Assembly: GCA_040758575.1 (NCBI GenBank) | Contig: JBFLVH010000008.1 | Location: 35,624-99,623, forward strand | DNA from: Bacteroidota bacterium | Lineage (GTDB): Bacteria; Bacteroidota; Bacteroidia; B-17B0; Aurantibacillaceae | Length of the DNA stretch: 64,000 nucleotides | Direction: 5' to 3' | Shown: positions 1-64,000 of the stretch, piece after piece | Position numbering within the stretch: the first letter of the stretch is position 1 | How the letters are laid out: the number at the start of each line of letters is the position of its first letter | The notes under the pieces: generated by a model | The model's database searches: none | What the model saw: the letters and a program-made list of their open reading frames with translations, nothing else | Told to the model about the DNA's origin: nothing | Position numbers and translations under genes: made by a program

Positions 1-98
1 CTATTTAATTTGTTTAAAGATGGGCCCTCTTTTATTGAAAAGTCAGATGATTCAATAAAAAATATTTATAGTTGGAAATAATGATTTAGGTATAAAAA

Positions 99-243
99 AT
101 TGAAAAATTTATACATACCACAATTCTCATGTATAAAAACTATACATATCACCACTCTCATGTATAAAAAATTGAAAAATTTATACATATCATTATTCTC
201 ATGTATAAAAATCTCAAAAATTTATACATATAACATCTTCAAA
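99..243. repeat. Tandem array of AT-rich palindromic units (TTTATACAT-N12-ATGTATAAA), about 72-bp period: three full hairpins plus one half-site
   Basis: Arms at 108-116/129-137, 141-147/160-166 and 180-188/201-209, with a half-site at 221-229. The 12-nt loops are related (accacaattctc, atcaccactctc, atcattattctc). ATTGAAAAATTTATACATA recurs at 99 and 171. Lies just 3' of pepF. Confidence 0.7.
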
Positions 244-245
244 TT

Positions 246-1934
246 TTACATCAAACATTGTTCATACTCTTTCCATACAAAGTCAATTAGTTCCTTAATA
301 TAACTTTCAGAAAAATTAAATTGAATACCTGCTGTTTGATAAATTTCAGGAATGGACTTTGTATTGCCCAAAGAAAGTGCATTTTTGTATGCACTAATGG
401 CTTGGGTTTTATTGTGTTTGTAGTTTTTCCAAATTGCAATGGCTCCCAATTGTGCAAAACCATATTCAATGTAATAAAACGGCACTTCGTAAATATGCAA
501 TTGTGCTTGCCATCTTATCTTCAAAAAACGCTCTATTCCTTTGTGAGAAATATTTTTAGGGGATAAGTGCTTTATTGTATTCAGCCAATAATCATATCTT
601 TCATTGATAGAATGAGAAGGGTTCTCGTATAGCAAATGTTGAAATTTATCAATAGCGGCTATCCATGGCAAAGCATCTATAACGCTTTCTAACTGCTGTT
701 GTTTGGCTCTCTTCAAGTCATTTTCATTTTTGAAAAACACATCCCAATAATCCATACTTATCAATTCCATACTCATACTGGCTAATTCTGCTACTTCACT
801 GGGCGGACTTTTGAAATCTAAAACAGGATAGTGGTTATTCAAAAAGAAATGCACAGCGTGTCCTGTTTCGTGCATAAGTGTTACTAAATCTCTATGTAAT
901 CCAACAGCATTCATAAAAATAAATGGCACACCGCTTTTATACAATGGATATTGATAACCACCCGGTGCCTTGCCAATTCTGGAACTCAAATCCAATCTTT
1001 TAAGACGATGCATTTCTCTTAAACAATCTGCAAAAAAAACATCTATTTGCTCAAAACAACGAATACTTTTCTCAACAAACTCTTCTTCTGTTTCAAATGG
1101 TTTTAAGGGCTCTAAACCATACATATCTACCTGTGTATCCCAAGTATAATAATCGTTTTCAAGTGCTAACTTTTTTTGACGAATTCGGTGAATTTCTTCT
1201 ACAACAGGCACAACAGCTTTTTCAACCGATGTGTGAAACTGTTTGCAATCTTCCACAGAATAATCATATCTGCCCAATGCGGTATGCATATAATCACGAT
1301 AGTTGGCAAATCCTGCATTTTGTGCTACCTGATGGCGTAATGCAATTAACTCATTCAAAAGTTGATTTAATTGATCTTCATCTTGTTGTCTTCTTTCATT
1401 GATGAGATAATATACTTCTTTTCTGATATTACGATTTTGATTTTTCAAATAAACACTGGCTTGTTGTAAGGTCAATGTTTTCCCATCGTATTGAATACTT
1501 TGTTGTCCTGTTATTTCAGCATATTGTTGTTGAAGTTCTTGTATTTTTGTAAGCAGGGGCACATTCTCTTCTCTGAATAATTCAATATCCTTTTTAATAT
1601 TCTTTTTAAATACTGAGAAAACATCTTCTGAAAGTGCATTAAAATAAGGTGATTCAAAAGTTTTAGTATTAATTTTATTTTGAACAATTTGTAAGTGCGG
1701 CTCAATTTCTGTTACGAACTGAATATATTTTTGTTTGAGCACTTCGTCATTTGTATGGCAGGTCATATTTATGTATCTCCATCCGCCTTCTTCTGAAATT
1801 ACAGATAATAACTCATTCCAATCATATATAAATTGCAAATAGTCGTTAAACTCATTAAAATTTCTATTCAATAATTCGTCAAATATTGGTTGTAAATCTG
1901 CCCATTTATCAAATTTAATATCCTGATATTTCAT
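246..1934 (-). CDS. pepF: M3-family oligoendopeptidase F
   Basis: 562-aa ORF with zinc motif HETGHAVH (HExxH). Length and sequence resemble M3B PepF. Confidence 0.85.
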   Translation of the reverse strand: MKYQDIKFDKWADLQPIFDELLNRNFNEFNDYLQFIYDWNELLSVISEEGGWRYINMTCHTNDEVLKQKYIQFVTEIEPHLQIVQNKINTKTFESPYFNALSEDVFSVFKKNIKKDIELFREENVPLLTKIQELQQQYAEITGQQSIQYDGKTLTLQQASVYLKNQNRNIRKEVYYLINERRQQDEDQLNQLLNELIALRHQVAQNAGFANYRDYMHTALGRYDYSVEDCKQFHTSVEKAVVPVVEEIHRIRQKKLALENDYYTWDTQVDMYGLEPLKPFETEEEFVEKSIRCFEQIDVFFADCLREMHRLKRLDLSSRIGKAPGGYQYPLYKSGVPFIFMNAVGLHRDLVTLMHETGHAVHFFLNNHYPVLDFKSPPSEVAELASMSMELISMDYWDVFFKNENDLKRAKQQQLESVIDALPWIAAIDKFQHLLYENPSHSINERYDYWLNTIKHLSPKNISHKGIERFLKIRWQAQLHIYEVPFYYIEYGFAQLGAIAIWKNYKHNKTQAISAYKNALSLGNTKSIPEIYQTAGIQFNFSESYIKELIDFVWKEYEQCLM

Positions 1935-2028
1935 AAAAATTTTTTGCGAAATGTAGTAATTTATATCTTAAATGTTTTCAGTTTTGATATAAGTGTAATC
2001 AGTATATTTAGGCACAGAATTATTAGAT

Positions 2029-2925
2029 ATGTCCATCAGTGTAAAAAATGTTACTAAAATTTATGGTAAGCAAAAAGCCCTGGATAATGTTTCATTTGAA
2101 ATAAAAAATGGAGAAATTGTAGGTTTTTTAGGACCTAATGGTGCGGGCAAAAGCACTATGATGAAAATTATTACAGGATACATTCCCCCAAGTAGTGGAA
2201 TGGTAGAAGTAAATGGTTTAAACATATTTGAACATTCTCTTGAAATAAAAAAACAAATCGGTTATTTACCTGAACAAAATCCTTTGTATTACGAAATGTA
2301 TGTAAAAGAATTTTTAGAGTTTATTGCTAAATTATATGGCATAAAAAGTGTTCATCAGAGAGTGAAAGAAATGATTGATATATGCGGTTTGGAAATTGAA
2401 CAACACAAAAAAATAGGTACACTTTCAAAAGGTTATAAGCAAAGAGTAGGTTTAGCGCAGGCACTTATCCATAACCCATCTGTACTAATATTAGATGAAC
2501 CCACATCTGGTTTAGACCCCAATCAATTAGAAGAAATCCGACAATTAATTAAAACACTTGGAAAGGATAAAACAGTAATGTTAAGCACTCATATTATGCA
2601 GGAAGTAGAAGCCGTGTGTAATAAAGTCATTATTATACATCGTGGTAAAATTGTGGCTTCTGATGATATTCAAAATATTAGAAAATCGGCGGGTACAAAA
2701 AAAATTATTGTTGAATTCTCCATAGCATTGAACAAACAACATTTTGCGGAATTATCGCTTCAAAGCATTGAAAAAATTTCTGATACACAATGGGCTATTG
2801 AAACAACTGATGAAGATATACCTAAAAAATTGATGAACATTGCCATTAAAAATAATTGCAGTATTGTTAGTTTGAATAAGTCAGAAATGAAATTAGAAGA
2901 AGTATTTAAATCTTTAACTCAATGA
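2029..2925 (+). CDS. gldA: Gliding-motility ABC transporter ATP-binding protein GldA
   Basis: Walker A GPNGAGKST, signature LSKGYKQR, Walker B LILDEPTSGLD. The N-terminus MSISVKNVTKIYGKQKAL resembles Flavobacterium GldA as I recall it. gldF-gldG lie downstream on the same strand. Confidence 0.8.
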   Translation: MSISVKNVTKIYGKQKALDNVSFEIKNGEIVGFLGPNGAGKSTMMKIITGYIPPSSGMVEVNGLNIFEHSLEIKKQIGYLPEQNPLYYEMYVKEFLEFIAKLYGIKSVHQRVKEMIDICGLEIEQHKKIGTLSKGYKQRVGLAQALIHNPSVLILDEPTSGLDPNQLEEIRQLIKTLGKDKTVMLSTHIMQEVEAVCNKVIIIHRGKIVASDDIQNIRKSAGTKKIIVEFSIALNKQHFAELSLQSIEKISDTQWAIETTDEDIPKKLMNIAIKNNCSIVSLNKSEMKLEEVFKSLTQ

Positions 2926-3015
2926 TGTGCGGTTATAAAAAATTGATTGTTTTTTTTCAATATTGTCCAAAATGGGTTAATTATTTTTTAAGACAATTTT
3001 ATTTTGAGTGGTTTA

Positions 3016-3050
3016 ATGTTTGTCTTTTGCCTGCGGCAAAAGACAAACAT
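3016..3050 (+). terminator. Perfect 16-bp hairpin downstream of gldA
   Basis: ATGTTTGTCTTTTGCC-tgc-GGCAAAAGACAAACAT. It is GC-enriched relative to its surroundings and has no U-tract of its own. Confidence 0.55.
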
Positions 3051-3058
3051 CTTAAAGA

Positions 3059-3115
3059 CCTCTCCCCTTTAATTCCCCTCTCCTTAAAAAGGAGAGGGGC
3101 TGGGGGTGAGGTTTT
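3059..3115 (+). terminator. Nested GC-rich hairpin followed by a T-run (rho-independent terminator candidate for gldA)
   Basis: Inner stem CCCCTCTCC-ttaaaaa-GGAGAGGGG. Outer stem CCTCTCCCC...GGGGTGAGG has one mismatch. TTTTT follows. Confidence 0.6.
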
Positions 3116-3140
3116 TCCGTGGAAAATATTGGTTTCTTTT

Positions 3141-4001
3141 ATGTTCCTATTGTTTTCTCTTTGTCTATCATTTGCTCAAAATAAAATGGATTCACTTGGA
3201 AGAAAACAAGGATACTGGAAAGTATATTATCCTAATTCCAAACACCTTGAATATGAAGGGTTTTTTAAAGATGATAAACCGCAAGGATTGTTCAAGTATT
3301 ATTATGAACACGATACTATTAAAGCCAAAGTTAATTTTATCAAAGAGGGTAAATATGCTTATGCTACCCTCTATCATATGAATGGAAAAATAATGGCAAA
3401 GGGTAAATATCTGGAACAAAAAAAAGATTCTGTGTGGGAATTTTACAATCAATTAGGACAATTACTCAACAGAGAAAATTATCTGCAAGGTCAAAGACAT
3501 GGATTAAGTATTACTTATTATGACTCAGGAAAAGTATATCAAAAAACACAATATATCTTAAATAAAAAACACGGGTATTTTATTGAATACTTCCCTGATG
3601 GAAAAATAAAAGGAATGGGCTATTACAAAAACGATTTGGCAGAAGGATATTTTGTTTATTATGCGCCTAACGGCACACGAGTTGGACTTATAACTTATCA
3701 AAATGGCGTGAGAAACGGACCTACTGTAATTAAAGATTTAGATGGAAAAATAACTGAAAAAACGCTTTACAAAAACGGTTATCCGGTTAAAAATGAAAAA
3801 GAATCAGAAATGTTTTTTCAACAACATCCTGAAATGCTTCATAATGAATTCGGTCTTGAAAAAGATATAATTAAACTTTTTGAAAACAGAAATGAAAAAT
3901 CATTTTTTATGGATAACATTACTACTGAAAACAAAAATGAACTTCTAAAAAATTTACAGCAAAAAAAATCTAATAATCCTAAACAAAAGATTAAAAAATA
4001 G
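3141..4001 (+). CDS. MORN-variant repeat protein (YwqK-like), secreted
   Basis: Repeated G(Y/L)xKxYYxNGxxxxEGxF-type units (GYWKVYYPNSKHLEYEGFF, GLFKYYYEHDT, HGLSITYYDSGKV, HGYFIEYFPDGKI, EGYFVYYAPNG). ATG at 3141 gives the signal-like MFLLFSLCLSFAQ. The ORF-track start at 2922 runs through the two hairpins. Confidence 0.7.
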   Translation: MFLLFSLCLSFAQNKMDSLGRKQGYWKVYYPNSKHLEYEGFFKDDKPQGLFKYYYEHDTIKAKVNFIKEGKYAYATLYHMNGKIMAKGKYLEQKKDSVWEFYNQLGQLLNRENYLQGQRHGLSITYYDSGKVYQKTQYILNKKHGYFIEYFPDGKIKGMGYYKNDLAEGYFVYYAPNGTRVGLITYQNGVRNGPTVIKDLDGKITEKTLYKNGYPVKNEKESEMFFQQHPEMLHNEFGLEKDIIKLFENRNEKSFFMDNITTENKNELLKNLQQKKSNNPKQKIKK

Positions 4002-4004
4002 ATT

Positions 4005-4028
4005 TAAATGATTCTATAAAATCATTTA
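4005..4028. terminator. AT-rich 9-bp hairpin between convergent genes
   Basis: TAAATGATT-ctataa-AATCATTTA, between the MORN gene stop (4001) and the peptidase stop (4071). Confidence 0.45.
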
Positions 4029-4070
4029 GAAATTTATTAAGATATTTTAAAAGGAAGTTTTTTACTTTAA

Positions 4071-5207
4071 TTAAAATTTACCAAGCTCATCATTTATTAG
4101 TTTAAACATTTCTGTTTCAGTTATTTTGAACTCATAATATATTTGCTTTAAACAACTATCTGCATTATCTTTAAAATCTTTTAATCTCAAAAGTCCTTTA
4201 ATACCAAATTTTTTGTATATTACATTTACTATTAATGCTGAAGACACATAAGCATCAGTAGAATTTGGTTTTTCATTAATTGTTTTGAATAAATTTTTAT
4301 TAAATGGATAGTATTTACTTTTAAATACTTTAAGTAAGTTAGAATAAGATTGATTTAAACTTCCTCCAAAAAATGTTGCTATACCTTCACTTAAAAAATG
4401 CCCTGTTTTTATTTTATTATCAACAACAAGATGCACTAATTCATGTGGATAATAAAATATTCCTTTTCCGGAAATTATCATTTTAGCGTCATAAAATGTC
4501 TTTCCAGTAGTATATCCTGCGTAAAAAAAATTAAATCCTAATAAATACCCTAAACTCTCTGGACTTTTACAAACCACAAAATTCACAGAATCTATTTTTG
4601 CTGAAAAAATATAAATCATACTATCAAGAAAATTTTTTGCTTTTTCCATTTCTAATTCATTTGGGTTTAAAGATGGTTCAATAATGTATTTTATTTTGTC
4701 ATAATTATATTTTTTCCAATTTGCTATTCTTTCTTCAAAAAGATTAAAAAGATACAAATTATTGTTTTGTTTTAAAATTCCAATTTCAACAATTGCAAAT
4801 GGGTTGGAGTTTAAAGATGCATTAGTGTCATTTGGCGTAAAATTAAAATGACAAAATGAGGTAGTTATATAGCAAGTATCACCTTGAGAACTAATAGAAA
4901 GAATATATGGTTTAAAATAATTTAGTAAAGATTTTTGGGGATACTGAAATAGAGATGAATAAAACAATGAGTAGTCATTCCCAAATTGTTTTATTTGAGA
5001 TGGTAGCCAATATTTTTTTCTAATAGAATCATTTTCTTCATACAAAAAATTTATCCAAAAATTCAAATACTCTTTACATGAAGATTGATTTAATGAAATA
5101 CTTGCTAAAGAATGTAAATAAAATTTAGGGGATGAGTTCTCTTTTTCTTGTGAAAAAACAAAACTTAAATAAAAACAAAATAAAATAGAAAATAATATAT
5201 GTTTCAT
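4071..5207 (-). CDS. Secreted HExxH metallopeptidase (peptidase MA-like), last gene of the lanthipeptide operon
   Basis: Signal peptide MKHILFSILFCFYLSFVFSQ. HELVH followed 15 residues later by SEGIATFFGG (gluzincin-like HExxH...E, resembling Peptidase_MA_2). Its start overlaps the lanM stop as ATGA (5204-5207). Confidence 0.6.
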   Translation of the reverse strand: MKHILFSILFCFYLSFVFSQEKENSSPKFYLHSLASISLNQSSCKEYLNFWINFLYEENDSIRKKYWLPSQIKQFGNDYSLFYSSLFQYPQKSLLNYFKPYILSISSQGDTCYITTSFCHFNFTPNDTNASLNSNPFAIVEIGILKQNNNLYLFNLFEERIANWKKYNYDKIKYIIEPSLNPNELEMEKAKNFLDSMIYIFSAKIDSVNFVVCKSPESLGYLLGFNFFYAGYTTGKTFYDAKMIISGKGIFYYPHELVHLVVDNKIKTGHFLSEGIATFFGGSLNQSYSNLLKVFKSKYYPFNKNLFKTINEKPNSTDAYVSSALIVNVIYKKFGIKGLLRLKDFKDNADSCLKQIYYEFKITETEMFKLINDELGKF

Positions 5208-8089
5208 AAAGATTTGTAATCTCTTGGTTTATTTGATGTAGGAGGATGGAGCAGTAAAATAGAGGGCATATTATAATCAAATAATAATTTTAATATATTA
5301 TATGCAATACCAGAATTACCCAAAAACAAACCATTCAATGAAAACTTTCCATTTTTAAATCCAGTTTTCCAATTTAATTCACCAGTAGTATCCTTTTTAT
5401 AAATTTCAAACACAATTTTATTTTTTGTTAAAGTTATTAAATTGTGATTTTTAGTTTTATATCCAATCGCCATTAACGTTTCTAAATTTCCTAACATTCC
5501 ATGACATAAACAATGTGAATGTTCGAATCCTTCTTTAAGAATAGTCCCTTTTATTTTATTCCAGTTAATATCAAAGTTAATAGGCAGAAGATTTTCAATT
5601 TCTAAATAAGCATTTAATATACCAGATGAACCATGGCACCAAGAAGGGGATGTTATTAAAAAATCAGAATATCGTAAATCTCTCCAACCTTGATAACTCT
5701 CAAAAAAATAATTGTTATTATATTTTATAATACTATTTAAAAACATAATATCTTTTTTTGTGTAACCAAATAATTCATAATATTTTGATAGAGCATATAA
5801 AATACCTGCATTACCATGTGCAAAACCAACTAAATATTTAAATTTATTGCATTCCCATGTTATGCCATTGGATGTAATAATTGCTGATTTTAGTATTTTT
5901 TGATATATTTTTTGAATAGGTAGTATTAAAGAATTTAGTTTTTCATTTTTATAGTAGTCAATAAGTAAAATCAATAAACCAGAACATCCATTTAATACAT
6001 CTATAAATGTATCAAATCTTATGTTATTTTTAACATATGGAACTAATTTCTGTTCAAATAATTCATTTAAATTTGTATTTTCAATATCGCCAATTATTTT
6101 ACTATAATGCCAATAAAAATAAAGGGTTGAAAATGGAAAATGGTAAGGTGAAAAAAGATAATATGATTTTGAGGGATTAAAATTTTTAAAAGTAAAAAGA
6201 GATTTATTCATAATAGATTGTGCGACCCTTTTGTATTTTGATTCTTTTGTAAATTTATATAAGTATAAATAAAACAATCCCAATCCATCTAATCCGTCGT
6301 AAATTCCAAAATTTTTCGGAGCAAACTCCCATTGACCAACTCTTCCTACATTAATATCTATCCATTGATATGATTTACCTACACGTATCCTATCATTTAG
6401 TACCTTTTCTGCTATTTGAATAATGTGTTTTTTTATTTTTTTCGTATCATAATTATAAGGTAATGAATTATTGTTTAAACTTTTCTTTTCAAGAATCTTA
6501 TTGTCTTTACTTTGTTCAAATTGATAAAAACACGAAATAGATTTTTCAATATATGAAATTTGATCTTTAATTACAGTATCAGATAATTTGTTTATTCTAT
6601 TAACCATCGAATGAAACCCAGACTTTTTTAAAATATAATACCTGTTGTTTTTATCAAAAATAAATTTTTTAAATGGTTTTGTATAAAATATAGGATAATC
6701 TAAATTTTGTAATTCTTTTATTTCAGATTCAATTAATTCCTTTGGGAAACAATCTTTATCATATGAACTATACAAATAATTCAAAATTTTTATTCTTTTA
6801 GAATAACTTTTTAAATTATCTGGATGTAAACTCTCTTTAAGAATTATATTATAGACATTTGTATGTCTCATTAACACTCTAGTACTAATATTATATTGAT
6901 TAATTAAGCTTTTAACAATGGAAATTAACCACTTTTTATTAATCATAATGAATCTACAACAACTATCAAAACCGTCGCAAATTTTCGAGCACATAACATC
7001 TATGGCTATCTTTTTATCAGATTTACTTGGAATGTGATAAGAATATTTAGGAAAGCTTTGAATTAAGTATTCTATCTTTTTGTTTCTACTAAAAAATAAT
7101 TTTGTGTGTGAAGAATGAATTGCTTCAAGGGATATACCACCAAAATTTAATCCTACATTATCTATTTTATTTGGTGTCCAAAAAGGAAGAAGTCCAGTGC
7201 CAATAACAGATTCTTTATAGTAATTTTCAATTAAAGGATAAGTATCGTTAATTGATGATTTTATTATGGGTTTAAATAAACATTCAGTGTCAATAAAAAC
7301 AGGTATTGTTTTCTTTACAATTATATTATCAGCAATTATATCAGATATTCCTAAAGAATAAAATAGAGCAAGGTATTTTCCAATATTCTCGTAATATAAC
7401 TTAACCCCCTTCTTTGAATTATTAGGTACATAATTAACAAACTCTTCCCAATAATAATTACATTTTATTAGCCTCTTTGGAAATATAAAAGGCAAATTAT
7501 AACCTTTTTCATTAATTTTTCTTATAATACATTCAAAAACTAAACTACTTTCATAAGGTTTTACTTTATATGCAATTTTTGAACCAGATTGAAATATTAT
7601 CACTGTATGTGTTTGACCATTGTTGTGAAAATCACCAATTGGCCATTGAATGGAGATGGGCACACTATCTATACCAAAATAATTCTGGATATCTTTTTTA
7701 TCATTTAAAAATCTGTCAATAAGATCAGAAAAATATTTGACATAATTTTGAATTGAAATATCAAGAATTCTTTTGAGTTGAGGATATTTACTAAAACAAG
7801 AATAAAATAATTCTTTTTTTCTAATAAACAAAATATTCTTGCGACCATCTTTATAAGTATCACTTAAGCTATTATATGTGTAAAGTATGGGAAATTTAAT
7901 TAATTCAAAAATTTGTATTGATATTGCTTCTGAAATAGAATTTATAAACAAAATGAGATTTTCATTATAGTTAATACTTTTTTGAAGTAATATAAATACA
8001 CTATTTTTAATTTCATTAAAATCATTATGACTAATTTCTTCATCAAATTCCTTTCTTAAATATTCATCACTTGAAAAATAAAATTTCAT
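5204..8089 (-). CDS. lanM: Class II lanthipeptide synthetase (LanM): N-terminal kinase-like dehydratase plus C-terminal LanC-like cyclase
   Basis: 961 aa. Motifs: GDFHNNGQTHTVIIFQSGSKIAYKVKP, DIIADN...FIDTE, SVIGTGLLP, RVLMRHTNVY. Cyclase motifs: YDGLDGLGLF, GFAHGNAG (H758), SWCHG (C818), CLCHG (C862/H863). Confidence 0.9.
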   Translation of the reverse strand: MKFYFSSDEYLRKEFDEEISHNDFNEIKNSVFILLQKSINYNENLILFINSISEAISIQIFELIKFPILYTYNSLSDTYKDGRKNILFIRKKELFYSCFSKYPQLKRILDISIQNYVKYFSDLIDRFLNDKKDIQNYFGIDSVPISIQWPIGDFHNNGQTHTVIIFQSGSKIAYKVKPYESSLVFECIIRKINEKGYNLPFIFPKRLIKCNYYWEEFVNYVPNNSKKGVKLYYENIGKYLALFYSLGISDIIADNIIVKKTIPVFIDTECLFKPIIKSSINDTYPLIENYYKESVIGTGLLPFWTPNKIDNVGLNFGGISLEAIHSSHTKLFFSRNKKIEYLIQSFPKYSYHIPSKSDKKIAIDVMCSKICDGFDSCCRFIMINKKWLISIVKSLINQYNISTRVLMRHTNVYNIILKESLHPDNLKSYSKRIKILNYLYSSYDKDCFPKELIESEIKELQNLDYPIFYTKPFKKFIFDKNNRYYILKKSGFHSMVNRINKLSDTVIKDQISYIEKSISCFYQFEQSKDNKILEKKSLNNNSLPYNYDTKKIKKHIIQIAEKVLNDRIRVGKSYQWIDINVGRVGQWEFAPKNFGIYDGLDGLGLFYLYLYKFTKESKYKRVAQSIMNKSLFTFKNFNPSKSYYLFSPYHFPFSTLYFYWHYSKIIGDIENTNLNELFEQKLVPYVKNNIRFDTFIDVLNGCSGLLILLIDYYKNEKLNSLILPIQKIYQKILKSAIITSNGITWECNKFKYLVGFAHGNAGILYALSKYYELFGYTKKDIMFLNSIIKYNNNYFFESYQGWRDLRYSDFLITSPSWCHGSSGILNAYLEIENLLPINFDINWNKIKGTILKEGFEHSHCLCHGMLGNLETLMAIGYKTKNHNLITLTKNKIVFEIYKKDTTGELNWKTGFKNGKFSLNGLFLGNSGIAYNILKLLFDYNMPSILLLHPPTSNKPRDYKSL

Positions 8090-8146
8090 CTCGCACTAAC
8101 TTCATTCATACAACCAGAAAATCCGGTCTAATTATTATCAAATTTA

Positions 8147-8386
8147 CTATTCTAAACCTATTGCAAACTCATATCTATCTACAACAAGTTTGAAACCAGA
8201 TGGAGATTCAGAAATATCAGCCTTTTTTATTTGAACTTTAGGTACATCACTAAAACAACAATGTACAACCGTGCCATCACACCCGCTTCCACTACCAGTT
8301 CCAGATGACCCTAATGCTCCATTGTATCTTTCAACTAGGAATTCTAACTCCTCTTTTCTCATTTTAATTACTTCAGTTAAAGCCAT
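8147..8386 (-). CDS. lanA: Putative lanthipeptide precursor (LanA) with a central Cys/Ser/Thr core and a C-terminal leader-like extension
   Basis: 79-aa ORF 57 nt upstream of lanM on the same strand. Core is SSGTGSGSGCDGTVVHCCFS (3 Cys, 7 Ser/Thr). Leader motif FLVERYNGALG is echoed near the C-terminus as LVVDRYEFAIG. Confidence 0.7.
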   Translation of the reverse strand: MALTEVIKMRKEELEFLVERYNGALGSSGTGSGSGCDGTVVHCCFSDVPKVQIKKADISESPSGFKLVVDRYEFAIGLE

Positions 8387-8661
8387 AAATTTAATTTTTG
8401 ATGTTATTATTGGCTGTAAAAATAAGTAAAAAGATATTTATTTACAAATAAAAAATCACTTTTTTCCTAAATATTTTTAAATAGTTTTTTAAGTTGCTGT
8501 ATTTCAGTAATTTAAATTTTTAAAATTATTTATAATTTAAAGTATTAAAAATATACCTCCTCCTCTTTTTTGTTCTTTTTAAACCTCATATTCCTATTTC
8601 TAAACTTACCTATCCTTTAATATCATTAATGTTACTATTTAGCTTATAATTAAACCTCAAT

Positions 8662-8738
8662 GACGCAAAGATTTTTATGACAAGAATTGCACGAATTATT
8701 TTTCAATTTTTAGTATTCATTTTTCACATCTTTGCGCC
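8662..8738. repeat. Inverted repeat GACGCAAAGAT ... ATCTTTGCGCC (10 of 11 matched) with 55-nt spacer
   Basis: Arms at 8662-8672 and 8728-8738. A third CGCAAAG copy lies at 8829-8835. Located in the 585-nt non-coding gap. Confidence 0.4.
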
Positions 8739-8860
8739 TTAGCATTAAAAAATTTAATAGTGATGAATAGTAACTTATTAATTAAATTTTTCAATTCCAC
8801 TTAAATACTAATTTTACACTATATTCGCCGCAAAGTATAATAGTAAGTTTTTAGTTTTTA

Positions 8861-8925
8861 ATGCTGACGCTAGCGGTCAGCATGCTGATATTTTGCGTAG
8901 CAAAATCGTCAGCATTTTGATTTTA
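8861..8925 (+). terminator. Two adjacent GC-rich hairpins, the second followed by a T-run, 47 nt upstream of gldF
   Basis: Hairpin A: ATGCTGAC-gctagcg-GTCAGCAT (8861-8883). Hairpin B: ATGCTGA-t-ATTTTGC-gta-GCAAAAT-cg-TCAGCAT (8882-8915), then TTTTGATTTT. The U-tract exists only on the + strand. Confidence 0.5.
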
Positions 8926-8971
8926 GAATTTGAAATGAAAAAAACTAAACACTGAAAAAACTCAACACTAA

Positions 8972-9712
8972 ATGAAAGCATTATTTATCAAAGAAATACG
9001 AAGTTACTTAAATTCTCTGACAGGGTTTTTAGTGATACTTGTATTTTTAATTGTAACTGGTTTATTCTTGTGGATAATACCTAATGAAGCAACGGGCACT
9101 AACATTCTTGAAAATGGTTTTGCATCATTAGAAAGTTTGTTTTCCCTGGCTCCTTGGGTGTTTTTAATTTTAATTCCTGCGATTAGTATGAAATTATTTG
9201 CAGAAGAAAACAAAGCGGGCACATTAGAACTTTTACTCACTAAGCCATTAACCGAAATGCAAATTGTTTTATCTAAATACTTTGCAGGTTTTGTAATCAT
9301 CGTATTTTCACTACTACCAACCTTAATTTATTACTACACTGTTTATCAACTTGGCTTGCCAAAAGGTAATTTAGACACAGGCGGCACCTGGGGTTCATAT
9401 ATTGGGCTTTTCTTTTTAGCATCTGTATTTTTGTCTATTGGATTGTTTACTTCTGTTATCACAGATAATCAAGTGATTGCATTTATTTTTGGACTTATTA
9501 TGTGTTATTTATTTTACAATGGATTTGAATATCTGGCTACTTTCTTTTCTAATGGCTCTGTTGCACTTTTTATTTCTTCATTAGGAATTAACTATCATTA
9601 TTATAGTATGAGTAGAGGTGTTATTGATTCAAGAGATGTGCTCTATTTTTTAACTGTCATAACAATTTTTCTATTGCTCACCAGGTTAATTTTACAAAGT
9701 AGAAAATGGTAA
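8972..9712 (+). CDS. gldF: Gliding-motility ABC transporter permease GldF
   Basis: 246-aa ABC-2 type multi-TM protein. N-terminus MKALFIKEIRSYLNSLTGFLVILVFL is GldF-like. Overlaps gldG by 7 nt. Confidence 0.8.
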   Translation: MKALFIKEIRSYLNSLTGFLVILVFLIVTGLFLWIIPNEATGTNILENGFASLESLFSLAPWVFLILIPAISMKLFAEENKAGTLELLLTKPLTEMQIVLSKYFAGFVIIVFSLLPTLIYYYTVYQLGLPKGNLDTGGTWGSYIGLFFLASVFLSIGLFTSVITDNQVIAFIFGLIMCYLFYNGFEYLATFFSNGSVALFISSLGINYHYYSMSRGVIDSRDVLYFLTVITIFLLLTRLILQSRKW

Positions 9713-11409
9713 ATCAAATGCAAAACATTAAATATTCATCAAAGAAAAAAGATATAGGAAATTTTATCGCTTCCGTTATTGCCTTATTAATTATTAATTT
9801 TATTTTGAGTTTTTATTTTTTTAGATGGGACTTGACTGCTGAAAAAAGATATACTCTTTCTCCTTTCACAAAAGAATTTTTGAAAAATATTGATGATATT
9901 GTTTATTTTAAAATTTATTTAAGTGGCGACTTACCACCTGAATTTAATAAATTAAAAAAAGAAGTAAAAGAAATGCTGGATGAAATGCGAATCATTAACG
10001 ATAACATTCAGTATGAATTTGTTGATATTAATAGCGTTGGAAATAAAGAAGATATTAGAAATCTTGAAAAACAATTGTATGATAAAGGCATTGTGCCCGA
10101 ACAGGTAATAGAAAAAAAACAAAATAAAACATCAGAAAGTTTAGTTTGGCCTGGCGCACTTGTGTCTTACAAAGGAAAAGAAACTGTATGGCAAATTTTT
10201 TCAAGACAACTTGGTTATACTCCACAAGAAAACATTAATCACGCACTAAACGAAATTGAATATGGCATATGCAAAAGTATTCACAAACTCAAAAGAAAAA
10301 AGCGTCCTGAAATATCCATAGTTGAAGGGCACAAAGAATTAGACACTCTTCGTTTATATGACCTTATTCGTACTTTGTCAGAAGAATACAATATATCAAG
10401 AATCAATATCAATCATAAATTATATGCACTAAAGAATTTAGACGCTATCATTATTGCAAAACCTGATACACTCATTGATGAAAAAGATAAATTCATCATT
10501 GACCAATTTATAATGAAAGGTGGTAAAGTGCTATGGATGTTAGACCCTGTAAAAATTAATATGGATTCCTTTCGCCTGAAGGGATATTCTCTAGCGCTGA
10601 ACAATGAAACCAATTTAGAAGATATGCTATTTAGATATGGAGTACGACTAAACCCCGATTTAATCCAGGATTTACAATGTGCTGCAATACCTGTAAATAT
10701 TGGCTTTTCCAAAGGACAACCCAATTTTAAATTATTCCCCTGGATATTCTATCCTTTGATTATGCCTACTTCCAATCATCCTATTGTCAAAAATATGGAT
10801 TTGATTAAAACCGAATTCGTTAGCACCATAGATACATTAAGCACATCAGGTATTAAAAAAACCATATTGCTTACATCTTCTAAAAACTCAAGAGTAGCCC
10901 CAGTGCCATTCAGGGTATCGCTGGCTATCACGCAGTTCAAATTAAAAGAAAGTGCATTCAATCAAGGACCTAAACCAATTGCAGTTTTGTTAGAAGGAAC
11001 ATTTAAATCTTTATACGCCAACCGAATACCAACTATAATTATGGAAGACAGCACCATTCAGTTCAAAGAAGTTAGCGTTCCTAACAAAATGATTGTTATT
11101 TCAGATGGAGATATTGCCAAAAACGACATCAACAGAAGCACTGGTGTAATATATCCATTAGGTTACGACAAATATACTAATCAAACTTTTGCTAACAAAC
11201 AATTTATAGTTAATTGCATCAATTATCTATTAGATGAAACAGGACTGATGCAACTTCGTTCCCGTGAAGTAAAATTAAGATTATTAGACCAAAAGAAAAT
11301 AGCACTTCAAAAAACTAAATGGCAAATTTACAATGTGCTCTTACCACCTGTGATAATTAGTATTCTGGTTATTTTACAATATTATTGGAGAAAAAGAAAA
11401 TATACTTGA
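9706..11409 (+). CDS. gldG: Gliding-motility ABC transporter accessory protein GldG
   Basis: 567 aa with N- and C-terminal TM helices and the RWDLTAEKRYTLSP motif typical of GldG. Coupled to gldF. Confidence 0.8.
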   Translation: MVNQMQNIKYSSKKKDIGNFIASVIALLIINFILSFYFFRWDLTAEKRYTLSPFTKEFLKNIDDIVYFKIYLSGDLPPEFNKLKKEVKEMLDEMRIINDNIQYEFVDINSVGNKEDIRNLEKQLYDKGIVPEQVIEKKQNKTSESLVWPGALVSYKGKETVWQIFSRQLGYTPQENINHALNEIEYGICKSIHKLKRKKRPEISIVEGHKELDTLRLYDLIRTLSEEYNISRININHKLYALKNLDAIIIAKPDTLIDEKDKFIIDQFIMKGGKVLWMLDPVKINMDSFRLKGYSLALNNETNLEDMLFRYGVRLNPDLIQDLQCAAIPVNIGFSKGQPNFKLFPWIFYPLIMPTSNHPIVKNMDLIKTEFVSTIDTLSTSGIKKTILLTSSKNSRVAPVPFRVSLAITQFKLKESAFNQGPKPIAVLLEGTFKSLYANRIPTIIMEDSTIQFKEVSVPNKMIVISDGDIAKNDINRSTGVIYPLGYDKYTNQTFANKQFIVNCINYLLDETGLMQLRSREVKLRLLDQKKIALQKTKWQIYNVLLPPVIISILVILQYYWRKRKYT

Positions 11410-11434
11410 TATGGAATAAAATCAAGGAAAACCT

Positions 11435-11449
11435 TCCGCCAGAGGCGGA
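11435..11449 (+). terminator. Short GC hairpin after gldG (weak terminator candidate)
   Basis: TCCGCC-aga-GGCGGA. No clear U-tract. Confidence 0.25.
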
Positions 11450-11480
11450 TGAGTATTCAGACAATAGAAACCACATCTAA

Positions 11481-12266
11481 ATGCAATACAAATATCTAAT
11501 ACATCCTCTTAAAGAAATTATTTATCAGGCAGGACAAAGAATTCTGGAAGCATCTAAAAATTTTGATAAATCAAAAATCATTCATAAGAACACTTATGAT
11601 TTAGTGAGTTATGTTGATATTGAAACTGAAAGATTTTTAATTGAAGAATTATCTAAATTATTTCCTGATGCTGGATTTATTGCAGAAGAATCACATTTAC
11701 AATCCAACAAAGATTGGAATTGGATTATAGACCCATTAGATGGAACAACTAATTTTACAAGGCAATTACCATCTTATGCCATTAGCGTAGCATTAGCCCA
11801 CAAAACCGAAATTCTAATAGGAGTGGTTTACAATATTCCTCTGAATGAAATGTTCTGGGCGGTCAAAAACAATGGAGCTTTTCTGAATGATAAGACAATA
11901 AAGGTATCCAATAATGATTTTTCAAATTCTTTATTCGTTACTGGTTTTTCTGTTTCAAGATTTGATAAAGTAGAGATACATTTAAATGTAGTTAAACAAA
12001 TTATTACGCAAACATTAGGGATTAGAAGATTGGGGGCAGCCGCAGTAGATTTGTGTTATGTAGCATGTGGAAGATTAGACGGCTTTTTTGAATGGTATTT
12101 AAATCCATGGGATGTTGCAGCAGGTAGTTTAATTGCTATTGAAGCTGGTGCTCTTGTCAGTGATTTTTCTGGTCAAAACAATTATTTATTTGGAAAAGAA
12201 ATTGTATCTGCCCAACCCAAAGTTTATCAACAACTACTTCAAATGATTCAAAATTCAACAATATGA
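11481..12266 (+). CDS. Inositol monophosphatase family protein (SuhB-like)
   Basis: Motifs WIIDPLDGTTNF and WDVAAG. 261 aa. Confidence 0.8.
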   Translation: MQYKYLIHPLKEIIYQAGQRILEASKNFDKSKIIHKNTYDLVSYVDIETERFLIEELSKLFPDAGFIAEESHLQSNKDWNWIIDPLDGTTNFTRQLPSYAISVALAHKTEILIGVVYNIPLNEMFWAVKNNGAFLNDKTIKVSNNDFSNSLFVTGFSVSRFDKVEIHLNVVKQIITQTLGIRRLGAAAVDLCYVACGRLDGFFEWYLNPWDVAAGSLIAIEAGALVSDFSGQNNYLFGKEIVSAQPKVYQQLLQMIQNSTI

Positions 12267-13495
12267 ACTTCAAACCCAAAATAATTAACGACCCTGTTTA
12301 TGGTTTTGTGAGTATAAATCATCCAATCATTTTAGAAATCATCAATCATCCGTATTTTCAGAGATTGAGAAGAATTAAACAGTTGGGGCTAACTAATCTT
12401 GTTTATCCTGGTGCATTACATACCCGATTTCATCACGCAATAGGCGCCATGCATTTAATGCAACAGGCCATTCAAACACTTAAAACAAAAGGTATTCGCA
12501 TCAATGATAAAGAAGAACAAGCATCTTTAATAGCCATATTACTTCACGACATTGGACACGGACCATTTTCACATGCCCTTGAAAATACTATTGTTTCAAA
12601 TGTTTCGCACGAAGATATTTCTTCAATACTAATGCACGATTTGAATAAACAAATGAATGGCAAGTTATCTCTGGCAATAAAAATTTTTGAAGACACTTAT
12701 GAAAGAAAATTTTTTCATCAATTAGTAAGCAGTCAGTTGGATACAGATAGATTGGATTATTTATTGAGAGATAGCTTCTTTACAGGTGTAAGTGAAGGTG
12801 TTATTGGAACAGATAGAATTATTAAAATGCTTACAGTTGTCAATGATAAATTAGTAGTAGAACAAAAAGGCATTTATAGTATTGAAAAATTTTTGATTGC
12901 AAGAAGATTAATGTATTGGCAGGTATATTTGCACAAAACAGTATTATCTGCAGAAAACATGCTGGTTAAAATTCTTACACGAGCAAAAGAGTTGGTAAGA
13001 AAATATAATTACGATTTGTTTGCTACACCTGCATTAAAATTTTTTCTACAAAATAATATTGAAAAAGATAGATTTTACAAAGATAAGATGGTCATTGAAA
13101 ATTTTATCAATTTAGATGATAATGATATTATTGCATCTATCAAAGTGTGGACAAAGTGTGATGATTTTATTTTATCTGAATTGAGCAAAAAATTTATCTA
13201 CAGACAATTATTTAAAACAATATTACAAAAAGACGAAATACCACAAAAAGTGATAACATCAATAGAAAAAAGAGTATTAAAGAAATACCATCATATTTCA
13301 ACACAAGAAATAAATTATTTTGTAATCAATGGTAGTGTGAATAATTCTGCTTATGTAAAAAACAAATTTAAAATTGAAATATTTGATGGTAAAAAATTAA
13401 TTGACATAGCCCGTGCAAGTGATAATTTAAATATAGAAGCATTAAGTGGCGAAGTGAAAAAATATTTTTTAAGTTATGATAGAAATATTGAATGA
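12263..13495 (+). CDS. HD-domain phosphohydrolase (COG1078 / SAMHD1-like family)
   Basis: RFHHAIGAMHL, LLHDIGHGPFSH and DTDRLDYLLRDS. ATGA overlap with the upstream gene. Confidence 0.8.
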   Translation: MNFKPKIINDPVYGFVSINHPIILEIINHPYFQRLRRIKQLGLTNLVYPGALHTRFHHAIGAMHLMQQAIQTLKTKGIRINDKEEQASLIAILLHDIGHGPFSHALENTIVSNVSHEDISSILMHDLNKQMNGKLSLAIKIFEDTYERKFFHQLVSSQLDTDRLDYLLRDSFFTGVSEGVIGTDRIIKMLTVVNDKLVVEQKGIYSIEKFLIARRLMYWQVYLHKTVLSAENMLVKILTRAKELVRKYNYDLFATPALKFFLQNNIEKDRFYKDKMVIENFINLDDNDIIASIKVWTKCDDFILSELSKKFIYRQLFKTILQKDEIPQKVITSIEKRVLKKYHHISTQEINYFVINGSVNNSAYVKNKFKIEIFDGKKLIDIARASDNLNIEALSGEVKKYFLSYDRNIE

Positions 13496-13551
13496 TAATA
13501 ATAATTCTACATTCTTCTATGTTCATTAAAATTAACCTTCTCACCTTCTAA

Positions 13552-14559
13552 ATGAAAAAAGTAAATTGCTTAATTGTAGGTAGTGGACTTGCAGGTGTAA
13601 CAATAGCTTGGAAACTATATCAAAAAAATATTTCTTTTCACATCATCAGTAACCCACATTTATCCACTTCATCTATCATTGCACCTGGTATTATCAATCC
13701 CATTGTTTTCAAAAGAATGATCCCTTCATGGAACATCACAGAACTTTTAAGTATATCACAATCATTTTACAAAAATATTGAACAAACACTCCAACAAAAA
13801 ATATTTGAAAATATTCAAATAGCCCATTGTTTGCATTCAGATGATGATGAAAAATTGTGGAAAGAAAAACAATTTTTTTATCCTCAATTTTTAGGTGAAA
13901 TAACAACATTAAATGATTTGCCAATTAAAAATATCAAACAAAATTTCAAATGTGGTATGGTGCTGAATGCAGCAAGATTAAAAGTTTCAGAATACATTTA
14001 TTATTCACTAAATTACTTCAAAAACATTAATGCCTATTCTGAAGAAAAATTTTATCATGAAAATTTATTAATCAATGAAAAAATATTAGAGTATAATCAA
14101 ATCATTGCTGAAAAAATTATTTTTTGTGAAGGTTATCACTTGCAAAGCAATCCTTTTTTTCAACACATTTCACTTAAACCTGCAAAAGGTGAGTTAGTTG
14201 AAATTTCTACACCACATCCAATAATGCCTGAAAACATTGTGCTTCATTATCATCTCAACATCATACCTAATAATACAAACAAATACTTAATTGGCTCAAA
14301 TTATGAATGGCAAAACATTGATGAACAAGCAACACAAAACATAAAGGAAAAATTTCTATCTGTTTTTGATAGTTTATTTGATGTTTCTTATGAAGTTATT
14401 GGACATTATGCAGGCATTCGTCCTGCTTCATTAGACAGAAGACCTATTATACAACAGCATCCCAAATTTTCAAATTTATTTACTATCAATGGCTTTGGCA
14501 CAAAAGGCGTTATGCTTGCTCCGTATGCCGCAGAAGAATTGTTGAAGTTATTGATCTAA
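13552..14559 (+). CDS. FAD-dependent oxidoreductase (DAO family)
   Basis: N-terminal dinucleotide-binding motif CLIVGSGLAGVT; C-terminal GFGTKGVMLAP. 335 aa. Confidence 0.7.
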   Translation: MKKVNCLIVGSGLAGVTIAWKLYQKNISFHIISNPHLSTSSIIAPGIINPIVFKRMIPSWNITELLSISQSFYKNIEQTLQQKIFENIQIAHCLHSDDDEKLWKEKQFFYPQFLGEITTLNDLPIKNIKQNFKCGMVLNAARLKVSEYIYYSLNYFKNINAYSEEKFYHENLLINEKILEYNQIIAEKIIFCEGYHLQSNPFFQHISLKPAKGELVEISTPHPIMPENIVLHYHLNIIPNNTNKYLIGSNYEWQNIDEQATQNIKEKFLSVFDSLFDVSYEVIGHYAGIRPASLDRRPIIQQHPKFSNLFTINGFGTKGVMLAPYAAEELLKLLI

Positions 14560-14560
14560 C

Positions 14561-15160
14561 TCACTTCTCTTGAATGATTGGCACTATAATTCTCGTTCTC
14601 CAACGATTGGTATCTTCACCTACAACATACACTTCTCTTGCAGGACCAATTTGTTTATATCTGTTTTCTTTTAATATCTCTTTTATTTTATCATAACTTT
14701 GATGAATGCGATTAAATGAACCATAATGGTCATAAAGCAATGCCAATGTTTTTTCTAAAATAACAGGTTTAGCATATTTGGGATTTCTTTTAGGTTTAGA
14801 TTTTAAGAACATAAATGTTTCAAACACAATTTTTTCAGGTGATGAATGATAAAAAATACATCCTGGCTGGTCTGCTACGCTTGCTTCTGTGTATTCAGCA
14901 TCTTTCAAAATTTTCTCATAATTCCTCTGCATTACAAAAGACGCCTTGTCTGGTGTTGTAGAATCTAAAATACAAAACACAGGTTGCTCTTCTATCATCA
15001 TTATTCCCTTAAAACAAGTATCTGATGATTTTAATTGAGCAGAAATATTTTTATCATTTGAGTTTTTTATGATTTCTTTCTCTTCTTTTGAAGTATTGCA
15101 AGACAGTAGCATTAGCAAAATGGCGCTATAAATAAAATTGATTAAAAATAATTTTTTCAT
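14561..15160 (-). CDS. Lipoprotein, possibly with a GyrI-like effector-binding fold
   Basis: Lipobox LLSC after MKKLFLINFIYSAILLM. The C-terminal GPAREVYV...WRTRIIVPI resembles GyrI-like domains. Weak call. Confidence 0.35.
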   Translation of the reverse strand: MKKLFLINFIYSAILLMLLSCNTSKEEKEIIKNSNDKNISAQLKSSDTCFKGIMMIEEQPVFCILDSTTPDKASFVMQRNYEKILKDAEYTEASVADQPGCIFYHSSPEKIVFETFMFLKSKPKRNPKYAKPVILEKTLALLYDHYGSFNRIHQSYDKIKEILKENRYKQIGPAREVYVVGEDTNRWRTRIIVPIIQEK

Positions 15161-15174
15161 AAATAAAATTTATA

Positions 15175-16260
15175 CTACAATCTTCTGAACAAACCTTCTA
15201 TAAACTCTATTGTAGCAATGTTTTTGTAATCATCACCAAAAGCATGATGCCACATAAATGGTAAATTATAGGATACTTGTGCCATTGCCTTTATAGTTTC
15301 ATCATCCCAATTTTTACTTAAATTCTGTGGTAATTCAATTTGATTTCTTTTCAACATTTGTTTAAAATCCTTTACACCATCAGGATAAATATCTTCAAGA
15401 TGTTGAAATATCACACAATTAGCATAGCAGTGCCTATATCCTAAAATTTTTGACAAGCCATAACTTAATGCATGACAAACCCCCACTTCACTATAAGTTA
15501 AACTCAATGCCCCCATTAAAGATGCAACCATTAACTTATCATCATTTTCTGGTGTTTGCCCTGCTTTTTCAGATAAATATATTTCCTTGCATAATTTAAT
15601 GGCTTCTTCTGCATAAGCAGAACTAAATGCGTTCTTTTTAATACCGTTCTCACTTTCTATGCAATGAATGTAAGTATCCATTCCCGTATAAAACCATTTA
15701 TCTTTTGGAACAGTTGCAATCAATTCAGGATCTAAAATTACTTGATTAAATACTGTGTAATCACTCTTCAAACCCAATTTTTTTTCAGGACCTGTTAGTA
15801 CTGCTGTCATACTTACTTCTGCTCCTGTGCCAGAAATAGTAGGCACTCCAAGATGATACACTCCCGGATGTTTGACAAGATTCAATCCTTGATACTGCGT
15901 TGAACTACCCGGATTTGTAAGCATTAAAGATACTGCTTTGGCAATATCCATAATACTTCCACCACCAATCCCTATAACCCCAGAAGGCAATCCTTTTTTG
16001 TTTAATATATCATCTCGCAAATTATCTACTTGTTCTGTTGTGGGCTCGTGTGGATCTACATCAATAAAATATACTAAATCTTCCGATTCATTTTGCAATC
16101 TTTTTTCTAATGCCTTTCCCTTAAAATAATTGTCTACAATAAAAACAAAATATTGATTATTCTCTTTTCTAATAGGAGCAATAATTTCAGAGAGTTGATT
16201 AAATGTCCCCCTGCCATACACAATTCTGTCAATGTTTTTGAAATTTTTATGCATAACCAA
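15175..16260 (-). CDS. Iron-containing alcohol dehydrogenase family protein
   Basis: GIGGGSIMDIAKAV nucleotide-binding motif and conserved His residues (HCIE, CHALSY). 361 aa. Adjacent to the aminotransferase. Confidence 0.75.
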   Translation of the reverse strand: MVMHKNFKNIDRIVYGRGTFNQLSEIIAPIRKENNQYFVFIVDNYFKGKALEKRLQNESEDLVYFIDVDPHEPTTEQVDNLRDDILNKKGLPSGVIGIGGGSIMDIAKAVSLMLTNPGSSTQYQGLNLVKHPGVYHLGVPTISGTGAEVSMTAVLTGPEKKLGLKSDYTVFNQVILDPELIATVPKDKWFYTGMDTYIHCIESENGIKKNAFSSAYAEEAIKLCKEIYLSEKAGQTPENDDKLMVASLMGALSLTYSEVGVCHALSYGLSKILGYRHCYANCVIFQHLEDIYPDGVKDFKQMLKRNQIELPQNLSKNWDDETIKAMAQVSYNLPFMWHHAFGDDYKNIATIEFIEGLFRRL

Positions 16261-16268
16261 ATTGTTTA

Positions 16269-17522
16269 TTATACATACATTTTTTTACTCAATGCTATTT
16301 TAGCACATTCAATAATGTTATTGGCTAAATTGTTCATTTCTTCTTCTGTCCAGCTTACACGAATACCAAATGAAATTAAACGGCCAATTACTTCCTGTGT
16401 TTTAGGTAAATGCAGGTTTCTGTAATCCTGTGATTTGTGTTGATAATGAATAGGCATTTTGTTAGGAAATTTGAGTTCTTTAATATGATCCCATTGATTG
16501 ATAAAATGATACATATTAGTGTACCAATAATTAAAGCCGCCTATTCCTTTTTTATTTAATTCCTCTACAAATGCTTTTGCAGTAGTAGTATCAGGCATCA
16601 TTAAGTTCATAAATGTTGCGGAATCTCCGTTTTCATCGGGCAATCGGCTGAATGTAATCTCATTTACAGCAGATTTTATTTTATCTTGCAAATACTTTTT
16701 ATTCTTTTGATTGATTTGTTTTACTTCTGGCACTCTGCGAGTTTGTGCTAATCCAACAGCAGCATGCAATTCGCTAATTCTAAAATTAAACCCAATAATA
16801 GGATGCTGCTCCATTCCTCTGTTATTACCTTCATGATTATGCCCATGGTCGCAAAAATATTCAGCCATTTTATATGTATGCTCGTCATTAGTAACTAAAA
16901 CGCCGCCTTCGCCAGCCGTTGCAATTTTGAAAAAATCAAAAGAATAACTACCTGCTTTACCAAATAATCCCGTATAAGTTCCTTTGTAAGAAGCCGCAAA
17001 CGCCTGCCCTGCATCTTCTACTAATATTAAATTATGCTTTTTAACCACTTCTAAAATACCTGACATATCAGCCATCCCCCCACACATATGAACTAAACAT
17101 ACTGCTCTTGTTTTTGGTGTAATGGCTTTTTCAATACCTTCTGCACTCAAACATAAAGTTTCATCAATTTCAGCAAATACAGGAATAGCACCTGCTAACA
17201 TCACCGCTTCAATAGTAGCAACAAATGTAAAAGGCGGCACAATTACTTCATCTCCATAACCAATACCCGATGATACCAATGCAGCAAAAATAGCCGCAGA
17301 TCCGCTACTTACAGCCAATGCGTACTTTGAACCAGTTATTTTTTTTACTTCTTCTTCAAACTCTTTTGCTTTCCAGATATTATTTCTTTGCGCTTCATGA
17401 TTGTAACGAAACAAAATACCCGTGTTCATTACATCCATTAGTTCTTTTAATTCTTCTTTTCCAAATTTTTCTGTGCCTGGCATAGTTGTAAATTTTTTGC
17501 AAATATCATTGTAATTTCTCAA
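16269..17522 (-). CDS. DegT/DnrJ/EryC1/StrS-family PLP-dependent sugar aminotransferase
   Basis: SSGSAAIFAAL and the PLP-lysine context SFDFFKIATAGEGGVLV. 417 aa. Confidence 0.85.
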   Translation of the reverse strand: MRNYNDICKKFTTMPGTEKFGKEELKELMDVMNTGILFRYNHEAQRNNIWKAKEFEEEVKKITGSKYALAVSSGSAAIFAALVSSGIGYGDEVIVPPFTFVATIEAVMLAGAIPVFAEIDETLCLSAEGIEKAITPKTRAVCLVHMCGGMADMSGILEVVKKHNLILVEDAGQAFAASYKGTYTGLFGKAGSYSFDFFKIATAGEGGVLVTNDEHTYKMAEYFCDHGHNHEGNNRGMEQHPIIGFNFRISELHAAVGLAQTRRVPEVKQINQKNKKYLQDKIKSAVNEITFSRLPDENGDSATFMNLMMPDTTTAKAFVEELNKKGIGGFNYWYTNMYHFINQWDHIKELKFPNKMPIHYQHKSQDYRNLHLPKTQEVIGRLISFGIRVSWTEEEMNNLANNIIECAKIALSKKMYV

Positions 17523-17550
17523 TAAAACAAAACATCAAATGCAATCAAAA

Positions 17551-18111
17551 TTATTCCACCTTTCTATCTCTTATTTTAACTGCAGGATTGCCTTGATAAA
17601 TGGAATATGGCTCTGTGCTTTGTATAACAATACTTCCTACAGTTATTACTGATTGCGTTTTCACTACCACACCCGGACACACAACACACTTTGCTCCTAC
17701 CCACGCACCTTCTTCTATAACTATACCTCTTACTATCAAATCAAATGTCACTTTTTTGTAATTGTGATTTCCACACAACAACATTGCTTCCTGTGAAATA
17801 CAAGCATTGTCGCCAATTTTGACATCTCCTAAATTATCAATCCATACTTTTTCACCTATCCAAACATAGTTACCAATTTTTAATTTCCACGGATATTTAA
17901 TTTTTACATAGGGCTTAATTACAACTCCTTTTCCAATCTGTGCTCCAAAAAGTTTTAATAATATCACTCTCCAAAAACTGCCCGGAATAGCTGAATTTAC
18001 AAGATATTCTCCAACAACATACCACAATACTCTTTTAATAATATTGCCTGGATGATACCACGAATTTGAATACTGAGATAAATCAACTTTTTTGTTGTGC
18101 TGCATATTCAA
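17551..18111 (-). CDS. Hexapeptide-repeat acetyltransferase (WcaF-like)
   Basis: Left-handed beta-helix repeats (IGNYVWIGEKVWIDNLGDVKIGDNACI, GAWVGAKCVVCPGVVV). 186 aa. Confidence 0.75.
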   Translation of the reverse strand: MNMQHNKKVDLSQYSNSWYHPGNIIKRVLWYVVGEYLVNSAIPGSFWRVILLKLFGAQIGKGVVIKPYVKIKYPWKLKIGNYVWIGEKVWIDNLGDVKIGDNACISQEAMLLCGNHNYKKVTFDLIVRGIVIEEGAWVGAKCVVCPGVVVKTQSVITVGSIVIQSTEPYSIYQGNPAVKIRDRKVE

Positions 18112-19246
18112 ACATTTTAATATATTCAGAGATAATTTCTTGTGTGTTTAATTTTTGTTGAATATAGTATCTCGCATTTTTACACATTGCTTGAAATTCT
18201 TCATTGTTCATTTGAAGCAGATGAATAATCTTATCTTTAAATAAATTTTCATTTAAAGAAATCGCATATCCTGCTTGATATTGTTCTATATCATTCCAGG
18301 GCGTTTGATCACTTATCAATACAGGTCTTTCACACATCATAGTTTCTACAATAGAATGACCAAAATTTTCATTTTTAGTCGGTAAAAATAAAGCGTGGTA
18401 TTGTGGTATGACCTTGCCAACTTCTTCAAAACTCAATGTACCCTTGTACTTTACTATAATATTTTCTGGCAAATTTTTTATCATGTCCTTACAATATTTA
18501 AAGTATTCTTTATCTTCATTATTACCAAAAATATCCAATTCAATTTTTTGGTCAGAAGTAAGAGATAATGTGCTTAAAATTTTAATCGCAAAGTCAAGAT
18601 TTTTTATTGGGCTAATTCTTGATAAGAAAAATAATTTTAATTCTCCTGTAGATTTTGTGATGTGCTGGTAATCGCATTGAATGTATGATAAATTGGGAAT
18701 ATTGAAAATTTTTTGATGTGGGAATAATCTTTTTATACTGTTGAATTCTTCAATACTTGTACTATGAAAAATTACAGAATGATGCAGTCCTAAAATTTTT
18801 GATAACCATAAAAAAATCTTTTTCTTAAATGACTTAACTGCTAATGCTCCTGAAACAAGCATTCCTCTTGGTGATAATATAATCGGATAGTTGATTTTTC
18901 TTGTTTTATTTAATAACAATGGAAGTATAGAACAACGATACGACCAAAAACTATTAATATACAAAACATCAGGATTTACAGAATGAAGAACTTTAATTAA
19001 TGAATTAAATGAAAAATTTTTGTGAGTAAAATAAAATACATTAATACCATTATACTTCGTCCAACAATTGGCTTGAACATTATATTGTTTTTCAGAAAGA
19101 ATATCAGTATTAAAAGTAACAATATAAAAATCAATTTGTTGAGACAAAGATTTAACTAATGAGTAAATAGATTTGACAGGTCCTCCTGCTTTATTTCCAG
19201 GCAAGAACCAATCTATTAAAATAAGTACTTTTAATTTTTTTTCCAT
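18083..19246 (-). CDS. Glycosyltransferase family 4 (GT-B)
   Basis: 387 aa. N-terminus ILIDWFLPGNKAGGPV; C-terminal E-x7-E-like region FGHSIVETMMCERPVLIS. Confidence 0.75.
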   Translation of the reverse strand: MEKKLKVLILIDWFLPGNKAGGPVKSIYSLVKSLSQQIDFYIVTFNTDILSEKQYNVQANCWTKYNGINVFYFTHKNFSFNSLIKVLHSVNPDVLYINSFWSYRCSILPLLLNKTRKINYPIILSPRGMLVSGALAVKSFKKKIFLWLSKILGLHHSVIFHSTSIEEFNSIKRLFPHQKIFNIPNLSYIQCDYQHITKSTGELKLFFLSRISPIKNLDFAIKILSTLSLTSDQKIELDIFGNNEDKEYFKYCKDMIKNLPENIIVKYKGTLSFEEVGKVIPQYHALFLPTKNENFGHSIVETMMCERPVLISDQTPWNDIEQYQAGYAISLNENLFKDKIIHLLQMNNEEFQAMCKNARYYIQQKLNTQEIISEYIKMFEYAAQQKS

Positions 19247-19313
19247 TAGTGCAAAATTACATTATATTTTTGAATCTAATTTTCTTAAACTCTAAAGTAC
19301 ATAAGATTTGTAA

Positions 19314-19601
19314 ATGAACAAATTCATCAAACATCTAAATAAATACAATTTTTATTTTTACAGGACACATCACGGCGCAGAATGTGATTTAGTAATTGTA
19401 AGAGGAAATAAACCTATTGCGTGTATTGAAATTAAATTATCTAACGCTCCTGAAATTCCTAAAGGATTTATCAGCTCAATAGATGATTTAAAAACAAATA
19501 AAAACTTTATTGTTACTCCTGAAAGTGATAATTATACATATAAAAACATTAGAATTTGCTCTTTACAAACCTTTATTCAAAAATATTTAAATAAAATCTA
19601 A
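19314..19601 (+). pseudogene. C-terminal remnant of a DUF4143-type AAA ATPase gene
   Basis: The 95-aa ORF matches only the tail of roughly 400-aa proteins (YFYRTHHGAECDLVIVRGNKPIACIEIKLS). No ATPase part lies upstream. Opposite strand to the surrounding glycan genes. Confidence 0.6.
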
Positions 19602-19640
19602 CCGTGAAAAATTGTAATTTCATTTTACATTTTTCACGGT
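19601..19640. terminator. Strong hairpin between convergent ORFs
   Basis: ACCGTGAAAAAT(T)GTAA-tttcatt-TTACATTTTTCACGGT, about 16 bp with one bulge. Confidence 0.7.
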
Positions 19641-19694
19641 TAATTTTCATATAAATTATTGATTTTCAATAACATATTAAAAGTGGTATTTACA

Positions 19695-21557
19695 TCATAC
19701 TCTAATATCGTTTTTCTCTATCCAATTTTGTAATACAACTAAATGCCAGAACAGCCACCATCTATTATGCTTTTTATTTTGATATTTTTTCCACTCGTTT
19801 AATAAAAATTCTTTTTCAACAAAAGGATTGTTTGAAAATGTATTTAATTTATTCTCACAAAATGTTTTTAATTCTCTTCTCATCCAGTTTTGAAATGGAA
19901 GCACAAAGCCCATTTTTTTTCTATGAATAATATTTTTAGGCAATATGTCAGATATGGATTCTGTCAATAATTTTTTAGGTGTATATGGATATTTAATATT
20001 GTCAGATAATGATAAAACAAATTCTACCAATAAAGTATCTAAAAATGGATTTCTTACTTCCAGTGCATTGGCCATACTCATCTGATCTGTATCTCTCAAG
20101 AGCGTATGTTCCATATAATTTCTCATTTCTAATAGCGAAATGAAAGATAACTTTTTCTCTTCATTGATAAGGTATTCGTATTCTTTCAATTTATTTAATG
20201 ATGTGGTATTATTATTTTTAATAGGCAATTTATTGTCTTGAAAAACCTTTCTATAATTAGGAAAAACATCTTGTATCTTTAATGATGGACTTTGTAAAAG
20301 AATTTTCAATCTATAAGCATTATTAAATAAATCATCAGGAATTATTTTTTTCAACAATCTTCTAATTTCAGGAAAATCAAGTATATCAATAGAATGTAGT
20401 TTGTTTAATACTTTAAATTGCGGATAACCTGCAAATAATTCATCTCCACCTAACCCAGACAATGCAACTGTAATACCAGCGTTTTTTGTGGCCTTTGATA
20501 CTATGTATGTATTGATACTATCTCCTGTTGGATAATCCATTTTCTCAAAAGCTTCACTTACATCGTTCAAAATATTTTTTTCTTCTAAAACAATCTTATG
20601 ATGGTTCGTTTGATATTGATTTGCCAATAATTCAGCATATTCTTTTTCTGAAAATTGTTTATCTGATGTGGTAATATGAAAAGTATCTACATTGTTTTTA
20701 ATTTGTTTCATAATGCCTACAATAGCAGAAGAATCAATGCCTCCCGAGAGAAATGCTCCCAATGGCACATCGCTAATTAATCGTTTTTCTACTGCTTGAA
20801 ATAATAGGGTTCTTGTCTGCTTTTTTGCTTCATCAATATCAGCATCAATATGTTGAATGTTCGGTGTCCAATATTTTTGAATTTGCAAATGATTATTTTC
20901 TAAATGTATTGAATGAGCAGATGGTAGTAATTGAATATCTTGAATAAGTGTGTGTGGTGCAAAAGTTGTTTGATATTGAAAATAATCGTAAAGTTGGGAT
21001 GCATTTAATTTTCTTTCTGACAAATTAGATTGTAATAATGCTCTGATTTCAGATGAAAAGGCAAAGTATTTTTTATTGTAAATGTAATACAATGGCTTCT
21101 TGCCCTGTCTATCTCGTGCAATAAACAAGTGTTGATTTTGTTTGTCATAAATAGCAAAAGCAAACATTCCATCTAAATATTTCACACAATCTTTTCCCCA
21201 ACGATAATAAGCAGCCAGTATCACTTCTGTATCAGAATGCGTTTTAAATGGATAAGGGGGAAATGGGGATTTATATTGTACTCTTTGAAGTTCGGTTCTT
21301 AATTCTCTGTAATTGTAAATTTCACCATTAAAAACAATAAATAAGCGATTTTGATAACAAGCCATTGGCTGATTGGCATTATCAGACAGGTCAATGATTT
21401 TTAATCGTGTATGCCCAAAAGCACAATGACTATCTATTGTTACAACCTGTGAATAATCAGGCCCTCTGTGATGTAATGAGTGTATTATTGAATGAATGTT
21501 ATGTTGGTATTCATTGACATTGTTTTCAAAAGTAAAAATTCCAGCTATTCCACACAT
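19695..21557 (-). CDS. asnB: Asparagine synthase (glutamine-hydrolysing) family amidotransferase
   Basis: N-terminal MCGIAG nucleophile and the SGGIDSS PP-loop. 620 aa. Confidence 0.9.
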   Translation of the reverse strand: MCGIAGIFTFENNVNEYQHNIHSIIHSLHHRGPDYSQVVTIDSHCAFGHTRLKIIDLSDNANQPMACYQNRLFIVFNGEIYNYRELRTELQRVQYKSPFPPYPFKTHSDTEVILAAYYRWGKDCVKYLDGMFAFAIYDKQNQHLFIARDRQGKKPLYYIYNKKYFAFSSEIRALLQSNLSERKLNASQLYDYFQYQTTFAPHTLIQDIQLLPSAHSIHLENNHLQIQKYWTPNIQHIDADIDEAKKQTRTLLFQAVEKRLISDVPLGAFLSGGIDSSAIVGIMKQIKNNVDTFHITTSDKQFSEKEYAELLANQYQTNHHKIVLEEKNILNDVSEAFEKMDYPTGDSINTYIVSKATKNAGITVALSGLGGDELFAGYPQFKVLNKLHSIDILDFPEIRRLLKKIIPDDLFNNAYRLKILLQSPSLKIQDVFPNYRKVFQDNKLPIKNNNTTSLNKLKEYEYLINEEKKLSFISLLEMRNYMEHTLLRDTDQMSMANALEVRNPFLDTLLVEFVLSLSDNIKYPYTPKKLLTESISDILPKNIIHRKKMGFVLPFQNWMRRELKTFCENKLNTFSNNPFVEKEFLLNEWKKYQNKKHNRWWLFWHLVVLQNWIEKNDIRV

Positions 21558-21563
21558 ATAAAA

Positions 21564-22532
21564 TTACTTCACTTTTAATTTATCTAAACCATTGAGTTTC
21601 ATAAACGACTCACTATTTAATAATTTATCTAAACCTTCTTCAAGAGAAGTCAGTGGTCTTTGTAAAATATTTTTCATTTTAGAATTATCGGGCATTCTGC
21701 GGGTCATATCACCTTCTTTGAGTGGTGGTAAAAAAACAATTTCTGATTTAGATTGTGTATGTTGAATAACTCTTTTTGCTAATTCTAAAATACTTATCAT
21801 TTCATCATTACCGATATTAATCACATCATTATTGACTAAATCATTTTCCATAATTTTTATCATTGTATCTACATTGTCGTCAATGTAAGTAAATGTGCGG
21901 GTTTGAGAGCCATCGCCATATATTGTAATGGGTTCATTTTTCAATGCTGCTACTAAAAATTTTGGTATTACAAAGTCAGTTGTTTGGTAAGGCCCATAGG
22001 TATTAAAAAAACGAAAAATGGTATAATTTATACCGAATTCCTGATAGTATGAACGACAATAGCATTCACCGACATTTTTAACTACAGCATAAGGCAATCG
22101 TGAGTTAAGCGGCGTGGAATGTTCTCTTTGTGGAATTTCAACGGGTTCGCCATATACTTCTGATGATGAGGAATAAAAAAACTTTTTAATGCCTGCTGCT
22201 TTTGATAATTCAAGTATGTATTCAATCCCTTTGATATCGTTCAATACTTTTAATGGATATTGCTGTGTTCTTTGTACACCAACAACCGCAGCAAAGTGAA
22301 ATACATAAGTAAATTTATATTGAAAAAATACTTTTGCCAAATCCTGATAATTATTGCAATCTGCTTGAATAAAATGAATATTGTTGTGTGGAGAAATCGG
22401 CACTTTATCTTTACTGCCTGTGCTTAAATTATCTACTATTACAATGTTGTAATCAGGATTTTCAGACAATTTGCGGGCCAGCGAACTGCCTATATTTCCA
22501 GCCCCCCCTGTTATGAGTATATTAATTGACAT
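21564..22532 (-). CDS. NAD-dependent sugar-nucleotide epimerase/dehydratase (UDP-glucuronate decarboxylase-like)
   Basis: GGAGNIGSSL Rossmann motif, SSSEVYG and YAVVK (YxxxK). 322 aa. Confidence 0.85.
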   Translation of the reverse strand: MSINILITGGAGNIGSSLARKLSENPDYNIVIVDNLSTGSKDKVPISPHNNIHFIQADCNNYQDLAKVFFQYKFTYVFHFAAVVGVQRTQQYPLKVLNDIKGIEYILELSKAAGIKKFFYSSSSEVYGEPVEIPQREHSTPLNSRLPYAVVKNVGECYCRSYYQEFGINYTIFRFFNTYGPYQTTDFVIPKFLVAALKNEPITIYGDGSQTRTFTYIDDNVDTMIKIMENDLVNNDVINIGNDEMISILELAKRVIQHTQSKSEIVFLPPLKEGDMTRRMPDNSKMKNILQRPLTSLEEGLDKLLNSESFMKLNGLDKLKVK

Positions 22533-22542
22533 AAATATTTTT

Positions 22543-23580
22543 TTACTGACAAATGTCGTAAATTATTTTTATCCATTTATCAGTTGTTATTTTTTGAGAT
22601 AGTTGATAAGAATGTTCGCACATTTTCCAATATTCATCATCATTTAGATTCATCATTTGTTTTAAATATTTCTTTAATTGCTCTTTATTGTTAGGTGAAA
22701 AAATGAAACCATTTTTATTATGTTCTATAAAATATTCTACTGCACCTACTTCTTCTGAAGCAATAATGGGCAATCCTGCAGATGCCACTTCGTGAATAAC
22801 TACTCCATAAGGTTCAAATTTACTGGGTAAAACAAACACATCACTTTGCAATAAAATATCCTTTAATTGATTTGGTTGAATAAATCCAATATGCTGAATT
22901 TTTGAATATTGTGCAGGAACTATATTTCCCTTACCAGCGCATATTAGATTCCATTGATGAGAAAATTCATTGCTTAATTCCATAAAGCAATCCCACAACA
23001 TTTGAATATTCTTTTCTGTAGCATATCTACCAATGTATAAAAAATTATAGTTGCGTTTTTTTGAGTGTATTCTTTGCTGATAAATAGAATGAAAGTATTC
23101 TGTATCGGCACAATAGAAACCTGTGATAACATTGTTTTCTTCAAATCCAAGATGCAGTGCAAATTCTTTTTGCAAACTTCCTGGCACAAATGCTTTTTGA
23201 AACAAATGCTTATATTTCAATCTAAAATACATACTTCCTAATATTTGACGAATTGTGCCCTTCCATTGATTATCTAATAATAAAACATTGCAATTTAAGT
23301 TCAATTTTTCAACAATTTTAAAATAATCTTTGTAAATCCATCCCGCCTGAAACAAGCAAGTAGGTTGAAATTCTTTTATTTTATTTAATAATTCACCGAT
23401 TGGATATTCTTCACGATAAATAATTTGTATCAAATTAGTTGCAGTTTGAAATTGAAATGGCGCTATTGGATTAACCTGCTTACAAACCAACATCACAGGC
23501 ACATTGTAAGTAATAGCAAATCTCTCTATATTCTTGAAAAAGTAAGGGGCTAATTCTTCGTATAAAACAACCAATCTCAT
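22543..23580 (-). CDS. Glycosyltransferase family 1/4
   Basis: C-terminal [25 protein letters not shown] (E-x7-E region). 345 aa. Confidence 0.75.
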
Positions 23581-24098
23581 TGAAATAATTTTTGATATAT
23601 TGCATAGTTTTCATCATCAAAAATGACAAAATAAATATCTATTGGATAGGGGGCTGTTTGACAAATTTCTGTGATGGTTTGATAAACAATTTTAGCTGCT
23701 CTTTCTTTTGGAAAACCATATACACCTGTGCTGATGTTTGGAAATGCAATAGATTTTAATTGTTTTTCAAATGCAATTTGCATAGATTTTTTGTAACACG
23801 ATGCAAGCAGTTCATCTTCATTATGCTGACCACCTCGCCACACAGGGCCTACTGCATGAATAACATATTTTGCAGGCAATTGATAGCCCTTTGTAATTTT
23901 TGCATCACCTGTTGCGCATCCACCTAATGTTTTACATTCTTCTAATAATTCTTTGCCTGCCGCTCTGTGTATGGCACCATCTACCCCTCCACCACCTAAT
24001 AATTTTGTATTTGCTGCATTGACTATAGCATCTACTTTCATTTTGGTGATATCGTCCCTTACAATTTTTATATTGCAATTGTTTATTTGTTTTTCCAT
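23577..24098 (-). CDS. Macro-domain protein (YmdB / O-acetyl-ADP-ribose deacetylase-like)
   Basis: [36 protein letters not shown]. 4-nt overlap with the downstream GT gene. Confidence 0.85.
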
Positions 24099-24120
24099 AG
24101 TGATTGTTTTTTAATTCTTA

Positions 24121-24867
24121 TCAAATTAAAAATTGTCCGATTTTTCTCAATGGTTTCAAATATAAAGTATAAAATTTGGGGTTCAAATTATTGATTGTCC
24201 ACGCTTTTCGGTCGTTGATATTGGCTAATATTCTGTTCCTTAAAGAAATATTGCTAACGCCACCAACACGCATTGCAATGATGTAATCATTCAAATATTC
24301 AAATGGCACATGATATTTATACATATTTCTCAATATCCATTCATAATCTGCGGCAGTGCCCATATCCAAACGATATAATCCATTTTGTTCATACACTTTT
24401 TTAGTAACAAAACAAGTAGGGTGCGGTGGCATCCAGCCAAATAAAAACGATTGTGAGTTGTATGTTCCCGCCTTCCACTTGCGGACAATCTTTTCTTTAT
24501 TTTTTCTATCAACATAATATAAATTAGCATAAACACCTTGATAATCCTGATGAAACAACTTGACTACATTATCAATTACATTGTGATACACATAAAAATC
24601 ATCTGCATGTAATATACCAATGATTTCACCACTGGCATTTTGAATCCCTTTATTTATCGCATCATACAGCCCATTGTCTTTTTCTGAAATAATTTTTCTA
24701 TTTTGAAATGAATATTTTTCAATAATATCTAATGAATTATCTGAAGAACAATTGTCTATGATAATATGTTCAATATTTGAATAAGATTGTTGATAAATAG
24801 AATTCAAGCAATCTTTAATAGTAGCGGCATTATTAAATACTGGTGTGATGATACTAACTAACTTCAT
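24121..24867 (-). CDS. Glycosyltransferase family 2
   Basis: VSIITPVFNNAATI ... IIIDNCSSDNS ... LHADD motifs. 248 aa. Confidence 0.8.
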   Translation of the reverse strand: MKLVSIITPVFNNAATIKDCLNSIYQQSYSNIEHIIIDNCSSDNSLDIIEKYSFQNRKIISEKDNGLYDAINKGIQNASGEIIGILHADDFYVYHNVIDNVVKLFHQDYQGVYANLYYVDRKNKEKIVRKWKAGTYNSQSFLFGWMPPHPTCFVTKKVYEQNGLYRLDMGTAADYEWILRNMYKYHVPFEYLNDYIIAMRVGGVSNISLRNRILANINDRKAWTINNLNPKFYTLYLKPLRKIGQFLI

Positions 24868-26099
24868 TATTCAAAAATTTTTGCAAAGTGATACAAATCA
24901 TCAAACACAAAATCATAAGGAAAACTTTTGTCGGGATTTTTTGACAACAACACCGAATACATACCAGCATTGTGTGCAAATTGCAAATCAGATAAACTAT
25001 CTCCTACCATTATTGATTTGGAAAAACCAATATCATTAAATTCTTCTTTGGCTTTCAAAGCCAGTCCTATATTGGGTTTTCGCATAATAGATTTTGTTGA
25101 TGCTAAATCAGGGGCATAATAAATTTTATCTATAATAATATTTTCTTTTGCTAATGTGTGGAGCATATAATCGTGTATTTGCTGTAAATCGCTTTCGGTC
25201 ATTATTTTCTTTCCAATTCCCTGTTGATTGGTAACAATAATTATTCTCCCAAATATTTGACGAAGTATTTTCAAAGCATTAACTACATTATCTATCCAAA
25301 TAAATTCATTGATACTCTTCACATAATCATTTTCTAATTTTTGATTGATTACACCATCTCTATCTAAAAATAAAGTCCAATCTTTATTGATGTTTAGATG
25401 TTTTAATTGAACGAAGTCATTTTGTGCTTTTAAGTAATCATCAGGCACGCCAATATCTATAAAGTAATTATTGACTTTTATTGTTTTTATTTTATGATGA
25501 GTATAAATTTTTTCCAGAAAATCATTTTCAAAAGAAAAAATTTTTTGAGATGGAATATTGTTCAAAAAAAATTTTTTATTAATAAGATAAACACCTGCAT
25601 TGATATATCCGCTTTTCAATGTATTAGATTTTTCAGTAAATCCACACAAATAATTATTATCATTTGTTTCAACAAATCCATATCTATTAGAATGATAGAT
25701 ATATTTTAAAGCCATTGTCATTTTTTCATTTTGATGGGCGTGAAATAATTCTTTCAAGTTCACATTCAAAAAAGTATCACCATTGATAACTAAAATATTT
25801 TCAGCATTTATTTTTTGAAATGCTAATTTCAAAGCACCACCTGTTCCCAGCGGCTCGTCTTCTAAAATATAGTGTAATTTTAAATTGTGAAATGTTTGAT
25901 GAAAATAATTTTGAATTACTTCTGCTTTATAGCCAACAGATAAATAAACATCTTTTATTCCCTGACATTGCAAATGTTTGAGAATATAATATAAAAATGG
26001 CTTTCCTGCCACATTGGCCATAGGTTTAGGCATATCGGGCACAAGGTGTTTAAGTCGTGTTCCCAATCCACCAGCGAGAATCAATGCAGGGATATTCAT
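24867..26099 (-). CDS. Fusion protein: sugar-1-phosphate nucleotidyltransferase (HddC-like) plus D,D-heptose-1,7-bisphosphate phosphatase (GmhB-like HAD)
   Basis: N-terminal ALILAGGLGTRL; C-terminal LFLDRDGVIN ... VTNQQGIG ... MVGDSLSDLQ. I place the start at ATG 26099 because a TAnnTTTG box lies inside the longer ORF (to 26165). Confidence 0.8.
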   Translation of the reverse strand: MNIPALILAGGLGTRLKHLVPDMPKPMANVAGKPFLYYILKHLQCQGIKDVYLSVGYKAEVIQNYFHQTFHNLKLHYILEDEPLGTGGALKLAFQKINAENILVINGDTFLNVNLKELFHAHQNEKMTMALKYIYHSNRYGFVETNDNNYLCGFTEKSNTLKSGYINAGVYLINKKFFLNNIPSQKIFSFENDFLEKIYTHHKIKTIKVNNYFIDIGVPDDYLKAQNDFVQLKHLNINKDWTLFLDRDGVINQKLENDYVKSINEFIWIDNVVNALKILRQIFGRIIIVTNQQGIGKKIMTESDLQQIHDYMLHTLAKENIIIDKIYYAPDLASTKSIMRKPNIGLALKAKEEFNDIGFSKSIMVGDSLSDLQFAHNAGMYSVLLSKNPDKSFPYDFVFDDLYHFAKIFE

Positions 26100-26119
26100 C
26101 TGATTTAAATTATCATTGG

Positions 26120-26127
26120 CAAAAATA
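26120..26127 (-). promoter_or_regulatory. Bacteroidetes -7 promoter box TATTTTTG
   Basis: Exact TAnnTTTG on the minus strand, 20 nt upstream of ATG 26099. Confidence 0.45.
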
Positions 26128-26218
26128 GAGAAATAAATTGGGATATAAATAATCACACTATCCATATCATAAAGTCCTTGTTTTTTTACTTACATTAGCC
26201 ACCTAAATTTAGAGCAAT

Positions 26219-27955
26219 ATGTATAGAACACACACTTGCGGAGAATTAAGAATAACAGATGTGAATAAAAAAGTAACATTAGCGGGTTGGGTGCAAAGAA
26301 GAAGGGACTTGGGAAACCTTACATTTATTGATTTGAGAGACAGGTATGGTATTACACAATTAGCATTTAGTGTTGATATTAATGCTACATTGTTAGAGCA
26401 AGCCCGCACCTTGCACAGAGAATATGTAGTGCAGATTACAGGAATAGTAAGAGAAAGAGAAAGTAAAAATAAACAATTACCTACGGGAGATATTGAAATT
26501 GTTGTTGAAGACATTAAAGTGCTTAATCCATCGCAAACACCACCTTTTACAATTGAAGATAATACAGATGGTGGAGAAGAATTAAGGATGAAGTTTCGTT
26601 ATTTAGATTTGAGAAGAAATCCATTAAAAAATAATTTGATTTTAAGACATCGTTTAGCATTAGAAACCAGAAAGTATTTAGATAGTTTGGGGTTTTTAGA
26701 AATAGAAACGCCATTTTTAATTAAGTCAACACCAGAAGGAGCAAGGGATTTTGTAGTGCCCAGCAGAATGCACAAAGGAGAATTTTATGCTTTGCCACAA
26801 AGTCCGCAAACATTCAAACAAATTTTAATGGTTGCAGGTTATGACAGATATTTTCAAATAGTAAGATGTTTCAGAGATGAAGATTTGAGAGCAGATAGAC
26901 AACCTGAATTTACTCAAATAGATTGTGAAATGAGTTTTGTAGAAAGAGAAGATATTTTACAAACTTTTGAAGGATTGATTCGTCATTTGTTCAAAGTGGT
27001 TAAAAATGTTGATTTGCCTGCTTTTCAAAGAATGAGTTATGATGATGCTATGAATTATTATGGTTCTGACAAGCCCGATTTAAGATTTGATTTGAAATTT
27101 ATACACTTTACGAATTTGTTGAAAAATAAGGGATTTCAGGTATTTGATAATGCAGAAATTATTGTAGGAATGAATTTAAAAGGACAATCTAATGCCACAC
27201 GAAAGCAAATTGATGAGTGGACAAATTTTGTAAAAGACCCAAAAGTAGGTGCTAATGGATTAGTTTATATTAAATACAATTCAGATGGAAGTGTAAAATC
27301 TTCAATTGATAAATATTTTTCTGAAGAACAATTAAAAGAAGTGTTACATCAAATAAATGCACAGCAAGGAGATTTGATTTTGATTGTAGCAGGTGAAAAA
27401 GTAAAAACATTGAAAGCATTAGGACAATTGAGGTTGTATTTAGGTAAGCAATTTCAATTGATACAAGAAAACCAATTTGCTTGCTTATGGGTATTGGACT
27501 TTCCATTGTTTGAATATGATGAAGAAGAGCAAAGATGGGTAAGTATGCATCATCCTTTCACTTCACCAATCGGTGATTTGAGTGGAGATATTGGTAGCAT
27601 TAAAGCCAATGCTTATGATATGGTAATCAATGGAACTGAAGTAGGGGGAGGAAGTATTCGTATTCACAATAAAGCATTACAAAAGAAAATATTTGAATTG
27701 CTTGGCTTCACAGAAGAAGAGGCAATGAAGCAATTTGGTTTTTTAATGAATGCTTTTGAATATGGAGCACCACCACACGGAGGTATTGCATTTGGTTTTG
27801 ACCGATTGACCGCTTTGATGTGCAATACTGATTCTATCAGAGATGTGATTGCATTTCCAAAAAATAATGCAGGTAGAGATACAATGATTGATGCACCATC
27901 TGAAATTAATGAAAAACAATTAGAAGAATTAGGTTTGTTAATTAAACAGGCATAA
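26219..27955 (+). CDS. aspS: Aspartate--tRNA ligase
   Basis: 578 aa. [11 protein letters not shown] start, [18 protein letters not shown] (motif 2), GGGSIRIH, and the GFDRL class II motif 3 region. Confidence 0.95.
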
Positions 27956-27992
27956 GCATTAGTATATTATTGTAATTACTTCAAGGTAAATA

Positions 27993-29312
27993 ATGAATTT
28001 CACATATAGAAAAATTTTAGAGATTGTTGTGCCATTGATTATTAGTGGCTTTGGGCAGAGTATTATTTATGTAACAGATATTTTATTTTTAGGACGATTG
28101 GGAGAAATAGCATTAGGCGCATCTGCTATTGCAGGATTATTTTATGCGTCTATAATGATGATTGGATTTGGCATCTCATCGGGATTACAGGTATTAATTG
28201 CACAAAAAGTTGGAGAAGATAAAAGTTCAGAAACCCATCGCTTGTTACTAAATGGAATTTTATTACAAGTATTGATAAGTATTGTAATTACATTGCTATA
28301 CTACTTATTTCGCTCTTTTCTAATATACTTATTTGTAAAAAATATTCAGGTAGGAGAAGCCACAGAACAATTTTTAAACATTCGTATTTTAGGGCTTTTA
28401 CCTTATTTTATATTTTATGCTTACAGGTCTTATTATCTGGGCATTGGAAGCACCAAAATTATTTCAGGAGTAACGATTGTGATGAGTATATTAAATTTAA
28501 TTTTAAATCCTGTTTTGATATATGGATGGGAATTTATTCAACCGATGAATTATTTAGGTTCTGCTGCAGCATCAGTAATTTCAGAATATATCAGCACTTT
28601 CATCATTATGCTATATTATGCATATTCAAAGAAATCAGCCAGATTCATTTCACACATTGAAAAGTTAGTATTAAAAAACATCATGCAAACTTCGCTTCCT
28701 TTAATTTTTCAGCACTTTATTTCAGTATTTTCATGGTTTTTATTTTTTGTTTTTATTGAAAAAATGGGCACCAAAGAATTAGCCACTTCTAATGTAATAA
28801 GAGCCGTGTATGTGCTGGTAATGGCACCTATTCTGGCATTTTCACATTCTACAATCACTATTGTAGGTCAATTATTTGGAGGAAAAGCATATTCAACAAT
28901 GAACAATACATTATGGAAAATAATATATTTATCTATGATTTTCACCTTGCCATTTTCTTGTTTGTCATTTTTTAAGCCCGAATGGTTAATGATGATTTTT
29001 ACTGATAATGGAGAGATTATTCATCAGGGCAGAAATTTAATGCGATTAGTAGCGTTTGCTTTGATGTATTTTGCATTCAGTATGCCATGGTTAAGTGCGG
29101 TTACTGGAATTGGTGAAACAAATAAAGCATTGGTAATAGAGTCGTTGTCATTTATTATTTACATATTAGCAAGTTATTTATTTGTATTTGTATTAAAATG
29201 GGATTTACTAAAAGTTTGGTTGAATGAGTTTGTTTATTTTACAAGTATATTTATGTTTTCAAAATGGTTTTATACTGAAAAGATGAAAAGTGTTTTAAAA
29301 GAAAATGATTAG
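27993..29312 (+). CDS. MATE-family efflux transporter
   Basis: 439 aa, about 12 TM helices, MatE-like N-terminus (ILEIVVPLIISGFGQSIIYVTDILFLGRLG). Confidence 0.85.
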   Translation: MNFTYRKILEIVVPLIISGFGQSIIYVTDILFLGRLGEIALGASAIAGLFYASIMMIGFGISSGLQVLIAQKVGEDKSSETHRLLLNGILLQVLISIVITLLYYLFRSFLIYLFVKNIQVGEATEQFLNIRILGLLPYFIFYAYRSYYLGIGSTKIISGVTIVMSILNLILNPVLIYGWEFIQPMNYLGSAAASVISEYISTFIIMLYYAYSKKSARFISHIEKLVLKNIMQTSLPLIFQHFISVFSWFLFFVFIEKMGTKELATSNVIRAVYVLVMAPILAFSHSTITIVGQLFGGKAYSTMNNTLWKIIYLSMIFTLPFSCLSFFKPEWLMMIFTDNGEIIHQGRNLMRLVAFALMYFAFSMPWLSAVTGIGETNKALVIESLSFIIYILASYLFVFVLKWDLLKVWLNEFVYFTSIFMFSKWFYTEKMKSVLKEND

Positions 29313-29343
29313 ATGGGTGACATTAAAGTATCCAAAATGTTAT

Positions 29344-30879
29344 CTAATATAATTTCAAAGTATAAGTTTGATTAGATTTGATTTCAACTTCTTTTTGAAT
29401 AGTGTAAATACTTGAACGCATAGATTTAGCACGCCATACTACTACATATTTTCCTGGCAATAAATAAAAAGTTTGTTGAGTTTCTTTAGACAAATTACTA
29501 ATCCATTTTAATTTTCCATTGTTTCCTTGCAGAAATAAACTTCCATCACCCGCTTCTAATGATTGTATTTTTAACTCACCAGCAGAGGGCACAGAAATAC
29601 TTTGTGTTTTTACAGGTTGTATTTCAACATATTGATGAATAAGGGGCAGAGTAAGTATGTCAATAATATAGTCATTGACGAGATATTTTTCTGAAGTATT
29701 TAAGTTTTGAACATTCAAAATTTGATGTGTTTTCTTATCTCGTATTACTACTCTTGTTTTTTCATTGAAATTAAAAATGCCTTTTTCTCTTTGAACTAAC
29801 AATGCCCCTTGTGGCGTATTGAGTGGAATAATATTGTGAGTTCCTTCATTAAGTGTAAATTCGCTACTTTCAACAGGTGGAATGGTGTGTGCAACTACCT
29901 TATAAGTAATATGAGATGGTAAAATCAAAGTGTCTGGATTGTTCAACTCATTTAATGAATGGATGTAATTGTATAAATAAGTTTTTTTTCGGGCATCATA
30001 AAAGGTAATGTTCACATTGGTTTCAGTGGGGCGACCCGCAATATCTAACAGGTTTATCTGCAATGTAGTTTTATTGAGTTTTTGTTGAGTGATAACTTCT
30101 GAAATATTTTTGTAGAGAGATTTATCATTAGCATCTAAATAATTTCCCACACAATTAAAAGATTGTGCTTGTTGTGAGCTCAAACCAATGCCAATGATAA
30201 AGGGTTTAAATTTTATACCTTGCTCTTCAAGAAATTTTCGGGCTTTGCAGGGGTCACCTTTACACTCTTCAATTCCATCTGTAATGAGTATTATATTATT
30301 TAATGTTTTATTATCTGGAAAATCAGAAGCAGATTGAATGAGAGAATGTTCTATTGGTGTAATACCTGTTGGTTTTAATGTGCTAATGTATTCTTTAATG
30401 GTTTTGACATTATTGGGCTTAAATGGTATTACTAATTTTGAATCATTACAATCACCTGGTGGATATTTGACTTGTGAGCCATAAACTCGTAATGCTAATT
30501 GAACATTTGGGATTTTAGACAAAGAGTCAATGAGTTGAAAGCAAAGATTTTTAGCAACATTCATCTTTTCTTTGCCTTCCCATTTTCCTGACATGCTATT
30601 GCTGGCATCAAAGATAATCAGCACCCTTGTAATAGGTGCAGAATGCAATGCTTTTTTTTTCTTTTCTTCACAAGGCAAGCAGACATTATTGTTTTGAGAG
30701 AATAAAATCTTATGATAAATCAAGAAAAAGATTAACAATGACCATTTCAAAGATAAAAATATTTCTTTAATTACTTGTTTCTTAAAGAATAAAGAGAAAA
30801 TAAAAAGTAGGGAATTTTGAAGTATTGGTGATTTTTGTCTACAAATAAATATCAAACATAAAAAGCTAAAAAAACTCAT
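29344..30879 (-). CDS. von Willebrand factor A domain protein, membrane anchored
   Basis: MIDAS-type DASNSMSG in VLIIFDASNSMSG. ILITDGIE. Start codon uncertain. Confidence 0.7.
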   Translation of the reverse strand: MSFFSFLCLIFICRQKSPILQNSLLFIFSLFFKKQVIKEIFLSLKWSLLIFFLIYHKILFSQNNNVCLPCEEKKKKALHSAPITRVLIIFDASNSMSGKWEGKEKMNVAKNLCFQLIDSLSKIPNVQLALRVYGSQVKYPPGDCNDSKLVIPFKPNNVKTIKEYISTLKPTGITPIEHSLIQSASDFPDNKTLNNIILITDGIEECKGDPCKARKFLEEQGIKFKPFIIGIGLSSQQAQSFNCVGNYLDANDKSLYKNISEVITQQKLNKTTLQINLLDIAGRPTETNVNITFYDARKKTYLYNYIHSLNELNNPDTLILPSHITYKVVAHTIPPVESSEFTLNEGTHNIIPLNTPQGALLVQREKGIFNFNEKTRVVIRDKKTHQILNVQNLNTSEKYLVNDYIIDILTLPLIHQYVEIQPVKTQSISVPSAGELKIQSLEAGDGSLFLQGNNGKLKWISNLSKETQQTFYLLPGKYVVVWRAKSMRSSIYTIQKEVEIKSNQTYTLKLY

Positions 30880-30885
30880 TGAGCA

Positions 30886-31416
30886 TTATTCTTCTTCTTT
30901 TTTAGAAACAGGGTGAATATTTTTGCAGGACTCAATCATTTTTTCAATAGCAGTTTTTGAGAAGGGTGCTCCATCAGAGTTTCTGTTGTCTTCAAATGTG
31001 TATGCGTTATTGCCAATTTTTTGAATTGATAAAAAATGATGTTCAGAAGGCATGTCGCCAATAGCCCATTCCCAAGCGATAGTGGTTGGTTCATCTATAA
31101 AAAATTGTTTGATTTTGTATACATCATCATTTCCCAAATCTGCTTTTTTGAAGGCAACATCTTCTTCTCCGTCTTTAATGAGAATATCAAAGTTTTTTCC
31201 TACTTTGACTTCTACTACTCCGCCTGGCTGTTCAATAATTTCTAATACGCCTTGTGTGCTATCAGGAACAAACATCATAAAGGGCTTACCATATTGCACT
31301 AATTCAACTTTTCTCATTCCTTCAGGCACTTTAATCTCTTCTTCTTTTTTTCCACCACAAGAAATCAGTATTATGCTTGTAATTCCTGCTAATAAAATAG
31401 AAGTTATTTTTTTCAT
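30886..31416 (-). CDS. Hypothetical lipoprotein
   Basis: MKKITSILLAGITSIILISCGG lipobox. No family recognised. Confidence 0.5.
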   Translation of the reverse strand: MKKITSILLAGITSIILISCGGKKEEEIKVPEGMRKVELVQYGKPFMMFVPDSTQGVLEIIEQPGGVVEVKVGKNFDILIKDGEEDVAFKKADLGNDDVYKIKQFFIDEPTTIAWEWAIGDMPSEHHFLSIQKIGNNAYTFEDNRNSDGAPFSKTAIEKMIESCKNIHPVSKKEEE

Positions 31417-31452
31417 ATTTTATTTTTTTGCAAATGTGCGAAAAATAATTGT

Positions 31453-32610
31453 TTAGAAAAAATTTTGCTTGTTATTAATTTTTTGTTTGAGTAAAACACT
31501 TGGCCTGTATCTATCTTCCTGATACCAATCGTAGAGTTTCATCAATTCATTGTATATGGTTGAAATTCCTAATTCATCTGCCCAATGTAAAAGCCCTTTG
31601 GGATAATTAACGCCTTTGGTCATAGCAGTTTCAATATCTTCTCTGGAAGCAATATTGTAATAAAGAGCATCGGCAGCTTCATTGATAAGCATTGATAGAA
31701 TTCTCATAAAAATTTGATGATGGAGATTTTCATCTTTAATATTAGGTTCAGTGGGTAGTGGCTGAGAATAATTATAAAAGCCCCTGCCTGTTTTTCTTCC
31801 TAACAATCCTGCTTCCAATAATCTTTTTTGTGTGATAGATGGTTTGTATTTTGGGTCATAATACATTTGTGTCCAAACAGTTTCAGTTACAACATAATTT
31901 ACATCGTGCCCAATTAAATCCATTAGTTCAAAAGGTCCCATTCTAAATCCGCCAATATTTTTCATAGTCCAATCAATAGTTACAAAATCGGTAATACCTT
32001 CGTCGTAAATTCTTAATGCTTCGCTATAGAAAGGACGTGCAATGCGATTAACTATAAATCCAGGAGTGTCTTTTGCAACTACTGTTGTTTTTCCCCAATC
32101 TGCAAGAGTTTTTAATACTAATTGAGTAATGTTGTTATCAGTTAAAATGGTGGGTATTACTTCTACCAATGGCATTAAAGGTGCGGGATTGAAAAAGTGA
32201 ATTCCTAAAAATCTGTTGGGATATTGTAACTCTTTTATCATTGAATGAACAGAAAGAGAAGATGTGTTGGTGGCTAATATGCATTGAGATGAAACATATT
32301 TTTCTATTTCTTTAAATAAATTCTTTTTTGCATCTAAATTTTCAATAATGGCTTCAATGACCAATTCAGCATCTTTGATAATATCAAAGGATGAGATAAG
32401 GTGTAGATTTTGAAGAAAAATATCTTTTTGAGAGGAAGTAATTTTTTGCTTTTCAACTAATTTAGATAGAGATTGTTCAATATTGCTTTTGGCTTTTTGT
32501 AAAACAGTTTCAGAAACATCATACAAATATACTTTGCATTGATTTGTAAGGGCAACCTGTGCAATACCAGAGCCCATAGTGCCTGCACCTATAACTGCTA
32601 TTGTTTTCAT
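31453..32610 (-). CDS. 3-hydroxyacyl-CoA / 3-hydroxybutyryl-CoA dehydrogenase
   Basis: IAVIGAGTMGSGIAQV Rossmann motif, NTSSLS, HFFNPAP, PGFIVNR. 385 aa with an extra C-terminal 3HCDH_C-like segment. Confidence 0.85.
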   Translation of the reverse strand: MKTIAVIGAGTMGSGIAQVALTNQCKVYLYDVSETVLQKAKSNIEQSLSKLVEKQKITSSQKDIFLQNLHLISSFDIIKDAELVIEAIIENLDAKKNLFKEIEKYVSSQCILATNTSSLSVHSMIKELQYPNRFLGIHFFNPAPLMPLVEVIPTILTDNNITQLVLKTLADWGKTTVVAKDTPGFIVNRIARPFYSEALRIYDEGITDFVTIDWTMKNIGGFRMGPFELMDLIGHDVNYVVTETVWTQMYYDPKYKPSITQKRLLEAGLLGRKTGRGFYNYSQPLPTEPNIKDENLHHQIFMRILSMLINEAADALYYNIASREDIETAMTKGVNYPKGLLHWADELGISTIYNELMKLYDWYQEDRYRPSVLLKQKINNKQNFF

Positions 32611-32624
32611 AATATATTTTGATG

Positions 32625-32632
32625 CAAATATA
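32625..32632 (-). promoter_or_regulatory. Bacteroidetes -7 promoter box TATATTTG
   Basis: Exact TAnnTTTG on the minus strand, 14 nt upstream of ATG 32610. Confidence 0.45.
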
Positions 32633-32659
32633 AGGGATTTGACAGGAAATATTTTTTAA

Positions 32660-33406
32660 CTATTCTTTATTATATAGCATAGGGACAAATTGAAAGTCAC
32701 CTAATTTTTCTTTTACAAAAGTATTATCTTTTTGTCTTGTAAATAGAAGCATTTCGTGAGTTTGTTGATTTTCTACGGGAATAATCATTTTACCACCTTC
32801 TTTAAGTTGGAATAATAATTTTTCAGGAACAAATGGCGCGGCAGCAGTTACAATAATTTTATCAAAAGGAGCAAATTCAGGCCAGCCAGCATAACCATCG
32901 CCATAATTGAGATGATAATTAGAATATTCTAAAAAATCTAATAATTGCTTACTACGAATATGAAGTTCTTCAATTCTTTCAATGCTATAAACTTCTGCCC
33001 CTAATTCTAATAAAACGGCAGTTTGATAACCAGAGCCCGTGCCTATTTCAAGCACTTTATCTCCTGGTTGAATTTGTAGTGCTTGTGTTTGAAATGCAAC
33101 AGTGTATGGATGCGAGATAGTTTGACCAAAACCTATTGGTAGTGCCTTGTCATCGTAAATATAATCTAATAAGACAGAAATACCTTGTGATACATATTTA
33201 TTTTTTTGTTCATCATATTGCAGATTATGCAAATCAAAAAATAAATGCCTTGGAATTTTTCCAATAGCATTCAAAACATTTTTGTCTTTAATCCCCTTTT
33301 TTTCTAATCGTTTAACGAGTTGTTTCCTTTTGCCTTCTAAAATCAAGAGTTCTTTTTCAGATAGGTCAATTTTTTGCAGAAAAATATTTTTTCTTTTAGA
33401 CATCAT
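32660..33406 (-). CDS. pcm: Protein-L-isoaspartate O-methyltransferase
   Basis: VLEIGTGSGYQTAVL SAM-binding motif, PRHLF, ISHPYTVA. 248 aa. Confidence 0.85.
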   Translation of the reverse strand: MMSKRKNIFLQKIDLSEKELLILEGKRKQLVKRLEKKGIKDKNVLNAIGKIPRHLFFDLHNLQYDEQKNKYVSQGISVLLDYIYDDKALPIGFGQTISHPYTVAFQTQALQIQPGDKVLEIGTGSGYQTAVLLELGAEVYSIERIEELHIRSKQLLDFLEYSNYHLNYGDGYAGWPEFAPFDKIIVTAAAPFVPEKLLFQLKEGGKMIIPVENQQTHEMLLFTRQKDNTFVKEKLGDFQFVPMLYNKE

Positions 33407-33409
33407 AAA

Positions 33410-35929
33410 TTATTCAATGATTTTATTTTGAATTAGTTGGTCAATGTAATATCTTTTATTATTGTAGAGTGCGATTACAAATGCATCTTTCACACCTGCT
33501 TTGATAATTTTTTTATTATACTCTAATGCTTCATTTAAAGTGCTAAATTTACCTGTGTGTAAAATATATTTTCCATTTTCTAAACGATAAGTTTGAATGG
33601 AAGATATTTTTTTAATATTATTATATCCTGTATAGGTAGATGTGTTAGAAACTCCTATTTGTACAGAAAAAAAGAGATTTTCTTTAGAGACACTTCCGTA
33701 TTTTTCAGAGTAATTAAATATTTTTTGTTGAAATGAATTTAATACAACGCCTGAAAAATCAATTGATTTAGAAGGAGTAGTAATTGAAGAAGAAGTTTGT
33801 TCTTTATGGGCTTGTAAATTTGAATTTTCTTTATGTTCAGCGGTTGTAGTGTTTATGGATTGATGTTCTTTTTGAATTTCTTTTGCTAATTGTTCATCTT
33901 TTTTCACATAAATACCCATTTTCACAAGGTCAGACAGATATACTCTTTTGCCTTTATATATGGCTAATACAAAGGCATCTTTTTGTCCTGCTTTAATAAC
34001 TTTAAGATTGTGTTGAAACGCTTCGTTTAATGTTTTAAAATCGCCACCAATAGTAAATCTTGTTAGTCCATCTTCTAACTGAATAGTTTCTACTTTTCCT
34101 AATCCTTTTAAGTGGTTGTAAGAATAATTTTTAGGATACTTGTATGCAGCAATTTGCACTTTAAATACAAGTCCTTCTACACTGATGTTTCCATAGTTTT
34201 TAGTGTATTCATAAGTTTCTTTTTGAACAGGATTAAGAGATGGTGTTGGCGAGGTAGGATTAGTTGTGCTTGTAATTGTATTGGTAATAACAGGTTCAGG
34301 GGTTTTAACAACAGGAGAGGACATTGTTTCAAATTGAAACAAGTGCATTTTTTCTTTGTAGGAATTTAAATCTTTTGTGCTTACAACAAATGATTCAGAA
34401 AAATTACTATCTAATTTACATTCAATTTTAAAGTCATAACCTGCGGGAAGATTGATGAGGTATTTGCCTTTTTCTTTTGTTTTAGTTTGATAATATATTT
34501 CTTCTTTCCCATCTCTGACAATATATGTAGTAATATTAACATTACTAATAGATTTTTTATCTTTGAAAACAGTACCATAAACTAACATATTGACGGGCTT
34601 GGAATCAAAATTGGTTTCAATGATGTAAATATCTTTCAATCCAATGCCATTAGGTCTTGCACTTGAATAGTAGGCATGTTCACCACTTGCAGATGTAACA
34701 AAATAAATATCATCAGCGGGTGTATTGATGGGGTAACCTACATTTTCAACTTGTTTGAATGTAGAATCTTTTAAATCCATTTTGGATACAAAAATATCGT
34801 AATCGCCCATGCTATTATGCCCTTTGGAACTAAAGTAAAGAGTAACGCCATCAGGATGAATAAAGGGCGCGTCTTCATCTAAAGGCGTGTTGATAGCACT
34901 TCCGAGGTTAGTAATATTTCCCCACGAGCTATCGGGTAACAAAGTGGCTTTGTAAATGTCTTTTCCGCCGTATCCACCAGGTCTTTCGCTTGAAAAATAG
35001 AGAGTTCTTCCATCGGCGGTAATAGAACAACTGCCTTCCCAGGAATATGAATTGACAAGTCCTTTTAGTTTTTGCGGAGGCGTAAATTCTTTGTTTCCAA
35101 AATAATAAGAAACATAAATATCGCCATGAGTGATACCATCATCTTTGTAGACAAACAACATCATTCCATCGGGAGAAAAAGCGATAGCAGCGTCGTGAGA
35201 GTTGGTGTTAAGAGTATCTATTGGTTGTGGTTCAGACCATTTATTAAGAATTTTTTCCGATATAAAAATATCTTCAAAGAAAATACCTTTTGGGTCGGGA
35301 AGCAAAGAGGCGTTTTGTCTTCCGCCTTTACTTTTTTCACCACGATAAGTAAAAATCATAGTGGCTTCATCGGTAGTAATTACAGGCACATACTCATCCC
35401 ATTCTGTGTTGATAGGAGCACCTAAATTGCTCACTTTTGCACGAGTAGGAGATGAGTATAAAACTTTTGCGTTTTGAATATAATTTTTAAGAAGTTCAGC
35501 ATTGGCTTTATCTTCGGGAGATAGTTTTTTTTGAGATAAAAATTGATTGACAAATTCTTCTGCTTTGTCAAATTGATAATTGTAATGGTAAGCACGAGCG
35601 AGGTCGTATTGAATCTTATCTATTTTGGGGTTGGCGGCATAACTCTCTTCTAATAAACGAAGAGCCAGGTCATATTTATCACTTCTTGTTAATGATAATT
35701 TACCCACAAAATATTTTAGATACACTTCATTAGGATGGTGATTATAGATGCTTTCCAGTATAGGATATGCTAATGCTGTATTCCCTTCATCATATAGCAA
35801 TAATGCTTCATTGAGAGAATCTACTTCTGTTTTTCTCCATTTTTTGGTTTTCATTGTTTGGGCTACAATGCCTGAAAACAAGAGTAATAATGCTATATTT
35901 AAAATGGCTTTTTTATGAAAAAAACTCAT
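33410..35929 (-). CDS. Secreted TPR - PD40 (TolB-like beta-propeller) - tandem SPOR-like domain protein
   Basis: 839 aa with a signal peptide. N-terminal TPR-like helices. Repeated PD40-like units (SPDGMMLFV, TADGRTLYFSS, HPDGVTLYFSS). Two related C-terminal modules (FKVQIAAYKYP...AFVLAIYKGKRVY and FSVQIGVSNTS...AFVIALYNNKRYY). Confidence 0.6.
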   Translation of the reverse strand: MSFFHKKAILNIALLLLFSGIVAQTMKTKKWRKTEVDSLNEALLLYDEGNTALAYPILESIYNHHPNEVYLKYFVGKLSLTRSDKYDLALRLLEESYAANPKIDKIQYDLARAYHYNYQFDKAEEFVNQFLSQKKLSPEDKANAELLKNYIQNAKVLYSSPTRAKVSNLGAPINTEWDEYVPVITTDEATMIFTYRGEKSKGGRQNASLLPDPKGIFFEDIFISEKILNKWSEPQPIDTLNTNSHDAAIAFSPDGMMLFVYKDDGITHGDIYVSYYFGNKEFTPPQKLKGLVNSYSWEGSCSITADGRTLYFSSERPGGYGGKDIYKATLLPDSSWGNITNLGSAINTPLDEDAPFIHPDGVTLYFSSKGHNSMGDYDIFVSKMDLKDSTFKQVENVGYPINTPADDIYFVTSASGEHAYYSSARPNGIGLKDIYIIETNFDSKPVNMLVYGTVFKDKKSISNVNITTYIVRDGKEEIYYQTKTKEKGKYLINLPAGYDFKIECKLDSNFSESFVVSTKDLNSYKEKMHLFQFETMSSPVVKTPEPVITNTITSTTNPTSPTPSLNPVQKETYEYTKNYGNISVEGLVFKVQIAAYKYPKNYSYNHLKGLGKVETIQLEDGLTRFTIGGDFKTLNEAFQHNLKVIKAGQKDAFVLAIYKGKRVYLSDLVKMGIYVKKDEQLAKEIQKEHQSINTTTAEHKENSNLQAHKEQTSSSITTPSKSIDFSGVVLNSFQQKIFNYSEKYGSVSKENLFFSVQIGVSNTSTYTGYNNIKKISSIQTYRLENGKYILHTGKFSTLNEALEYNKKIIKAGVKDAFVIALYNNKRYYIDQLIQNKIIE

Positions 35930-35943
35930 TGTATAATTATTTA

Positions 35944-36234
35944 TTAACCGATAATTTTTGGCACTCTGAAATAATCTGAATCTTTTTTAGGAGCATTCGC
36001 AAGAGCATTTTCTTTTTTCAAAGTTTCTTTTACAACATCATCTCGCAGAATGTTTTGATTTGGAGTAAGATAAATAAGTGGTTCAACATTATCGGTGTTG
36101 AGTTCATTGAGTTGGTCAATGTAATCTAAAATGCGATTTAAGTCATTGAGTATTTTTTGTTTTTCTTCTGCGGTGAACTCTAAACGAGAGAGATGTGCAA
36201 GTTGGTCAATTAATTCTTCATTGATTTTTTTCAT
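35944..36234 (-). CDS. gatC: Asp/Glu-tRNA amidotransferase subunit C
   Basis: 96 aa. LAHLSRLEFTAEEKQKILNDLNRILDYIDQLNELNTDNVEP. Confidence 0.85.
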   Translation of the reverse strand: MKKINEELIDQLAHLSRLEFTAEEKQKILNDLNRILDYIDQLNELNTDNVEPLIYLTPNQNILRDDVVKETLKKENALANAPKKDSDYFRVPKIIG

Positions 36235-36973
36235 AGTAATGATTTAATTGTTCTTGAATAAATTGTTTTATTTTTAACTGCAAATCTAATAAATTTTTTT
36301 CAGTATATTCAGAAGTATCTATTGGCTTTCCGATGGCAATATGGGCAATACCAGGAAATCCATTGCTTTTGAAGAAGCCGCCATTTTCAAGTAAATGCCA
36401 GTTGTTCAAATTGGCTACTGGAATAATCGGCACTTTTTTTTGAATGGCTAATTTGAATGCTCCGTTTTTGAAGGGTTTTAATTTACCTTGTGGAGAAATA
36501 GTGCCTTCGGGAAATATAACCACACAAAAACCTTTGTCTATCCATTCTGCGGCTTTTTCAAAGGCACGAGCGGCATCCAAAGGATTCTGACGACGAACGG
36601 GAATGTCAAAATATTTGAAAAAGATATTGAATACAGGTATTTTTAATAACTCCGCTTTGCCAATAAATACTGCGGGTTGATGAATATAAAATACACTAAA
36701 TAAAATATCCAGATAAGAAGTGTGATTGGGTGTAATGATACAAGGAGATGGGAATTTGAACTTGCCTAGTGGATAAGTGATATTAGGTGCAAGTCCAGAT
36801 AATAAGCAAATGATAAAAGCCCAGATTTGCTTTAAGCGATAAACTAATTTAAATTGTTTGGTAACGAGTAATGTGTAAAAAATTGGAAATAACGCAAGAA
36901 GAGAAATTGAGAATACAAGGGCGAACCAAGATTTCCACAAGGTAATTATAAGCGTTCTGAAAATTTTTTTCAT
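36218..36973 (-). CDS. plsC: 1-acyl-sn-glycerol-3-phosphate acyltransferase
   Basis: HX4D motif NHTSYLDI and the FPEGT motif. 251 aa. Confidence 0.8.
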   Translation of the reverse strand: MKKIFRTLIITLWKSWFALVFSISLLALFPIFYTLLVTKQFKLVYRLKQIWAFIICLLSGLAPNITYPLGKFKFPSPCIITPNHTSYLDILFSVFYIHQPAVFIGKAELLKIPVFNIFFKYFDIPVRRQNPLDAARAFEKAAEWIDKGFCVVIFPEGTISPQGKLKPFKNGAFKLAIQKKVPIIPVANLNNWHLLENGGFFKSNGFPGIAHIAIGKPIDTSEYTEKNLLDLQLKIKQFIQEQLNHYYEKNQ

Positions 36974-37028
36974 AAGGGGATAAATATAGCAAAAGAAATG
37001 TGGTGAGAGCGGATTGAAAAAATTGAGG

Positions 37029-38393
37029 TTACATGCTTTCCAGCGAATACTTTCTAATGATATTGAGTAATGATTGGTAATAATAATATTTTTGGGCTAT
37101 TTCAATAACTTTTGCTTGTGATTGTAAATAATATAATTCACGGGTGTTGATAGTGAAAAGGTTGCTTTCTCCCACTTTAAAGTTTTGAATTTCTGCCTGC
37201 AACATTTGATAATATCTATTATTCAACTGAATAGCAAAATTTAATTGATTAAAGTATTGTAAATAATTGTTGAAATAAATTTTAAGTTTGTTTTGTATTT
37301 GTTGAGATTTGAATTGAAATTCATTTTTAGTTTGTTGAATTTTTAGATTTATCAATTTGAGTTCTGCTCTTTCTTTTCTTAATAACAATGGAAATGATAT
37401 GTCTATACCCCATTTATAATTATTGGTATTTAGGGGATAATTGTAGTTGTCAGAAAATGGTTGTAGTAAAAAGTTGTATTTGATATTTAATTGTGGTTTT
37501 AAAAATTCAATTTTTAATTTTTTTTCTAATTGAAGTTGTTTTAGTTTGATTTGATAAGTTTTGAGTTCAGGATAATTAGGGATAATACTTGTAGTATCTA
37601 GATTTTGAAAAGTAATATTATTGGTAATAACGGGTGCTATAAAATTAGTATCAATGCTGTTATTTAAGTGCGTGAGTAATTGAAACTTTGAATTTTGATA
37701 ATCTAATAATGCTTTTTGATAAGACAATAAAAAATTTTGATATTGATTTCCTGCATCCAATGTATCAATGGGAGCGTTTTCTCCAGTTTTTACAGCGTTT
37801 TTTACATTCGTATATCTTTCATAAGATGTTTTGACTAAATTTTTGTACATTAACATTAAATTAAATTTTTCAAAGAAATTCCAATAATCTTGAATTATCC
37901 ATTCTAATGTGTTGATAATTTGAGCGTTCAAAAAAACTTTATTATTTCTACTTAATAATCGGGCAGTTTGTAAATTCAATCTTCTTTCATCGTAAAATAA
38001 ATTTCTTAAAACAGGAACACTTGCTCCTAATGAGAACAAGCCAGAAGGGGGGATGTAAGAATCATTATTGATATACATTCCTGATGCATAATTATAGTTT
38101 AAATTCAAATCAATTCCAGGATAAGTAGGTTGTTTAATTTCAAAGTTGTAATAAAGGAAGTAATTTTTATTATCAAAAAATTTATTTTGTAAGTCATAAG
38201 ATAATTTGGGGTCAAATTGTCCTTTTGCTTTTAAGAGATATGCTTTAAAGGTTTGAGTAGTTGTAATTTGTGCGTTTTGAATTAGTGGATGATTTTGTAA
38301 AATATAATCCAAAAACTTTTGAAAAGTGAGAGTATCTTGTGAGAAGAGAGAAGAAGCAAAAATTAAAAGAAATATTTTTAGTGATATTTTCAT
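37029..38393 (-). CDS. TolC-family outer-membrane efflux protein
   Basis: 454 aa, signal peptide, two-fold repeat of coiled/helical OEP segments. 4-nt overlap with the HlyD gene. Confidence 0.75.
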   Translation of the reverse strand: MKISLKIFLLIFASSLFSQDTLTFQKFLDYILQNHPLIQNAQITTTQTFKAYLLKAKGQFDPKLSYDLQNKFFDNKNYFLYYNFEIKQPTYPGIDLNLNYNYASGMYINNDSYIPPSGLFSLGASVPVLRNLFYDERRLNLQTARLLSRNNKVFLNAQIINTLEWIIQDYWNFFEKFNLMLMYKNLVKTSYERYTNVKNAVKTGENAPIDTLDAGNQYQNFLLSYQKALLDYQNSKFQLLTHLNNSIDTNFIAPVITNNITFQNLDTTSIIPNYPELKTYQIKLKQLQLEKKLKIEFLKPQLNIKYNFLLQPFSDNYNYPLNTNNYKWGIDISFPLLLRKERAELKLINLKIQQTKNEFQFKSQQIQNKLKIYFNNYLQYFNQLNFAIQLNNRYYQMLQAEIQNFKVGESNLFTINTRELYYLQSQAKVIEIAQKYYYYQSLLNIIRKYSLESM

Positions 38394-39739
38394 TTTTCTT
38401 TTGACTTATCAGATTTTGATTTGATGCTTTGTTCTTTTTGGGCATCAACATTGATATAAAAATCAGGTGGGAATCCATTGATTTGACGCCATATTTCATA
38501 CCATATTGGAACGGTTTTAAGTAAGGCAATACAGTTTGCTCCACCGCCTACATAAAGGTCTTTTGGCCAGGGATGGTCGGAAGTATCAGGCTCTACAAGC
38601 ACTCTATACATTCCATTTGGAGAGATAAATTTATCAATAGAATAAACTTTACCACCAAAGGTTCCATAACTTACGGAGGGCCATCCTGAAAACACGATGG
38701 CAGGCCATCCATCAAATTGAATGCGGATTTTACTTCCTTTTGCAAGTAGATTTACATCTAATGGTTTGACATACATTTCTACACCTATTTTGTAGTGTGC
38801 AGGCATTATATTCACAATAGGTTCGCCAGGATAAACTATTTCACCTACACCTGTTTTGATGGTTTTAAGAATGTAACAATCTTGCGGGGCGATGATATTA
38901 TAATTGCTTGTTCTTGTAGCATAATTAGAAGACGCCACCTGTAGTTTGAGTAATTCACTTTGAGCATCCATCAGAGCGCTTAAAGCAGAAAATTTATCTG
39001 ACTCTGCTTTGGAAATTTTTTCATTAAATTCATTTTCAATATTATGAAGTTCTACTTCTAATGAATAGTATTCATTCAAAGTGGCTTGATATTTATTAAA
39101 GGAAGCAACTTCTTTGGATTGTGCTTCTGCGAATTTTACTCTTCTGTTTTCAAGGTCGGTAGTAGATTTTAATCCTTGTTTATGAAGTTCTTCCATTCTT
39201 TCATATTGTTTTTTAGCGGCTTCTAAATTTTGAACGGCTGCTAACCACTCATTACTATCTGCAAGTAGTTTTAGTTTGGCTTGCTGAATTTTGTATAGGA
39301 TTTGTTGTCTTTTCAAATTACGAATTTTAATAAGAGCATCAATTTGAGTATTTAATGCGTTAATTTTATTTTCGTAACTGACAATGGCTTTTTCTTTGGC
39401 TTTGAGTTGTTCAGAAACTCTTTGAAGTAATTTGGGGTCAAAATAATCTGTTTTTATTTCTGCTATTTTAAGGATAGTGTCGCCTTTTTTTACGAAGTCC
39501 CCTTCTTTGTAAAACCATTTTTCAATTTTTCCTTCAATGACAGATTGAAGTGTTTGAGACCGAGATGATTGGTCTAACGAGGTAACATATCCTTTTGAGC
39601 GAAAATTTTGTGTCCATGGAAGAAATAATAAAATAAGAAGTAAATAAAAAAGCCATTTAAGAAAAGTAAAAAAAGGATTTTTTAATTTAATTTGAATCAA
39701 ATAGGATTGGAACTTTGAATAATATTTTTCTTTCTGCAT
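38390..39739 (-). CDS. HlyD-family membrane-fusion / secretion protein
   Basis: N-terminal TM helix, lipoyl-like EGDFVKKGDTILKI, long coiled coil, beta-barrel C-terminus. 449 aa. Confidence 0.8.
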   Translation of the reverse strand: MQKEKYYSKFQSYLIQIKLKNPFFTFLKWLFYLLLILLFLPWTQNFRSKGYVTSLDQSSRSQTLQSVIEGKIEKWFYKEGDFVKKGDTILKIAEIKTDYFDPKLLQRVSEQLKAKEKAIVSYENKINALNTQIDALIKIRNLKRQQILYKIQQAKLKLLADSNEWLAAVQNLEAAKKQYERMEELHKQGLKSTTDLENRRVKFAEAQSKEVASFNKYQATLNEYYSLEVELHNIENEFNEKISKAESDKFSALSALMDAQSELLKLQVASSNYATRTSNYNIIAPQDCYILKTIKTGVGEIVYPGEPIVNIMPAHYKIGVEMYVKPLDVNLLAKGSKIRIQFDGWPAIVFSGWPSVSYGTFGGKVYSIDKFISPNGMYRVLVEPDTSDHPWPKDLYVGGGANCIALLKTVPIWYEIWRQINGFPPDFYINVDAQKEQSIKSKSDKSKEK

Positions 39740-39756
39740 TGTTAGAATATGTTTTT

Positions 39757-41451
39757 TTAGTATGGATAATTTCCTATATCATCATAATATTTAAGTTTTC
39801 CTTCTTTTAATAGAAGGATTTTATTAAAATAATTTTTATATTTTGTATCGGAGGCGCTTACTATTGTTGTCCATCCATATTGTTTGGTATTACAGATAAT
39901 ATCCAATAAAACAGGGACATCTTTTTCATAAATATCATTAAATATATTTTCAAAAATAATTAATTTGGGTTTTGTAACAATTGCCCTTAAAAATAATATT
40001 TTTGCAATGAATGATTTAGAATAGTTGTGTCCATAAGTCAGCATTTCTGTTTCATATTTATCAGGTAAATTATTGATGGTTTTATCCAGACCAATTTTTG
40101 ATGAAATGCTAATTAAAAAATCATAGTCATAATTTCTTCCAAGATGAATATTTTCAAGTATTGTTCCTTTGAAAATTATATCGCTATCTAAATAAGTTCC
40201 AATATTAAATCTCAATGCGTTTATATCATAAAGATAAATATCCTTATCATTAATAAAAATATCCCCTTTTGTAGGGAAGAGCAAAGTAGCAAATATTTTT
40301 TGCAAAGTTGTCTTGCCTGAATAACTTTCTCCAACTAATAAAACATTTTCAAATTCATTGATTTGTAAGTTAATATCATCTAAAATATTTTTATCAGAAT
40401 CAGGATAACGAAAGGATACATTTTTTAATTCAATTTTTATATAAGGTAAATCTTTAATTTTTTCTTGCAATAATTGTGGCAATGTTTCTTCTTTTAAATC
40501 TAATACTTCATGAATTTTTGCAAGTGAAACAATCATATCGTAAATGGTTCTAATCAAAAAGACCATTTTATCAAAAGAATTGACAAGTATAGAAATGACA
40601 ATTTCAGAAGCAACAAATTCTCCAATGTTCATTTGTTGTTCAATAACAAGAATGCTTCCAACAATTACAAAGAACATTATAGTGATAAATTTTACTATGT
40701 TTAATAAAATAAATTGTTTTTCAAGTGTGAAATAATGTTTGTTTCTATAATAATAGTAATTTTTGATAATGTTATCTAATTTTTGAAAATGCAATTCTGT
40801 AATTCCTGCTAATTTTAAGGAGGCAGAAGCGCTACCTGTCTCTTCAATCCAATAAGCAGTATCGTATTTATATTTTGAGTATTGAATTCCACTTTCCAAC
40901 CCTTTGTTGAATGTCCATTTAACACCAAAATAAATTACAACAAATAAAATTAAAATTAAAATAATAAATATCGGATGATAAAAACTTAATAATAGCATAG
41001 ATAAAATAATGATGATAGATGAAAAAGAAAAGTCAATAAGAATTTTTTGAACAATCTTTTGAAGAGTAACTACATCAAAAAAACGATTAGCAAGGTCTCT
41101 GGAATTTTGATAAATCATTTCAAGGTAGTGAAGGGCAGGGAATTTTTGAATGAACTTGAAAGAGAAATCAGCAAATATTTTTTGTTCAATAAACTCAATA
41201 ATTCTTAATTGATATATTTGAACAATGGCTGAAAAAATAATACTTATTGCTAACATAAACATAATTAGTACCAAAGAAACAGAATATGCCGCTCCTTGTA
41301 TAAAGTTAATAAGCAATTGAATACTAATAGGAAAAATCAAAGAAAAGAAAGACATTATTAAACCTAATGCATATATTTGTAATATTTCTTTTTTGTATTC
41401 ATTGAGTAATTGCAAAAAGTGATGCCAAATATTTTTTGTGTTATTTGCCAT
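39757..41451 (-). CDS. ABC exporter half-transporter (TMD-NBD) with a degenerate nucleotide-binding domain
   Basis: 564 aa with a 6-TM ABC_membrane-like N-half. Walker A GESYSGKTT is present. Signature is YSKSF (for LSGGQ), Walker B is LIIFEN (for hhhhDE), the H-loop His is absent (VSASD) and the Q-loop Gln is absent (YLDSD). No C39 domain. Confidence 0.75.
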   Translation of the reverse strand: MANNTKNIWHHFLQLLNEYKKEILQIYALGLIMSFFSLIFPISIQLLINFIQGAAYSVSLVLIMFMLAISIIFSAIVQIYQLRIIEFIEQKIFADFSFKFIQKFPALHYLEMIYQNSRDLANRFFDVVTLQKIVQKILIDFSFSSIIIILSMLLLSFYHPIFIILILILFVVIYFGVKWTFNKGLESGIQYSKYKYDTAYWIEETGSASASLKLAGITELHFQKLDNIIKNYYYYRNKHYFTLEKQFILLNIVKFITIMFFVIVGSILVIEQQMNIGEFVASEIVISILVNSFDKMVFLIRTIYDMIVSLAKIHEVLDLKEETLPQLLQEKIKDLPYIKIELKNVSFRYPDSDKNILDDINLQINEFENVLLVGESYSGKTTLQKIFATLLFPTKGDIFINDKDIYLYDINALRFNIGTYLDSDIIFKGTILENIHLGRNYDYDFLISISSKIGLDKTINNLPDKYETEMLTYGHNYSKSFIAKILFLRAIVTKPKLIIFENIFNDIYEKDVPVLLDIICNTKQYGWTTIVSASDTKYKNYFNKILLLKEGKLKYYDDIGNYPY

Positions 41452-41530
41452 AAAATATTCTGTTTGGGCAAATAAAAGGAAAATTTATTTAGATTTAATT
41501 TAAATTACAAGGTATGATATAAAAATCCCA

Positions 41531-42889
41531 TCACCTTATCATCCATCTTATTATTTCCTTCCATGTGGCTTTTTTACCATACATTAAAATGCCTGTGCGA
41601 TAAATTTTGGCTGAAAGTTGAGTCATTACAAGAAATGATAAATATAATAATACCAGAGAAATCAATACTTCCCAAAACGGCACGCCAAAGGGCAAACGAG
41701 CCATCATTACAATGGGTGAAGTGAAAGGAATAAAAGACGCCCAATAAGAAAGCGAAGTATCAGGATTAGAAATCATTTTAGCAGCAATGAAATATCCTAC
41801 CATTAAAAGCAGTGTTACTGGCAATGTGAATTGTTGTGCATCTGTTTCTGTATCTGCTGCACTGCCTAATGCTGCCAATATAGCACTATAAAATAAGTAT
41901 CCACCTACAAAATATAACACAAAGCATATTGCTATTTCAAAAAAATTTAATTTATCAATTTGTTTTAATAATTCAAATGCCTGCAATTCTCCCTGAAAAT
42001 TTTCTAATTGATTCCAGTTGGCTTCCACACCTTTTTCATATACTTCTTTTTGTTGTTTTAAGTATTTCTGATAATCTTCTCTTACACCACTCATCAAGGT
42101 TACAGAGACAATAGTCACCAATATAAAAGTCATAATTCCCATAACTATAAACTGCCCTATGCCTAATACAGCAATGCCAAGAATTTTTCCCATTAATAAT
42201 TGAAATGGACGAATAGAGGATACAATTACTTCTACTACTCTGTTATTTTTTTCTTCTATCACACTTTTGAACAGCATCATTCCATACATTGTAATGAACA
42301 TAAACATTAGCAAGGCAGATAAAAAACCAAAAATACTCATAAATGCTGTGATTTGCTCTGAATGCTCTCCTTTTTCATTAACCTTTTCAGTTATTATTCT
42401 CACATTTTGTCGGGCACTATTTATAGTTTGTGGATTAATATTATTAGCCAATAATTTATGTTCAAATAATAATTTTTCCATTTGCGACTTAATCATTGTT
42501 TGAAAAGCCAATCCCGGTGTTTTTTTGTAAAATAATTTTACTGTGCCACCTGCTCCATCTATTATATTATGTGGAATGTATAACAGCACATCTACATCTT
42601 CACGATTGAGTTTATCCAAACATTTTTCTAATGAATTATTTGAATATAAAAATGTGATGTAATTATTCCCCAAAAGTTTTCCAACAAAAAATTGCGACTC
42701 ATCTGCTACCAATACATTGTATTCAGTTTCTTCTTCAGTACTTAACCAAAACATTAATGCAACAAAACCTGCAATAATAAAGGGTGTTAAGAAAGTCATT
42801 AAAATAAAAATTTTGTTGCTGATTTTTCTTTTTATTTCAAATGCAATGACAAGAAAAATTTTTTTCATATTAATATATATTTGTTGCAC
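41531..42889 (-). CDS. ABC-2 type transporter permease (NatB/YhaP-like)
   Basis: 452 aa. One N-terminal TM helix, a large extracytoplasmic loop, then 5 C-terminal TM helices. No cognate ATPase gene adjacent. Confidence 0.65.
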   Translation of the reverse strand: MQQIYINMKKIFLVIAFEIKRKISNKIFILMTFLTPFIIAGFVALMFWLSTEEETEYNVLVADESQFFVGKLLGNNYITFLYSNNSLEKCLDKLNREDVDVLLYIPHNIIDGAGGTVKLFYKKTPGLAFQTMIKSQMEKLLFEHKLLANNINPQTINSARQNVRIITEKVNEKGEHSEQITAFMSIFGFLSALLMFMFITMYGMMLFKSVIEEKNNRVVEVIVSSIRPFQLLMGKILGIAVLGIGQFIVMGIMTFILVTIVSVTLMSGVREDYQKYLKQQKEVYEKGVEANWNQLENFQGELQAFELLKQIDKLNFFEIAICFVLYFVGGYLFYSAILAALGSAADTETDAQQFTLPVTLLLMVGYFIAAKMISNPDTSLSYWASFIPFTSPIVMMARLPFGVPFWEVLISLVLLYLSFLVMTQLSAKIYRTGILMYGKKATWKEIIRWMIR

Positions 42890-42917
42890 AAATTTAATAA
42901 TTAGATTGGAGTTGTAT

Positions 42918-44744
42918 TTACATATTACTTTGATTTTTCAACGATTGGTCAAAATACTCTCTAATACATTGTGCTTTTTTAGTGCCTACTACTTTTGCTA
43001 ACTCGTGAATAGATTGTTTTTTGATTTGTTCTATTGAGCCAAAATGTTTTAATAATTGTGTTGCTAATTTTTCACCTATTCCTTTAATATTAAGTAGTTC
43101 AGTTTGCAACACAGATTTGGTTCTTCTTTTTCTATGATGTGTAATTCCAAAGCGATGCACTTCATCACGAATGTGTTGAATAACTTTTAATGTTGGGCTT
43201 CTCTTATCTAAATATAATGGCAATGGGTCATCTGGAAAAAATATTTCTTCTAATCTTTTAGCAATTGAAATGATGTGTATTTTGTCTTTTAGTCCTAATT
43301 TTTCTAATGATTCAAGAGCAGCATTGAGTTGTCCTTTTCCTCCATCAATTACAATTAAATCAGGCAGTGGTAAATTTTCATCTAAAACTCTTTTGTATCT
43401 TCTGTAAATCACTTCCCGCATTGTAGCAAAATCATCGGGCTTGCCTTCTTCAACAGTTTTTACATTAAAATGTCTGTATTCACTTTTGGCAGGTTTCCCG
43501 TCTATAAATACAGCCATAGCACTTACTGCATAAGCCCCTTGAATATTGGAATTGTCAAATGCTTCAATTCTTCGGGGCTCTTTATTCATTCGCAAGTCCC
43601 TCATCATTTGCTGCATTAGTTGATTAGTGTATTGTTCGGGGTCTTTAATTGCTAATTGCTTTTCTTTTTCAGATGCGTATTGTTCTAAATTTTTTTCTAA
43701 CAAATCTAAAAGTTTTTTCTTATCGCCTGCCTTTGGAACAGTGTATTTCACATTAGGTATTTGAAACGAAACATTAACAGGGACAATAATCTCACTTGCA
43801 TTACTTGAAAATTTATCCCTTAATTGAGAAATAACAGTAGATAAAATTTCGTCTGTGTCTTCATCAGCAAAAGTAGAAGTATCAGAAATGAATGTTTGAA
43901 TAATAAAACCATTTTTAATTCTCAAATAACCAATGTAAGTTTTTTGATTATATTGATAAATATCATAAACCTCGGCATCTTTTACATCTGAAACAACCTG
44001 CGATTTAGCTTGATATTTTTTTAATGCTTCAATTTTATCTTTAATAATTTGTGCTTGTTCAAATTGTAATTTTTGAACATATTCTTGTTTTTGTTGTTCT
44101 AAATATTCAAACACATCTTTGAGTTGTCCTTTGATAATTTTTTTGATTTGCTGAATGTTTTGATTGTATTCTTCTTCTGTTTGATAACCAACGCAAGGGG
44201 CTTTACATTTACCAATGTGATAATCCAAGCACGGACGAAATTTTTTCTTTTGAATATTTTCATCGGATAATAAATAATTGCAGGTGCGAAGGGGAAAAAT
44301 TTCTTTGATGGTTTCAATTAAAAATCTTACAGCAAGCACTGATGGATATGGTCCATAATATTCAAAGGTTGGAATATTTTTTTTTCGGGTATAAAACACT
44401 TTTGGAAATCGTTCTTTGGTAATAACAATCCAGGGATATGTTTTATCATCTTTAAGTTGAATGTTATATTTAGGTTGAAGTGATTTAATGAGCGTGTTTT
44501 CTAAAATCAGAGCATCGTATTCTGTGGGAACAGTAATGGTTTCAATGTGTTTAATTTTTTTGACTAATAATTTCAATCTCAAACTATCGTGCTCTTTTTG
44601 AAAATAAGAACTTACTCTTTTTTTTAGATTCTTGGCTTTTCCAATGTAGAGCAATGTATTTTTATCATCGTAAAATTTATACACGCCTGCTGTTTCAGGA
44701 ATATTTTGAATTTGAATGTTTAAATCATCATTTATATCTTGCAT
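42918..44744 (-). CDS. uvrC: Excinuclease ABC subunit C
   Basis: 608 aa. GIY-YIG N-terminus (GVYKFYD...LYIGKAKNLKKR), UVR domain, C-terminal HhH. Confidence 0.95.
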   Translation of the reverse strand: MQDINDDLNIQIQNIPETAGVYKFYDDKNTLLYIGKAKNLKKRVSSYFQKEHDSLRLKLLVKKIKHIETITVPTEYDALILENTLIKSLQPKYNIQLKDDKTYPWIVITKERFPKVFYTRKKNIPTFEYYGPYPSVLAVRFLIETIKEIFPLRTCNYLLSDENIQKKKFRPCLDYHIGKCKAPCVGYQTEEEYNQNIQQIKKIIKGQLKDVFEYLEQQKQEYVQKLQFEQAQIIKDKIEALKKYQAKSQVVSDVKDAEVYDIYQYNQKTYIGYLRIKNGFIIQTFISDTSTFADEDTDEILSTVISQLRDKFSSNASEIIVPVNVSFQIPNVKYTVPKAGDKKKLLDLLEKNLEQYASEKEKQLAIKDPEQYTNQLMQQMMRDLRMNKEPRRIEAFDNSNIQGAYAVSAMAVFIDGKPAKSEYRHFNVKTVEEGKPDDFATMREVIYRRYKRVLDENLPLPDLIVIDGGKGQLNAALESLEKLGLKDKIHIISIAKRLEEIFFPDDPLPLYLDKRSPTLKVIQHIRDEVHRFGITHHRKRRTKSVLQTELLNIKGIGEKLATQLLKHFGSIEQIKKQSIHELAKVVGTKKAQCIREYFDQSLKNQSNM

Positions 44745-44747
44745 AAT

Positions 44748-45452
44748 TCAATACATATATGAACGCAAATCTAATGGATATTCTACTCTCGGCGATTTTT
44801 GTTTAAACTTATTTAATTTATTGGCAAATTTTGTTACATAAATATCATACTTGTTGATATTCATTCCATTTACATAGTATGGGAAAGGATGTTTTAATTG
44901 TATACCGTATTTATTTTTTACAATAATAGCCACTTCCTTACTGGTAGGTCCGCTTTCTGATACTTTGGTAGCAAGGGAATCAGGAATGAGTCCAAGATGG
45001 CTTTCTACTAAACTACCTCTTTCTGCTATCAGATAAAATTTTTCTTTCAATTCAATATCTGGATTTCTATTGAGATTAGTATCTAAAAAAAATCCTTTGC
45101 GAAAACCTTTCAACAAACTATCAGAAGAATAATCATACATAAAATACAATTTAGAAAATTTGTAATTTCTTGCAAAGGCACTGACAATTTTTTTGTTCTC
45201 TGAGTATGTAGATAATTCAACTTCTTTGGCTGTTTTGAGTTTTTGTTGGGCTTTAAGCATCTCAATAACTTTTCTATTAGATTTTAATCTGACAATCAAA
45301 GCACCACTGTCGGCTAATTGATTGATTTGCCAATTTGCTAACAATATTCTTCTTTGACGAAATTTGTAAAATTGATAATCATTGTTGTTTTGTGAATATA
45401 TATTTGATGTGATTAGAATTAGAAGAGTTAGTAAAAATTTTAATTGATTCAT
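44748..45452 (-). CDS. Hypothetical secreted protein
   Basis: 234 aa with signal peptide MNQLKFLLTLLILITSNIYSQ. No family recognised. Confidence 0.5.
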   Translation of the reverse strand: MNQLKFLLTLLILITSNIYSQNNNDYQFYKFRQRRILLANWQINQLADSGALIVRLKSNRKVIEMLKAQQKLKTAKEVELSTYSENKKIVSAFARNYKFSKLYFMYDYSSDSLLKGFRKGFFLDTNLNRNPDIELKEKFYLIAERGSLVESHLGLIPDSLATKVSESGPTSKEVAIIVKNKYGIQLKHPFPYYVNGMNINKYDIYVTKFANKLNKFKQKSPRVEYPLDLRSYMY

Positions 45453-45461
45453 AATAAATTT

Positions 45462-46160
45462 TTAATCTTTGAAAGTATATCCAATGCCTCTAACAGATAG
45501 AAAATATCTGGGATTTTTGGGGTCGTCTTCAAATAATTTTCTGTATAACACTACAAAATTATCAATGGTTCTATATGATGCTTCTTCTGCTTTATCTGCC
45601 CAAATGGCTTCTAAAATTTGTTGTCTGGAAAGCACTTTATTTTTGTTATTAAAAAAGTATTGTAATAATGCTGCTTCTCTAACAGATAATGCAAATACTG
45701 ATTTATCGGGCAATTCAACGGTCATTGTGTTGAAATTCACTTTTCTGTTGTTGATAATTATTTCATCTGTTGCATAGTATCTTTCCAGTAATTTTTTAAT
45801 TCGCAATAAGAGTTCTTCTAAATCAAATGGTTTTGTCAAATAATCATCTGCACCTAATTTTAATCCATAAATTTTATCATCTCTATCATTTCTAACCGTC
45901 AGAAAAAAGACAGGAAAATTTTTATTTATAGATTTTATTTTTTCACATAGTTCAAAGCCATTCATTTTAGGCATACTTACATCTAACAAGGCAAGATGCA
46001 AGCGAGGTTTTTCTTTAATAAAAATGTCTAATGCTTCTTTACCATTTTTTGCAGTTATTACATTATATCCTTCTTGTTGTAAATTCAGTTCTATGATGTT
46101 TCGCAAATTTTCTTCATCATCTACTAAGAGAATATTGTATTTTGTATGAGAAGCCATCAT
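45462..46160 (-). CDS. OmpR/PhoB-family response regulator
   Basis: Receiver domain (ILLVDDE, LALLDVSMPKMNG, K in TKPF) plus a winged-helix C-terminus (VRGIGYTF). Confidence 0.85.
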   Translation of the reverse strand: MMASHTKYNILLVDDEENLRNIIELNLQQEGYNVITAKNGKEALDIFIKEKPRLHLALLDVSMPKMNGFELCEKIKSINKNFPVFFLTVRNDRDDKIYGLKLGADDYLTKPFDLEELLLRIKKLLERYYATDEIIINNRKVNFNTMTVELPDKSVFALSVREAALLQYFFNNKNKVLSRQQILEAIWADKAEEASYRTIDNFVVLYRKLFEDDPKNPRYFLSVRGIGYTFKD

Positions 46161-46169
46161 AATTTTTAG

Positions 46170-47714
46170 TTATTCTAATCCCCAATTTTGTCGGTCTAAA
46201 CTTCTGTAATGCACGGCTTCTGCAACATGATGTGCTTTAATGTTTTCGGAATTATCAAGGTCTGCAATAGTGCGAGAAACTTTTAATATTCTATCATAAG
46301 CACGGGCAGAGAGTTGTAATTTTTCCATTGCATTTTTGAGTATTTTCATTCCTGCATCATCTAATTCACAATACTTTTTAATTTCATTGCTTTTCATTTG
46401 TGCATTGCAATATACACCATCAATATTCTTAAATCGCTCTGTTTGAATATTGCGGGCTTTTATCACTCTTTCTCTTATTTGAGCACTGGTTTCTACGGGA
46501 ATGTTTCTTGCTGCTAATTCTTCAAAATTAACAGGAACTACTTCAACATGCAAATCAATTCTATCCATCAATGGTCCAGAGATTTTACTCATATATTTCT
46601 GAATCATTGCGGGTGTACAAACGCATTCTTTTTCGGGATGATTGTAATAACCGCATGGGCAGGGATTCATACTAGATACCAACATAAAGCTCGCAGGATA
46701 TTGAACGGTAAATTTTGCACGAGAAATTGTAACTACTCTATCTTCCAATGGTTGTCTTAATACTTCCAACACACTTCTTTTGAATTCGGGTAGTTCATCT
46801 AAAAATAAAACACCATTGTGAGCCAGAGAAATTTCGCCGGGTTGAGGATTGTTTCCACCGCCAACCAATGCCACATCACTGATGGTATGATGTGGAGAAC
46901 GAAAAGGGCGTTGAGTAATCAAACCAATGTTTTTTCCCATTTTACCCGCGACGCTGTGAATTTTGGTGGTTTCAAGGGCTTCTTCCAAAGTAAGCGGAGG
47001 CAGGATAGAAGGCAGTCGTTTGCTTAACATTGTTTTTCCTGCACCAGGCGGACCGATTAAGATAACATTGTGCCCACCCGCTGCGGCAATTTCCATAGCT
47101 CTTTTAATATTTTGCTGTCCTTTTACATCTGCAAAATCTAAATCATACTCATTCAATTTTTTGACAAATAATGCCTGTACATCAATTTTCAAGGGTTCTA
47201 TGGGATTATCATTATTTAAATGGTCTATTAATTGTTTTAGATGTTGAACGGGATATACTTCTAATCCATCAACAATAGCAGCTTCCGTGGCATTTTCGGC
47301 AGGTAAAAATATTTTTTTGAATCCATCTTTTTTGGCTTTGATGGCCATTGGCAAAGCACCTTTAATAGGTCGCAAAGACCCATCCAAAGCCAATTCGCCC
47401 ATAATAACACTATCTTCGGCATGTTCTATGTTAATTTGTTCTGATGCGGCCAAGATTCCAATGGCAATTGTAACATCATAAGCAGAACCTTCTTTCCGTA
47501 TATCTGCAGGTGCCATATTGATGGTAATTTGTTTGCCCGGCATTCTGTAATCAATGTTTTTTAGTGCTGCCTGAATTCTTTGCTGACTTTCTTTTACAGC
47601 ACTATCGGGCAAACCAACTAGAAAAAAATTAATACCTTGAGTAATGTTTGTTTCAACAATTATTTTAGTGGCTTCAATTCCATTAACTGCGTAACCATAA
47701 GTTTTAAACAACAT
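46170..47714 (-). CDS. comM: YifB/ComM-family Mg-chelatase-like AAA+ ATPase
   Basis: 514 aa. GPPGAGKTM Walker A, GVLFLDE Walker B, C-terminal ChlI-like region. Confidence 0.9.
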
Positions 47715-47805
47715 GGGCTTAAAATTTTTGATACAAAAATGCTGATTTTTTTACAATAATGTGCGATTAGAATTTTTAGTCAGTTTAAATAAGTAATAAA
47801 TTCCT

Positions 47806-47813
47806 TATTTTTG
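47806..47813 (+). promoter_or_regulatory. Bacteroidetes -7 promoter box TATTTTTG
   Basis: Exact TAnnTTTG, 6 nt upstream of the lipB ATG (47820). Confidence 0.45.
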
Positions 47814-47819
47814 TGATGT

Positions 47820-48533
47820 ATGAAAAATAAAGAGGTAATATATCAACATTTGGGAACACGAGAGTATGCTGAATGCTGGCAGTATCAGGAAAAATTGATG
47901 AAGGAAATTATTGATATAAAATTATCAAACAGAGAAAAAGAGATACCTGTTTCAACTCAAAATTATTTATTGACGGTAGAACATCCGCATGTTTATACAC
48001 TTGGTAAAAGTGGAAAAGAAAATCACTTATTAGTTTCAGATGAGTTTTTGAAATCCATCAATGCCAGTTATTTTAAGGTCAATAGAGGAGGTGATATTAC
48101 TTATCATGGATATGGGCAATTAGTTGTTTATCCTATATTAGATTTAGAAAATTTTTTTACTGATATTCATAAGTATGTTAGATATTTGGAAGAAGTTATA
48201 ATCCGAACATTGGCGGAGTATGATATAAAAGCAGAGAGAAGTAAAGGAGAAACGGGGGTATGGTTAGATGTAAATTCGCCCAATGCCCGTAAAATTTGTG
48301 CTATTGGTGTAAGAAGTAGTAGATGGGTTACAATGCATGGTCTGGCTTTTAATATTAATGTGGATTTAAGATACTTTAATTACATTGTGCCGTGTGGAAT
48401 TGTTGATAAAAAAGTAACATCTTTGAATAAAGAACTTGGATATAATGTAGATGAAAACGAAGTGAGGATGAAGGTTTTAAGACATTTTGAAGAAGTATTT
48501 GAATGTAATATTGTAGAAAAATTAAAAACTTAA
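47820..48533 (+). CDS. lipB: Lipoyl(octanoyl) transferase
   Basis: [26 protein letters not shown]. 237 aa. Confidence 0.9.
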
Positions 48534-48566
48534 TATTGGCTTAACATTAGAAAAACGCATATTGTA

Positions 48567-48574
48567 TAAGTTTG
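48567..48574 (+). promoter_or_regulatory. Bacteroidetes -7 promoter box TAAGTTTG
   Basis: Exact TAnnTTTG, 14 nt upstream of the pstS ATG at 48589. Confidence 0.45.
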
Positions 48575-48588
48575 TGGCAAAAAAAATT

Positions 48589-49536
48589 ATGAGAAAAATT
48601 GGAATTATTTTAGGAGCAGCAACAGTTATGTTTTCTTGTGGCAACAAAAAAGAAAACAATAATACATTAACTGGAACTATCAACATTGATGGCTCGTCTA
48701 CTGTTTATCCCATTACGGAAGCAGTGGCAGAGGAGTTTAAAAAAGTTTATCCTGATGTTAAAGTAGCGGTAGCTTTATCTGGCACGGGAGGAGGATTTAA
48801 GAAGTTTGTAAGAGGAGAAACAGATATTAATGATGCGTCTCGTCCTATTACTAAATTTGAAGATAGTATAGCAAAAGTAAACGGTATTCAATATATTGAT
48901 TTGGAAATAGCTTATGATGGGTTGGCAGTGGTTGTAAATCCACAAAATGATTGGTGTAAAGATATTACTGTGGCAGAGTTAAAGAAAATATGGGAGCCCG
49001 AAGCACAGGGTAAAATTACTCACTGGAATCAAATTAGACCTGAATGGCCTAATGAGCCCATTCATTTGTATGGTGCAGGAGTAGAAAGTGGAACTTATGA
49101 TTATTTTACCGAAGCCATTGTAGGCAAAGCACACAGCAGCAGAGGAGATTATACTTCATCTGAAGATGATAATGTATTGGTGCAAGGTGTTTCTTCTGAT
49201 AAATTTGCATTAGGTTTTTTTGGTTTTGCTTATTACGAAGAAAATAAAGATAAAATTAAATTGGTGGCTATTGATAATGGAAATGGTCCTGTATTACCTT
49301 CTATTGAAACAGTAAAAAACAAAAGCTATTCGCCTTTAGCCCGTCCATTATTTATTTATATCAATAATAAAGCAGCGGAAAGAAAAGAAGTACAAGAATT
49401 TATCAATTTTTATTTAGATCAAATGAATATGCTTGTTCCGGAAGTGGGTTATATTCCTTTGAGTGATGAAGAAACGCAGAAAGTAAAAGAAAAATGGCAA
49501 AAATTTTTGAACGAGCATAAAAAACAACTACCATAA
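48589..49536 (+). CDS. pstS: Phosphate ABC transporter substrate-binding lipoprotein PstS
   Basis: Lipobox MFSCG. GSSTVYP, SGTGGGF and DASRP motifs. ATG 48589 preferred over the TTG at 48562. Confidence 0.85.
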
Positions 49537-49542
49537 TTCTTT

Positions 49543-51096
49543 ATGCAAAAGAAACTTCCCATAGGTATACAAACACTTTCAAAGATTATTGAAGGGAATT
49601 ATTACTATGTAGATAAAACGGCTTATGTTTATCAACTTGCTAATCAAGGTGGAGGATATTATTTTCTTTCTCGCCCCAGAAGATTTGGAAAGAGTTTATT
49701 TGTAGATACATTGAAGCAAGCATTTTCAGGAAATAAAGAATTATTCAAAGGATTGTATTTAGAAAATAATTGGGATTGGAGTAAGAAGTATCCAGTGATA
49801 CACATTGATTTTGGAACAGGCGTTGAAAACACAGAGGACTTAAAGAAAACATTAAATTATTTATTAAATAGACACATAGAAGAGTATAAAGTAAGTTTGA
49901 ATATTGGCGAAGAATCATACAAAACAAAATTTCAAGAGTTAATAATAGAGTTAAGTAAAAAGTTTAATGAAAAAGTAGTGATATTGATCGATGAGTATGA
50001 CAAACCGATATTAGATAAAATTGAGGATAAATCAATAGCGGAAGCGAATAGAGAGGTATTGAGGAATTTTTATTCAGTTATTAAAGCGAGTGATAGTTAT
50101 ATTAAATTTGTATTCATCACAGGTGTAACAAAATTTAATAAAGTGTCTATATTTAGTGGATTAAATCAACTACAAGATATTACTTTACATTCAAGGTATT
50201 CATCAATATGTGGATATACTGAACAAGAAATGCAGAAAGTATTTGAAGATAGATTGAATGAAGTAGATATAGAAAAAATGCGACATTGGTATAATGGATA
50301 CAATTGGTTAGGCGAGAGTGTATATAATCCATTTGATGTGTTGTTGTATTTAGATGAAAAAAAATTTCATCCCTATTGGTTTCAAACAGGCACACCAACA
50401 TTTTTGATGAAACTAATAAAAGAAAAAAGATACTATCTACCACAATTAGAAAATATTGAAATCACTGATAAAATATTAGATTCATTTGATGTTGATAATA
50501 TTTCAATTGAAAATTTATTATTCCAAACGGGATATTTAACCATCAAAGAAACAAGAACAAGTAGTAGTGGAAAACTTCTCTATACACTTACCTATCCAAA
50601 TTTTGAGGTGAAGACATCTTTTAATGAACATTTATTAGATTATTTAAGTTCAGTTGATAAGAAGTCATCATATTTAATACAGGTAGAAGAGATATTTGAG
50701 GGGAATAGAATAGAAGGATTAAAAGATGTGTTGCAATCGTTCTACGCGTCTATTCCTTATGAGTGGTATATTAAAAATGAATTAGACAAATACGAAGGAT
50801 ATTACGCAAGTGTGTTGTATGCATTGATGATGGGCACGGGATTGAATATAGTGGTAGAAGATAATACGAACAAAGGGAGAGTGGATATGGTGATAAAGTA
50901 TAACAATAGAGCATATATAATGGAATTCAAAGTGATAAGAGATGAGAAAGAAAAAGGTAGTGCATTGCAACAAATCAAGGCAAAGAAGTATTTTGAAAAA
51001 TATCAATTCACCAGTGCAGAGATATATTTGATAGGCATAGAATTTAGTGAGCAAGAGAGAAATATCATTAACTTTGAAATTGAAAAAATCCTTTAA
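49543..51096 (+). CDS. AAA-ATPase-like (PF09820-type) plus PD-(D/E)XK nuclease (PDDEXK_9-type) protein
   Basis: N-terminus LPIGIQTLSKIIEGNYYYVDKT...YFLSRPRRFGKSL. C-terminus GRVDMVIKYNNRAYIMEFKV...ALQQIKAKKY. 6-nt and 11-nt gaps to pstS and pstC. Confidence 0.8.
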   Translation: MQKKLPIGIQTLSKIIEGNYYYVDKTAYVYQLANQGGGYYFLSRPRRFGKSLFVDTLKQAFSGNKELFKGLYLENNWDWSKKYPVIHIDFGTGVENTEDLKKTLNYLLNRHIEEYKVSLNIGEESYKTKFQELIIELSKKFNEKVVILIDEYDKPILDKIEDKSIAEANREVLRNFYSVIKASDSYIKFVFITGVTKFNKVSIFSGLNQLQDITLHSRYSSICGYTEQEMQKVFEDRLNEVDIEKMRHWYNGYNWLGESVYNPFDVLLYLDEKKFHPYWFQTGTPTFLMKLIKEKRYYLPQLENIEITDKILDSFDVDNISIENLLFQTGYLTIKETRTSSSGKLLYTLTYPNFEVKTSFNEHLLDYLSSVDKKSSYLIQVEEIFEGNRIEGLKDVLQSFYASIPYEWYIKNELDKYEGYYASVLYALMMGTGLNIVVEDNTNKGRVDMVIKYNNRAYIMEFKVIRDEKEKGSALQQIKAKKYFEKYQFTSAEIYLIGIEFSEQERNIINFEIEKIL

Positions 51097-51107
51097 CTTT
51101 TAATATA

Positions 51108-51977
51108 ATGAAAGAAAAAATTATAGAAAAGATACTTCAAACATCAGCGTTTATTAGTATTTTTACTACACTTGGTATATTATATGTTTTATTGTCTGAA
51201 TCTATTGGTTTTTTCAAAGAAGTTTCTATCATTGAATTTCTAACTGATACTCAATGGACACCTTTATTTACTGAAAAGCACTTTGGGATTTTACCATTGC
51301 TATCAGGTACACTATTAACATCATTCATTGCTATATTGGTTTCAGTGCCTATTGGATTAAGTATTGCGATATTTTTGAATGAATATTCATCCAAAAAATT
51401 GAGAAAAATTCTAAAACCTATACTTGAAGTTTTAGCCGCTATTCCTACTGTGGTGTATGGTTATTTTGCTTTAATGGTAGTTACACCGTTTCTTCAGAAA
51501 TTTATTCCCGATTTATCAGGGTTTAATGCTCTTTCACCTGGTATTGTAATGGGTATTATGATTATTCCTTTGATAGCATCATTAAGCGAAGATGCTTTAT
51601 ATGCGATTCCTTATAGCTTACGAGAAGCTTCTTATGGTATGGGAGCCACTAAGCTTCAAACTGTATTCAGAGTGCTTATTCCTTCTGCATCTTCGGGTAT
51701 TATTGTATCTATTATTCTTGCTATATCAAGGGCATTTGGTGAAACTATGATTGTAGCAATTGCAGCTGGTCAACAACCTAATTTTACTTTTAATCCGCTT
51801 ATACCTATTGAAACTATTACAACTTACATCGTACAGGTAAGCTTAGGTGATGTTGTACAAGGTTCTATTGAATACAAAACTATTTATGCTGCTGGAATAG
51901 CATTATTTGTTTTGACATTTATATTAAATAACATCAGTTATTTCATAAGAAAAAAATATCAGAAGTATCAATTATGA
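51108..51977 (+). CDS. pstC: Phosphate ABC transporter permease PstC
   Basis: 289 aa, 6 TM helices. EAA-loop region REASYGMGATKLQT. Confidence 0.85.
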   Translation: MKEKIIEKILQTSAFISIFTTLGILYVLLSESIGFFKEVSIIEFLTDTQWTPLFTEKHFGILPLLSGTLLTSFIAILVSVPIGLSIAIFLNEYSSKKLRKILKPILEVLAAIPTVVYGYFALMVVTPFLQKFIPDLSGFNALSPGIVMGIMIIPLIASLSEDALYAIPYSLREASYGMGATKLQTVFRVLIPSASSGIIVSIILAISRAFGETMIVAIAAGQQPNFTFNPLIPIETITTYIVQVSLGDVVQGSIEYKTIYAAGIALFVLTFILNNISYFIRKKYQKYQL

Positions 51978-52837
51978 GTAATTCTTACATTAAGTGGAAT
52001 AAACTTAAAGACCTTATATTTAAATGGTATGGACTATTATGTACCGTAGCAGGCATATTTATTCTTGCTATTTTCTTATACACTATCATAGCAGATGGAT
52101 GGGACAGATTAAATTGGCAATTCTTTACATCATTGCCTTCTCGCAGACCATCTAATGCAGGAATTTTGGTGCCACTATTAGGCACTTTGTGGATAATGAT
52201 TCTTACTACTATTATTGCTGTGCCCATCGGCATTGCAGCGGCTATATATCTTGAAGAATATGGTAAAAAAAGCCGTTTTGCTTCATTCATAGAAGTAAAC
52301 ATTGCTAATCTTGCAGGCGTTCCATCTATTATTTACGGCTTATTAGCACTTGAAATATTTGTTAGAATTATGGGATTGGGCAGAAGTTTGTTATCAGGCG
52401 CTTTAACGCTCTCTTTACTCATTTTACCTATTATCATAGTATCTACAAGAGAAGCATTAAAAAGTGTGCCTAAAAGCATTCGTGAAGCATCTTATGCACT
52501 TGGAGCCACTAAATGGAAAACTATATGGAATGCCGTGTTACCATCAGCAGCAGGCGGCATTTTAACAGGCGTTATTTTAGCCATATCCCGTGCTATTGGA
52601 GAAACCGCACCACTTGTAGTTATTGGTGCTATGTTATATATCACCACTATTCCCACGCATCCATTAGATGATTTTTCCGCTCTACCTATTCAAATTTATA
52701 ACTGGTTATCCAGACCACAAAAAGGATTTATTGAAAATGCAACTGCAGCTATTATTGTACTATTAGCTATCACATTTATATTAAATGGAATTGCCATATA
52801 TTTGCGCAATAAATGGCAAAGTAAAGTTAAATGGTAA
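51974..52837 (+). CDS. pstA: Phosphate ABC transporter permease PstA
   Basis: 287 aa. REASYALGATKWKT. ATGA overlap with pstC. Confidence 0.85.
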   Translation: MSNSYIKWNKLKDLIFKWYGLLCTVAGIFILAIFLYTIIADGWDRLNWQFFTSLPSRRPSNAGILVPLLGTLWIMILTTIIAVPIGIAAAIYLEEYGKKSRFASFIEVNIANLAGVPSIIYGLLALEIFVRIMGLGRSLLSGALTLSLLILPIIIVSTREALKSVPKSIREASYALGATKWKTIWNAVLPSAAGGILTGVILAISRAIGETAPLVVIGAMLYITTIPTHPLDDFSALPIQIYNWLSRPQKGFIENATAAIIVLLAITFILNGIAIYLRNKWQSKVKW

Positions 52838-52852
52838 TACAAAATCTGAATT

Positions 52853-53608
52853 ATGCTATCTAAAATATCCGCAGAAAATGTTAATGTTTATTATGGTAAT
52901 AATCACGTAATAAAAAATGTTACTTTATCTATTAAGCCCAATGAAGTTGTCGCATTTATTGGACCTTCTGGTTGCGGAAAATCTACATTTTTACGATTAC
53001 TCAACAGAATGAATGATTTTATTGAAACTTTTAGAATGGATGGAAAAATAATTATTGATAACGAAGATATTTACGATAAAAAAATCCAAGTAGAAGAATT
53101 AAGAAAAAAAGTTGGAATGGTCTTTCAAAAACCCAATCCGTTCCCAAAAAGCATTTACGAAAATGTTGTGTATGGCTTGAAAATTCAAGGTATTAGAGAC
53201 AAAAAAATTTTGGATAGTGTTGTAGAAAAAACTCTTCAGCAAGTTGGTATATGGAATGAAGTAAAAGATAAATTACATCAATCTGCATTAGCACTATCTG
53301 GTGGCCAACAACAAAGAATTTGTATTGCCCGAACATTGGCTGTTGAGCCATCTGTTGTTTTAATGGATGAGCCCACTTCTGCATTAGACCCTATTTCTAC
53401 GGCTACTATTGAAGAATTAATATATCAACTCAAAAAAGATTATACTATTGTTATTGTTACACATAATATGCAACAAGCAGGTAGAGTAAGTGACAGAACA
53501 GCATTTTTTTATATGGGCGAACTGATTGAATTTAGTGATACAAAAGAACTTTTTACTAACCCAAAAGTGGAGCTCACTCAAAAATATATTACTGGAAGAT
53601 TTGGATAA
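52853..53608 (+). CDS. pstB: Phosphate ABC transporter ATP-binding protein PstB
   Basis: [36 protein letters not shown]. 251 aa. Confidence 0.95.
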
Positions 53609-53654
53609 TACTCTTTATACTCTATATTAAATTTAACCGCTAAAAAAAAGAACT

Positions 53655-54317
53655 ATGACACATTTGGAAGAAGAAATACTCAAAACCAAACAAGATACTT
53701 TAAGAATGTTTCAACTGGTAATAGATCAGGTTGAAAACAGTTACAAAGCCATCTTTACAAAAGATGTTGCATTAGCTATGAGTATTAAAGATAAAGAAGA
53801 ACAAATTAATCGCATGGAATTAGAAATAGAAAAGCAAGTAGAAAATGTTTTTGCTCTTTTCAACCCTGTTGCTATTGATTTGCGTTTTTTAATGTCTGTA
53901 TTGAGAATTATCTATAATTTAGAAAGAATTGGCGATAGCACTAAAGCCATTGCAAAATTCATCATTAAAAAGAAATATATTTTAGATGAAGATATTTTAA
54001 ACAAAATCAATTTAAATGAAATTTTTGAAACATCTTTTAAATCAGTATTGCTTGCACGCGAAGCATTTGAAAAAGAAGATGTGAAAATTGCTTATCAGTT
54101 AATTGACAAAAATACTGACCTTGATGAGTTATGCGATAATGCTCAATACAAAATATCAGAATATATTCGTCAAAACCCTGATAAAACTGAATATGGTTTA
54201 AGTATTTTATCTTTACTAAGAAAAATTGAAAGAATGCAAGACCAATCTCGTAATATTGCCCGCGAAATTATTTTTTATTTAGAAGCTAAAATACTAAAAC
54301 ATCAGGGAAAAATTTAA
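53655..54317 (+). CDS. phoU: Phosphate signalling complex protein PhoU
   Basis: 220 aa. Two PhoU repeats with ERIGD / ERMQD motifs. Confidence 0.9.
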   Translation: MTHLEEEILKTKQDTLRMFQLVIDQVENSYKAIFTKDVALAMSIKDKEEQINRMELEIEKQVENVFALFNPVAIDLRFLMSVLRIIYNLERIGDSTKAIAKFIIKKKYILDEDILNKINLNEIFETSFKSVLLAREAFEKEDVKIAYQLIDKNTDLDELCDNAQYKISEYIRQNPDKTEYGLSILSLLRKIERMQDQSRNIAREIIFYLEAKILKHQGKI

Positions 54318-55603
54318 TTTGCTAACCACCCTTTTGGATCCATTGTTTTCTGTCCCTTCCACACCTGAAAATTAAGCGAATACTTATTTTCATCAGTATT
54401 ATACATTACCGTTCCTATCACTTGCTTAGCATTTACTTTATCTCCTTGTTTGACATAAACTTCCTGCAAGTTAGAATATACCGTTAAATATTCTCCGTGT
54501 CGGATAATAACTAATTTTCCACCCATTGGTGAAAGTGCAATACCAGTTACTTCACCATTAAACACAGAATGAACCTTCATTGGTTGATTAGAGCACAACT
54601 CAATTCCATTGTTAAACATTACAAAACCTTTAATAGCAGGATGTTCATATTCTCCATAATTAGCACAAATAAATCCTGATGAAATAGGCCACGGCAATTT
54701 TCCTTTGTTCAATTCAAAATTATTCCCTGTAATTTCTGCTTCCTTTGAAAGTATTGGCACCATTGGTTTTTCAGATTCTTTATTCTTTTCTTTAATTTTA
54801 ATGGATGTTTTTTCTTTTTCTTTCTCTGCTTTGAGTTTAGCCATTTTCTCTGCCTCTTCTTTTTTTCTTTTAATCTCTTCTTCAATTAATTTTTTAATTG
54901 CTAATTGTAATTCCTGTGCTTGTTTTTTCTTTTTCTCAAGCTCTGCTCTCAACTCTTTCTCTTTTTTTTGGATTTGCTGCAACTCTTGTTCTTCTTCTTG
55001 TTTTTCTTGTGCCAATGTTTGTTTTTCCTGTTCTTCCTGACCTAATAGCTGCTGTTTTTCTGCTAATTGTTGTTGTAACAACTGAACCTGCTCTTCTAAC
55101 TTTTTTTGATGAGCAATAATTGCTTTGCCTTGTTTTTCTCTATATCTACTATATTCCTGAATATATTTTAATCTTTGATATGCCTGATAAAAATCCTGTG
55201 CAGAAAATAAAAATATTAAGTCATCAAAATTTTTAAAAGAATGTTTCTTTTGTGCTAATTGAAGCATTCGGGCATATTCTGATTTTAATTTTTTTAAATC
55301 TTTTTGCAATGCATCAATATTTTGATTGGTTTTTTCTATTTCATTATTGGTTTTAGCAATTTCTTGCTGAATGGTTTGAATCAGTTCTTCACGCATTTCC
55401 AGTTTTTTCTTCAATATAATAATTTGACTAATGGACAATTTTTTATTGATAGAAGTTTCTTTCAACATTTGATTAATGAGTTGTATTTCCTGCTCTAATT
55501 TTTTCTTTTTCTTTTCCAGCGATGTTTTAGAATTTTGTGCAACAGCTGAATAAACAAAGAACATCAAAACTATCCACCAATTATATTGAATAAACCGAAG
55601 CAT
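54314..55603 (-). CDS. envC: EnvC-like murein hydrolase activator (coiled coil plus degenerate LytM/M23 domain)
   Basis: Long K/E/Q-rich coiled coil. The C-terminal M23-like fold lacks the zinc ligands (GIE for GID, YSNL for YxHL, SLNFQ for HLHFE). Start set at ATG 55603 because a TAnnTTTG box lies inside the longer ORF (to 55651). Confidence 0.75.
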   Translation of the reverse strand: MLRFIQYNWWIVLMFFVYSAVAQNSKTSLEKKKKKLEQEIQLINQMLKETSINKKLSISQIIILKKKLEMREELIQTIQQEIAKTNNEIEKTNQNIDALQKDLKKLKSEYARMLQLAQKKHSFKNFDDLIFLFSAQDFYQAYQRLKYIQEYSRYREKQGKAIIAHQKKLEEQVQLLQQQLAEKQQLLGQEEQEKQTLAQEKQEEEQELQQIQKKEKELRAELEKKKKQAQELQLAIKKLIEEEIKRKKEEAEKMAKLKAEKEKEKTSIKIKEKNKESEKPMVPILSKEAEITGNNFELNKGKLPWPISSGFICANYGEYEHPAIKGFVMFNNGIELCSNQPMKVHSVFNGEVTGIALSPMGGKLVIIRHGEYLTVYSNLQEVYVKQGDKVNAKQVIGTVMYNTDENKYSLNFQVWKGQKTMDPKGWLAN

Positions 55604-55625
55604 TGTAAATACAATAAATAATGGG

Positions 55626-55633
55626 CAAATATA
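55626..55633 (-). promoter_or_regulatory. Bacteroidetes -7 promoter box TATATTTG
   Basis: Exact TAnnTTTG on the minus strand, 22 nt upstream of ATG 55603. Confidence 0.45.
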
Positions 55634-55670
55634 GTGGATTTTAAAAAGCATTAGAAATAATTTGATTTAC

Positions 55671-55678
55671 TACTTTTG
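55671..55678 (+). promoter_or_regulatory. Bacteroidetes -7 promoter box TACTTTTG
   Basis: Exact TAnnTTTG, 8 nt upstream of the bioF ATG (55687). Confidence 0.45.
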
Positions 55679-55686
55679 TCAGCAAG

Positions 55687-56808
55687 ATGAAATACTCTTT
55701 TCCTATCAAATGGCAGAAAAAAATTGATGATTCTTTCAAAAGAAATTTGTTAGATTATTCAAATAATATTGACTTTGCAAGTAATGACTATCTTGGATTT
55801 TCAAAGAATGCTAAAATAAAATGTTTATTTCAAAAACATATTAACAACTTACATCTTTCAGGAAGCGCGGGTTCAAGATTAATAAGCGGCAATAGAAAAT
55901 GGATAGAAGATATTGAGAAAAAAATTGCTTCATTTCACAATGCAGAAAATGCACTTATATTTCCATCTGCTTATCAAGCCAATGTTGGTTTATTCTCTTG
56001 CATTGCAGATAGAAATGATTTGTATTTAATAGATGAACACATCCACGCTTCCGTATACGATGGAATAAGATTAAGTTTTGCTAAATACTATAAATTTCAA
56101 CACAACAATTTTGAACATCTTCAAAAACTCATACAACAGCATTATTTAAAATTTGAAAACATATTTGTCGTTGTAGAATCTTTGTACTCAATGGATGGCG
56201 ATATTCCTGATATACAGCAATTATTATCTTTAATTGATAATGAAAAAGTATTTTTGATTGTAGATGAAGCCCACGCTTTTGGAATAATGGGCGAAAACAA
56301 TTTAGGATTGTTTAATTCTAAATCATTAGCAGAAAAATGTGTAGCAAGAATTGTTGGATATGGAAAAGCAGCAGGTTTTTCTGGGGCTGCAATTGTTGGT
56401 AGTGATGTTTTGAAAAACTATCTTATCAATTTTTGTCGTTCGTTTATTTTCAGCACGGGTTTACCATTATATCACTATCAAATAATTGAACATTTATACA
56501 ATGAAATAATGAATCATTCAGATACAGAAATAAATCAATTAAATGCGAACATCAATGCTTATCTCAATGAAGTAAAAGATTCTATGCTATTTTCTCACAA
56601 TACATCTCCTATACAATATGTATTAATCTCCAATATGGATTTTAAGCCAATTCAAAACATTATACTTGAAAACAAATTCTTTGCAAAAGTAATACTTCCG
56701 CCCACTGTTCCCCCTAACCAAGAAAGAATAAGGATTTCATTGCATTCATTTAACACTAAAGATGAAATAATTTCTTTCATTCAATTAATTAAAAAAATTA
56801 TTACATAA
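55687..56808 (+). CDS. bioF: 8-amino-7-oxononanoate synthase
   Basis: 373 aa PLP-dependent alpha-oxoamine synthase (SMDGD, VDEAHAFG, GYGKAAG). Followed by bioD and bioA. Confidence 0.85.
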   Translation: MKYSFPIKWQKKIDDSFKRNLLDYSNNIDFASNDYLGFSKNAKIKCLFQKHINNLHLSGSAGSRLISGNRKWIEDIEKKIASFHNAENALIFPSAYQANVGLFSCIADRNDLYLIDEHIHASVYDGIRLSFAKYYKFQHNNFEHLQKLIQQHYLKFENIFVVVESLYSMDGDIPDIQQLLSLIDNEKVFLIVDEAHAFGIMGENNLGLFNSKSLAEKCVARIVGYGKAAGFSGAAIVGSDVLKNYLINFCRSFIFSTGLPLYHYQIIEHLYNEIMNHSDTEINQLNANINAYLNEVKDSMLFSHNTSPIQYVLISNMDFKPIQNIILENKFFAKVILPPTVPPNQERIRISLHSFNTKDEIISFIQLIKKIIT

Positions 56809-57438
56809 ATGCATAAAAAATATTTTGTAACAGGCATAGGAACTAATGTTGGAAAAACTTTTGTAAGTGCTTTATTGTGCGAATACTTAAAAGCAGATTA
56901 TTTTAAACCTGTTCAAACGGGCTATCCGCCTGATAGAGATAGCGATTGGATTAAAAAAATTGTAACTTACAATATTAAAATTCATCCTGAAAATTATTTA
57001 CTTCAATTACCTGCATCTCCACATCTTGCGGCAGAAAAAGAAAATATACAAATAGATATTCAAAACATTCAATTGCCACAAACCAACAATCATCTTATTA
57101 TAGAAGGTGCGGGCGGATTATTAGTGCCATTAAACAATTCATACTACATTGCTGATTTAATAAAACATTTTAATGCAGAGTGTATTTTAGCTATCAGTAA
57201 TTACTTGGGATGCATTAATCATTCATTATTAAGTTTGTATTACATTCAAAAAGAAAATTTACCATTTAAGGGAATCATTTTGAATGGAAATTTTGAAATT
57301 TCAGTATTGAATGCCATTACAAAAAACTTATCATCTCAACAAATTATCTCACACATTCCATACTTTGAAACATTTGATAAATCAACTTTTCCAAAAGCAT
57401 TTGATGTTTTTGTAAAAAACTTAAATACATCATTGTAA
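56809..57438 (+). CDS. bioD: Dethiobiotin synthase
   Basis: P-loop GTNVGKT, EGAGGLLVP. 209 aa. Confidence 0.85.
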   Translation: MHKKYFVTGIGTNVGKTFVSALLCEYLKADYFKPVQTGYPPDRDSDWIKKIVTYNIKIHPENYLLQLPASPHLAAEKENIQIDIQNIQLPQTNNHLIIEGAGGLLVPLNNSYYIADLIKHFNAECILAISNYLGCINHSLLSLYYIQKENLPFKGIILNGNFEISVLNAITKNLSSQQIISHIPYFETFDKSTFPKAFDVFVKNLNTSL

Positions 57439-57439
57439 T

Positions 57440-58723
57440 ATGAAAAATTTAGATTACACTGCATTAGATAAAGAACTTATATGGCATCCATTCACGCACT
57501 TAAAATATCAAAAAGAAAACATTGTCATCACAAGAGCCAAAGGAATATATCTTTATACACAGAATAATAGAAAAATTATAGATGGCATTGGAAGTTGGTG
57601 GGTCAATGTTCACGGACATTCGCATCCACATATTGTAAAGAAAATTAAACAACAACTTCAATCAATGGAACATTGCATATTCAGTGGCTTTACACATCCG
57701 CCTGCTATTGAATTAGCCCACTTACTATCAAAAATATCTCCTATCAAAAAATCCAAAATATTTTATTCTGACAACGGCTCAACAGCAGTAGAAGTGGCTA
57801 TCAAAATGGCATTGCAGTATTTTTACAATCAAGATAAACCATATAGAAATAAAATTATTGCATTCAAAAATGCCTATCACGGCGATACTTTCGGCGGAAT
57901 GAGTGTAGCAGAAAGAAATGTTTTTAATTTACCATTCAAATCTAATTTGTTTGATACTTATTTTATTGACTTGCCCGATGCGAATAATTTCCCCATTGTC
58001 AAAAGACAACTCATTAAATATATTGATAAAGATAATGTAGCGGCTTTTATTTTTGAACCATTGGTGCAAGGTGCAGCAGGAATGAAAATGTATGAAGCCA
58101 AATATTTAGATGAATTGATAAGCATTTGCAAATTCAATAATGTAATTACCATTGCAGACGAAGTATTTACTGGATTTGGAAAAACAGGAAAAGTATTTGC
58201 ATCAGATTTTTTGAAAAATAAACCTGATATTATTTGCTTATCAAAAGGGCTCACGGGTGGATTTTTACCATTAGGCGTAACCATTGCTCATCAAAAAATT
58301 TTCAATGCTTTTGTAAGTAGCGATAAAACCAAAACATTTTATCACGGACATAGTTATACTGCTAATCCATTGATGTGTGCGGCTGCCATTGGAAATTTAG
58401 AACTCATTCAACAACCTGATTTTTTATTAAAAATTAAAACCATAGAGCAATGGCATAAAAAATTTGTCAAAAAAATAGAACAACATCAAAAAATTAAAGA
58501 CATTCGTTGCAAAGGCATTATTCTGGCTATTGAAATTAAAACAAAAGATAAAACGCATTACTTGAATGAACTATCCACTAAAATAGAACAATATTTTTTA
58601 GAACGAGATATATTGTTAAGACCGCTTGGCAATGTGCTGTATATTGTGCCGCCTGTGATTATCAAAGAAAATGAAATGCAAAAAATTTACTCTGCTATTG
58701 AAAGTTTTTTGGATATAGTTTAA
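57440..58723 (+). CDS. bioA: Adenosylmethionine-8-amino-7-oxononanoate aminotransferase
   Basis: Class III aminotransferase. GSWWVNVHGHSHP, ADEVFTGFGKTG, LSKGLTGG. 427 aa. Confidence 0.9.
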   Translation: MKNLDYTALDKELIWHPFTHLKYQKENIVITRAKGIYLYTQNNRKIIDGIGSWWVNVHGHSHPHIVKKIKQQLQSMEHCIFSGFTHPPAIELAHLLSKISPIKKSKIFYSDNGSTAVEVAIKMALQYFYNQDKPYRNKIIAFKNAYHGDTFGGMSVAERNVFNLPFKSNLFDTYFIDLPDANNFPIVKRQLIKYIDKDNVAAFIFEPLVQGAAGMKMYEAKYLDELISICKFNNVITIADEVFTGFGKTGKVFASDFLKNKPDIICLSKGLTGGFLPLGVTIAHQKIFNAFVSSDKTKTFYHGHSYTANPLMCAAAIGNLELIQQPDFLLKIKTIEQWHKKFVKKIEQHQKIKDIRCKGIILAIEIKTKDKTHYLNELSTKIEQYFLERDILLRPLGNVLYIVPPVIIKENEMQKIYSAIESFLDIV

Positions 58724-58744
58724 TTGAATAATCTTTTCTTTTCC

Positions 58745-58752
58745 TATTTTTG
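58745..58752 (+). promoter_or_regulatory. Bacteroidetes -7 promoter box TATTTTTG
   Basis: Exact TAnnTTTG, 5 nt upstream of the recN ATG (58758). Confidence 0.45.
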
Positions 58753-58757
58753 CACCT

Positions 58758-60413
58758 ATGCTGAAAGAATTAAGAGTTCAAAATTTTGCTCTCATCAATC
58801 ACGCTGAAATTGTTTTCAAAAAAACATTTGTTGTTATTACAGGTGAAACAGGTGCAGGAAAATCCATTCTTTTAGATGCTCTATCTCTTGCATTAGGCGA
58901 AAAAGCCGATACTTCCTATGTTTTTGATAAGTCAAAAAAAAGTATCATAGAAGCCGTTTTTGACCTTTCTCAATTGAACTTGCAGGAATTTTTTGAGCAA
59001 AATGATTTGGATTATCAACAAGAAACTTTTATTCGTAGAGAAATTACAGCAGACGGAAAATCCCGTGCTTTTATCAATGATACGCCTGTTAATGTCTCTG
59101 TATTAAAATCCTTGCGAGAATACTTAATTGACATACACTCTCAACATCAAAATCTCATTATTCATTCTGAAAAATTTCGTTTTAATTTTATTGATGCTCT
59201 TGCCAATTGTTTGAAAGAAAGAATAAATTATTCCAATTTATTTAAGCAATATCAAGCCAATAAAAAAGAACTGGAATCTCTTATTCAACAACAATACAAC
59301 TCACAAAAAGAAACAGAGTATCTTCAGTTTTTATTCAATGAATTAGAAGAAGCCAATATTAAAGAAGGCGAATTATCTGCTATAGAAGAAGAATTACAAC
59401 AATTAGAAAATGCAGAAAACATTATTCAGCAACTAACTGCTACTACTCAAACCTTGCAAAACGCTGAAATTAATGTTGTCCAATTACTTCATCAATGTAA
59501 AAATTATTTGAATAACATATCAAAATTTAATTCTGCTTACAACGATTTAGCACAAAGATTACAAAGTGTTTTAATTGAAGTGAAAGATATTAGCATAGAA
59601 GCAGAAAAATTATTATCAGATGTGCAAATCAATCCTGAAAGAATTGAACAACTGAATGATAGATTAAATGTTATCAACAAACTTTTGAAAAAGCACAATG
59701 TAAAAACAGATGCAGAATTACTACAAGTTCAAAAAGAAATAGAAAGTAAATTATTACAATATCAAAATATAGATGATATTATTATTGAAAAACAAAAACA
59801 ACTAACTCAACAAGAAAATCAATTAAAAAATCTGTCTCAACAATTATCTTCTAATCGTCATACTGCCAAATCAATCATAGAAAAGGAATGCGTTGAAATA
59901 CTGAAAGACCTTGCAATGCCTAACGCTCAATTCATTATAGATATTAAAGATACTGAACAACTCAATGAATACGGAACTAATGATATTCAGTTTTTATTTT
60001 CTGCAAACAAAGGCATTGCGCCTTCCGAAGTTCAAAAAGTAGCATCAGGTGGTGAAATATCAAGGTTAATGTTGACCATTAAATCATTGATGGCAAAGAA
60101 AATTCATTTGCCTACCATCATATTTGATGAAATAGATACAGGTGTGAGCGGTGCTGTGGCTTCTAAAATGGGCGATATAATGAAAAAGATGAGTGAGAAT
60201 ATGCAGGTGATTGCAATTACACATTTGCCACAAATTGCCGCAAAAGGACAACAACATTTGTATGTAAGTAAAGAAGATAAAAACAATATCACCATTTCAA
60301 GAATTACTGAATTAAATGATGAAGAAAGAGTAACAGAAATTGCTAAAATGTTGAGCAATGATGTGCCTGGTGAAGCCGCTTATCAAAATGCAAGAGAACT
60401 ACTAACTCGTTAA
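58758..60413 (+). CDS. recN: DNA repair protein RecN
   Basis: 551 aa. GETGAGKSIL Walker A, long coiled coil, SGGEISRLML signature, IIFDEIDTGVSG. Confidence 0.9.
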   Translation: MLKELRVQNFALINHAEIVFKKTFVVITGETGAGKSILLDALSLALGEKADTSYVFDKSKKSIIEAVFDLSQLNLQEFFEQNDLDYQQETFIRREITADGKSRAFINDTPVNVSVLKSLREYLIDIHSQHQNLIIHSEKFRFNFIDALANCLKERINYSNLFKQYQANKKELESLIQQQYNSQKETEYLQFLFNELEEANIKEGELSAIEEELQQLENAENIIQQLTATTQTLQNAEINVVQLLHQCKNYLNNISKFNSAYNDLAQRLQSVLIEVKDISIEAEKLLSDVQINPERIEQLNDRLNVINKLLKKHNVKTDAELLQVQKEIESKLLQYQNIDDIIIEKQKQLTQQENQLKNLSQQLSSNRHTAKSIIEKECVEILKDLAMPNAQFIIDIKDTEQLNEYGTNDIQFLFSANKGIAPSEVQKVASGGEISRLMLTIKSLMAKKIHLPTIIFDEIDTGVSGAVASKMGDIMKKMSENMQVIAITHLPQIAAKGQQHLYVSKEDKNNITISRITELNDEERVTEIAKMLSNDVPGEAAYQNARELLTR

Positions 60414-60419
60414 ATAAGA

Positions 60420-61241
60420 ATGTCGTCTAACAAAGGAAAAATAGGAATTTTTGATTCAGGTTATGGTGGATTAACTGTTTTCAAAGAAATATTAAAAGTG
60501 CTTCCTGAATATGATTATATCTATTTAGGTGATAATGCCCGTGCTCCTTATGGCAGCCGTAGTTTTGAAACAGTTTATCAATTTACAAAAGAATGCGTGC
60601 AATTGTTATTTGAAAAAAATTGTCCCCTTGTTATTCTTGCCTGCAATACCGCATCAGCCAAAGCATTGAGAACAATACAACAAAAGGACTTGCCTGTAAT
60701 AGCCCCTGAAAATCGTGTGTTAGGTGTTATCAGACCTACTGCAGAAGAAATCGGATATTTTACTAAAACAAAACACATCGGCATTTTTGCAACAGAAGGA
60801 ACAGTAAAATCAGAATCCTATCTATTAGAGATTAAAAAATTTTTTCCCGAATTAAAAGTAACGCAAGAGTCCTGCCCAATGTGGGTACCACTTGTAGAGA
60901 ATAATGAACACTTATCACCTGGTGCAGATTATTTCATTCAAAAGCATATTGATAATTTATTTCAAAAAGATAAAAACATTGACACTATCTTGCTGGGATG
61001 CACACATTATCCATTGTTGTTACAAAAATTAAAAATATTTCTTCCGCCTGAAATAAATATCATCTCGCAAGGCAGCATTGTTGCTAAAAAATTAAAAGAT
61101 TATTTAATAAGACATCCTGAAATAGAGAGTAGATTAGGAAAAAACTCAAACAAAACATTTTACACTACCATTGAATCAGAATGGTTCAATGAAAAAGCAG
61201 AATTGTTTTTTGGTGAAAAAGTGCAGGCGAATAGGATTTGA
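60420..61241 (+). CDS. murI: Glutamate racemase
   Basis: GIFDSGYGGLTV, ACNTAS, GCTHYP. 273 aa. Confidence 0.9.
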   Translation: MSSNKGKIGIFDSGYGGLTVFKEILKVLPEYDYIYLGDNARAPYGSRSFETVYQFTKECVQLLFEKNCPLVILACNTASAKALRTIQQKDLPVIAPENRVLGVIRPTAEEIGYFTKTKHIGIFATEGTVKSESYLLEIKKFFPELKVTQESCPMWVPLVENNEHLSPGADYFIQKHIDNLFQKDKNIDTILLGCTHYPLLLQKLKIFLPPEINIISQGSIVAKKLKDYLIRHPEIESRLGKNSNKTFYTTIESEWFNEKAELFFGEKVQANRI

Positions 61242-61249
61242 AATTTAAT

Positions 61250-64000
61250 TCACTCCACATCATCACAATGATACAATTTATGCGGCTTTGGATGATACTT
61301 CTGCGTAGATTGTCCATTCTTCTTTTCTTTCAGTAATTTAGCAATAATTCTTGCTCTCTCTTTTTGAATGTCTTCTTCTAACTTTTTATTTTCTTCATCA
61401 TCATAAAATATTTGTCCTTCAATAATTGTATATTTTACTTTTGAATTTACACTTAATGGAAAGTCCGTCCATAGAACTAAATCAGCCACTTTGCCTACTT
61501 CAATACTGCCCACTTCTTTATCTACACCTAATGCTTTTGCAGGATTAAGTGTTACCAATTTCAATGCTTGCACAGGTGTGAGTCCTCCATATTTGATGGT
61601 TTTTCCTGCTTCCTGATTCAGTCGTCTGCCCATTTCTGCATCATCAGAATTGATGCAGGTATTCACGCCCATTTTGGTAAGTAGTGCTGCATTATATGGA
61701 ATGGCTTCCATTACTTCCATTTTGTAAGCCCACCAATCGCTAAATGTAGAAGCATTTGCATTGTGTTGTTTTAATTTATCTGCCACTTTGTATCCTTCTA
61801 ATATATGCGTAAAAGTATTCACTCTGAATCCCAAACTATCTGCAAGATGTAACAACATATTAATTTCACTTTGCACATAACTATGACAGGTAATATCTCT
61901 TTTGTTTTCTAATATTTCCACCAATGCTTCCAGTTCTAAATCCTTTCTAAATGCTTTCTCTTTACCTTTTATTTTAGGTTGATTCAAATATTGCTGTTTT
62001 TCTTTCTGATATTTTTTCGCACGATGAAAGTAGTCGTTGAATACCTGTTCCACGCCCATTCGGGTTTGTGGAAAGCGGTCTGTTGGTGGGTTATTACCTT
62101 GCTTTACATTTTCTCCTAATGCAAATTTGATAGATGGACGGGCTTTTGAATATTTCATTTCATCTGCTGTGTAGCCCCATTTCAATTTGATGGTTTGACA
62201 TTGTCCTCCAATAGGATTAGCAGAGCCGTGCAAAAGTTGTGCAGTCGTTACACCACCTGCTAACTGACGATAAATATTAATATCTTCTGGATTGATTACA
62301 TCGCCAATTCTAACTTCTGCACTACTGGCTTGTGTCCATTCATTAACGCCTCCTTCAATAGCAATATGCGAATGTTCATCAATAATTCCTGGAGTAAGAT
62401 GTAATCCTTTGGCATCAATAATTTTTGCAAATGCCATTTTTGGAACATCAATGTTTGGTGCTATTCGCACAATTTTTCCATCAACTACATATACATCATA
62501 TTCGTTCAAAACACTATCTTTAGTATTTGTCCAGACAATAGCATCTTTTATCAGCAGGGCATCATAGCGATGTTTGAATTGTTCAATTGCTTTTTGAAAA
62601 AAATTCAATGTATCTCCCGATGGCTCTCCATAAGCACAAAAGGGATAATAAATTTTTCCAATATCAGTAATTGTTTCATCTTTCTTGTTAGATGAACTAT
62701 CTTTGATAGATTCTATTTTAGGTATTACTAAAACATTAGATTGTTGTGTTTTCAAGTTAAAAATCACTCCATAAATGCTACTATCTTTGAAGTTGTAATC
62801 CCCTGAAAAGGACAATTGATAAATAGAATCATTGAGTGAAAATGAAATTTTTGGAAATTCAATTTTGAAAGTAGATTTAATTTGTTGAGTGTCTTTTTTA
62901 ATTTTAAGTTTTAATGAAGAAATATTACCATCAACAAATAAAGATAAATTTATGTTATTAAATTTAAGATTGTATTTGCCTTTCAATTTATCTGCATCTC
63001 TATTGTAGAAAATATGGGGTTTTCCAAGAATCCAGTGTTCTATTATGGTAGTGTTTTCAGAAAAAATATCATTATCGGTGATAAAAAAATTCGCCAGATA
63101 ATTTTCTTTTAATTGACCAATTTTATCAGAAAGACCAATAAAATTAGCAGGATTGAAAGTAAGTGCTTTTAATATAGTTTTTTCAGAACATCCATATTTT
63201 TTTATTTTTCGTAAATAAGATAAAAATGTACTTTTATCTTTTAATCCATAAGAAGTTATCGCAAAATCAATATTATTTTTTTCAAGAAATGCGGCATTAG
63301 CAGGTGCCATTTCCCAATGTTTCAAATCTGAAAGTGAGATAATTTCAGCATCCAAAGGGTCGCTTACATCATAGGGCTCTGGAAAAGTCAAAGGAATAAT
63401 CAATTTAGGATGAAGTTGTTTTAATTCATTAATTCGTTGATATTCATCTCCATTTGTTTTGTAGATAAAAGATAAGCGAAATTCATTTGCAATTTTTTGT
63501 GCTCTGAAAATATCCCATTTATTTGAGCATTCAAAAATGATAGGCAGTTCTAATAATTTATTCAAGTATTCTAATGAGATATTGACTTCATCACTTTGAT
63601 TTTTATACCATTGTGCATCATATAATGATTGGCGAATGAGTGCAATAGAGCCCATTAAAGAGGATGGATAGTAATGTGGCGAGTTTCCTTTTTTGAAGGA
63701 TAAATTCGTAGATGCTTTTTCCTTAATAATTTGCTCGTGCTCTGATACATCAGCCAATGATACCAAAACATTAGTGCCACGAACGATGCCATCTTTAATG
63801 CCAGTTAAAGTAATACCAATTCCATTTTTTCTGTATTCATCTACTTTCTCTTTATTAAAAGTATAATTTTTAGAAGCATCAAAGTCGCTGTGAATAGAGG
63901 GGTTCCAATAGTATGCACCTTTGATATAATTTTCTTTGAATGAGCCCGTATTTTTTTGTTTTGGCAATTCGGGCATACCAAAATCAGAATACAAATCAAT
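61250..64000 (-). CDS. Large amidohydrolase-family protein (N-terminus beyond the window edge)
   Basis: More than 914 aa and open to the window end. Metal-binding IIDEHSHIA (HxH), CINSDDAE and GSIEVGKVADLVLW are typical of the amidohydrolase superfamily. Confidence 0.7.
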   Translation of the reverse strand: MDLYSDFGMPELPKQKNTGSFKENYIKGAYYWNPSIHSDFDASKNYTFNKEKVDEYRKNGIGITLTGIKDGIVRGTNVLVSLADVSEHEQIIKEKASTNLSFKKGNSPHYYPSSLMGSIALIRQSLYDAQWYKNQSDEVNISLEYLNKLLELPIIFECSNKWDIFRAQKIANEFRLSFIYKTNGDEYQRINELKQLHPKLIIPLTFPEPYDVSDPLDAEIISLSDLKHWEMAPANAAFLEKNNIDFAITSYGLKDKSTFLSYLRKIKKYGCSEKTILKALTFNPANFIGLSDKIGQLKENYLANFFITDNDIFSENTTIIEHWILGKPHIFYNRDADKLKGKYNLKFNNINLSLFVDGNISSLKLKIKKDTQQIKSTFKIEFPKISFSLNDSIYQLSFSGDYNFKDSSIYGVIFNLKTQQSNVLVIPKIESIKDSSSNKKDETITDIGKIYYPFCAYGEPSGDTLNFFQKAIEQFKHRYDALLIKDAIVWTNTKDSVLNEYDVYVVDGKIVRIAPNIDVPKMAFAKIIDAKGLHLTPGIIDEHSHIAIEGGVNEWTQASSAEVRIGDVINPEDINIYRQLAGGVTTAQLLHGSANPIGGQCQTIKLKWGYTADEMKYSKARPSIKFALGENVKQGNNPPTDRFPQTRMGVEQVFNDYFHRAKKYQKEKQQYLNQPKIKGKEKAFRKDLELEALVEILENKRDITCHSYVQSEINMLLHLADSLGFRVNTFTHILEGYKVADKLKQHNANASTFSDWWAYKMEVMEAIPYNAALLTKMGVNTCINSDDAEMGRRLNQEAGKTIKYGGLTPVQALKLVTLNPAKALGVDKEVGSIEVGKVADLVLWTDFPLSVNSKVKYTIIEGQIFYDDEENKKLEEDIQKERARIIAKLLKEKKNGQSTQKYHPKPHKLYHCDDVE

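Follow-up and report, generated by a model that had tools for sequence, protein, structure and literature searches.

The interval between the gliding-motility genes gldA and gldF in the genome of this Bacteroidota bacterium (G000) has very probably been shaped by three independent, lineage-specific insertions into a gldA-MORN-gldF-gldG neighbourhood that is conserved across the genus. The largest would be a lanthipeptide (lan) cassette, in which the genes for orf79, LanM and orf378 together with AT-rich flanks add approximately 4.4-4.8 kb between the stop codon of the MORN-repeat gene and a promoter-like box in front of gldF. As part of this explanation, and with the same high confidence, we regard the cassette as gained horizontally, just upstream of gldF, in one species. 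A 174-nt MITE would have transposed into the MORN gene, within the part that encodes the signal peptide, duplicating 9 bp of the target, and a leader segment of approximately 130 nt that includes a double hairpin and a T-run would have been placed between the -7-like box and the start codon of gldF. If the insertions were indeed three separate ones, the palindromes at this locus would therefore be neither the ends nor the scars of the lan insertion. An earlier, sequence-only reading had taken positions 2926-8971 as a possible single insertion into an ancestral gldA-gldF-gldG operon; the insertion of lan DNA stands, but the MORN gene belongs to the native neighbourhood, which reads gldA-MORN-gldF-gldG in six other species of the genus (congeners).

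All positions refer to the window, the whole 64,000-nt stretch of G000 that was analysed. The identities and coordinates previously given for gldA, gldF, gldG, LanM and the MORN gene are borne out by profile scores. On the + strand, gldA (2029-2925) encodes the ATP-binding subunit of the gliding-motility ABC transporter (TIGR03522, 425.6 bits; cut-off 402.6), and gldF (8972-9712; TIGR03518, 314.5 bits) and gldG (9706-11409; TIGR03521, 611.2 bits) form the permease/auxiliary pair. All three are native: gldA orthologues share 74-82% identity across seven congeners, and orthologues of gldF and gldG are present in all congeners. The MORN-repeat gene (2922-4001, + strand) is a 359-aa ORF with a match to PF07661 (MORN_2), and its ancestral start, the ATG at 2922, overlaps the gldA stop codon (ATGA); the frame then continues through the MITE, 3' of which lies an alternative start (ATG 3141). 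This gene is likewise native and genus-wide, with orthologues of 68-80% amino acid identity directly 3' of gldA in all seven congeners; in five, the distance from gldA to MORN is only -4 to +1 nt. The GC3 of gldA, MORN, gldF and gldG is typical of the genome, as is the codon usage of the MORN gene.

The synteny comparison that had been proposed as a check proved informative. Six congeners carry gldA, MORN, gldF and gldG and lack lan genes at the site, and their MORN-to-gldF gap is 34-244 nt versus 4970 nt in G000. A further congener, G006, the outgroup within the genus, is rearranged, and is uninformative for the junction because its gldA-MORN and gldFG lie on different contigs. The expectation that gldA would be followed directly by gldF in relatives did not hold in the genus; the two genes are contiguous only in G031 and G035 (2 of the 16 other families sampled), and in other genera of the same family gldA is unlinked from gldFG. 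As reconstructed from these gene orders, the pre-insertion state within the genus is gldA-MORN-gldF-gldG, not gldA-gldF-gldG. The gldF-gldG pair is conserved in the class Flavobacteriia (PMC5682007). It is common to Flavobacterium and the present genus, but here the link from gldA to gldFG runs, in contrast to Flavobacterium, via a MORN gene that lies in between and is coupled to gldA in translation.

Base composition delimits the foreign DNA. The lower GC content suspected for lanM from spot counts is real and the dip is far stronger than those counts suggested: positions 3751-8750 have 24.0% GC, whereas the genome averages 31.6% and none of its 5-kb windows is as low. Windowed GC and codon usage, the other check proposed, also set the lan block apart, with GC3 values below the first percentile of 1644 long ORFs for both lanM (0.152, 0.7 percentile) and orf378 (0.138, 0.2 percentile). 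The low-GC block begins only after the MORN gene, itself normal in composition, so not all of the segment 2926-8971 is compositionally distinct. Since MORN is a native gene present throughout the genus, the extra DNA, as delimited by sequence comparison, is the lan cassette (4071-8386) with its AT-rich flanks, from approximately 4002 to at most 8817.

The cassette consists of three genes on the - strand. LanM (5204-8089) is a class II lanthipeptide synthetase (TIGR03897, 529.7 bits; cut-off 304) in which a dehydratase domain (DUF4135, PF13575, 1e-70) at the N-terminus is combined with a LanC-like cyclase domain (PF05147, 1.6e-46) at the C-terminus. Upstream of it, orf79 (8147-8386) encodes a candidate precursor peptide (LanA) of 79 aa with a Ser/Thr/Cys-rich centre and a long Cys-poor C-terminal part, for which no precursor-family match was obtained. 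A homologue of 66-75% identity lies directly upstream of lanM in six of six other cassette copies, and the motif GTGSGxxCDGTxVHCCF is invariant among the copies. The third gene, orf378 (4071-5207), encodes a secreted HExxH(+E) protein with a signal peptide, in which H255-E256-x-x-H259 and E274 are invariant in five homologues. Although it has no Pfam match and no sequence match in the PDB, a fold search of its AF2 model (pLDDT 66) against the PDB returned M9, M1, M30 and M61 peptidases as top matches, all weak (E = 0.01-0.07), and we consider it a candidate gluzincin-type peptidase of the cassette. The lan genes would likely act as a self-contained divergent operon.

The three-gene module is distributed patchily. 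It is found at other loci on four metagenome contigs (L011-L014) and twice in the congener G003, where the cassettes have tyrosine recombinases and DDE transposases as neighbours and are AT-shifted too; the LanM copies of G003 share 41-42% identity with that of G000. LanM is present in 3 of 184 genomes of the family, and orf378 in 9 of 400 genomes of the class, with every other copy at most 33% identical. An exact-peptide scan of genome contigs gave no close LanM relatives, and the closest LanM proteins (54% identity) are encoded on short metagenome contigs. As a separate observation, the putative precursor is better conserved (66-75%) than LanM (41-54%).

Like a horizontally acquired class II LanM islet, the lan insert is missing at the orthologous site in close relatives and combines deviating composition with a patchy taxonomic distribution, and like other class II lanthipeptide clusters it pairs LanM with an adjacent small Ser/Thr/Cys-rich ORF. 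It differs from the usual LanM clusters in having three genes only, with no LanT/C39 transporter, immunity genes or regulator, and in its accessory gene, an uncharacterised secreted HExxH protein without a Pfam family. Neither a LanT-type ABC transporter with a C39 peptidase nor immunity genes were found in 4002-8971 or on the homologous contigs.

Both junctions of the insert lie in AT-rich DNA. The left junction zone (4002-4070) contains a weak hairpin (4005-4028) that folds no better than shuffled sequence (z = -1.2), and the zone is similar neither to relatives nor to the other cassette loci. On the right, 585 nt (8387-8971) separate the lan genes from gldF; these had been described as non-coding and contain no ORF longer than 34 aa. 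The AT-rich part of this spacer (8387-8817), which presumably holds the lan promoter region, has no match in congeners or elsewhere in the genome. Homology of the cassette DNA to the metagenome contig L014 stops at 8407, and the right junction therefore lies between 8408 and 8817. Since intergenic DNA is saturated between species, alignment to the congener spacers failed to give finer breakpoints and the junctions can be placed no more closely than within 4002-4070 and 8408-8817; the only metagenome contig from the same strain (L028) ends within the spacer. No TSD, TIR, att site or recombinase was detected at the junctions, and the repeat search there returned only AT-rich 9-10-mers at chance level, such as ATTAAAAAAT at 3990 and 8744, for which approximately 0.3 matches would be expected. 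The earlier observation that the segment holds no integrase or transposase is confirmed at the level of Pfam domains, and neither plasmid nor phage DNA collections yielded a match. In contrast to mobile islets, the lan insert is thus without an integrase, a tRNA target, direct repeats or a TSD, and it is an ordinary genomic islet rather than a bracketed mobile element. As no mobility signature remains, the route of entry can only be inferred, and may have been illegitimate or flank-mediated recombination.

The left palindromes belong to an element of their own. The perfect palindrome at 3016-3050 (16-bp stem, 3-nt loop) and the nested GC hairpin at 3059-3115, which is followed by TTTTT, are both present as described, and they form the interior of a 174-nt MITE (2958-3131, + strand) with the TIRs CAATATTGTCCAA and GTGGAAAATATTG. 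The TIRs are 13 nt long (family consensus CA(A/C)TATTGTCCAA and TTGGACAATA(T/G)TG) and are flanked by a 9-bp TSD, GTTTTTTTT (2949-2957) and GTTTCTTTT (3132-3140), equal at eight of nine positions; the TSDs of other copies agree at 8-9 of 9, and those at C3:192757, C4:93999 and C14:17688 at 9 of 9. G000 carries at least 20 copies, several of exactly 174 nt, compared with none or one per congener. The whole element folds at -76 kcal/mol (z = -8). It does not mark an edge of the foreign DNA, given that it sits within the 359-aa MORN ORF, in frame in the signal-peptide coding region and approximately 870 bp from the lan junction. A MORN protein translated from ATG 2922 would contain a 61-aa insertion. 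When the MITE is deleted together with one copy of the TSD, the MORN signal peptide, MMCGYKKLIV(F/S)FMFLLFSLCLSFA followed by QNK, is restored, and the insertion would probably uncouple or alter export of the MORN protein.

In its length, TIRs, TSD, non-coding nature, copy number, lineage-specific expansion and strong internal structure, the left element resembles the bacterial MITEs of the Correia, RUP and ERIC type, some of which (Correia and ERIC copies) also insert in frame into genes. It differs from these in its modular interior, where the same TIRs carry different hairpin cassettes. Literature searches turned up no account of this MITE family or of such MITEs in Flavobacteriia, and an Rfam scan of 1-14000 (E <= 1) assigned neither the left nor the right hairpin element to a known RNA family.

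The right palindrome is separated from the lan insert by native sequence. A promoter-like box, ACTATATTCGCC (8818-8829, + strand), contains TATATTCG, which resembles the Bacteroidota -7 element TAnnTTTG, and it is the sole -7-like motif upstream of gldF. In six congeners, 9-14 nt separate the motif from the gldF start codon; in G000 the 12-mer is unique in the genome (nine occurrences of the 10-mer) and the distance to the ATG is 144 nt. Because this conserved and unique box lies 5' of the hairpins, it sets the right limit of the lan insertion and places the hairpins outside it. The extra gldF leader (8830-8971, + strand) comprises hp1 (8861-8883), directly followed by hp2 (8882-8915) and then TTTTGATTTT. 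The palindrome reported at 8882-8915 (hp2) is real, albeit imperfect with one bulge, and the pair folds at -37.3 kcal/mol (z = -3.9). The terminator scan called only 8861-8883, and the double hairpin looks like an intrinsic terminator by its predicted structure; gldFG transcripts would likely have to cross this leader.

A common ATG...TTTTGC-N3-GCAAAA...CAT layout, claimed for the two palindromes, is not borne out. The left family has the consensus GGGGTATCTTTTGCC-GCA-GGCAAAAGATACCCC without ATG/CAT ends, and the outer arms of hp2 are of a different hairpin type (CTGAC/GTCAG). The genome-wide count that had been suggested for the two families gave approximately 13 copies of the left palindrome, whereas the right double hairpin occurs once in G000 and is absent from congeners. 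Beyond the genus, hp1 is an invariant 23-nt sequence, ATGCTGACGCTAGCGGTCAGCAT, with exact matches in just three further public contigs, each time in the T-loop of a tRNA 3' fragment beside an intact tRNA gene; none of 400 genomes of the phylum contains it at <=2 mismatches. In hp2 the base SCTGAY...CGTCAGS is kept, and the distal stem is fully variable yet always paired. It is conceivable, if doubtful, that the double hairpin is a copy of a rare, undescribed small Bacteroidota element. As in REP/BIME, REPIN (RAYT/Y1) and IS200/IS605 PATE elements, it is an adjacent hairpin pair without TIR or TSD, it repeats the 7-8-mer ATGCTGA/TCAGCAT (four occurrences), and the genome encodes one Y1_Tnp protein. 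Unlike those elements, it is single-copy in G000, is not near the Y1_Tnp gene and is found in 0 of 400 genomes of the phylum. A RAYT/IS200 link was rejected, as the sole Y1_Tnp gene lies on a different contig, flanked by other hairpins.

These observations bear directly on how the interval arose. That MORN, lan genes and spacer (2926-8971) entered as one unit, splitting gldA-gldF-gldG and leaving the palindromes as its scars or ends, would fit the palindromes near both ends of the interval and the adjoining gldA and gldF-gldG of G031 and G035, which belong to other families. It is nevertheless extremely improbable: the MORN gene, native in composition, directly follows gldA and overlaps its stop codon in seven congeners, the left palindromes lie within a MITE that has TIRs and a TSD of its own and is present in at least 20 copies in G000, the right palindrome lies beyond the conserved box on its gldF side, and the two belong to different hairpin families. 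Retention of a cassette that was ancestral at this site, and was deleted in the other species, appears somewhat less remote, but still most unlikely. The near-polytomy of the species tree within the genus leaves room for an early-branching G000, the junctions carry no insertion signature and G003 has two related cassettes elsewhere. Against retention, 0 of 200 bootstrap trees of GldA+F+G split the six empty-site species from G000, the outgroup G006 is without the cassette, none of the six empty sites holds lan remnants, and the LanM copies of G003 are both distant (41-42%) and in mobile-element contexts. Moreover, long residence should have drifted composition towards that of the host, but this is the most AT-rich 5 kb, with GC3 below the first percentile. 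Given the near-polytomy, the polarity of gain and loss rests mainly on composition and patchiness.

The hairpin elements could also be viewed as selected transcription insulators instead of mobile or neutral DNA, in line with the original suggestion that they insulate the gld genes. In that case the MITE hairpin and T-run would terminate gldA transcripts, and the right double hairpin and T-run would attenuate gldFG or shield it from transcription out of the AT-rich foreign DNA. Both elements are strong stem-loops followed by T-runs on the + strand (TTTTT after 3059-3115 and TTTTGATTTT after 8882-8915), so that a role of both as terminators is possible from their structure, and the right element sits exactly between the sole -7-like box and the gldF ATG. 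As an account of their origin, we find selection for insulation unlikely, although less so than the two preceding alternatives, because the MITE recurs in at least 20 near-identical, TSD-flanked copies, which points to transposition and not to local selection, and this copy lies within an ORF and not between transcription units. On the right, a terminator placed 3' of gldF's own promoter would lower gldFG expression and not protect it. Three independent insertions thus remain our preferred explanation.

The locus overturns no current knowledge, but several points matter for annotation and further use. The real, ancestral start of the MORN gene overlaps gldA, the MITE sits in frame in the MORN signal peptide, and gldFG has an unusually long, terminator-like leader. 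If the right double hairpin is indeed a rare element, it could be read as a mini-element that moves or a site for a recombinase, or as a structured RNA module. For heterologous expression, the module of a conserved 79-80-aa peptide, LanM and a family-less secreted HExxH protein offers a compact candidate. More generally, the locus shows a small biosynthetic cassette entering a conserved motility-gene neighbourhood without recognisable mobility machinery, and that palindromes near such inserts can be unrelated repeat elements.

Gene listing and family scans bore out the gene map of the sequence-only reading: gldA (2029-2925, +; TIGR03522, 425.6 bits), a MORN_2 repeat gene ending at 4001 (+; PF07661), orf378 (4071-5207, -), lanM (5204-8089, -; TIGR03897, 529.7 bits), orf79 (8147-8386, -), gldF (8972-9712, +; TIGR03518, 314.5 bits) and gldG (9706-11409, +; TIGR03521, 611.2 bits). 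Neither orf378 nor orf79 matches a family, and the 585-nt gap at 8387-8971 holds no ORF longer than 34 aa. That reading proposed that all of 2926-8971 may be an insertion into an ancestral gldA-gldF-gldG operon, with the palindromes at its edges as scars or terminators; most of the observation stands once its boundaries are corrected, and the interpretation is partly supported.

We compared gldA and gldF positions in 40 relatives. Both genes lie on the same strand, 944-1861 bp apart, in six of seven congeners, and the fetched loci of these six have the order gldA-MORN-gldF-gldG without lan genes. The MORN orthologues share 75-80% identity, and the MORN-to-gldF gap is 4970 nt in the window versus 34-244 nt in relatives. 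The seventh and most distant congener (G006) keeps gldA-MORN and carries gldFG on a different contig, in other genera of the family gldA and gldFG lie far apart, and gldA directly adjoins gldF only in G031 and G035, genomes of other families. The gldF-gldG pair is a conserved unit in the class, consistent with PMC5682007. Congener synteny thus gives gldA-MORN-gldF-gldG as the immediate ancestral state, with the lan block alone extra. The insertion is real but limited to the lan cassette; MORN is a native gene, being present in congeners and normal in composition, and its place between gldA and gldF in six congeners contradicts ancestral gldA-gldF-gldG contiguity.

Composition draws the same line. 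The window's own genome (G000; 45 contigs, 2.71 Mb, 31.6% GC) was scanned in 5-kb windows with 1-kb steps, and 3751-8750, at 24.0% GC, lies below all of them (minimum 24.8%, SD 2.1%). Against 1644 long ORFs, GC3 is at the 0.7 percentile for lanM (0.152) and the 0.2 percentile for orf378 (0.138), and ordinary for gldA, MORN, gldF and gldG. Within 2926-8971 the deviation in GC and GC3 holds for the lan part and not for the MORN part, and the compositional island therefore starts after the MORN gene rather than at 2926.

The lan cassette recurs as a module. The order of an 80-aa ORF, LanM and a ~380-aa protein is common to three metagenome contigs and two loci of the congener G003; the closest LanM proteins (46-54% identity) are on short metagenome contigs, and DNA similarity to one contig of the module covers window 4092-8407 and ends there. 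LanM is present in 3 of 184 family genomes and orf378 homologues in 9 of 400 class genomes, all others at <= 33% identity. Module neighbours vary among copies, with a sigma-54 activator adjoining on one contig and tyrosine recombinases, DDE transposases and a DNA methylase in G003, where the copies are AT-shifted against their own flanks. Both G003 modules sit in mobile-DNA contexts with, among others, Phage_integrase/SAM_4 recombinases, DDE transposase fragments and an N6_N4 methylase-nuclease (L024:4976-5827 and 10051-10620; L023:16687-17535 and 11756-13003), and on L024 a transposase fragment replaces orf378. The candidate precursor orf79 is unusually conserved (66-75%, versus 41-54% for LanM), and its motif GTGSGxxCDGTxVHCCF is invariant; a Cys kept by all five other copies has been lost from the window copy (AGDCEF to VDRYEF; alignment A1). 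The secreted orf378 protein has a signal peptide and an invariant HExxH plus Glu, matches nothing in Pfam or, by sequence, in PDB, and its modelled fold (pLDDT 66) weakly resembles gluzincin peptidases (E = 0.01-0.07).

The palindromes have other origins. The left one (3016-3050, a perfect 16-bp stem with a 3-nt loop) and the nested GC hairpin (3059-3115) are both present, within spacer sequence repeated across G000 with at least 20 matches, versus 0-1 per congener. Aligned copies share the termini CA(A/C)TATTGTCCAA and TTGGACAATA(T/G)TG. The window copy (2958-3131) has the canonical 174 nt and is flanked by GTTTTTTTT and GTTTCTTTT; 9-bp duplications at other copies match at 8-9 of 9 positions. 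Copies elsewhere in the genome include C1:285792-285965, C14:17688-17861, C10:34578-34751, C3:192757-192942 and C4:93999-94171. We found no published description of this MITE family with its terminal inverted repeats (TIRs) CA(A/C)TATTGTCCAA and 9-bp target-site duplication (TSD). The folding energy of the element is -76 kcal/mol (z = -8), and its interior is modular, with identical TIRs around differing GC-hairpin cassettes. MORN begins on or right next to the gldA stop in five congeners (-4 to +1 nt); the window retains the ATGA overlap (2922-2925), and a 359-aa MORN ORF runs through the MITE, which with one duplication makes 183 nt, or 61 stop-free codons. With this stretch taken out, the ORF again encodes a normal signal peptide, MMCGYKKLIV(F/S)FMFLLFSLCLSFA/QNK, with the cleavage mark before QNK. 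Termini, duplications, copies and signal-peptide restoration together identify the left bracket as an independent transposition, ~870 bp from the lan junction, and its palindromes as the interior of a MITE rather than the end of the insertion. The gldA-MORN junction of the congener G004 holds a different mosaic of GC-rich hairpin repeats (720 nt; L003, reverse complement 1952-2671), and hits in both genomes suggest a recurrent landing site.

The right palindrome (8882-8915) exists in imperfect form, with an additional hairpin (8861-8883) immediately 5' of it. In all six empty-site congeners (A/C/G)(C/T/A)TATATT(C/T)G... precedes the gldF ATG by 9-14 nt. The Bacteroidota -7 consensus, known from Bacteroides and Flavobacterium promoters, is TAnnTTTG, and one congener's box, TATATTTG, agrees with it. 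The window counterpart, ACTATATTCGCC (8818-8829; 12-mer unique in the genome, 10-mer present 9 times), stands 144 nt from the ATG, with no other -7-like motif downstream; the extra leader contains the double hairpin and then TTTTGATTTT (fold z = -3.9). The right palindrome is thus on the gldF side of the conserved box, outside the insert. A 2947-nt metagenome contig (L028, FWWL01036290.1), 100% identical to window 8533-11479 and ending within the AT-rich spacer, places the same strain, long leader included, in that sample. An inverted repeat, GACGCAAAGAT...ATCTTTGCGCC, in the lan upstream spacer (8662-8738) and a third CGCAAAG immediately 3' of the box (8829-8835) could be an operator.

Of the two palindrome families proposed for counting genome-wide, only the left proved repetitive; neither the rest of G000 nor any congener has a sequence related to the leader segment. 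Related CTGAC/GTCAG hairpin modules occur within other MITE copies and hairpin arrays of G000. Apart from L028, the exact hairpin-1 23-mer ATGCTGACGCTAGCGGTCAGCAT was found on just three further public contigs, of which two belong to Bacteroidales MAGs and one is metagenomic, and in 0 of 400 sampled phylum genomes (element copies: window 8861-8915, L025:2840-2925, L026:6235-6310, L029:1358-1440). In all three it lies within the T-loop of a tRNA 3' fragment adjoining an intact tRNA (Gly, Val or Thr), and the second hairpin after it keeps its base while the tip is variable yet always paired. Tandem arrays of 3-5 short GC-rich hairpins (C1:250250-250480, C7:149340-149540, C2:226080-226300) are of CTGAC/GTCAG, CAGAC/GTCTG and TCCGA/TCGGA types, some ended by the MITE TIR. 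The genome's sole IS200-like Y1_Tnp gene (C29:7208-7552, 156 aa) is followed by ~115-nt tandem repeats (6850-7150) that duplicate its 3' end and hold two hairpins, GATGCCGAAGGCATC and CGACCCATTCGGGGTCG. Neither palindromic element is related to the other or to the lan insertion; both have the features of putative terminators.

The lan breakpoints are confined to 4002-4070 and 8408-8817. In the GldA+GldF+GldG tree G006 falls outside, G000 takes no resolved position among the six empty-site species, and no bootstrap tree splits these six from G000. Weighing composition, patchiness and differing module contexts, we favour lan gain in the G000 lineage. The junctions show no TSD, TIR or recombinase and database searches gave no plasmid or phage match, so the mechanism is one we infer: the cassette may have entered by illegitimate or flank-mediated recombination. 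The locus combines a MITE with a biosynthetic islet acquired by horizontal transfer, both of known kinds.

Follow-up and report, generated by a model that had tools for sequence, protein, structure and literature searches.

What does an exported peptidase-like protein do in a lanthipeptide cassette that has no linked transporter, immunity gene or regulator? The question is raised by a 64,000-nucleotide stretch of DNA (the window) from an uncultured Bacteroidota bacterium, in which such a cassette is inserted among gliding-motility genes. The cassette is genuine, though it is an unusual form of a familiar class of peptide natural-product pathway. We consider it probable (about 0.6) that LanA and LanM form a working module and that the modified peptide is a substrate of the exported peptidase.

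Layout and mobility of the cassette

Three minus-strand ORFs encode proteins of 79, 961 and 378 aa, in the order lanA, lanM and the exported peptidase-like gene (Table 1). A previous sequence-only reading had placed these ORFs with a 57-nt gap between lanA and lanM and an ATGA overlap in which the peptidase start codon overlaps the lanM stop, and direct inspection of the sequence confirmed all of this. The lanA-lanM spacer holds a weak 6-bp hairpin and a single TAAATTTG match; the TAnnTTTG match at 8139-8146 within it is no more than expected by chance. The cassette promoter presumably lies in the region between lanA and gldF, which contains a palindrome, ATGCTGAC-N7-GTCAGCAT, at 8861-8883 and the inverted repeats recorded as I12-I14, and in which promoter-like matches do not rise above shuffled expectation. 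The GC content of the cassette is ~24%, against ~30% in the flanks.

Table 1. Features of the lanA-lanM-peptidase cassette and its surroundings, in window coordinates.
Feature	Position	Strand	Basis or description
lanA	8147..8386	-	ORF; 79-aa precursor peptide
lanA-lanM spacer	8090..8146	-	57 nt; sequence read directly
lanM	5204..8089	-	PF13575 and PF05147, TIGR03897, LicM2/CylM matches; 961 aa
Peptidase-like gene	4071..5207	-	378 aa; alignment, AF2 model, Foldseek
lanA/gldF intergenic region	8387..8971	.	585 bp, AT-rich, between divergent genes
Recently exchanged tract	3753..9199	.	blastn and MAFFT identity profiles
gldA flank	2029..2925	+	TIGR03522; outside the system
gldF and gldG flank	8972..11409	+	TIGR03518 and TIGR03521; outside the system

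The neighbors of the cassette are gldA, a MORN-repeat protein gene, gldF, gldG and housekeeping genes. The gldA product, a gliding-motility ABC ATPase, scores 425.6 bits on its model (cut-off 402.6), and the products of gldF (8972-9712) and gldG (9706-11409) also exceed the cut-offs of theirs. Linkage of gldF and gldG to the cassette is confined to the lineage group of the window; other cassette-bearing lineages have unrelated flanks. The lanA-lanM-peptidase order itself recurs in at least nine lineages, all metagenomic (the window, L009, L013, L015, L016, L018, L057/58 and L059, with L022 and L027 at contig ends), at LanM identities of 36-54%. Co-occurrence of the peptidase with LanM homologs holds in these lineages, but not in Kapaibacterium relatives, whose loci encode a LanM and four precursors without the peptidase.

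The cassette also appears to have traveled. The exchanged tract, 5,447 bp long, runs from the 3′ end of the MORN gene across all three cassette genes into gldF, of which it includes the first ~220 bp. It is 100% identical to L001 throughout and to L005 over 3753-9180, whereas its flanks are only 71-84% identical to the same genomes, which indicates a very recent transfer. By these identity profiles, the cassette moved as a single unit and the three genes are a horizontally mobile module.

The precursor and its synthetase

Profile scores identify the 961-aa protein as a genuine LanM: 529.7 bits for TIGR03897 (lanti_2_LanM; cut-off 304), 239 bits for PF13575 (DUF4135; cut-off 29, 1e-70) and 159 bits for PF05147 (LANC_like; cut-off 23, 1.6e-46). 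The protein also matches the solved LanMs LicM2 (2e-62) and CylM (3.9e-38); as sequence matches, all of these are far beyond chance. The LanM, LanC and HExxH motifs that the sequence-only reading had quoted are all present in the translations, and its assignment of the locus to class II is borne out by the profiles.

Residues 102-470 of the protein form a dehydratase (kinase/eliminase) domain, and residues 591-946 a LanC-like cyclase domain. The cyclase zinc ligands C817 (SWCHG), C861 and H862 (CLCHG), mapped onto CylM C875, C911 and H912 by motif and by alignment with LicM2, are invariant in 14 clade members, as is H757 of GFAHGNAG, the histidine of the GxxHG motif. The phosphate-elimination residues D152 and H154 (WPIGDFH) and R403 and T409 (RVLMRHT), equivalent to CylM D252, H254, R506 and T512, are likewise invariant and spaced as in CylM. 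The catalytic residues of CylM include K274, D347, H349, N352 and D364 (PMC4550811), and four of these have kept counterparts in the kinase site (K174, D249, N254 and D266). The kinase set departs at one residue only, the conserved DxH histidine (CylM H349), which is I251 in the window LanM and I, V or T in 14 of the 14 aligned clade members, within a loop of the form SDI[IVT]xDN; the clade shows no variation at the other catalytic residues. Distant LanMs (P0038-P0041) retain D[FL]HxEN at this position, and the clade as a whole is ~25% identical to other LanMs. Since a CylM-H349A mutant kept a small amount of activity (PMC4550811), an enzyme lacking this histidine could still be active, and its replacement throughout the clade raises the possibility of altered dehydration chemistry.

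The 79-aa ORF is a real gene, one of a family of about 13 members defined by sequence search and alignment; a search of 5.8 billion proteins returned only nine relatives, and the peptide has no Pfam or NCBIfam match at E<=0.01. Its pN/pS of about 0.2, at a pS of about 0.7, argues for purifying selection. In all clade members with sequence upstream of lanM, a homolog immediately precedes that gene, and in decayed loci lanA is gone along with LanM. The ORF had been proposed as the substrate of the adjoining enzyme, and these data uphold it as a conserved cognate precursor. It has the hallmarks of a LanA: a small ORF next to lanM, with Ser/Thr and Cys residues downstream of a conserved leader. 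Residues 1-25 form the leader-like block, 26-45 a Ser/Thr/Cys-rich segment, 46-58 a variable linker and 59-79 a conserved C-terminal block; S26, T29, S31, C35, C42 and C43 are invariant.

Residues 10-19 are predicted to be helical. Double-glycine leaders carry G at -2, G/A/S at -1, E/D at -8, L/M at -7 and a hydrophobic residue at -4 (PMC7268733), and the precursor alignment departs from this consensus in every register. The sole G-A pair, G22-A23, places L16 at -8, V17 at -7 and Y/H20 at -4.

The cassette resembles class II systems such as those for lacticin 481, cytolysin (CylM) and lichenicidin (LicM2) in its bifunctional LanM with DUF4135 and LanC-like domains, in the zinc ligands and phosphate-elimination residues of this enzyme, and in the Ser/Thr/Cys-bearing precursor gene immediately upstream. 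In contrast to them, it lacks a peptidase-containing ABC transporter, immunity genes and a regulator, its leader departs from the double-glycine consensus, its precursor has a conserved C-terminal block, and its LanM clade carries I, V or T for the DxH histidine.

An exported, gluzincin-like protein

The 378-aa protein has a signal peptide, with cleavage predicted at VFS/QEK, an N-terminal NTF2-like domain and a C-terminal catalytic-type domain with an HExxH-x14-E motif. H254, E255, H258 and E273 are invariant in 15 aligned family sequences, and the motif is kept in all 21 sequences checked, orphans included; gluzincins are characterized by such a family-wide HExxH motif and a later Glu that serves as third zinc ligand. 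The protein has no Pfam, NCBIfam or PADLOC match and no sequence relative in the PDB. PF13485, suggested earlier for checking this protein, gave no match, nor did any peptidase model, at E<=1 with the window protein or nine family members. The AF2 model is confident (pLDDT 89.7), and Foldseek places it closest to the peptidase domains of M9 collagenases (E 7.7e-6, TM about 0.4) and to M1 aminopeptidases, with hits spanning E 7.7e-6 to 1e-2 at TM values of just 0.32-0.42. Signal peptide, motif and model point to an exported, gluzincin-like protein, possibly of thermolysin-like fold, whose family is undescribed. The ATGA overlap with lanM is also present in L015, L016, L018 and L059 and at the LanM remnant of L024, which supports translational coupling of the two genes in several lineages.

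No C39, S8, LanFEG, LanI or regulator gene was found near the window cassette or the homologous cassettes examined, in agreement with the absence noted previously. In particular, a LanT with a C39 domain is absent within about 10 kb here and in L009, L013, L015, L016, L018 and L059, Peptidase_S8 (LanP) is absent from the cassette and its flanks, and no exporter is linked to the cassette in the lineages examined. Elsewhere in the window, 31 kb from the cassette (37029-41451), is a type-I-secretion-like ABC/HlyD/OEP operon that lacks C39. Its 39757-41451 gene encodes the only ABC_membrane exporter of the window, which begins at about position 136 of the PCAT/T1SS models, consistent with the lack of C39, and has a degenerate nucleotide-binding (ATPase) domain. 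Because LanM is cytoplasmic and the peptidase exported, an unlinked exporter would be required, and the description of the system as self-contained is too strong.

Proposed maturation and competing roles for the peptidase

In the model that we favor, LanM would bind the N-terminal block of the precursor, roughly residues 1-25, in the cytoplasm, and would phosphorylate and eliminate the conserved Ser/Thr residues T29 and S31, probably together with S26 and T38. Addition of C35, C42 and C43 to the dehydro residues would then close two or three thioether rings in the 26-45 segment. With its conserved ends still attached, the modified peptide would cross the inner membrane via a transporter whose gene lies elsewhere, and the metallopeptidase would cut it on the periplasmic side. 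The most likely result is leader trimming, perhaps at the invariant N-G-A/L-G-S with its hydrophobic P1′ residue; a second cut could remove the conserved C-terminal block. That the peptidase makes the activating cut is itself a tentative proposal, to which we give somewhat less than even odds. Several observations run against the mechanism: the exporter is not linked, the leader is off the double-glycine consensus, peptidase homologs persist without LanM, the Kapaibacterium loci have no peptidase, and the DxH histidine is replaced in the LanM clade.

Leader removal by the exported peptidase would parallel the division of labor between NisT and NisP in the class I nisin system, where modification in the cytoplasm, leader-on export and cleavage outside the membrane follow the logic that an exported peptidase implies. 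NisP, however, is a subtilisin of family S8 and the nisin cluster includes the NisT gene, whereas here the protein is gluzincin-like and no exporter is linked. Zinc metallopeptidases are established leader proteases of class III lanthipeptides, as with the M1 enzyme AplP and the M16B enzymes PttP1/P2 (PMC8960859, PMC7268733), and they share zinc-dependent lanthipeptide maturation with the mechanism favored here. By Foldseek, the 378-aa protein has M1 and M9 neighbors. Those proteases are mostly unclustered, belong to defined MEROPS/Pfam families and act on class III peptides; the 378-aa protein, in contrast, matches no Pfam family, carries a signal peptide and an NTF2-like domain, and its gene is coupled to that of a class II LanM. 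Of the earlier suggestion that the locus uses a different maturation protease, the data support an exported, gluzincin-like, lanM-coupled protein; a role as leader protease is putative, and the family is mostly unlinked to LanM.

The peptidase could instead be an immunity or resistance enzyme that degrades the mature lanthipeptide in the periplasm, with leader removal and export left to unlinked host functions. Intact copies without LanM branch within the LanM-linked clade: with bootstrap 100, P0003 groups with L016/P0002 and P0010 with P0009, and P0003 is 81% identical to the linked L016 copy. An intact peptidase also sits beside a LanM remnant, with lanA lost, in L011/L012 (58-76 aa) and L024 (182 aa), and retention beside such a remnant is a pattern known for orphan immunity genes. 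Moreover, a cassette sweeping between species must spare its new host, and the periplasm is where an incoming peptide would act. NSR, an S41 serine protease that protects by cutting nisin outside the cytoplasm and is a resistance gene of non-producers, offers a model for such a role, although it differs from the cassette peptidase in its serine fold and its location outside any biosynthetic operon. To our knowledge, no protease serves as a producer immunity protein for lanthipeptides. The remnants may be recent deletions, distant homologs abound without such a LanM clade, the orphans may simply keep an ancestral, unrelated function, and the pathway would be left without any leader protease. 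An immunity, resistance or independent role fits the orphan and remnant peptidases about as well as maturation does; for the cassette peptidase we regard immunity as less likely than maturation, though a serious rival.

Less probable still is that the 79-aa product is a small folded protein whose ends pack and display a lanthionine-stapled loop at residues 26-45, LanM being a stapling enzyme with possibly altered chemistry. Conservation does span the entire precursor, the C-terminal block being as conserved as the N-terminal one even in the Kapaibacterium paralogs, and the AF2 model has pLDDT 74-86 at residues 1-20 and 50-78 (a strand, a helix and β strands) against about 52 over the Ser/Thr/Cys segment; replacement of the catalytic-loop histidine throughout the LanM clade would also fit. 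The model is, however, of only moderate confidence (mean pLDDT 69.6, pTM 0.54, 9 sequences), a structural neighbor search with it gave no match, the conserved follower might just as well serve in recognition or export, and the presence of the peptidase suggests processing.

We think it improbable that the peptidase is a general periplasmic Bacteroidota enzyme with no specific action on the lanthipeptide, a hitch-hiker or one serving, for example, nutrient peptide turnover: it is a single small branch of a family with 1,087 representatives at 50% identity (291 at E<=1e-30), nearly all full-length at about 380 aa and rarely linked to LanM, with about 25 distant members in unrelated housekeeping contexts and none at the Kapaibacterium LanM loci, but the gene order and the start/stop overlap with lanM are kept across divergent LanMs in differing contexts, which would be difficult to account for if the two genes were functionally unrelated.

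Gene content and the precursor peptide

The sequence-only reading had placed three minus-strand ORFs of 79, 961 and 378 amino acids in this cassette, and all three are recovered at the positions it gave, with 57 nt between lanA and lanM and an ATGA in which the lanM stop overlaps the start of the peptidase gene. The 961-aa protein, read as a class II lanthipeptide synthetase (LanM), can be so identified beyond reasonable doubt from its profile matches (PF13575, 1e-70; PF05147, 1.6e-46; TIGR03897, score 529.7 bits and cut-off 304), and it also matches the solved LanMs LicM2 (2e-62) and CylM (3.9e-38). The neighbors of the cassette are gldA, a MORN-repeat protein gene, gldF and gldG. Each of the three gld genes exceeds its NCBIfam equivalog cut-off, so that the description of the host as a gliding Bacteroidota is fair. 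GC content is ∼24% in the cassette and ∼30% in its flanks.

Coordinates of the cassette genes, the LanM remnants at homologous loci and a candidate secretion operon
Feature	Sequence	Positions	Strand	Description
lanA	window	8147-8386	minus	79-aa ORF
lanM	window	5204-8089	minus	961-aa ORF
peptidase gene	window	4071-5207	minus	378-aa ORF
ABC/HlyD/OEP operon	window	37029-41451	minus	type-I-secretion-like; ABC without C39 domain
LanM remnant	L011	9820-9996		C-terminal, still open; L011 and L012 remnants 58-76 aa
LanM remnant	L012	295-525		C-terminal, still open
LanM remnant	L024	9396-9944		C-terminal, still open, 182 aa; ATGA overlap with peptidase start preserved

The start of the MORN-repeat ORF (2922-4001, plus strand), listed as 359 aa, is probably too far upstream: residues ∼68-88 resemble a signal peptide, and at the homologous locus L003 an identical sequence is called as 314 aa. 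Scans for sigma-70 promoters and for the Bacteroidetes -7 element TAnnTTTG gave no more matches than shuffled sequence, and we therefore claim no promoter. Immediately before gldF, the intergenic region contains a perfect palindrome (8860-8920), ATGCTGAC-N7-GTCAGCAT, and a third, inverted copy follows at a distance of 37 nt; the palindrome was marked as resembling a plus-strand terminator.

LanA is rare, with only 9 relatives among 5.8 billion proteins and further ones in the retrieved loci, and has no match in Pfam, NCBIfam or PADLOC scans. The alignment shows invariant S26, T29, S31, C35, C42, C43, S60 and S62, as well as an invariant N-G-A-L-G-S stretch, and pairwise comparisons give pN/pS values of 0.08-0.28, most pS values being 0.6-0.75. 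We rejected a spurious ORF on this conservation and the pN/pS values. The proposed linkage of a small Cys-bearing ORF to LanM extends beyond the window: such an ORF lies directly upstream of every LanM of the clade for which upstream sequence is available, and it is gone wherever LanM has decayed. Judged by these comparisons, LanA is a real gene and the partner of LanM.

Conservation runs over the full length of the peptide, which is unusual: an N-terminal block (residues 1-25) precedes the Ser/Thr/Cys segment (26-45), a variable linker (46-58) and a C-terminal block, SPSGYKLVAGDCEFAIGLE. The last is still recognizable in the LanA paralogs of Ca. Kapaibacterium, which also keep T29, S31, C35 and C42. 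In the alignment, no double-glycine register can be made out for the leader (consensus as in PMC7268733). The AlphaFold model of LanA, built from 9 sequences, has only moderate confidence (pLDDT 69.6, pTM 0.54), higher at both ends and lowest at the putative core; Foldseek found no match to it at E ≤ 0.001, and we treat the model as a lead only. The window LanA has Tyr in place of the C-terminal Cys found in most homologs (GDCEF to DRYEF), and its residues 16-25 (LVERYNGALG) therefore resemble residues 67-76 (VVDRYEFAIG).

A LanM clade with an altered kinase loop

The LanM has 12 homologs at 36-54% identity, beyond which ordinary LanMs follow at 25%. A scan of 185,579 species-representative genomes, which returned nothing with a single sequence and succeeded only with an alignment, found only five loci with this clade, all in metagenome-assembled genomes (MAGs) of Bacteroidales, Bacteroidia and Ca. 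Kapaibacterium. With catalytic residues mapped onto those given for CylM (PMC4550811), the clade shows no variation at the elimination residues, at the ATP lysine and catalytic Asp, or at the ligands of the metal and of the cyclase Zn. The exception is the His of the kinase DxH motif (CylM H349), which is I, V or T in 14/14 clade LanMs (SDI[IVT]xDN). This altered loop corresponds to window 7327-7345, LanM residues 249-254, where the form conserved among LanMs is DxHxxN; distant LanMs keep D[FL]HxEN. The enzyme is a LanM, with one defining catalytic residue lacking.

In CylM, the H349A mutant has small residual activity only (PMC4550811). The clade-wide absence of the His therefore suggests that these enzymes use another base or an altered chemistry, and the near-invariant D/E253 is a candidate for such a base. 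If the module works, the loss would test ideas on how LanM kinases deprotonate Ser/Thr.

An exported gluzincin-like protein and its possible role

The 378-aa protein had been expected to match PF13485, an assignment that does not hold: neither it nor nine other family members have any Pfam hit even at E ≤ 1. NCBIfam and PADLOC gave no hit for it either, and the family profile found no relative among PDB sequences, only a chance ferritin match. Within the family, H254, E255, H258 and E273 are invariant (HExxH-x14-E), and all members start with a hydrophobic signal sequence that, read from the alignment, ends before a Gln (VFS/QEK here). A Gln after the cleavage site is the rule for Bacteroidota signal peptides. 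The AlphaFold model is confident (pLDDT 89.7); its best PDB neighbors are M9 collagenase peptidase domains (E 7.7e-6) and M1 aminopeptidases, at modest TM-scores of 0.32-0.42, and its N-terminal part is similar to NTF2-like folds. Because of the motif, the signal sequence, the model neighbors and the lack of a family match, we call the protein a putative exported gluzincin-like protein of an undescribed family.

Co-occurrence of this peptidase with LanM, proposed from the window alone, is borne out in that the order lanA-lanM-peptidase recurs in several lineages, but the tie is not exclusive. The order is found in the window group, at further loci (L009, L013, L015, L016, L018, L057/58 and L059) and, at contig ends, at L022 and L027; several of these loci have the start/stop overlap, and their genomic contexts are unrelated. 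An exhaustive HMM search put the family at 1,087 representatives (50% identity), nearly all of ∼380 aa and 291 of them with E ≤ 1e-30, and ∼25 distant metagenome members sit in unrelated contexts. Intact orphans, with no LanM, also occur in the close clade at L007/L023 (P0003), L025 (P0010) and L028 (P0011), and in two lineages an intact peptidase gene directly follows a LanM remnant, with lanA absent. In a neighbor-joining tree the orphans fall inside linked clades: P0003 groups with the L016 peptidase, to which it is 81% identical, and P0002 at bootstrap 100, P0010 pairs with P0009 at bootstrap 100, and the L024 remnant lineage joins this pair at bootstrap 88. The zinc motif is kept in all orphans. 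At the Ca. Kapaibacterium loci, LanM and precursors are present and the peptidase is absent. Linkage and intact orphans together thus suggest that the peptidase is functionally coupled to the cassette, yet has selective value outside it.

Orphan P0003 at L007 (7524-14562) has as neighbors two secreted paralogs (549 and 500 aa) that both end in a region with a CGHC motif, and the locus carries another HExxH protein of 467 aa; none of the three has a Pfam hit, and the 467-aa protein is unrelated to the peptidase family (hhalign probability 0.9%).

Our best explanation, which we hold to be more likely than not, is a three-gene lanthipeptide module whose exported peptidase would act on the modified peptide once this has left the cytoplasm. 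That its cut activates the peptide is given a probability of about 0.4. A leader protease, the different maturation protease suggested from sequence, would fit a peptidase coupled to the cassette yet of value outside it, but a protease for immunity or resistance would fit equally well, as would an independent function of ancestral origin. That the peptidase protects the producer by cutting the modified peptide, a role with which the orphans agree, seems doubtful to us, and we regard an activating cut as somewhat more likely. Less probable still is a new kind of LanM product, in which the 79-aa peptide would not be cut to a short lantibiotic: a lanthionine-stapled loop would be framed by the conserved N- and C-terminal blocks, which would act as a small folded scaffold or as a recognition or export signal with two ends, with a re-engineered kinase loop in the LanM and the coupled gluzincin as a periplasmic protection or processing enzyme. 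Were this unlikely proposal true, it would provide the first function for a peptidase family of >1,000 representatives (at 50% identity).

Having neither a peptidase-containing ABC transporter (PCAT) nor a double-glycine leader, the cluster departs from the canonical class II type. Maturation enzymes reported for classes I and II are serine and cysteine proteases, whereas those reported for class III include zinc peptidases (M1, M16B; PMC8960859). A class II LanM accompanied in its own cluster by an exported gluzincin-like protein is therefore a new variation, and our literature searches found no description of a lanA-lanM-gluzincin cassette. If the module works, the peptidase would represent either a leader protease of a type new to class II or immunity based on a protease, and would give a first functional handle on a large exported HExxH family that has no Pfam model. 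A working module would also add a precursor family and a LanM clade from uncultured Bacteroidota, in which hardly any lanthipeptides are characterized, and at three genes and 4.3 kb the cassette would be a compact target for heterologous expression.

Export, recent exchange and variant loci

The accessory genes reported missing in and next to the operon are missing beside its homologs as well: none of the cassettes examined has a transporter, LanFEG/LanI, S8 protease or regulator as a neighbor. The picture of a self-contained system with its export route still to be found stands insofar as no transporter adjoins the cassette, but not as to self-containment, as an exporter encoded away from it is required. 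The ABC/HlyD/OEP operon of the window is a poor candidate. Alignment of its ABC protein to PCAT and type-I-secretion models begins only at position ∼136, hence the lack of a C39 domain; Walker A is present, the LSGGQ signature and H-loop His are absent, and LIIFEN stands where the Walker B Asp-Glu pair is expected. The ATPase is apparently degenerate, and we downgraded the operon because of these missing motifs. GldAFG, the adjacent ABC-2 transporter, was rejected as a general exporter or immunity pump because its linkage is limited to the window's lineage group.

Window positions 3753-9199 (5,447 bp) are 100% identical in DNA to homologous locus L001, and 3753-9180 to L005. Outside this tract identity falls to 71-84% on both sides, distal gene order differs, and the breakpoints lie within the MORN gene and within gldF. 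Such a tract between such flanks, with breakpoints inside genes, indicates a very recent exchange of the cassette, through homologous recombination, between lineages that have diverged. The gldF-proximal palindrome lies within the tract. The MAGs that carry the cassette include GCA_026932145.1, KatS3mg027, STF1_159 and the AB1304 Bacteroidota MAG. Its surroundings in other lineages are transposases, a Mu-like prophage or defense genes, matching the reported colocalization of class II clusters with mobile and defense genes (PMC12715929). If the module works, the 5.4-kb tract would be a clean natural case of a bacteriocin-type cassette sweeping between species by homologous recombination.

Several loci depart from the common arrangement. 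The most divergent peptidase-containing cluster, L013, has a 979-aa M16 peptidase gene (14069-17008) 2 nt after the HExxH gene, with a Mu-like prophage and toxin-like genes in the vicinity; a 979-aa M16 gene also lies 3 kb upstream of the LanM remnant at L011. In Ca. Kapaibacterium (L014 442-2082, L019 8108-9746), four tandem LanA paralogs precede a 36%-identical LanM, with a protein containing an HHH domain and a putative lipoprotein of 357 aa, of no assigned family, downstream and no HExxH peptidase. Finally, the KatS3mg027 MAG has a second lanA-lanM copy (L017, BPGX01000019.1, 9622-13489) on a contig with many ORFs that resemble transposases and integrases, and a transposase-like ORF follows this LanM at the place expected for the peptidase gene.

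Follow-up and report, generated by a model that had tools for sequence, protein, structure and literature searches.

A predicted exported gluzincin co-inherited with a class II lanthipeptide synthetase in Bacteroidota

The usual view is that a C39/PCAT transporter both removes the leader of class II lanthipeptides and exports them. The window analysed here, a stretch of 64,000 nucleotides from a Bacteroidota genome, contains a gene for a class II lanthipeptide synthetase (LanM) that is followed directly by a gene for a protein with an HExxH motif. What does this protein do, and does it belong to the lanthipeptide pathway? The first-pass annotation had proposed that it is a peptidase and matures the modified peptide outside the cytoplasm.

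The assembly is 100% complete and encodes one LanM and one member of the peptidase family. A canonical class II cluster contains a LanT with a C39 domain, and this cluster contains none. The C39 peptidase domain (PF03412) is absent from the whole 100%-complete genome; the same model was matched in 7 of 14 control genomes. The window's genome thus lacks the canonical class II route of leader removal and export, and the HExxH protein is the sole protease candidate in the cluster.

The precursor gene, lanM and the peptidase gene follow one another on the same strand (Table 1), with the precursor gene 57 nt upstream of lanM. On the minus strand, the ATG of the peptidase gene occupies positions 5207-5205 and the TGA of lanM positions 5206-5204, which is the ATGA overlap that had been read from the sequence at the outset. 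A hairpin had also been described downstream of the peptidase gene. It is present and folds, with a 10 bp stem of almost only A-U pairs followed by a T run. However, its folding energy is no better than that of shuffled sequences (z=-0.7) and a terminator scan made no call there, so that as a terminator it is not distinguishable from chance.

Table 1. Features of the lanthipeptide cassette and of the encoded HExxH protein, in window coordinates.
Feature	Position	Strand	Basis
Peptidase gene; 378-aa protein with HExxH...E, predicted to be exported, of an uncurated gluzincin family	4071..5207	-	ORF and translation
LanM, class II lanthipeptide synthetase, 961 aa	5204..8089	-	TIGR03897, E=1e-158; DUF4135 and LANC_like
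Precursor gene, 79 aa; leader-like helix, then GALGSSGTGSGSGCDGTVVHCCF, variable linker, conserved tail	8147..8386	-	Alignment of 12 precursors
ATGA overlap of lanM stop and peptidase start (translational coupling)	5204..5207	-	Sequence
A-U hairpin and T run 3' of the peptidase gene, between convergent genes	4005..4028 (about)	-	Weak; folds
Predicted N-terminal alpha+beta domain, about residues 28-180, NTF2-like	4668..5126	-	Model; weak Foldseek matches
Predicted catalytic gluzincin domain, residues 186-378	4074..4652	-	Domain-only model; Foldseek against solved structures
HELVH zinc-binding/catalytic motif, residues 255-259 (H255, E256, H259), helix 254-266	4431..4445	-	Sequence, alignments, model
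Glu274, predicted third zinc ligand, within SEGIATFFGG, helix 270-281	4386..4388	-	Conservation and model
Sec-type signal peptide, about residues 1-19/20, predicted cut between VFS and Q	5148..5207	-	Hydropathy and family-wide pattern

Two further features of the locus can be recorded. In the surroundings of the cassette (window 2029-4001 and 8972-11409), gldA/gldF/gldG-like genes, an ABC ATPase gene on one side and ABC-2 permease and ABC_transp_aux genes on the other, enclose the three lan genes together with a MORN-repeat gene in convergent orientation. In LanM itself, the active-site loop (residues 250-255, window 7325-7342) reads SDIIADN, and relatives have SDII(S/R/K)DN. Since the usual His is missing in the relatives too, its loss is a conserved trait of this LanM clade and not decay of the window copy.

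The HELVH motif and the Glu within SEGIATFFGG, on which the first-pass annotation had based its assignment of the protein to the MA-clan gluzincins, are both present. In an alignment of 16 close homologues H255, E256, H259, E274, T278, G281 and G282 are invariant, and in alignments of 80 and 134 distant representatives HExxH and Glu274 are invariant or at least 90% conserved. E274 lies 15 residues past the second His (H259), which leaves a spacer of 14 residues.

The protein begins with MKH and a 15-residue hydrophobic stretch, followed by VFS and then QEKE. A hydrophobic N-terminus occurs in 133 of the 143 full-length family members, and in 103 of these a small residue and Gln come directly after the hydrophobic segment. 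In Bacteroidota, substrates of signal peptidase I have this arrangement. The features taken earlier for a cleavable signal peptide are thus family-wide, and the window's protein would be expected to be cleaved at this site.

Gluzincins carry the HExxH motif on an alpha-helix and the Glu ligand on the next helix, within a thermolysin-like, two-lobed fold. An AlphaFold2 model of the full-length protein (pLDDT 89.5, pTM 0.82) has this arrangement. It starts with a low-pLDDT helix (residues 2-21), corresponding to the signal peptide region, and continues with an N-terminal domain whose weak Foldseek matches are RsgI9 NTF2, the PBP2a N-terminal extension and Tai3. The predicted catalytic domain consists of a small beta-sheet, the helix bearing HELVH, the helix bearing E274 and a helical lobe. 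When the whole model was compared with the PDB by Foldseek, M9 collagenase peptidase domains came first (E=5e-6) and M1 aminopeptidases second, and these two groups were the sole strong matches. Modelled by itself (pLDDT 92), the catalytic domain gave high-probability matches to M9 only (TMq 0.55-0.63, prob 0.98-1.00). The predicted fold thus bears out the earlier assignment to the gluzincins, and zinc-dependent hydrolysis would be the expected activity.

The closest solved relatives in fold are therefore the M9 collagenases ColG, ColH and ColT, which are likewise secreted and in which the HExxH helix is likewise followed by the Glu helix. The identity over the structural alignment is 13-17%, and there is no relation at the level of sequence. 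The Glu follows at a spacing of about 27 residues in ColG and of 18 in M1 enzymes; the spacing of 14 in the present protein differs from both. The protein also differs from the collagenases in having no activator, PKD or collagen-binding domains, in carrying an NTF2-like N-domain instead, and in its far smaller catalytic domain of 193 aa.

Searches at the sequence level returned little. The protein has no match in Pfam (E<=1), NCBIfam, PADLOC or, by phmmer, the sequences of the PDB; a faint NCBIfam match to flagellinolysin (E=0.05) is a hint at most. A family profile built from 134 sequences found nothing usable in the PDB, where M1 appeared at E of about 1. The profiles suggested by the first-pass annotation (Peptidase_MA_2, DUF2268, M1-like) do not match the protein at E<=1. 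Among 80 relatives, two graze Peptidase_MA_2 (PF13485; best E=4e-4) and one touches DUF5700 (1e-3). Membership of M1, as in AplP, finds no sign in the protein: there is no GxMEN, the spacer is 14 and not 18, and Pfam Peptidase_M1 is not matched. Nor is Pfam Peptidase_M9 matched at E<=1, so that the likeness to M9 is one of structure alone. Judged by its predicted structure, the protein is an exported gluzincin with an M9-like fold that lies outside all curated families.

An HExxH motif need not indicate a peptidase, since HExxH proteins in RiPP clusters have proved to be oxygenases (PMC12636437). The present protein might then be an iron- and alpha-ketoglutarate-dependent tailoring enzyme that hydroxylates the peptide or cleaves it oxidatively, like PflC, PosC, BpmH or ChlH. 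Against this, a scan of NCBIfam gave no match to the model for such oxygenases (TIGR04267/IPR026337) even at E<=1, and the fold matches hydrolytic gluzincins with Glu as the third ligand. An export signal would also be expected to place the enzyme away from alpha-ketoglutarate. A non-hydrolytic role is accordingly given very little credence.

The family to which the protein belongs is large. A word-indexed search of 5.8 billion proteins gave 16 relatives only, whereas a profile search of 1.84 billion cluster representatives gave 1,077 members at E<=1e-3, of which 295 reached E<=1e-30. Among the 1,077, the best 150 representatives are mostly full-length, with about 380 residues. In the literature, no account was found of this peptidase family or of a cassette of lanA, lanM and an HExxH gene (PMC7268733).

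Is the peptidase gene next to lanM by chance? Loci were gathered from genome, metagenome and assembly collections, 95 in all, and neighbours within 4.5 kb were compared by all-against-all clustering in the first 81. LanM is the sole neighbour family that recurs across distinct loci in this comparison; a conserved alternative neighbour for the unlinked family members was not found. In a peptidase tree rooted on a large unlinked branch (8 representatives, none adjoining LanM), all LanM-linked members fall into one clade of 19 loci with support of 96/97. Directly upstream of the HExxH gene, 12 of these loci have LanM, either intact or truncated by the end of the contig. In two, L006/L007 and L009/L049, all that is left of LanM ahead of an intact peptidase gene is its C-terminal end, a stump 58 or 184 residues long; each of the two was found in two independent assemblies. 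Three are orphans without LanM (L001, L044/L010 and L053). The remaining two were labelled as short of upstream sequence; one of them, L054, has no LanM in its available upstream 1 kb. The sister of the LanM-linked clade is a small group of orphans (L014, L043, L056), in which a link to LanM may never have existed.

A search in the reverse direction started from LanM. Of 401 genomes searched across the phylum, 3 had a LanM match, with the window's own counted among them. This is too rare for a test of co-occurrence, and matches in the protein database and their contigs were used instead. Nine proteins of this LanM clade were found there. All seven that were looked up have the same gene order, a lanA of 80-89 aa, lanM and the HExxH gene, with the last two genes overlapping or a few bases apart. 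The ATGA junction is also present in L008, L011, L009, L087, L088 and L093, so that with the window at least 7 loci have it.

The two proteins have also diverged in step. Across nine loci, pairwise identities of LanM and of the peptidase range from about 82% to about 25% and are correlated at r=0.97 (Mantel test, 0/5000), which indicates that the pair diverged together as a unit. This co-divergence extends to L013, which comes from a high-GC bin labelled Alphaproteobacteria. The co-occurrence with this LanM clade that had been named earlier as a check is thus found in conserved order, in the recurrent junction and in the correlated identities. As far as these comparisons of genes can tell, lanA, lanM and the peptidase gene are inherited as a three-gene unit.

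One reading of the protein does without any such tie. It could be a general periplasmic peptidase with a housekeeping or nutritional role that is merely co-located with lanM. This would agree with the size of the family, in which most members are unlinked to RiPP genes and no other neighbour is conserved. One orphan lineage, L044/L010, moreover adjoins a divergently oriented gene for a peptide transporter of the POT family (PTR2/MFS; L044:3128-4972). The seven clade LanMs that all carry the gene, the repeated ATGA and the correlation across unrelated genomic settings speak against it, and such synteny with deep co-divergence makes chance co-location implausible. This reading is considered improbable. 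The first-pass annotation had stated that homologues which are common and unlinked to RiPP genes would count against a role in the pathway. In part this applies: they are indeed common, outside one clade none of the members with known context adjoins LanM, and inside that clade there are intact orphans in genomes without LanM or precursor. Taking all roles in the pathway together, a functional coupling of the peptidase to the product of LanM is likely.

The cassette appears to move between genomes. Its flanks differ between loci, and in the window's genus it occurs in 2 of 8 genomes, at different sites. At L092 (G006:C19:6000-14654), in one of these two genomes, a second copy of lanA-lanM lies between a tyrosine-recombinase (integrase) gene and a DDE transposase. 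The varied flanks, the few carriers within the genus and these integrase and transposase neighbours indicate that the cassette is mobile and self-contained. In the window, the lan genes have a GC content of 23.7%, against about 30% in the surroundings, which is consistent with insertion. Within any copy of the cassette, no transporter, immunity gene or regulator was found.

Beside the L092 copy, the contig stops in the transposase before any HExxH gene is reached. This copy was not counted as a counterexample to linkage, given the end of the contig and the state of the genome (G006), which is 89% complete with 6% contamination.

Other copies show variation of their own. The most divergent cassette (L013:3355-9107) has an extra 183-aa ORF without a Pfam match between lanA and a LanM of 1,110 aa, and a gap of 239 nt ahead of the peptidase gene; its presence in a bin labelled Alphaproteobacteria reflects either transfer across phyla or misbinning. 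Genes for M16 peptidases of 979 aa lie after the cassette in L085 (L085:10069-13008) and 3 kb upstream in L006 (L006:1919-4858). M16 as a fourth partner of the cassette was rejected: the two proteins are 27% identical, and L054, a sister locus, has an unrelated gene in that place. The M16 genes are probably there by coincidence.

The leader of the window's precursor ends in G-A-L-G and not in a plain double-glycine. Twelve precursors can be aligned, and in all of them GA(L/M)GS(S/T)GTGSG-xx-CD(G/H)T-x-VHCCF is invariant, the junction GA(L/M)GS(S/T)GTGSG being kept even in a precursor of 38% identity. The VHCCF module is followed by a variable stretch of about 15 residues, then by ESPSG(Y/F)KL and a tail. 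In one precursor (L094:1143-1412), an insertion NGGGGQVC adds a Cys ahead of the CDGT motif.

The first-pass annotation had considered removal of a follower peptide as well, possibly at repeated A-(L/I)-G sites. The first of these sites is conserved, but in the two deepest relatives the second is either G-I-G (L085) or absent (L013). Moreover, the tail has a Cys in 10 of the 12 precursors (Tyr replaces it in the window and Ser in L085), so that the C-terminal tail is likely modified core and not follower. The idea of a follower was rejected on both grounds. By its sequence, the tail is probably part of the modified core, and the window's precursor probably forms one ring fewer.

The presence of two conserved modules (GALGSSGTGSG..CDGT.VHCCF and ESPSG(Y/F)KL..C.F.IG), with a variable spacer of ~15 residues between them, suggests another possible site. 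The enzyme could be an endopeptidase that cuts within the modified peptide, for instance in the variable linker, and so yields either a pair of thioether peptides or an opened ring, whether or not it also takes off the leader. There is a precedent in MfuP, an M61 gluzincin from a class II cluster that cuts inside the modified core (PMC10885120). MfuP, however, works beside a PCAT, which is absent here, and the linker has no sequence feature that marks a site of cleavage. A role in processing of the core is therefore regarded as rather unlikely.

The most economical reading is that the peptidase removes the leader in the periplasm, and it is adopted here tentatively. In the cytoplasm, LanM would dehydrate and cyclise the precursor of 79-80 aa. 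With its leader still on, the modified peptide would then reach the periplasm by a host route outside the cassette. There it would meet the Sec-exported peptidase, with its NTF2-like N-domain and compact gluzincin domain, which would cut off the leader within the Gly-rich junction G-A-L-G-S-S/T-G-T-G-S-G or close to it. The peptidase would thereby stand in for the C39/PCAT transporter of ordinary class II systems. The precursor as the substrate, the place of the cut and the meeting of enzyme and substrate in the periplasm are all presumed in this scheme. Its economy lies in leaving export alone to be explained, in a cluster with no other protease.

Evidence for leader removal is provided by the conserved motifs, the predicted gluzincin fold, the export-type N-terminus, the synteny in all seven loci and the correlation of identities. 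To these can be added the absence of a C39 domain from the genome and the invariant junction in the 12 precursors. Being encoded in the cluster and co-inherited with it is likewise what a RiPP leader peptidase should show. The invariant junction can be explained equally well as a recognition element for LanM, and no exporter is encoded in the cassette to bring the product of LanM to a periplasmic enzyme. M9 enzymes cut before Gly in Gly-X-Y repeats. That the junction, read as GAL-GSS-GTG, recalls such repeats is pure speculation.

Metallopeptidases are already known to process lanthipeptides. Proteases described in this role comprise C39/PCAT domains, subtilisin-like LanP, prolyl oligopeptidases, and M1 (AplP-type), M16 and M61 enzymes (PMC10885120). 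The AplP-type M1 enzymes, which remove the leader from class III/IV lanthipeptides, are zinc gluzincins like the protein studied here (PMC10885120). Unlike it, they are cytoplasmic, more than twice as long and often encoded outside the cluster, with GxMEN and HExxH-x18-E; none of these traits is found in the present peptidase, which sits in a class II cassette. MfuP of Myxococcus fulvus is a parallel in setting, since in this Gram-negative bacterium, too, a class II cluster encodes a metallopeptidase (PMC10885120). It belongs to M61, which the present protein does not match; a PCAT works alongside it, and its cut falls inside a ring of the core, not at the leader.

The LanP subtilisins NisP, CylA and LicP have the type of export in common with the peptidase: they are Sec-exported and trim the lanthipeptide once it has left the cytoplasm (PMC10885120). 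They differ from it in being serine proteases of Gram-positive bacteria that always occur with a dedicated transporter. Finally, the LanT/PCAT C39 peptidase-transporters carry out, in canonical class II systems, the very removal of the leader that is proposed for the peptidase. They are absent from the cassette as well as from the rest of the window's genome, where the leader has its G-A-L-G end. A metallopeptidase encoded in a RiPP cluster is thus a kind already known, and what is new here is the family, the export and the class II cassette without a PCAT.

The main difficulty for leader removal is posed by the orphans. A dedicated leader peptidase would be useless in genomes without LanM or precursor and should not be kept there, yet intact copies are kept in L010, L001, L044 and L053. 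The genome of L010 has neither LanM nor a precursor, and the same holds for those of L014 and L015 in the sister group; all three are metagenome-assembled and may be incomplete. The flanking sequence of L001, L044 and L053 contains no LanM. The absence of a RiPP link in the wider family of 1,077 representatives is a further point against leader removal.

The case of L001 is the most detailed. Its peptidase gene is 98.7% identical in DNA to the LanM-linked copy of L087, over the peptidase gene only; the homology breaks exactly at the start codon of the peptidase, and the upstream genes differ. Comparison of L001:5483-8000 with L087:104-4575 points to a swap of the cassette between near-identical strains, in which the sigma-54 activator, lanA and lanM of L087 are replaced by two genes without a Pfam match (254 and 549 aa). 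The genes that flank the orphan peptidase (L001:6302-7951, 9478-10980 and 11159-12562) have no Pfam match either. They include two paralogous secreted proteins of 500-549 aa with a common C-terminal region containing NYPCGHC (a thioredoxin-like CxxC) and, beside the orphan peptidase, a second and unrelated HExxH protein of 467 aa (HEIVH...HESMTEY).

Retention without the pathway is typical of orphan immunity or resistance genes, which makes self-protection a serious rival. In this model the target in the periplasm is the mature lanthipeptide, which the exported enzyme would destroy or trim to protect the producer, and unrelated host proteases would remove the leader. An orphan gene could then also shield non-producers, as a resistance gene in Bacteroidota. 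The orphans do behave like orphan immunity genes: L010 and its sister-group counterparts stand in genomes without LanM or precursor, L001 kept the peptidase gene while lanA-lanM was swapped out, and the genes beside LanM stumps are full-length with intact catalytic residues. A precursor, a modifying enzyme and a translationally coupled protective gene are, moreover, the usual minimal layout of a bacteriocin cluster. Peptidases act in self-resistance elsewhere, as in NSR against nisin, MccF for microcin C and the D-stereospecific peptidases of non-ribosomal peptide clusters. To our knowledge, no lantibiotic producer uses a protease for immunity.

Self-protection would leave two functions unaccounted for, leader removal and export, instead of one. 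Identity between the LanM stumps and the window's LanM is still 51-69%, about equal to that of intact orthologues, and the losses may therefore have come too late for selection on the orphan to be visible. The orphan group L014/L043/L056 perhaps never had LanM to lose. Self-protection, together with its extension to non-producers, is on this evidence judged less likely than leader removal, which stays the favoured reading.

What had been proposed at the outset, maturation outside the cytoplasm, is supported by the export-type N-terminus and by the tie to LanM, but it is opposed by the intact orphans in genomes without LanM or precursor. The peptidase probably cuts the lanthipeptide outside the cytoplasm, and in doing so may either mature or, less likely, destroy it.

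In either role, the peptidase gives functional work a first point of entry into a large family of exported Bacteroidota proteins of ~380 residues that lacks annotation. Through deep divergence, this LanM clade has stayed with an exported gluzincin in a three-gene cassette, here in a genome without C39. If the enzyme is a leader peptidase, it would add a new protease family to RiPP maturation and supply a tool to release this family of peptides. The route by which Gram-negative producers export the peptide would then also need an explanation. If it is instead an immunity peptidase, it would represent a new kind of lantibiotic self-protection, and the first in a lanthipeptide producer to be based on a protease. 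In that case the orphans, and perhaps part of the 1,077-cluster family, would be a reservoir of peptidases that confer resistance to peptide antibiotics.

Follow-up and report, generated by a model that had tools for sequence, protein, structure and literature searches.

A class II lanthipeptide precursor probably built of leader, core and conserved C-terminal extension, encoded beside LanM and a candidate processing peptidase in a Bacteroidota genome

Lanthipeptide biosynthesis is understood as the leader-guided modification of a C-terminal core, and mining tools and engineering platforms have been built on this layout. In class II systems such as LctA/LctM, LicA2/LicM2, CylL/CylM and ProcA/ProcM, a small precursor gene is located directly upstream of the gene for a bifunctional LanM synthetase. 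The precursor carries an acidic/hydrophobic leader helix with a [DE]L-x-F-[LI] motif and a Ser/Thr/Cys-rich segment. A Gly-Gly, Gly-Ala or Gly-Ser site, together with a C39-peptidase ABC exporter, is typical of class II but not universal.

For recognition sequences at the C-terminal side of modified residues, the comparison is with the flanking recognition sequences of the cyanobactin precursor PatE and with amatoxin precursors. In bottromycin biosynthesis, the follower is removed by a zinc amidohydrolase (PMC10885120). In lanthipeptide classes III/IV, metallopeptidases that act in maturation include M1 AplP-like, M16 and M61 enzymes, and an M61 peptidase, MfuP, is encoded in a class II Myxococcus cluster (PMC10885120). 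In the part of the literature that was searched, neither class II precursors with conserved followers nor natural lanthipeptide precursors with Tat signals were found to be described, the sole link to Tat being an engineered phage-display system (PMC5686179).

The window analyzed here, a 64-kb stretch of DNA from a Bacteroidota bacterium, carries a lanA-lanM-peptidase gene trio with the following features:

8147..8386 (stop codon 8147-8149), minus strand: lanA, ORF of a 79-aa precursor peptide (ORF list, translation, database homologues)
8309..8386, minus strand: leader, residues 1-26, MALTEVIKMRKEELEFLVERYNGALG (family alignments, AF2, pN/pS)
8249..8308, minus strand: core, residues 27-46, SSGTGSGSGCDGTVVHCCFS (20-sequence alignment, AF2, pN/pS)
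8150..8248, minus strand: C-terminal extension, residues 47-79 (tail alignment, AF2, pN/pS)
5204..8089, minus strand: lanM, 961-aa class II lanthipeptide synthetase (Pfam, NCBIfam, structure-sequence alignment)
4071..5207, minus strand: predicted 378-aa exported zinc metallopeptidase with an HExxH...E motif and a gluzincin fold (conservation, AF2, Foldseek)

The ATG-to-stop translation of lanA, MALTEVIKMRKEELEFLVERYNGALGSSGTGSGSGCDGTVVHCCFSDVPKVQIKKADISESPSGFKLVVDRYEFAIGLE, is identical to the 79-aa sequence quoted in the original prediction for the ORF at 8147-8386, and the strand is minus. The Cys residues of the peptide are C36, C43 and C44, with none in residues 47-79, and seven Ser/Thr residues (S27, S28, T30, S32, S34, T39 and S46) lie within residues 27-46, just as had been claimed. 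These positions, together with the conservation of the family described below, bear out the view that the modifiable residues are central in the peptide. The peptide is encoded only once in the window. Its conserved start is M1, as residues 1-8 are kept in relatives and upstream ORF extensions are not. Scans of the window for Rfam families and tRNAs returned nothing. Between positions 3900 and 9000, a terminator scan revealed none between lanA and lanM, and a σ70 promoter scan, performed with a tool that omits Bacteroidota promoters, returned fewer promoter-like sites than were obtained in shuffled sequences.

The lanM gene begins 58 nt downstream of lanA on the same strand. Its product contains the Pfam domains DUF4135 (dehydratase, 1e-70) and LANC_like (cyclase, 1.6e-46) and scores 529.7 bits against a cut-off of 304 on NCBIfam TIGR03897 (type 2 lanthipeptide synthetase). 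It could be aligned over the full length to LicM2 (6st5, 2e-62) and CylM (5dzt, 6e-38), and its GDxHxNGQ, WCHG and CHG motifs align with those of LicM2/CylM. The locus thus resembles canonical class II systems in its gene arrangement, leader motif and Ser/Thr/Cys-rich segment. It differs from them in that the core is not C-terminal, since about 33 conserved residues follow it. The Gly-Gly/Gly-Ala site is missing as well, and no C39 or ABC-exporter domain was detected by Pfam in the ten window genes scanned (246-13495), where the ABC genes are one ABC_tran ATPase and ABC-2/ABC_transp_aux types. Furthermore, the core, not the leader, is the most conserved region of the family (20-sequence alignment), and the peptide matched none of the Pfam (E<=0.01) or NCBIfam (E<=1) families, precursor families included. 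The genes that flank the cluster, coding for ABC-2/ABC_transp_aux proteins (8972-11409), an ABC ATPase, a MORN-repeat protein and an M3 peptidase, lie on the other strand or apart from the cluster and are not kept beside it in relatives.

To collect relatives of the lanA peptide, 5.8 billion proteins were searched with a word index and 1.84 billion representatives exhaustively with a profile, and genome and metagenome contigs were scanned for patterns. Together these approaches yielded about 30 distinct relatives. Nine are database homologues with identities of 60-100%, the window's own protein among them, and about 20 are more distant. None of these about 30 sequences has a name or a Pfam domain; what they have in common is the centre, GSSGTGSG-x(1-10)-CDxTxVHCC. 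A scan of species-representative genomes with LanM as the query returned no matches, the patterns being too specific, while the scan with the peptide alignment succeeded. Three candidates were rejected: a YebC-family protein from the genome scan (L007), which contains FERHNGALGSSGT by chance, and two candidates of the profile search that are not members of the family, P0036 (599 aa, repetitive) and P0038 (881 aa, with ...DTSVHCRFP.F.KVNV... repeats). When PDB sequences were searched with the family profile, no relative came up. Literature searches with the core motif strings returned unrelated abbreviations only, and no description of the family was found in the literature on class II followers, Tat-signal lanthipeptide precursors and Bacteroidota class II clusters. 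Since this coverage of the literature is partial, we provisionally regard the lanA peptide as a member of an undescribed class II lanthipeptide precursor family.

Every relative with sufficient flanking sequence adjoins LanM, with the exception of L015. The LanM-adjacent loci (L002-L006, L008, L011, L012, L018-L020, L022 and L026-L028) come from Bacteroidota, an Alphaproteobacteria metagenome-assembled genome (MAG) and unassigned metagenome contigs. The expectation that lanA encodes a LanM-associated precursor therefore holds both in the window and in its relatives.

In the 20-sequence alignment of the core, G29, C36, D37, V41, H42 and C43 are invariant, and S27, T30, S32, G33, T39 and C44 are at least 90% conserved. 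From the presence of the LanM enzyme and this conservation pattern, we infer that LanM would dehydrate Ser/Thr residues in the region 27-39 and that C36, C43 and C44 would then add, forming up to three thioether rings in the segment SSGTGSG-x-CDGTxVHCC. Judging from other class II leaders, the [DE]L-x-F-[LI] helix would dock the peptide on LanM. In tail-bearing members the leader follows the pattern M-x(3-4)-[DE]L-x-F-[LI] and ends with G-x-[LM]-G, with no Gly-Gly site; the window leader ends ...NGALG|SS, with Leu at position -2.

The same invariant residues could also belong to a small metal-binding protein with C36, D37, H42 and C43 as ligands, which would be merely linked to LanM and would not be a lanthipeptide substrate. 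These are classical metal ligands, and some relatives have Tat signals, Tat being the export route for folded, cofactor-loaded proteins. However, the peptide gene is strictly LanM-adjacent in more than ten independent loci across phyla, the nearly invariant Ser/Thr-Gly run would have no role in a metal site, and no ordered site is seen in the AF2 model. We consider a metal-binding function quite improbable.

The AF2 model of the peptide was built on the shallow 20-sequence family alignment and is a prediction of moderate weight (mean pLDDT 67.8, pTM 0.51). Both ends are predicted to be structured, with a strand (5-9) and a helix (11-20) in residues 1-24 (pLDDT about 80) and strands 51-55, 65-69 and 72-78 in residues 47-79 (pLDDT 83-85). 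Residues 25-46, that is, the Ser/Thr/Cys core, have pLDDT below 50 and are predicted to be disordered. A Foldseek search of the PDB with this model gave nothing better than E 1.5.

The original prediction singled out two copies of a leader-like motif, one on each side of the core. The resemblance is present in the window peptide: FLVERYNGALG (16-26) and LVVDRYEFAIG (67-77) share five identities (V, R, Y, A, G) and four conservative pairs, and the 33-nt DNA segments encoding them are identical at 19/33 positions, in agreement with the claim that the two copies have diverged. VIKMRK (6-11) and VQIKK (51-55) do precede the two segments, but at unequal spacing (4 vs 11 residues). The best ungapped self-alignment of the peptide, EFLVERYNGALG/KLVVDRYEFAIG, has a BLOSUM62 score of 29, a value that 0.7% of shuffles attain; with the 71-aa form of the peptide in the database, the corresponding share is 1.3%.

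As a feature of the family, the repeat fails once relatives are compared. For the 10 further sequences that were tested, the best self-similarity scores were 15-20, did not exceed the shuffle mean and were reached by 46-99% of shuffles. A comparison of leader and tail profiles with hhalign (16 leaders, 16 tails) gave a probability of 0.08% and no aligned segment. In close homologues the leader reads FLVERHNGALG and the tail LVAGDCEFAIG, which leaves A, G and the L/I pair in common. R70 and Y71 are specific to the window lineage, and V69 occurs otherwise in P0009 only among the close homologues. Of the nine close database homologues, eight carry Cys where the window peptide has Y71 (GDCEFAIGLE), and the remaining one is the window's own protein. 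The structures predicted by AF2 differ as well, the leader copy being a helix (11-20) and the tail copy a β-hairpin (65-78). Judged from these sequences, the resemblance appears to have arisen in the window lineage via substitutions AGDC -> VDRY and is best taken as a lineage-specific coincidence or convergence, not as a property of the family. Because it is absent from relatives, a duplicated leader should not guide the design of experiments.

Two explanations that had been built on the repeat lose most of their ground with it. According to the first, two homologous leader-like motifs are read by the same LanM recognition site and clamp the core. The self-similarity of the window peptide speaks for this clamp, but the same signal is absent from the other 10 sequences and from the profile comparison, the predicted structures of the two segments differ (helix vs hairpin), and R70 and Y71 are confined to one lineage; we regard such a clamp as very improbable. 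What stands is the more general idea of a core held from both sides, which is compatible in spirit with the structured ends and disordered core of the AF2 model; the homology of the two holding motifs does not stand. According to the second explanation, the peptide is a fusion of two tandem lanA genes, with loss of the core from the second. Class II clusters often contain tandem lanA genes, and the window-specific similarity is what speaks for a fusion. With leader and tail unrelated at the family level, however, this alternative has no homology signal to build on. Moreover, the tripartite layout is already found in the Alphaproteobacteria MAG and in distant relatives with quite different tails, and no relative has two separate genes at any locus examined. 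A fusion origin is hardly credible.

The supposed second leader copy (67-77) falls inside a C-terminal extension with a pattern of its own. The first strand of this extension in the window peptide is V51-x-I53. A variable linker (56-60) and SPSG separate it from the hairpin F65-x-L67-x-V69 / turn / x-I76-x-L78. Across the tail-bearing members, hydrophobic positions alternate, and the general pattern is V-x-[VI] / [FY]-x-L-x-V / turn / x-I-[EDG]-[IVAL]. L67 and I76 are invariant in the alignment of 16 diverse tails. The tail is present in 21 of the about 30 relatives, from Bacteroidota to Proteobacteria. When codons of the window gene were compared with those of five relatives, pN/pS was 0.23 in the leader (1-26), 0.25 in the core (27-46), 0.66 in the linker (47-60) and 0.25 in the tail (61-79), ratios that are rough, as synonymous sites are near saturation. 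The tail (61-79) is thus under the same purifying selection as the leader and the core. It follows that the C-terminal 33 residues are conserved and selected and are not the product of read-through. The original prediction was right to attach importance to the tail. A frameshift, which it raised as a possible weakness, and a read-through artefact are both excluded, the tail being translated and selected in the reported frame.

Many relatives have a Cys in the tail with Ser/Thr nearby (GDC, TPTC, STC), and this Cys is absent from the window peptide and at least seven other tail-bearing members. An extra ring from S61/S63 to Cys71 was considered as the purpose of the tail and rejected, given that neither the window peptide nor many of its tail-bearing relatives have Cys71; it is also disfavoured by the AF2 model, which places position 71 in the turn of the hairpin, at the end opposite S63.

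The family has two architectures. Tail-bearing peptides, 21 sequences from Bacteroidota MAGs, the Alphaproteobacteria MAG (L006) and other metagenome contigs, invariably lack Gly-Gly. Tailless peptides, about 10 sequences, have a Bacteroidetes Gly-Gly leader, ...ELxF[LIV]TGG, and stop 3-15 residues past HCC, except P0037, which has a longer Gly/Asn-rich tail. Tailless members P0034, P0037, P0039 and P0044-49 give weak sub-threshold matches to TIGR04149. The tailless relatives therefore have the leader type of the Bacteroidetes Gly-Gly-leader RiPPs together with the core of the window family, GSSGTGSG...CDxTxVHCC, whereas in the window peptide and the other tail-bearing members the Gly-Gly is lost, a tail is gained and there is no TIGR04149 match. 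The possibility that homologues would end right after the Cys-rich segment is accordingly realized in the Gly-Gly-leader subgroup only, and all close relatives continue past it. The tail appears not to be universally needed for LanM action, since tailless relatives also adjoin LanM. Five relatives have a twin-arginine signal before the leader, in four of the five with a lipobox as well.

The third gene of the window cluster overlaps the lanM stop by 4 nt. Its product has a hydrophobic, signal-like N-terminus and an HExxH motif that reads HELVH; H255, E256, H259 and E274 are invariant in 15 peptidase homologues. The AF2 model (pLDDT 88.5) contains helices 254-266 and 270-281. As the best Foldseek match we obtained the peptidase domain of clostridial collagenase (M9; E 1e-5, probability 1.0), followed by M1 aminopeptidases, with probabilities of 0.98-1.0 for the M9/M1 matches and TM of about 0.37-0.42 between M9 collagenase peptidase domains and the model. 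The protein matched no Pfam family (E<=0.01) and no NCBIfam family, NCBIfam flagellinolysin HExxH being sub-threshold (E 0.05, 13 bits vs a cut-off of 205). Based on the invariant HExxH...E and the M9/M1 fold matches, the product of 4071-5207 is predicted to be an unclassified gluzincin zinc peptidase.

The order lanA-lanM-peptidase is found in the window and at L002, L004, L006, L018/L019 and L028, i.e., in six of the nine tail-bearing loci with enough sequence, and the peptidases of these trios are between 27% and 63% identical to that of the window. At L018/L019 an M16 peptidase follows the gluzincin peptidase. For P0003/P0011, P0041/P0018 and P0002/P0022, contigs of equal length together with neighbouring locus tags point to this order as well. 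The peptidase is not beside LanM in tail-bearing L003, L020 and L022; L003 is the second cluster of the MAG that has the trio at L002. It is also absent from both tailless LanM loci (L026/L027), where a 193-aa unknown protein comes after LanM instead. No LanM is nearby for the two most distant peptidase homologues (27-28% identity). Within these small numbers (9 tail-bearing and 2 tailless loci), the association of tail, missing Gly-Gly and gluzincin is consistent. The gluzincin is the candidate processing protease of the lanA peptide.

Taken together, we think it reasonably likely that lanA encodes a class II precursor in three parts, leader, core and extension, which a dedicated metallopeptidase probably processes. 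The tail, conserved as a β-strand pattern and not as a copy of the leader, may together with the N-terminal strand hold the core as a loop and/or serve as a recognition element; leader and tail, both structured in the AF2 model, may pack together and present the core as a loop. After export, the gluzincin would most likely cut off the leader in the region of G-A-L-G|S, and it may also take off the tail. What speaks against this processing model is that the peptidase seems to be exported while the peptide lacks a signal sequence and the window cluster encodes no exporter.

Known systems offer partial parallels to this tripartite precursor. Like bottromycin BotA, PatE and amatoxin precursors, the window peptide has conserved C-terminal sequence past the modified residues and a dedicated hydrolase in the cluster; its tail, which has no Cys, is assumed to be unmodified. 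It differs from them in that the chemistry is that of LanM, there is no sequence relation and leader and tail are both present, and removal of its tail is a prediction. Like AplP and MfuP, the window enzyme would be a zinc gluzincin encoded with, or acting on, a lanthipeptide precursor. Unlike them, it is small (378 aa), has a signal-like N-terminus and belongs to no sequence family, and the lanA peptide is a candidate substrate.

The original prediction also offered twin A(L/I)G cleavage sites, ALG26 and AIG77, at which one protease would release residues 27-77. G-A-L-G and A-I-G-L are indeed invariant in 10 Bacteroidota sequences, and the cluster has one conserved peptidase. Yet the pattern is confined to this Bacteroidota clade. 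In proteobacterial and other relatives the second site has no Gly and reads I-E/D-V/A (DIEIV, EIEVE, PIDAV, PIEAV), and those relatives keep both the peptidase (L006, L028) and the first site, G-x-[LM]-G. Moreover, a cut at 77 would take off only two residues. Twin cleavage is therefore improbable.

A different outcome of processing would be that the tail stays in the mature product, either as part of a 53-aa lanthipeptide or within a whole 70-80-aa lanthionine-stapled protein with a leader-tail scaffold. The tail is as constrained as the core, both ends are structured in the AF2 model, and Cys and Ser/Thr in the tails of many relatives could form a further crosslink. The Tat/lipobox signals precede the leader, so that after signal cleavage the leader would still be on the exported chain. 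Each of these observations has to be set against others: the tail Cys is not a general property of tail-bearing members, the window peptide included, the co-inherited dedicated peptidase suggests cleavage, and tailless relatives have the same core, so that the core alone appears to carry the conserved function. We rate retention of the tail as unlikely, if clearly worth bearing in mind. With similar reserve we put forward a more speculative idea, doubtful as it is, in which leader (strand-helix) and tail (three strands) would fold as the two halves of a single small scaffold that offers the core to LanM as a surface loop. The substrate, and perhaps the product, would then be a lanthionine-stapled mini-protein; in the Tat/lipobox relatives it could be exported folded via Tat, anchored to lipid in the envelope and either kept there or released by the gluzincin.

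On the reading that we favour, a precursor of leader, core and extension, a family found in at least two phyla departs from the usual lanthipeptide layout in that its invariant core has a leader on one side and a conserved tail, apparently structured, on the other. The family seems to have swapped Gly-Gly/C39 processing for a dedicated, unclassified zinc peptidase, and some of its members are fused to Tat-lipoprotein signals. If the tail acts in presentation or processing, it would be a new handle with which to display lanthionine-stapled loops inside larger polypeptides, and it would explain why such precursors escape current predictors. The conservation of the core, with its Asp, His, three Cys and four Ser/Thr residues, points to one conserved target or ligand.

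The lanA–lanM–peptidase cluster of the window is bordered on both sides by ABC transporter genes:

8972–11409, plus strand, an ABC-2 membrane protein gene and an ABC_transp_aux/DUF7088 gene, on one side of the cluster
2029–2925, plus strand, an ABC ATPase gene, on the other side

These genes look like housekeeping genes of the GldF/GldG/GldA type and not like a lanthipeptide exporter, and they are not conserved beside the cluster in relatives. Clusters of the relatives, in turn, contain additional genes:

L006:8434–8985 and L020:1390–1857, a conserved ORF of 155–183 aa between lanA and lanM, without a Pfam domain
L018:10716–13655, an M16 (insulinase-type) peptidase gene (979 aa), directly after the HExxH peptidase gene in one Bacteroidota relative
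L002:12395–13105, a TauD/TfdA-family dioxygenase gene that one relative carries behind its peptidase gene

The 155–183-aa ORF is found in the two high-GC, non-Bacteroidota clusters (L006 and L020) and is absent from the window cluster; the L006 and L020 copies share 30% identity (E = 4.5e-22), with GC3 peaking in the called frame. The M16 peptidase may represent a second enzyme for processing; the window lacks its gene. The Asp residue of the family core is invariant, and Asp hydroxylation by TauD/TfdA-type dioxygenases is known for cinnamycin; conservation of the dioxygenase gene does not extend to the window or to the other loci examined.

One tailless family member of the Gly-Gly type was found at a locus with no LanM gene within about 3.5 kb of it:

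L015:5316–5462, tailless peptide, ...VHCCFKDIVITCH
L015:6033–7217, the gene next to it, encoding a 394-aa protein with an HQCAH motif and no Pfam match

A second, near-identical peptide (P0047) was also retrieved, and the longest contig for both is 8971 bp.

Two matches resemble the family in short segments. L007:8001–8093 holds FERHNGALGSSGT, a 13-residue near-match to the family leader–core junction; it lies in a protein from a Polyangiaceae MAG that is, judged by eye, YebC/TACO1-like, and it was treated as a chance match and rejected as a family member. The profile search also retrieved P0038, a protein of 881 aa in which a 60-residue unit recurs in tandem about 10 times. Every unit includes ...GQNDTS[VL]HCRFP.F.KVNV...; the units weakly match the CDxTxVHCCF-x-[DV]-V-x-V segment of the family (E = 7e-5), which is probably a case of convergent β-strand sequence.

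Inspection of motifs revealed a twin-arginine motif (RRAF/RRQF/RRDI) in an N-terminal extension of five family members (P0028, P0029, P0030, P0031 and P0042; loci L008, L010, L011 and L022), an assignment to the Tat type that NCBIfam TAT models match only below threshold. In four of the five, the motif is followed by a lipobox-like Cys (LAGC, SAGC, LVGC, TVGC), and the whole extension precedes the usual MRMTK..LEF leader. No natural Tat-lipoprotein lanthipeptide precursor was found in the literature searched. The surroundings of one such precursor are as follows:

L022:1–624 and L022:4266–4466, flanking fragments
L022:767–1111, Tat-type lanA (P0042), directly upstream of a LanM gene
L022:1125–4106, full-length LanM

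Both flanking fragments start with the identical peptide RRELQNSWISYRGERH, and the upstream one (207 aa) is transposase/integrase-like by eye. The presence of same-peptide fragments on either side suggests that this Tat-type lanA–lanM pair lies between insertion-sequence copies.
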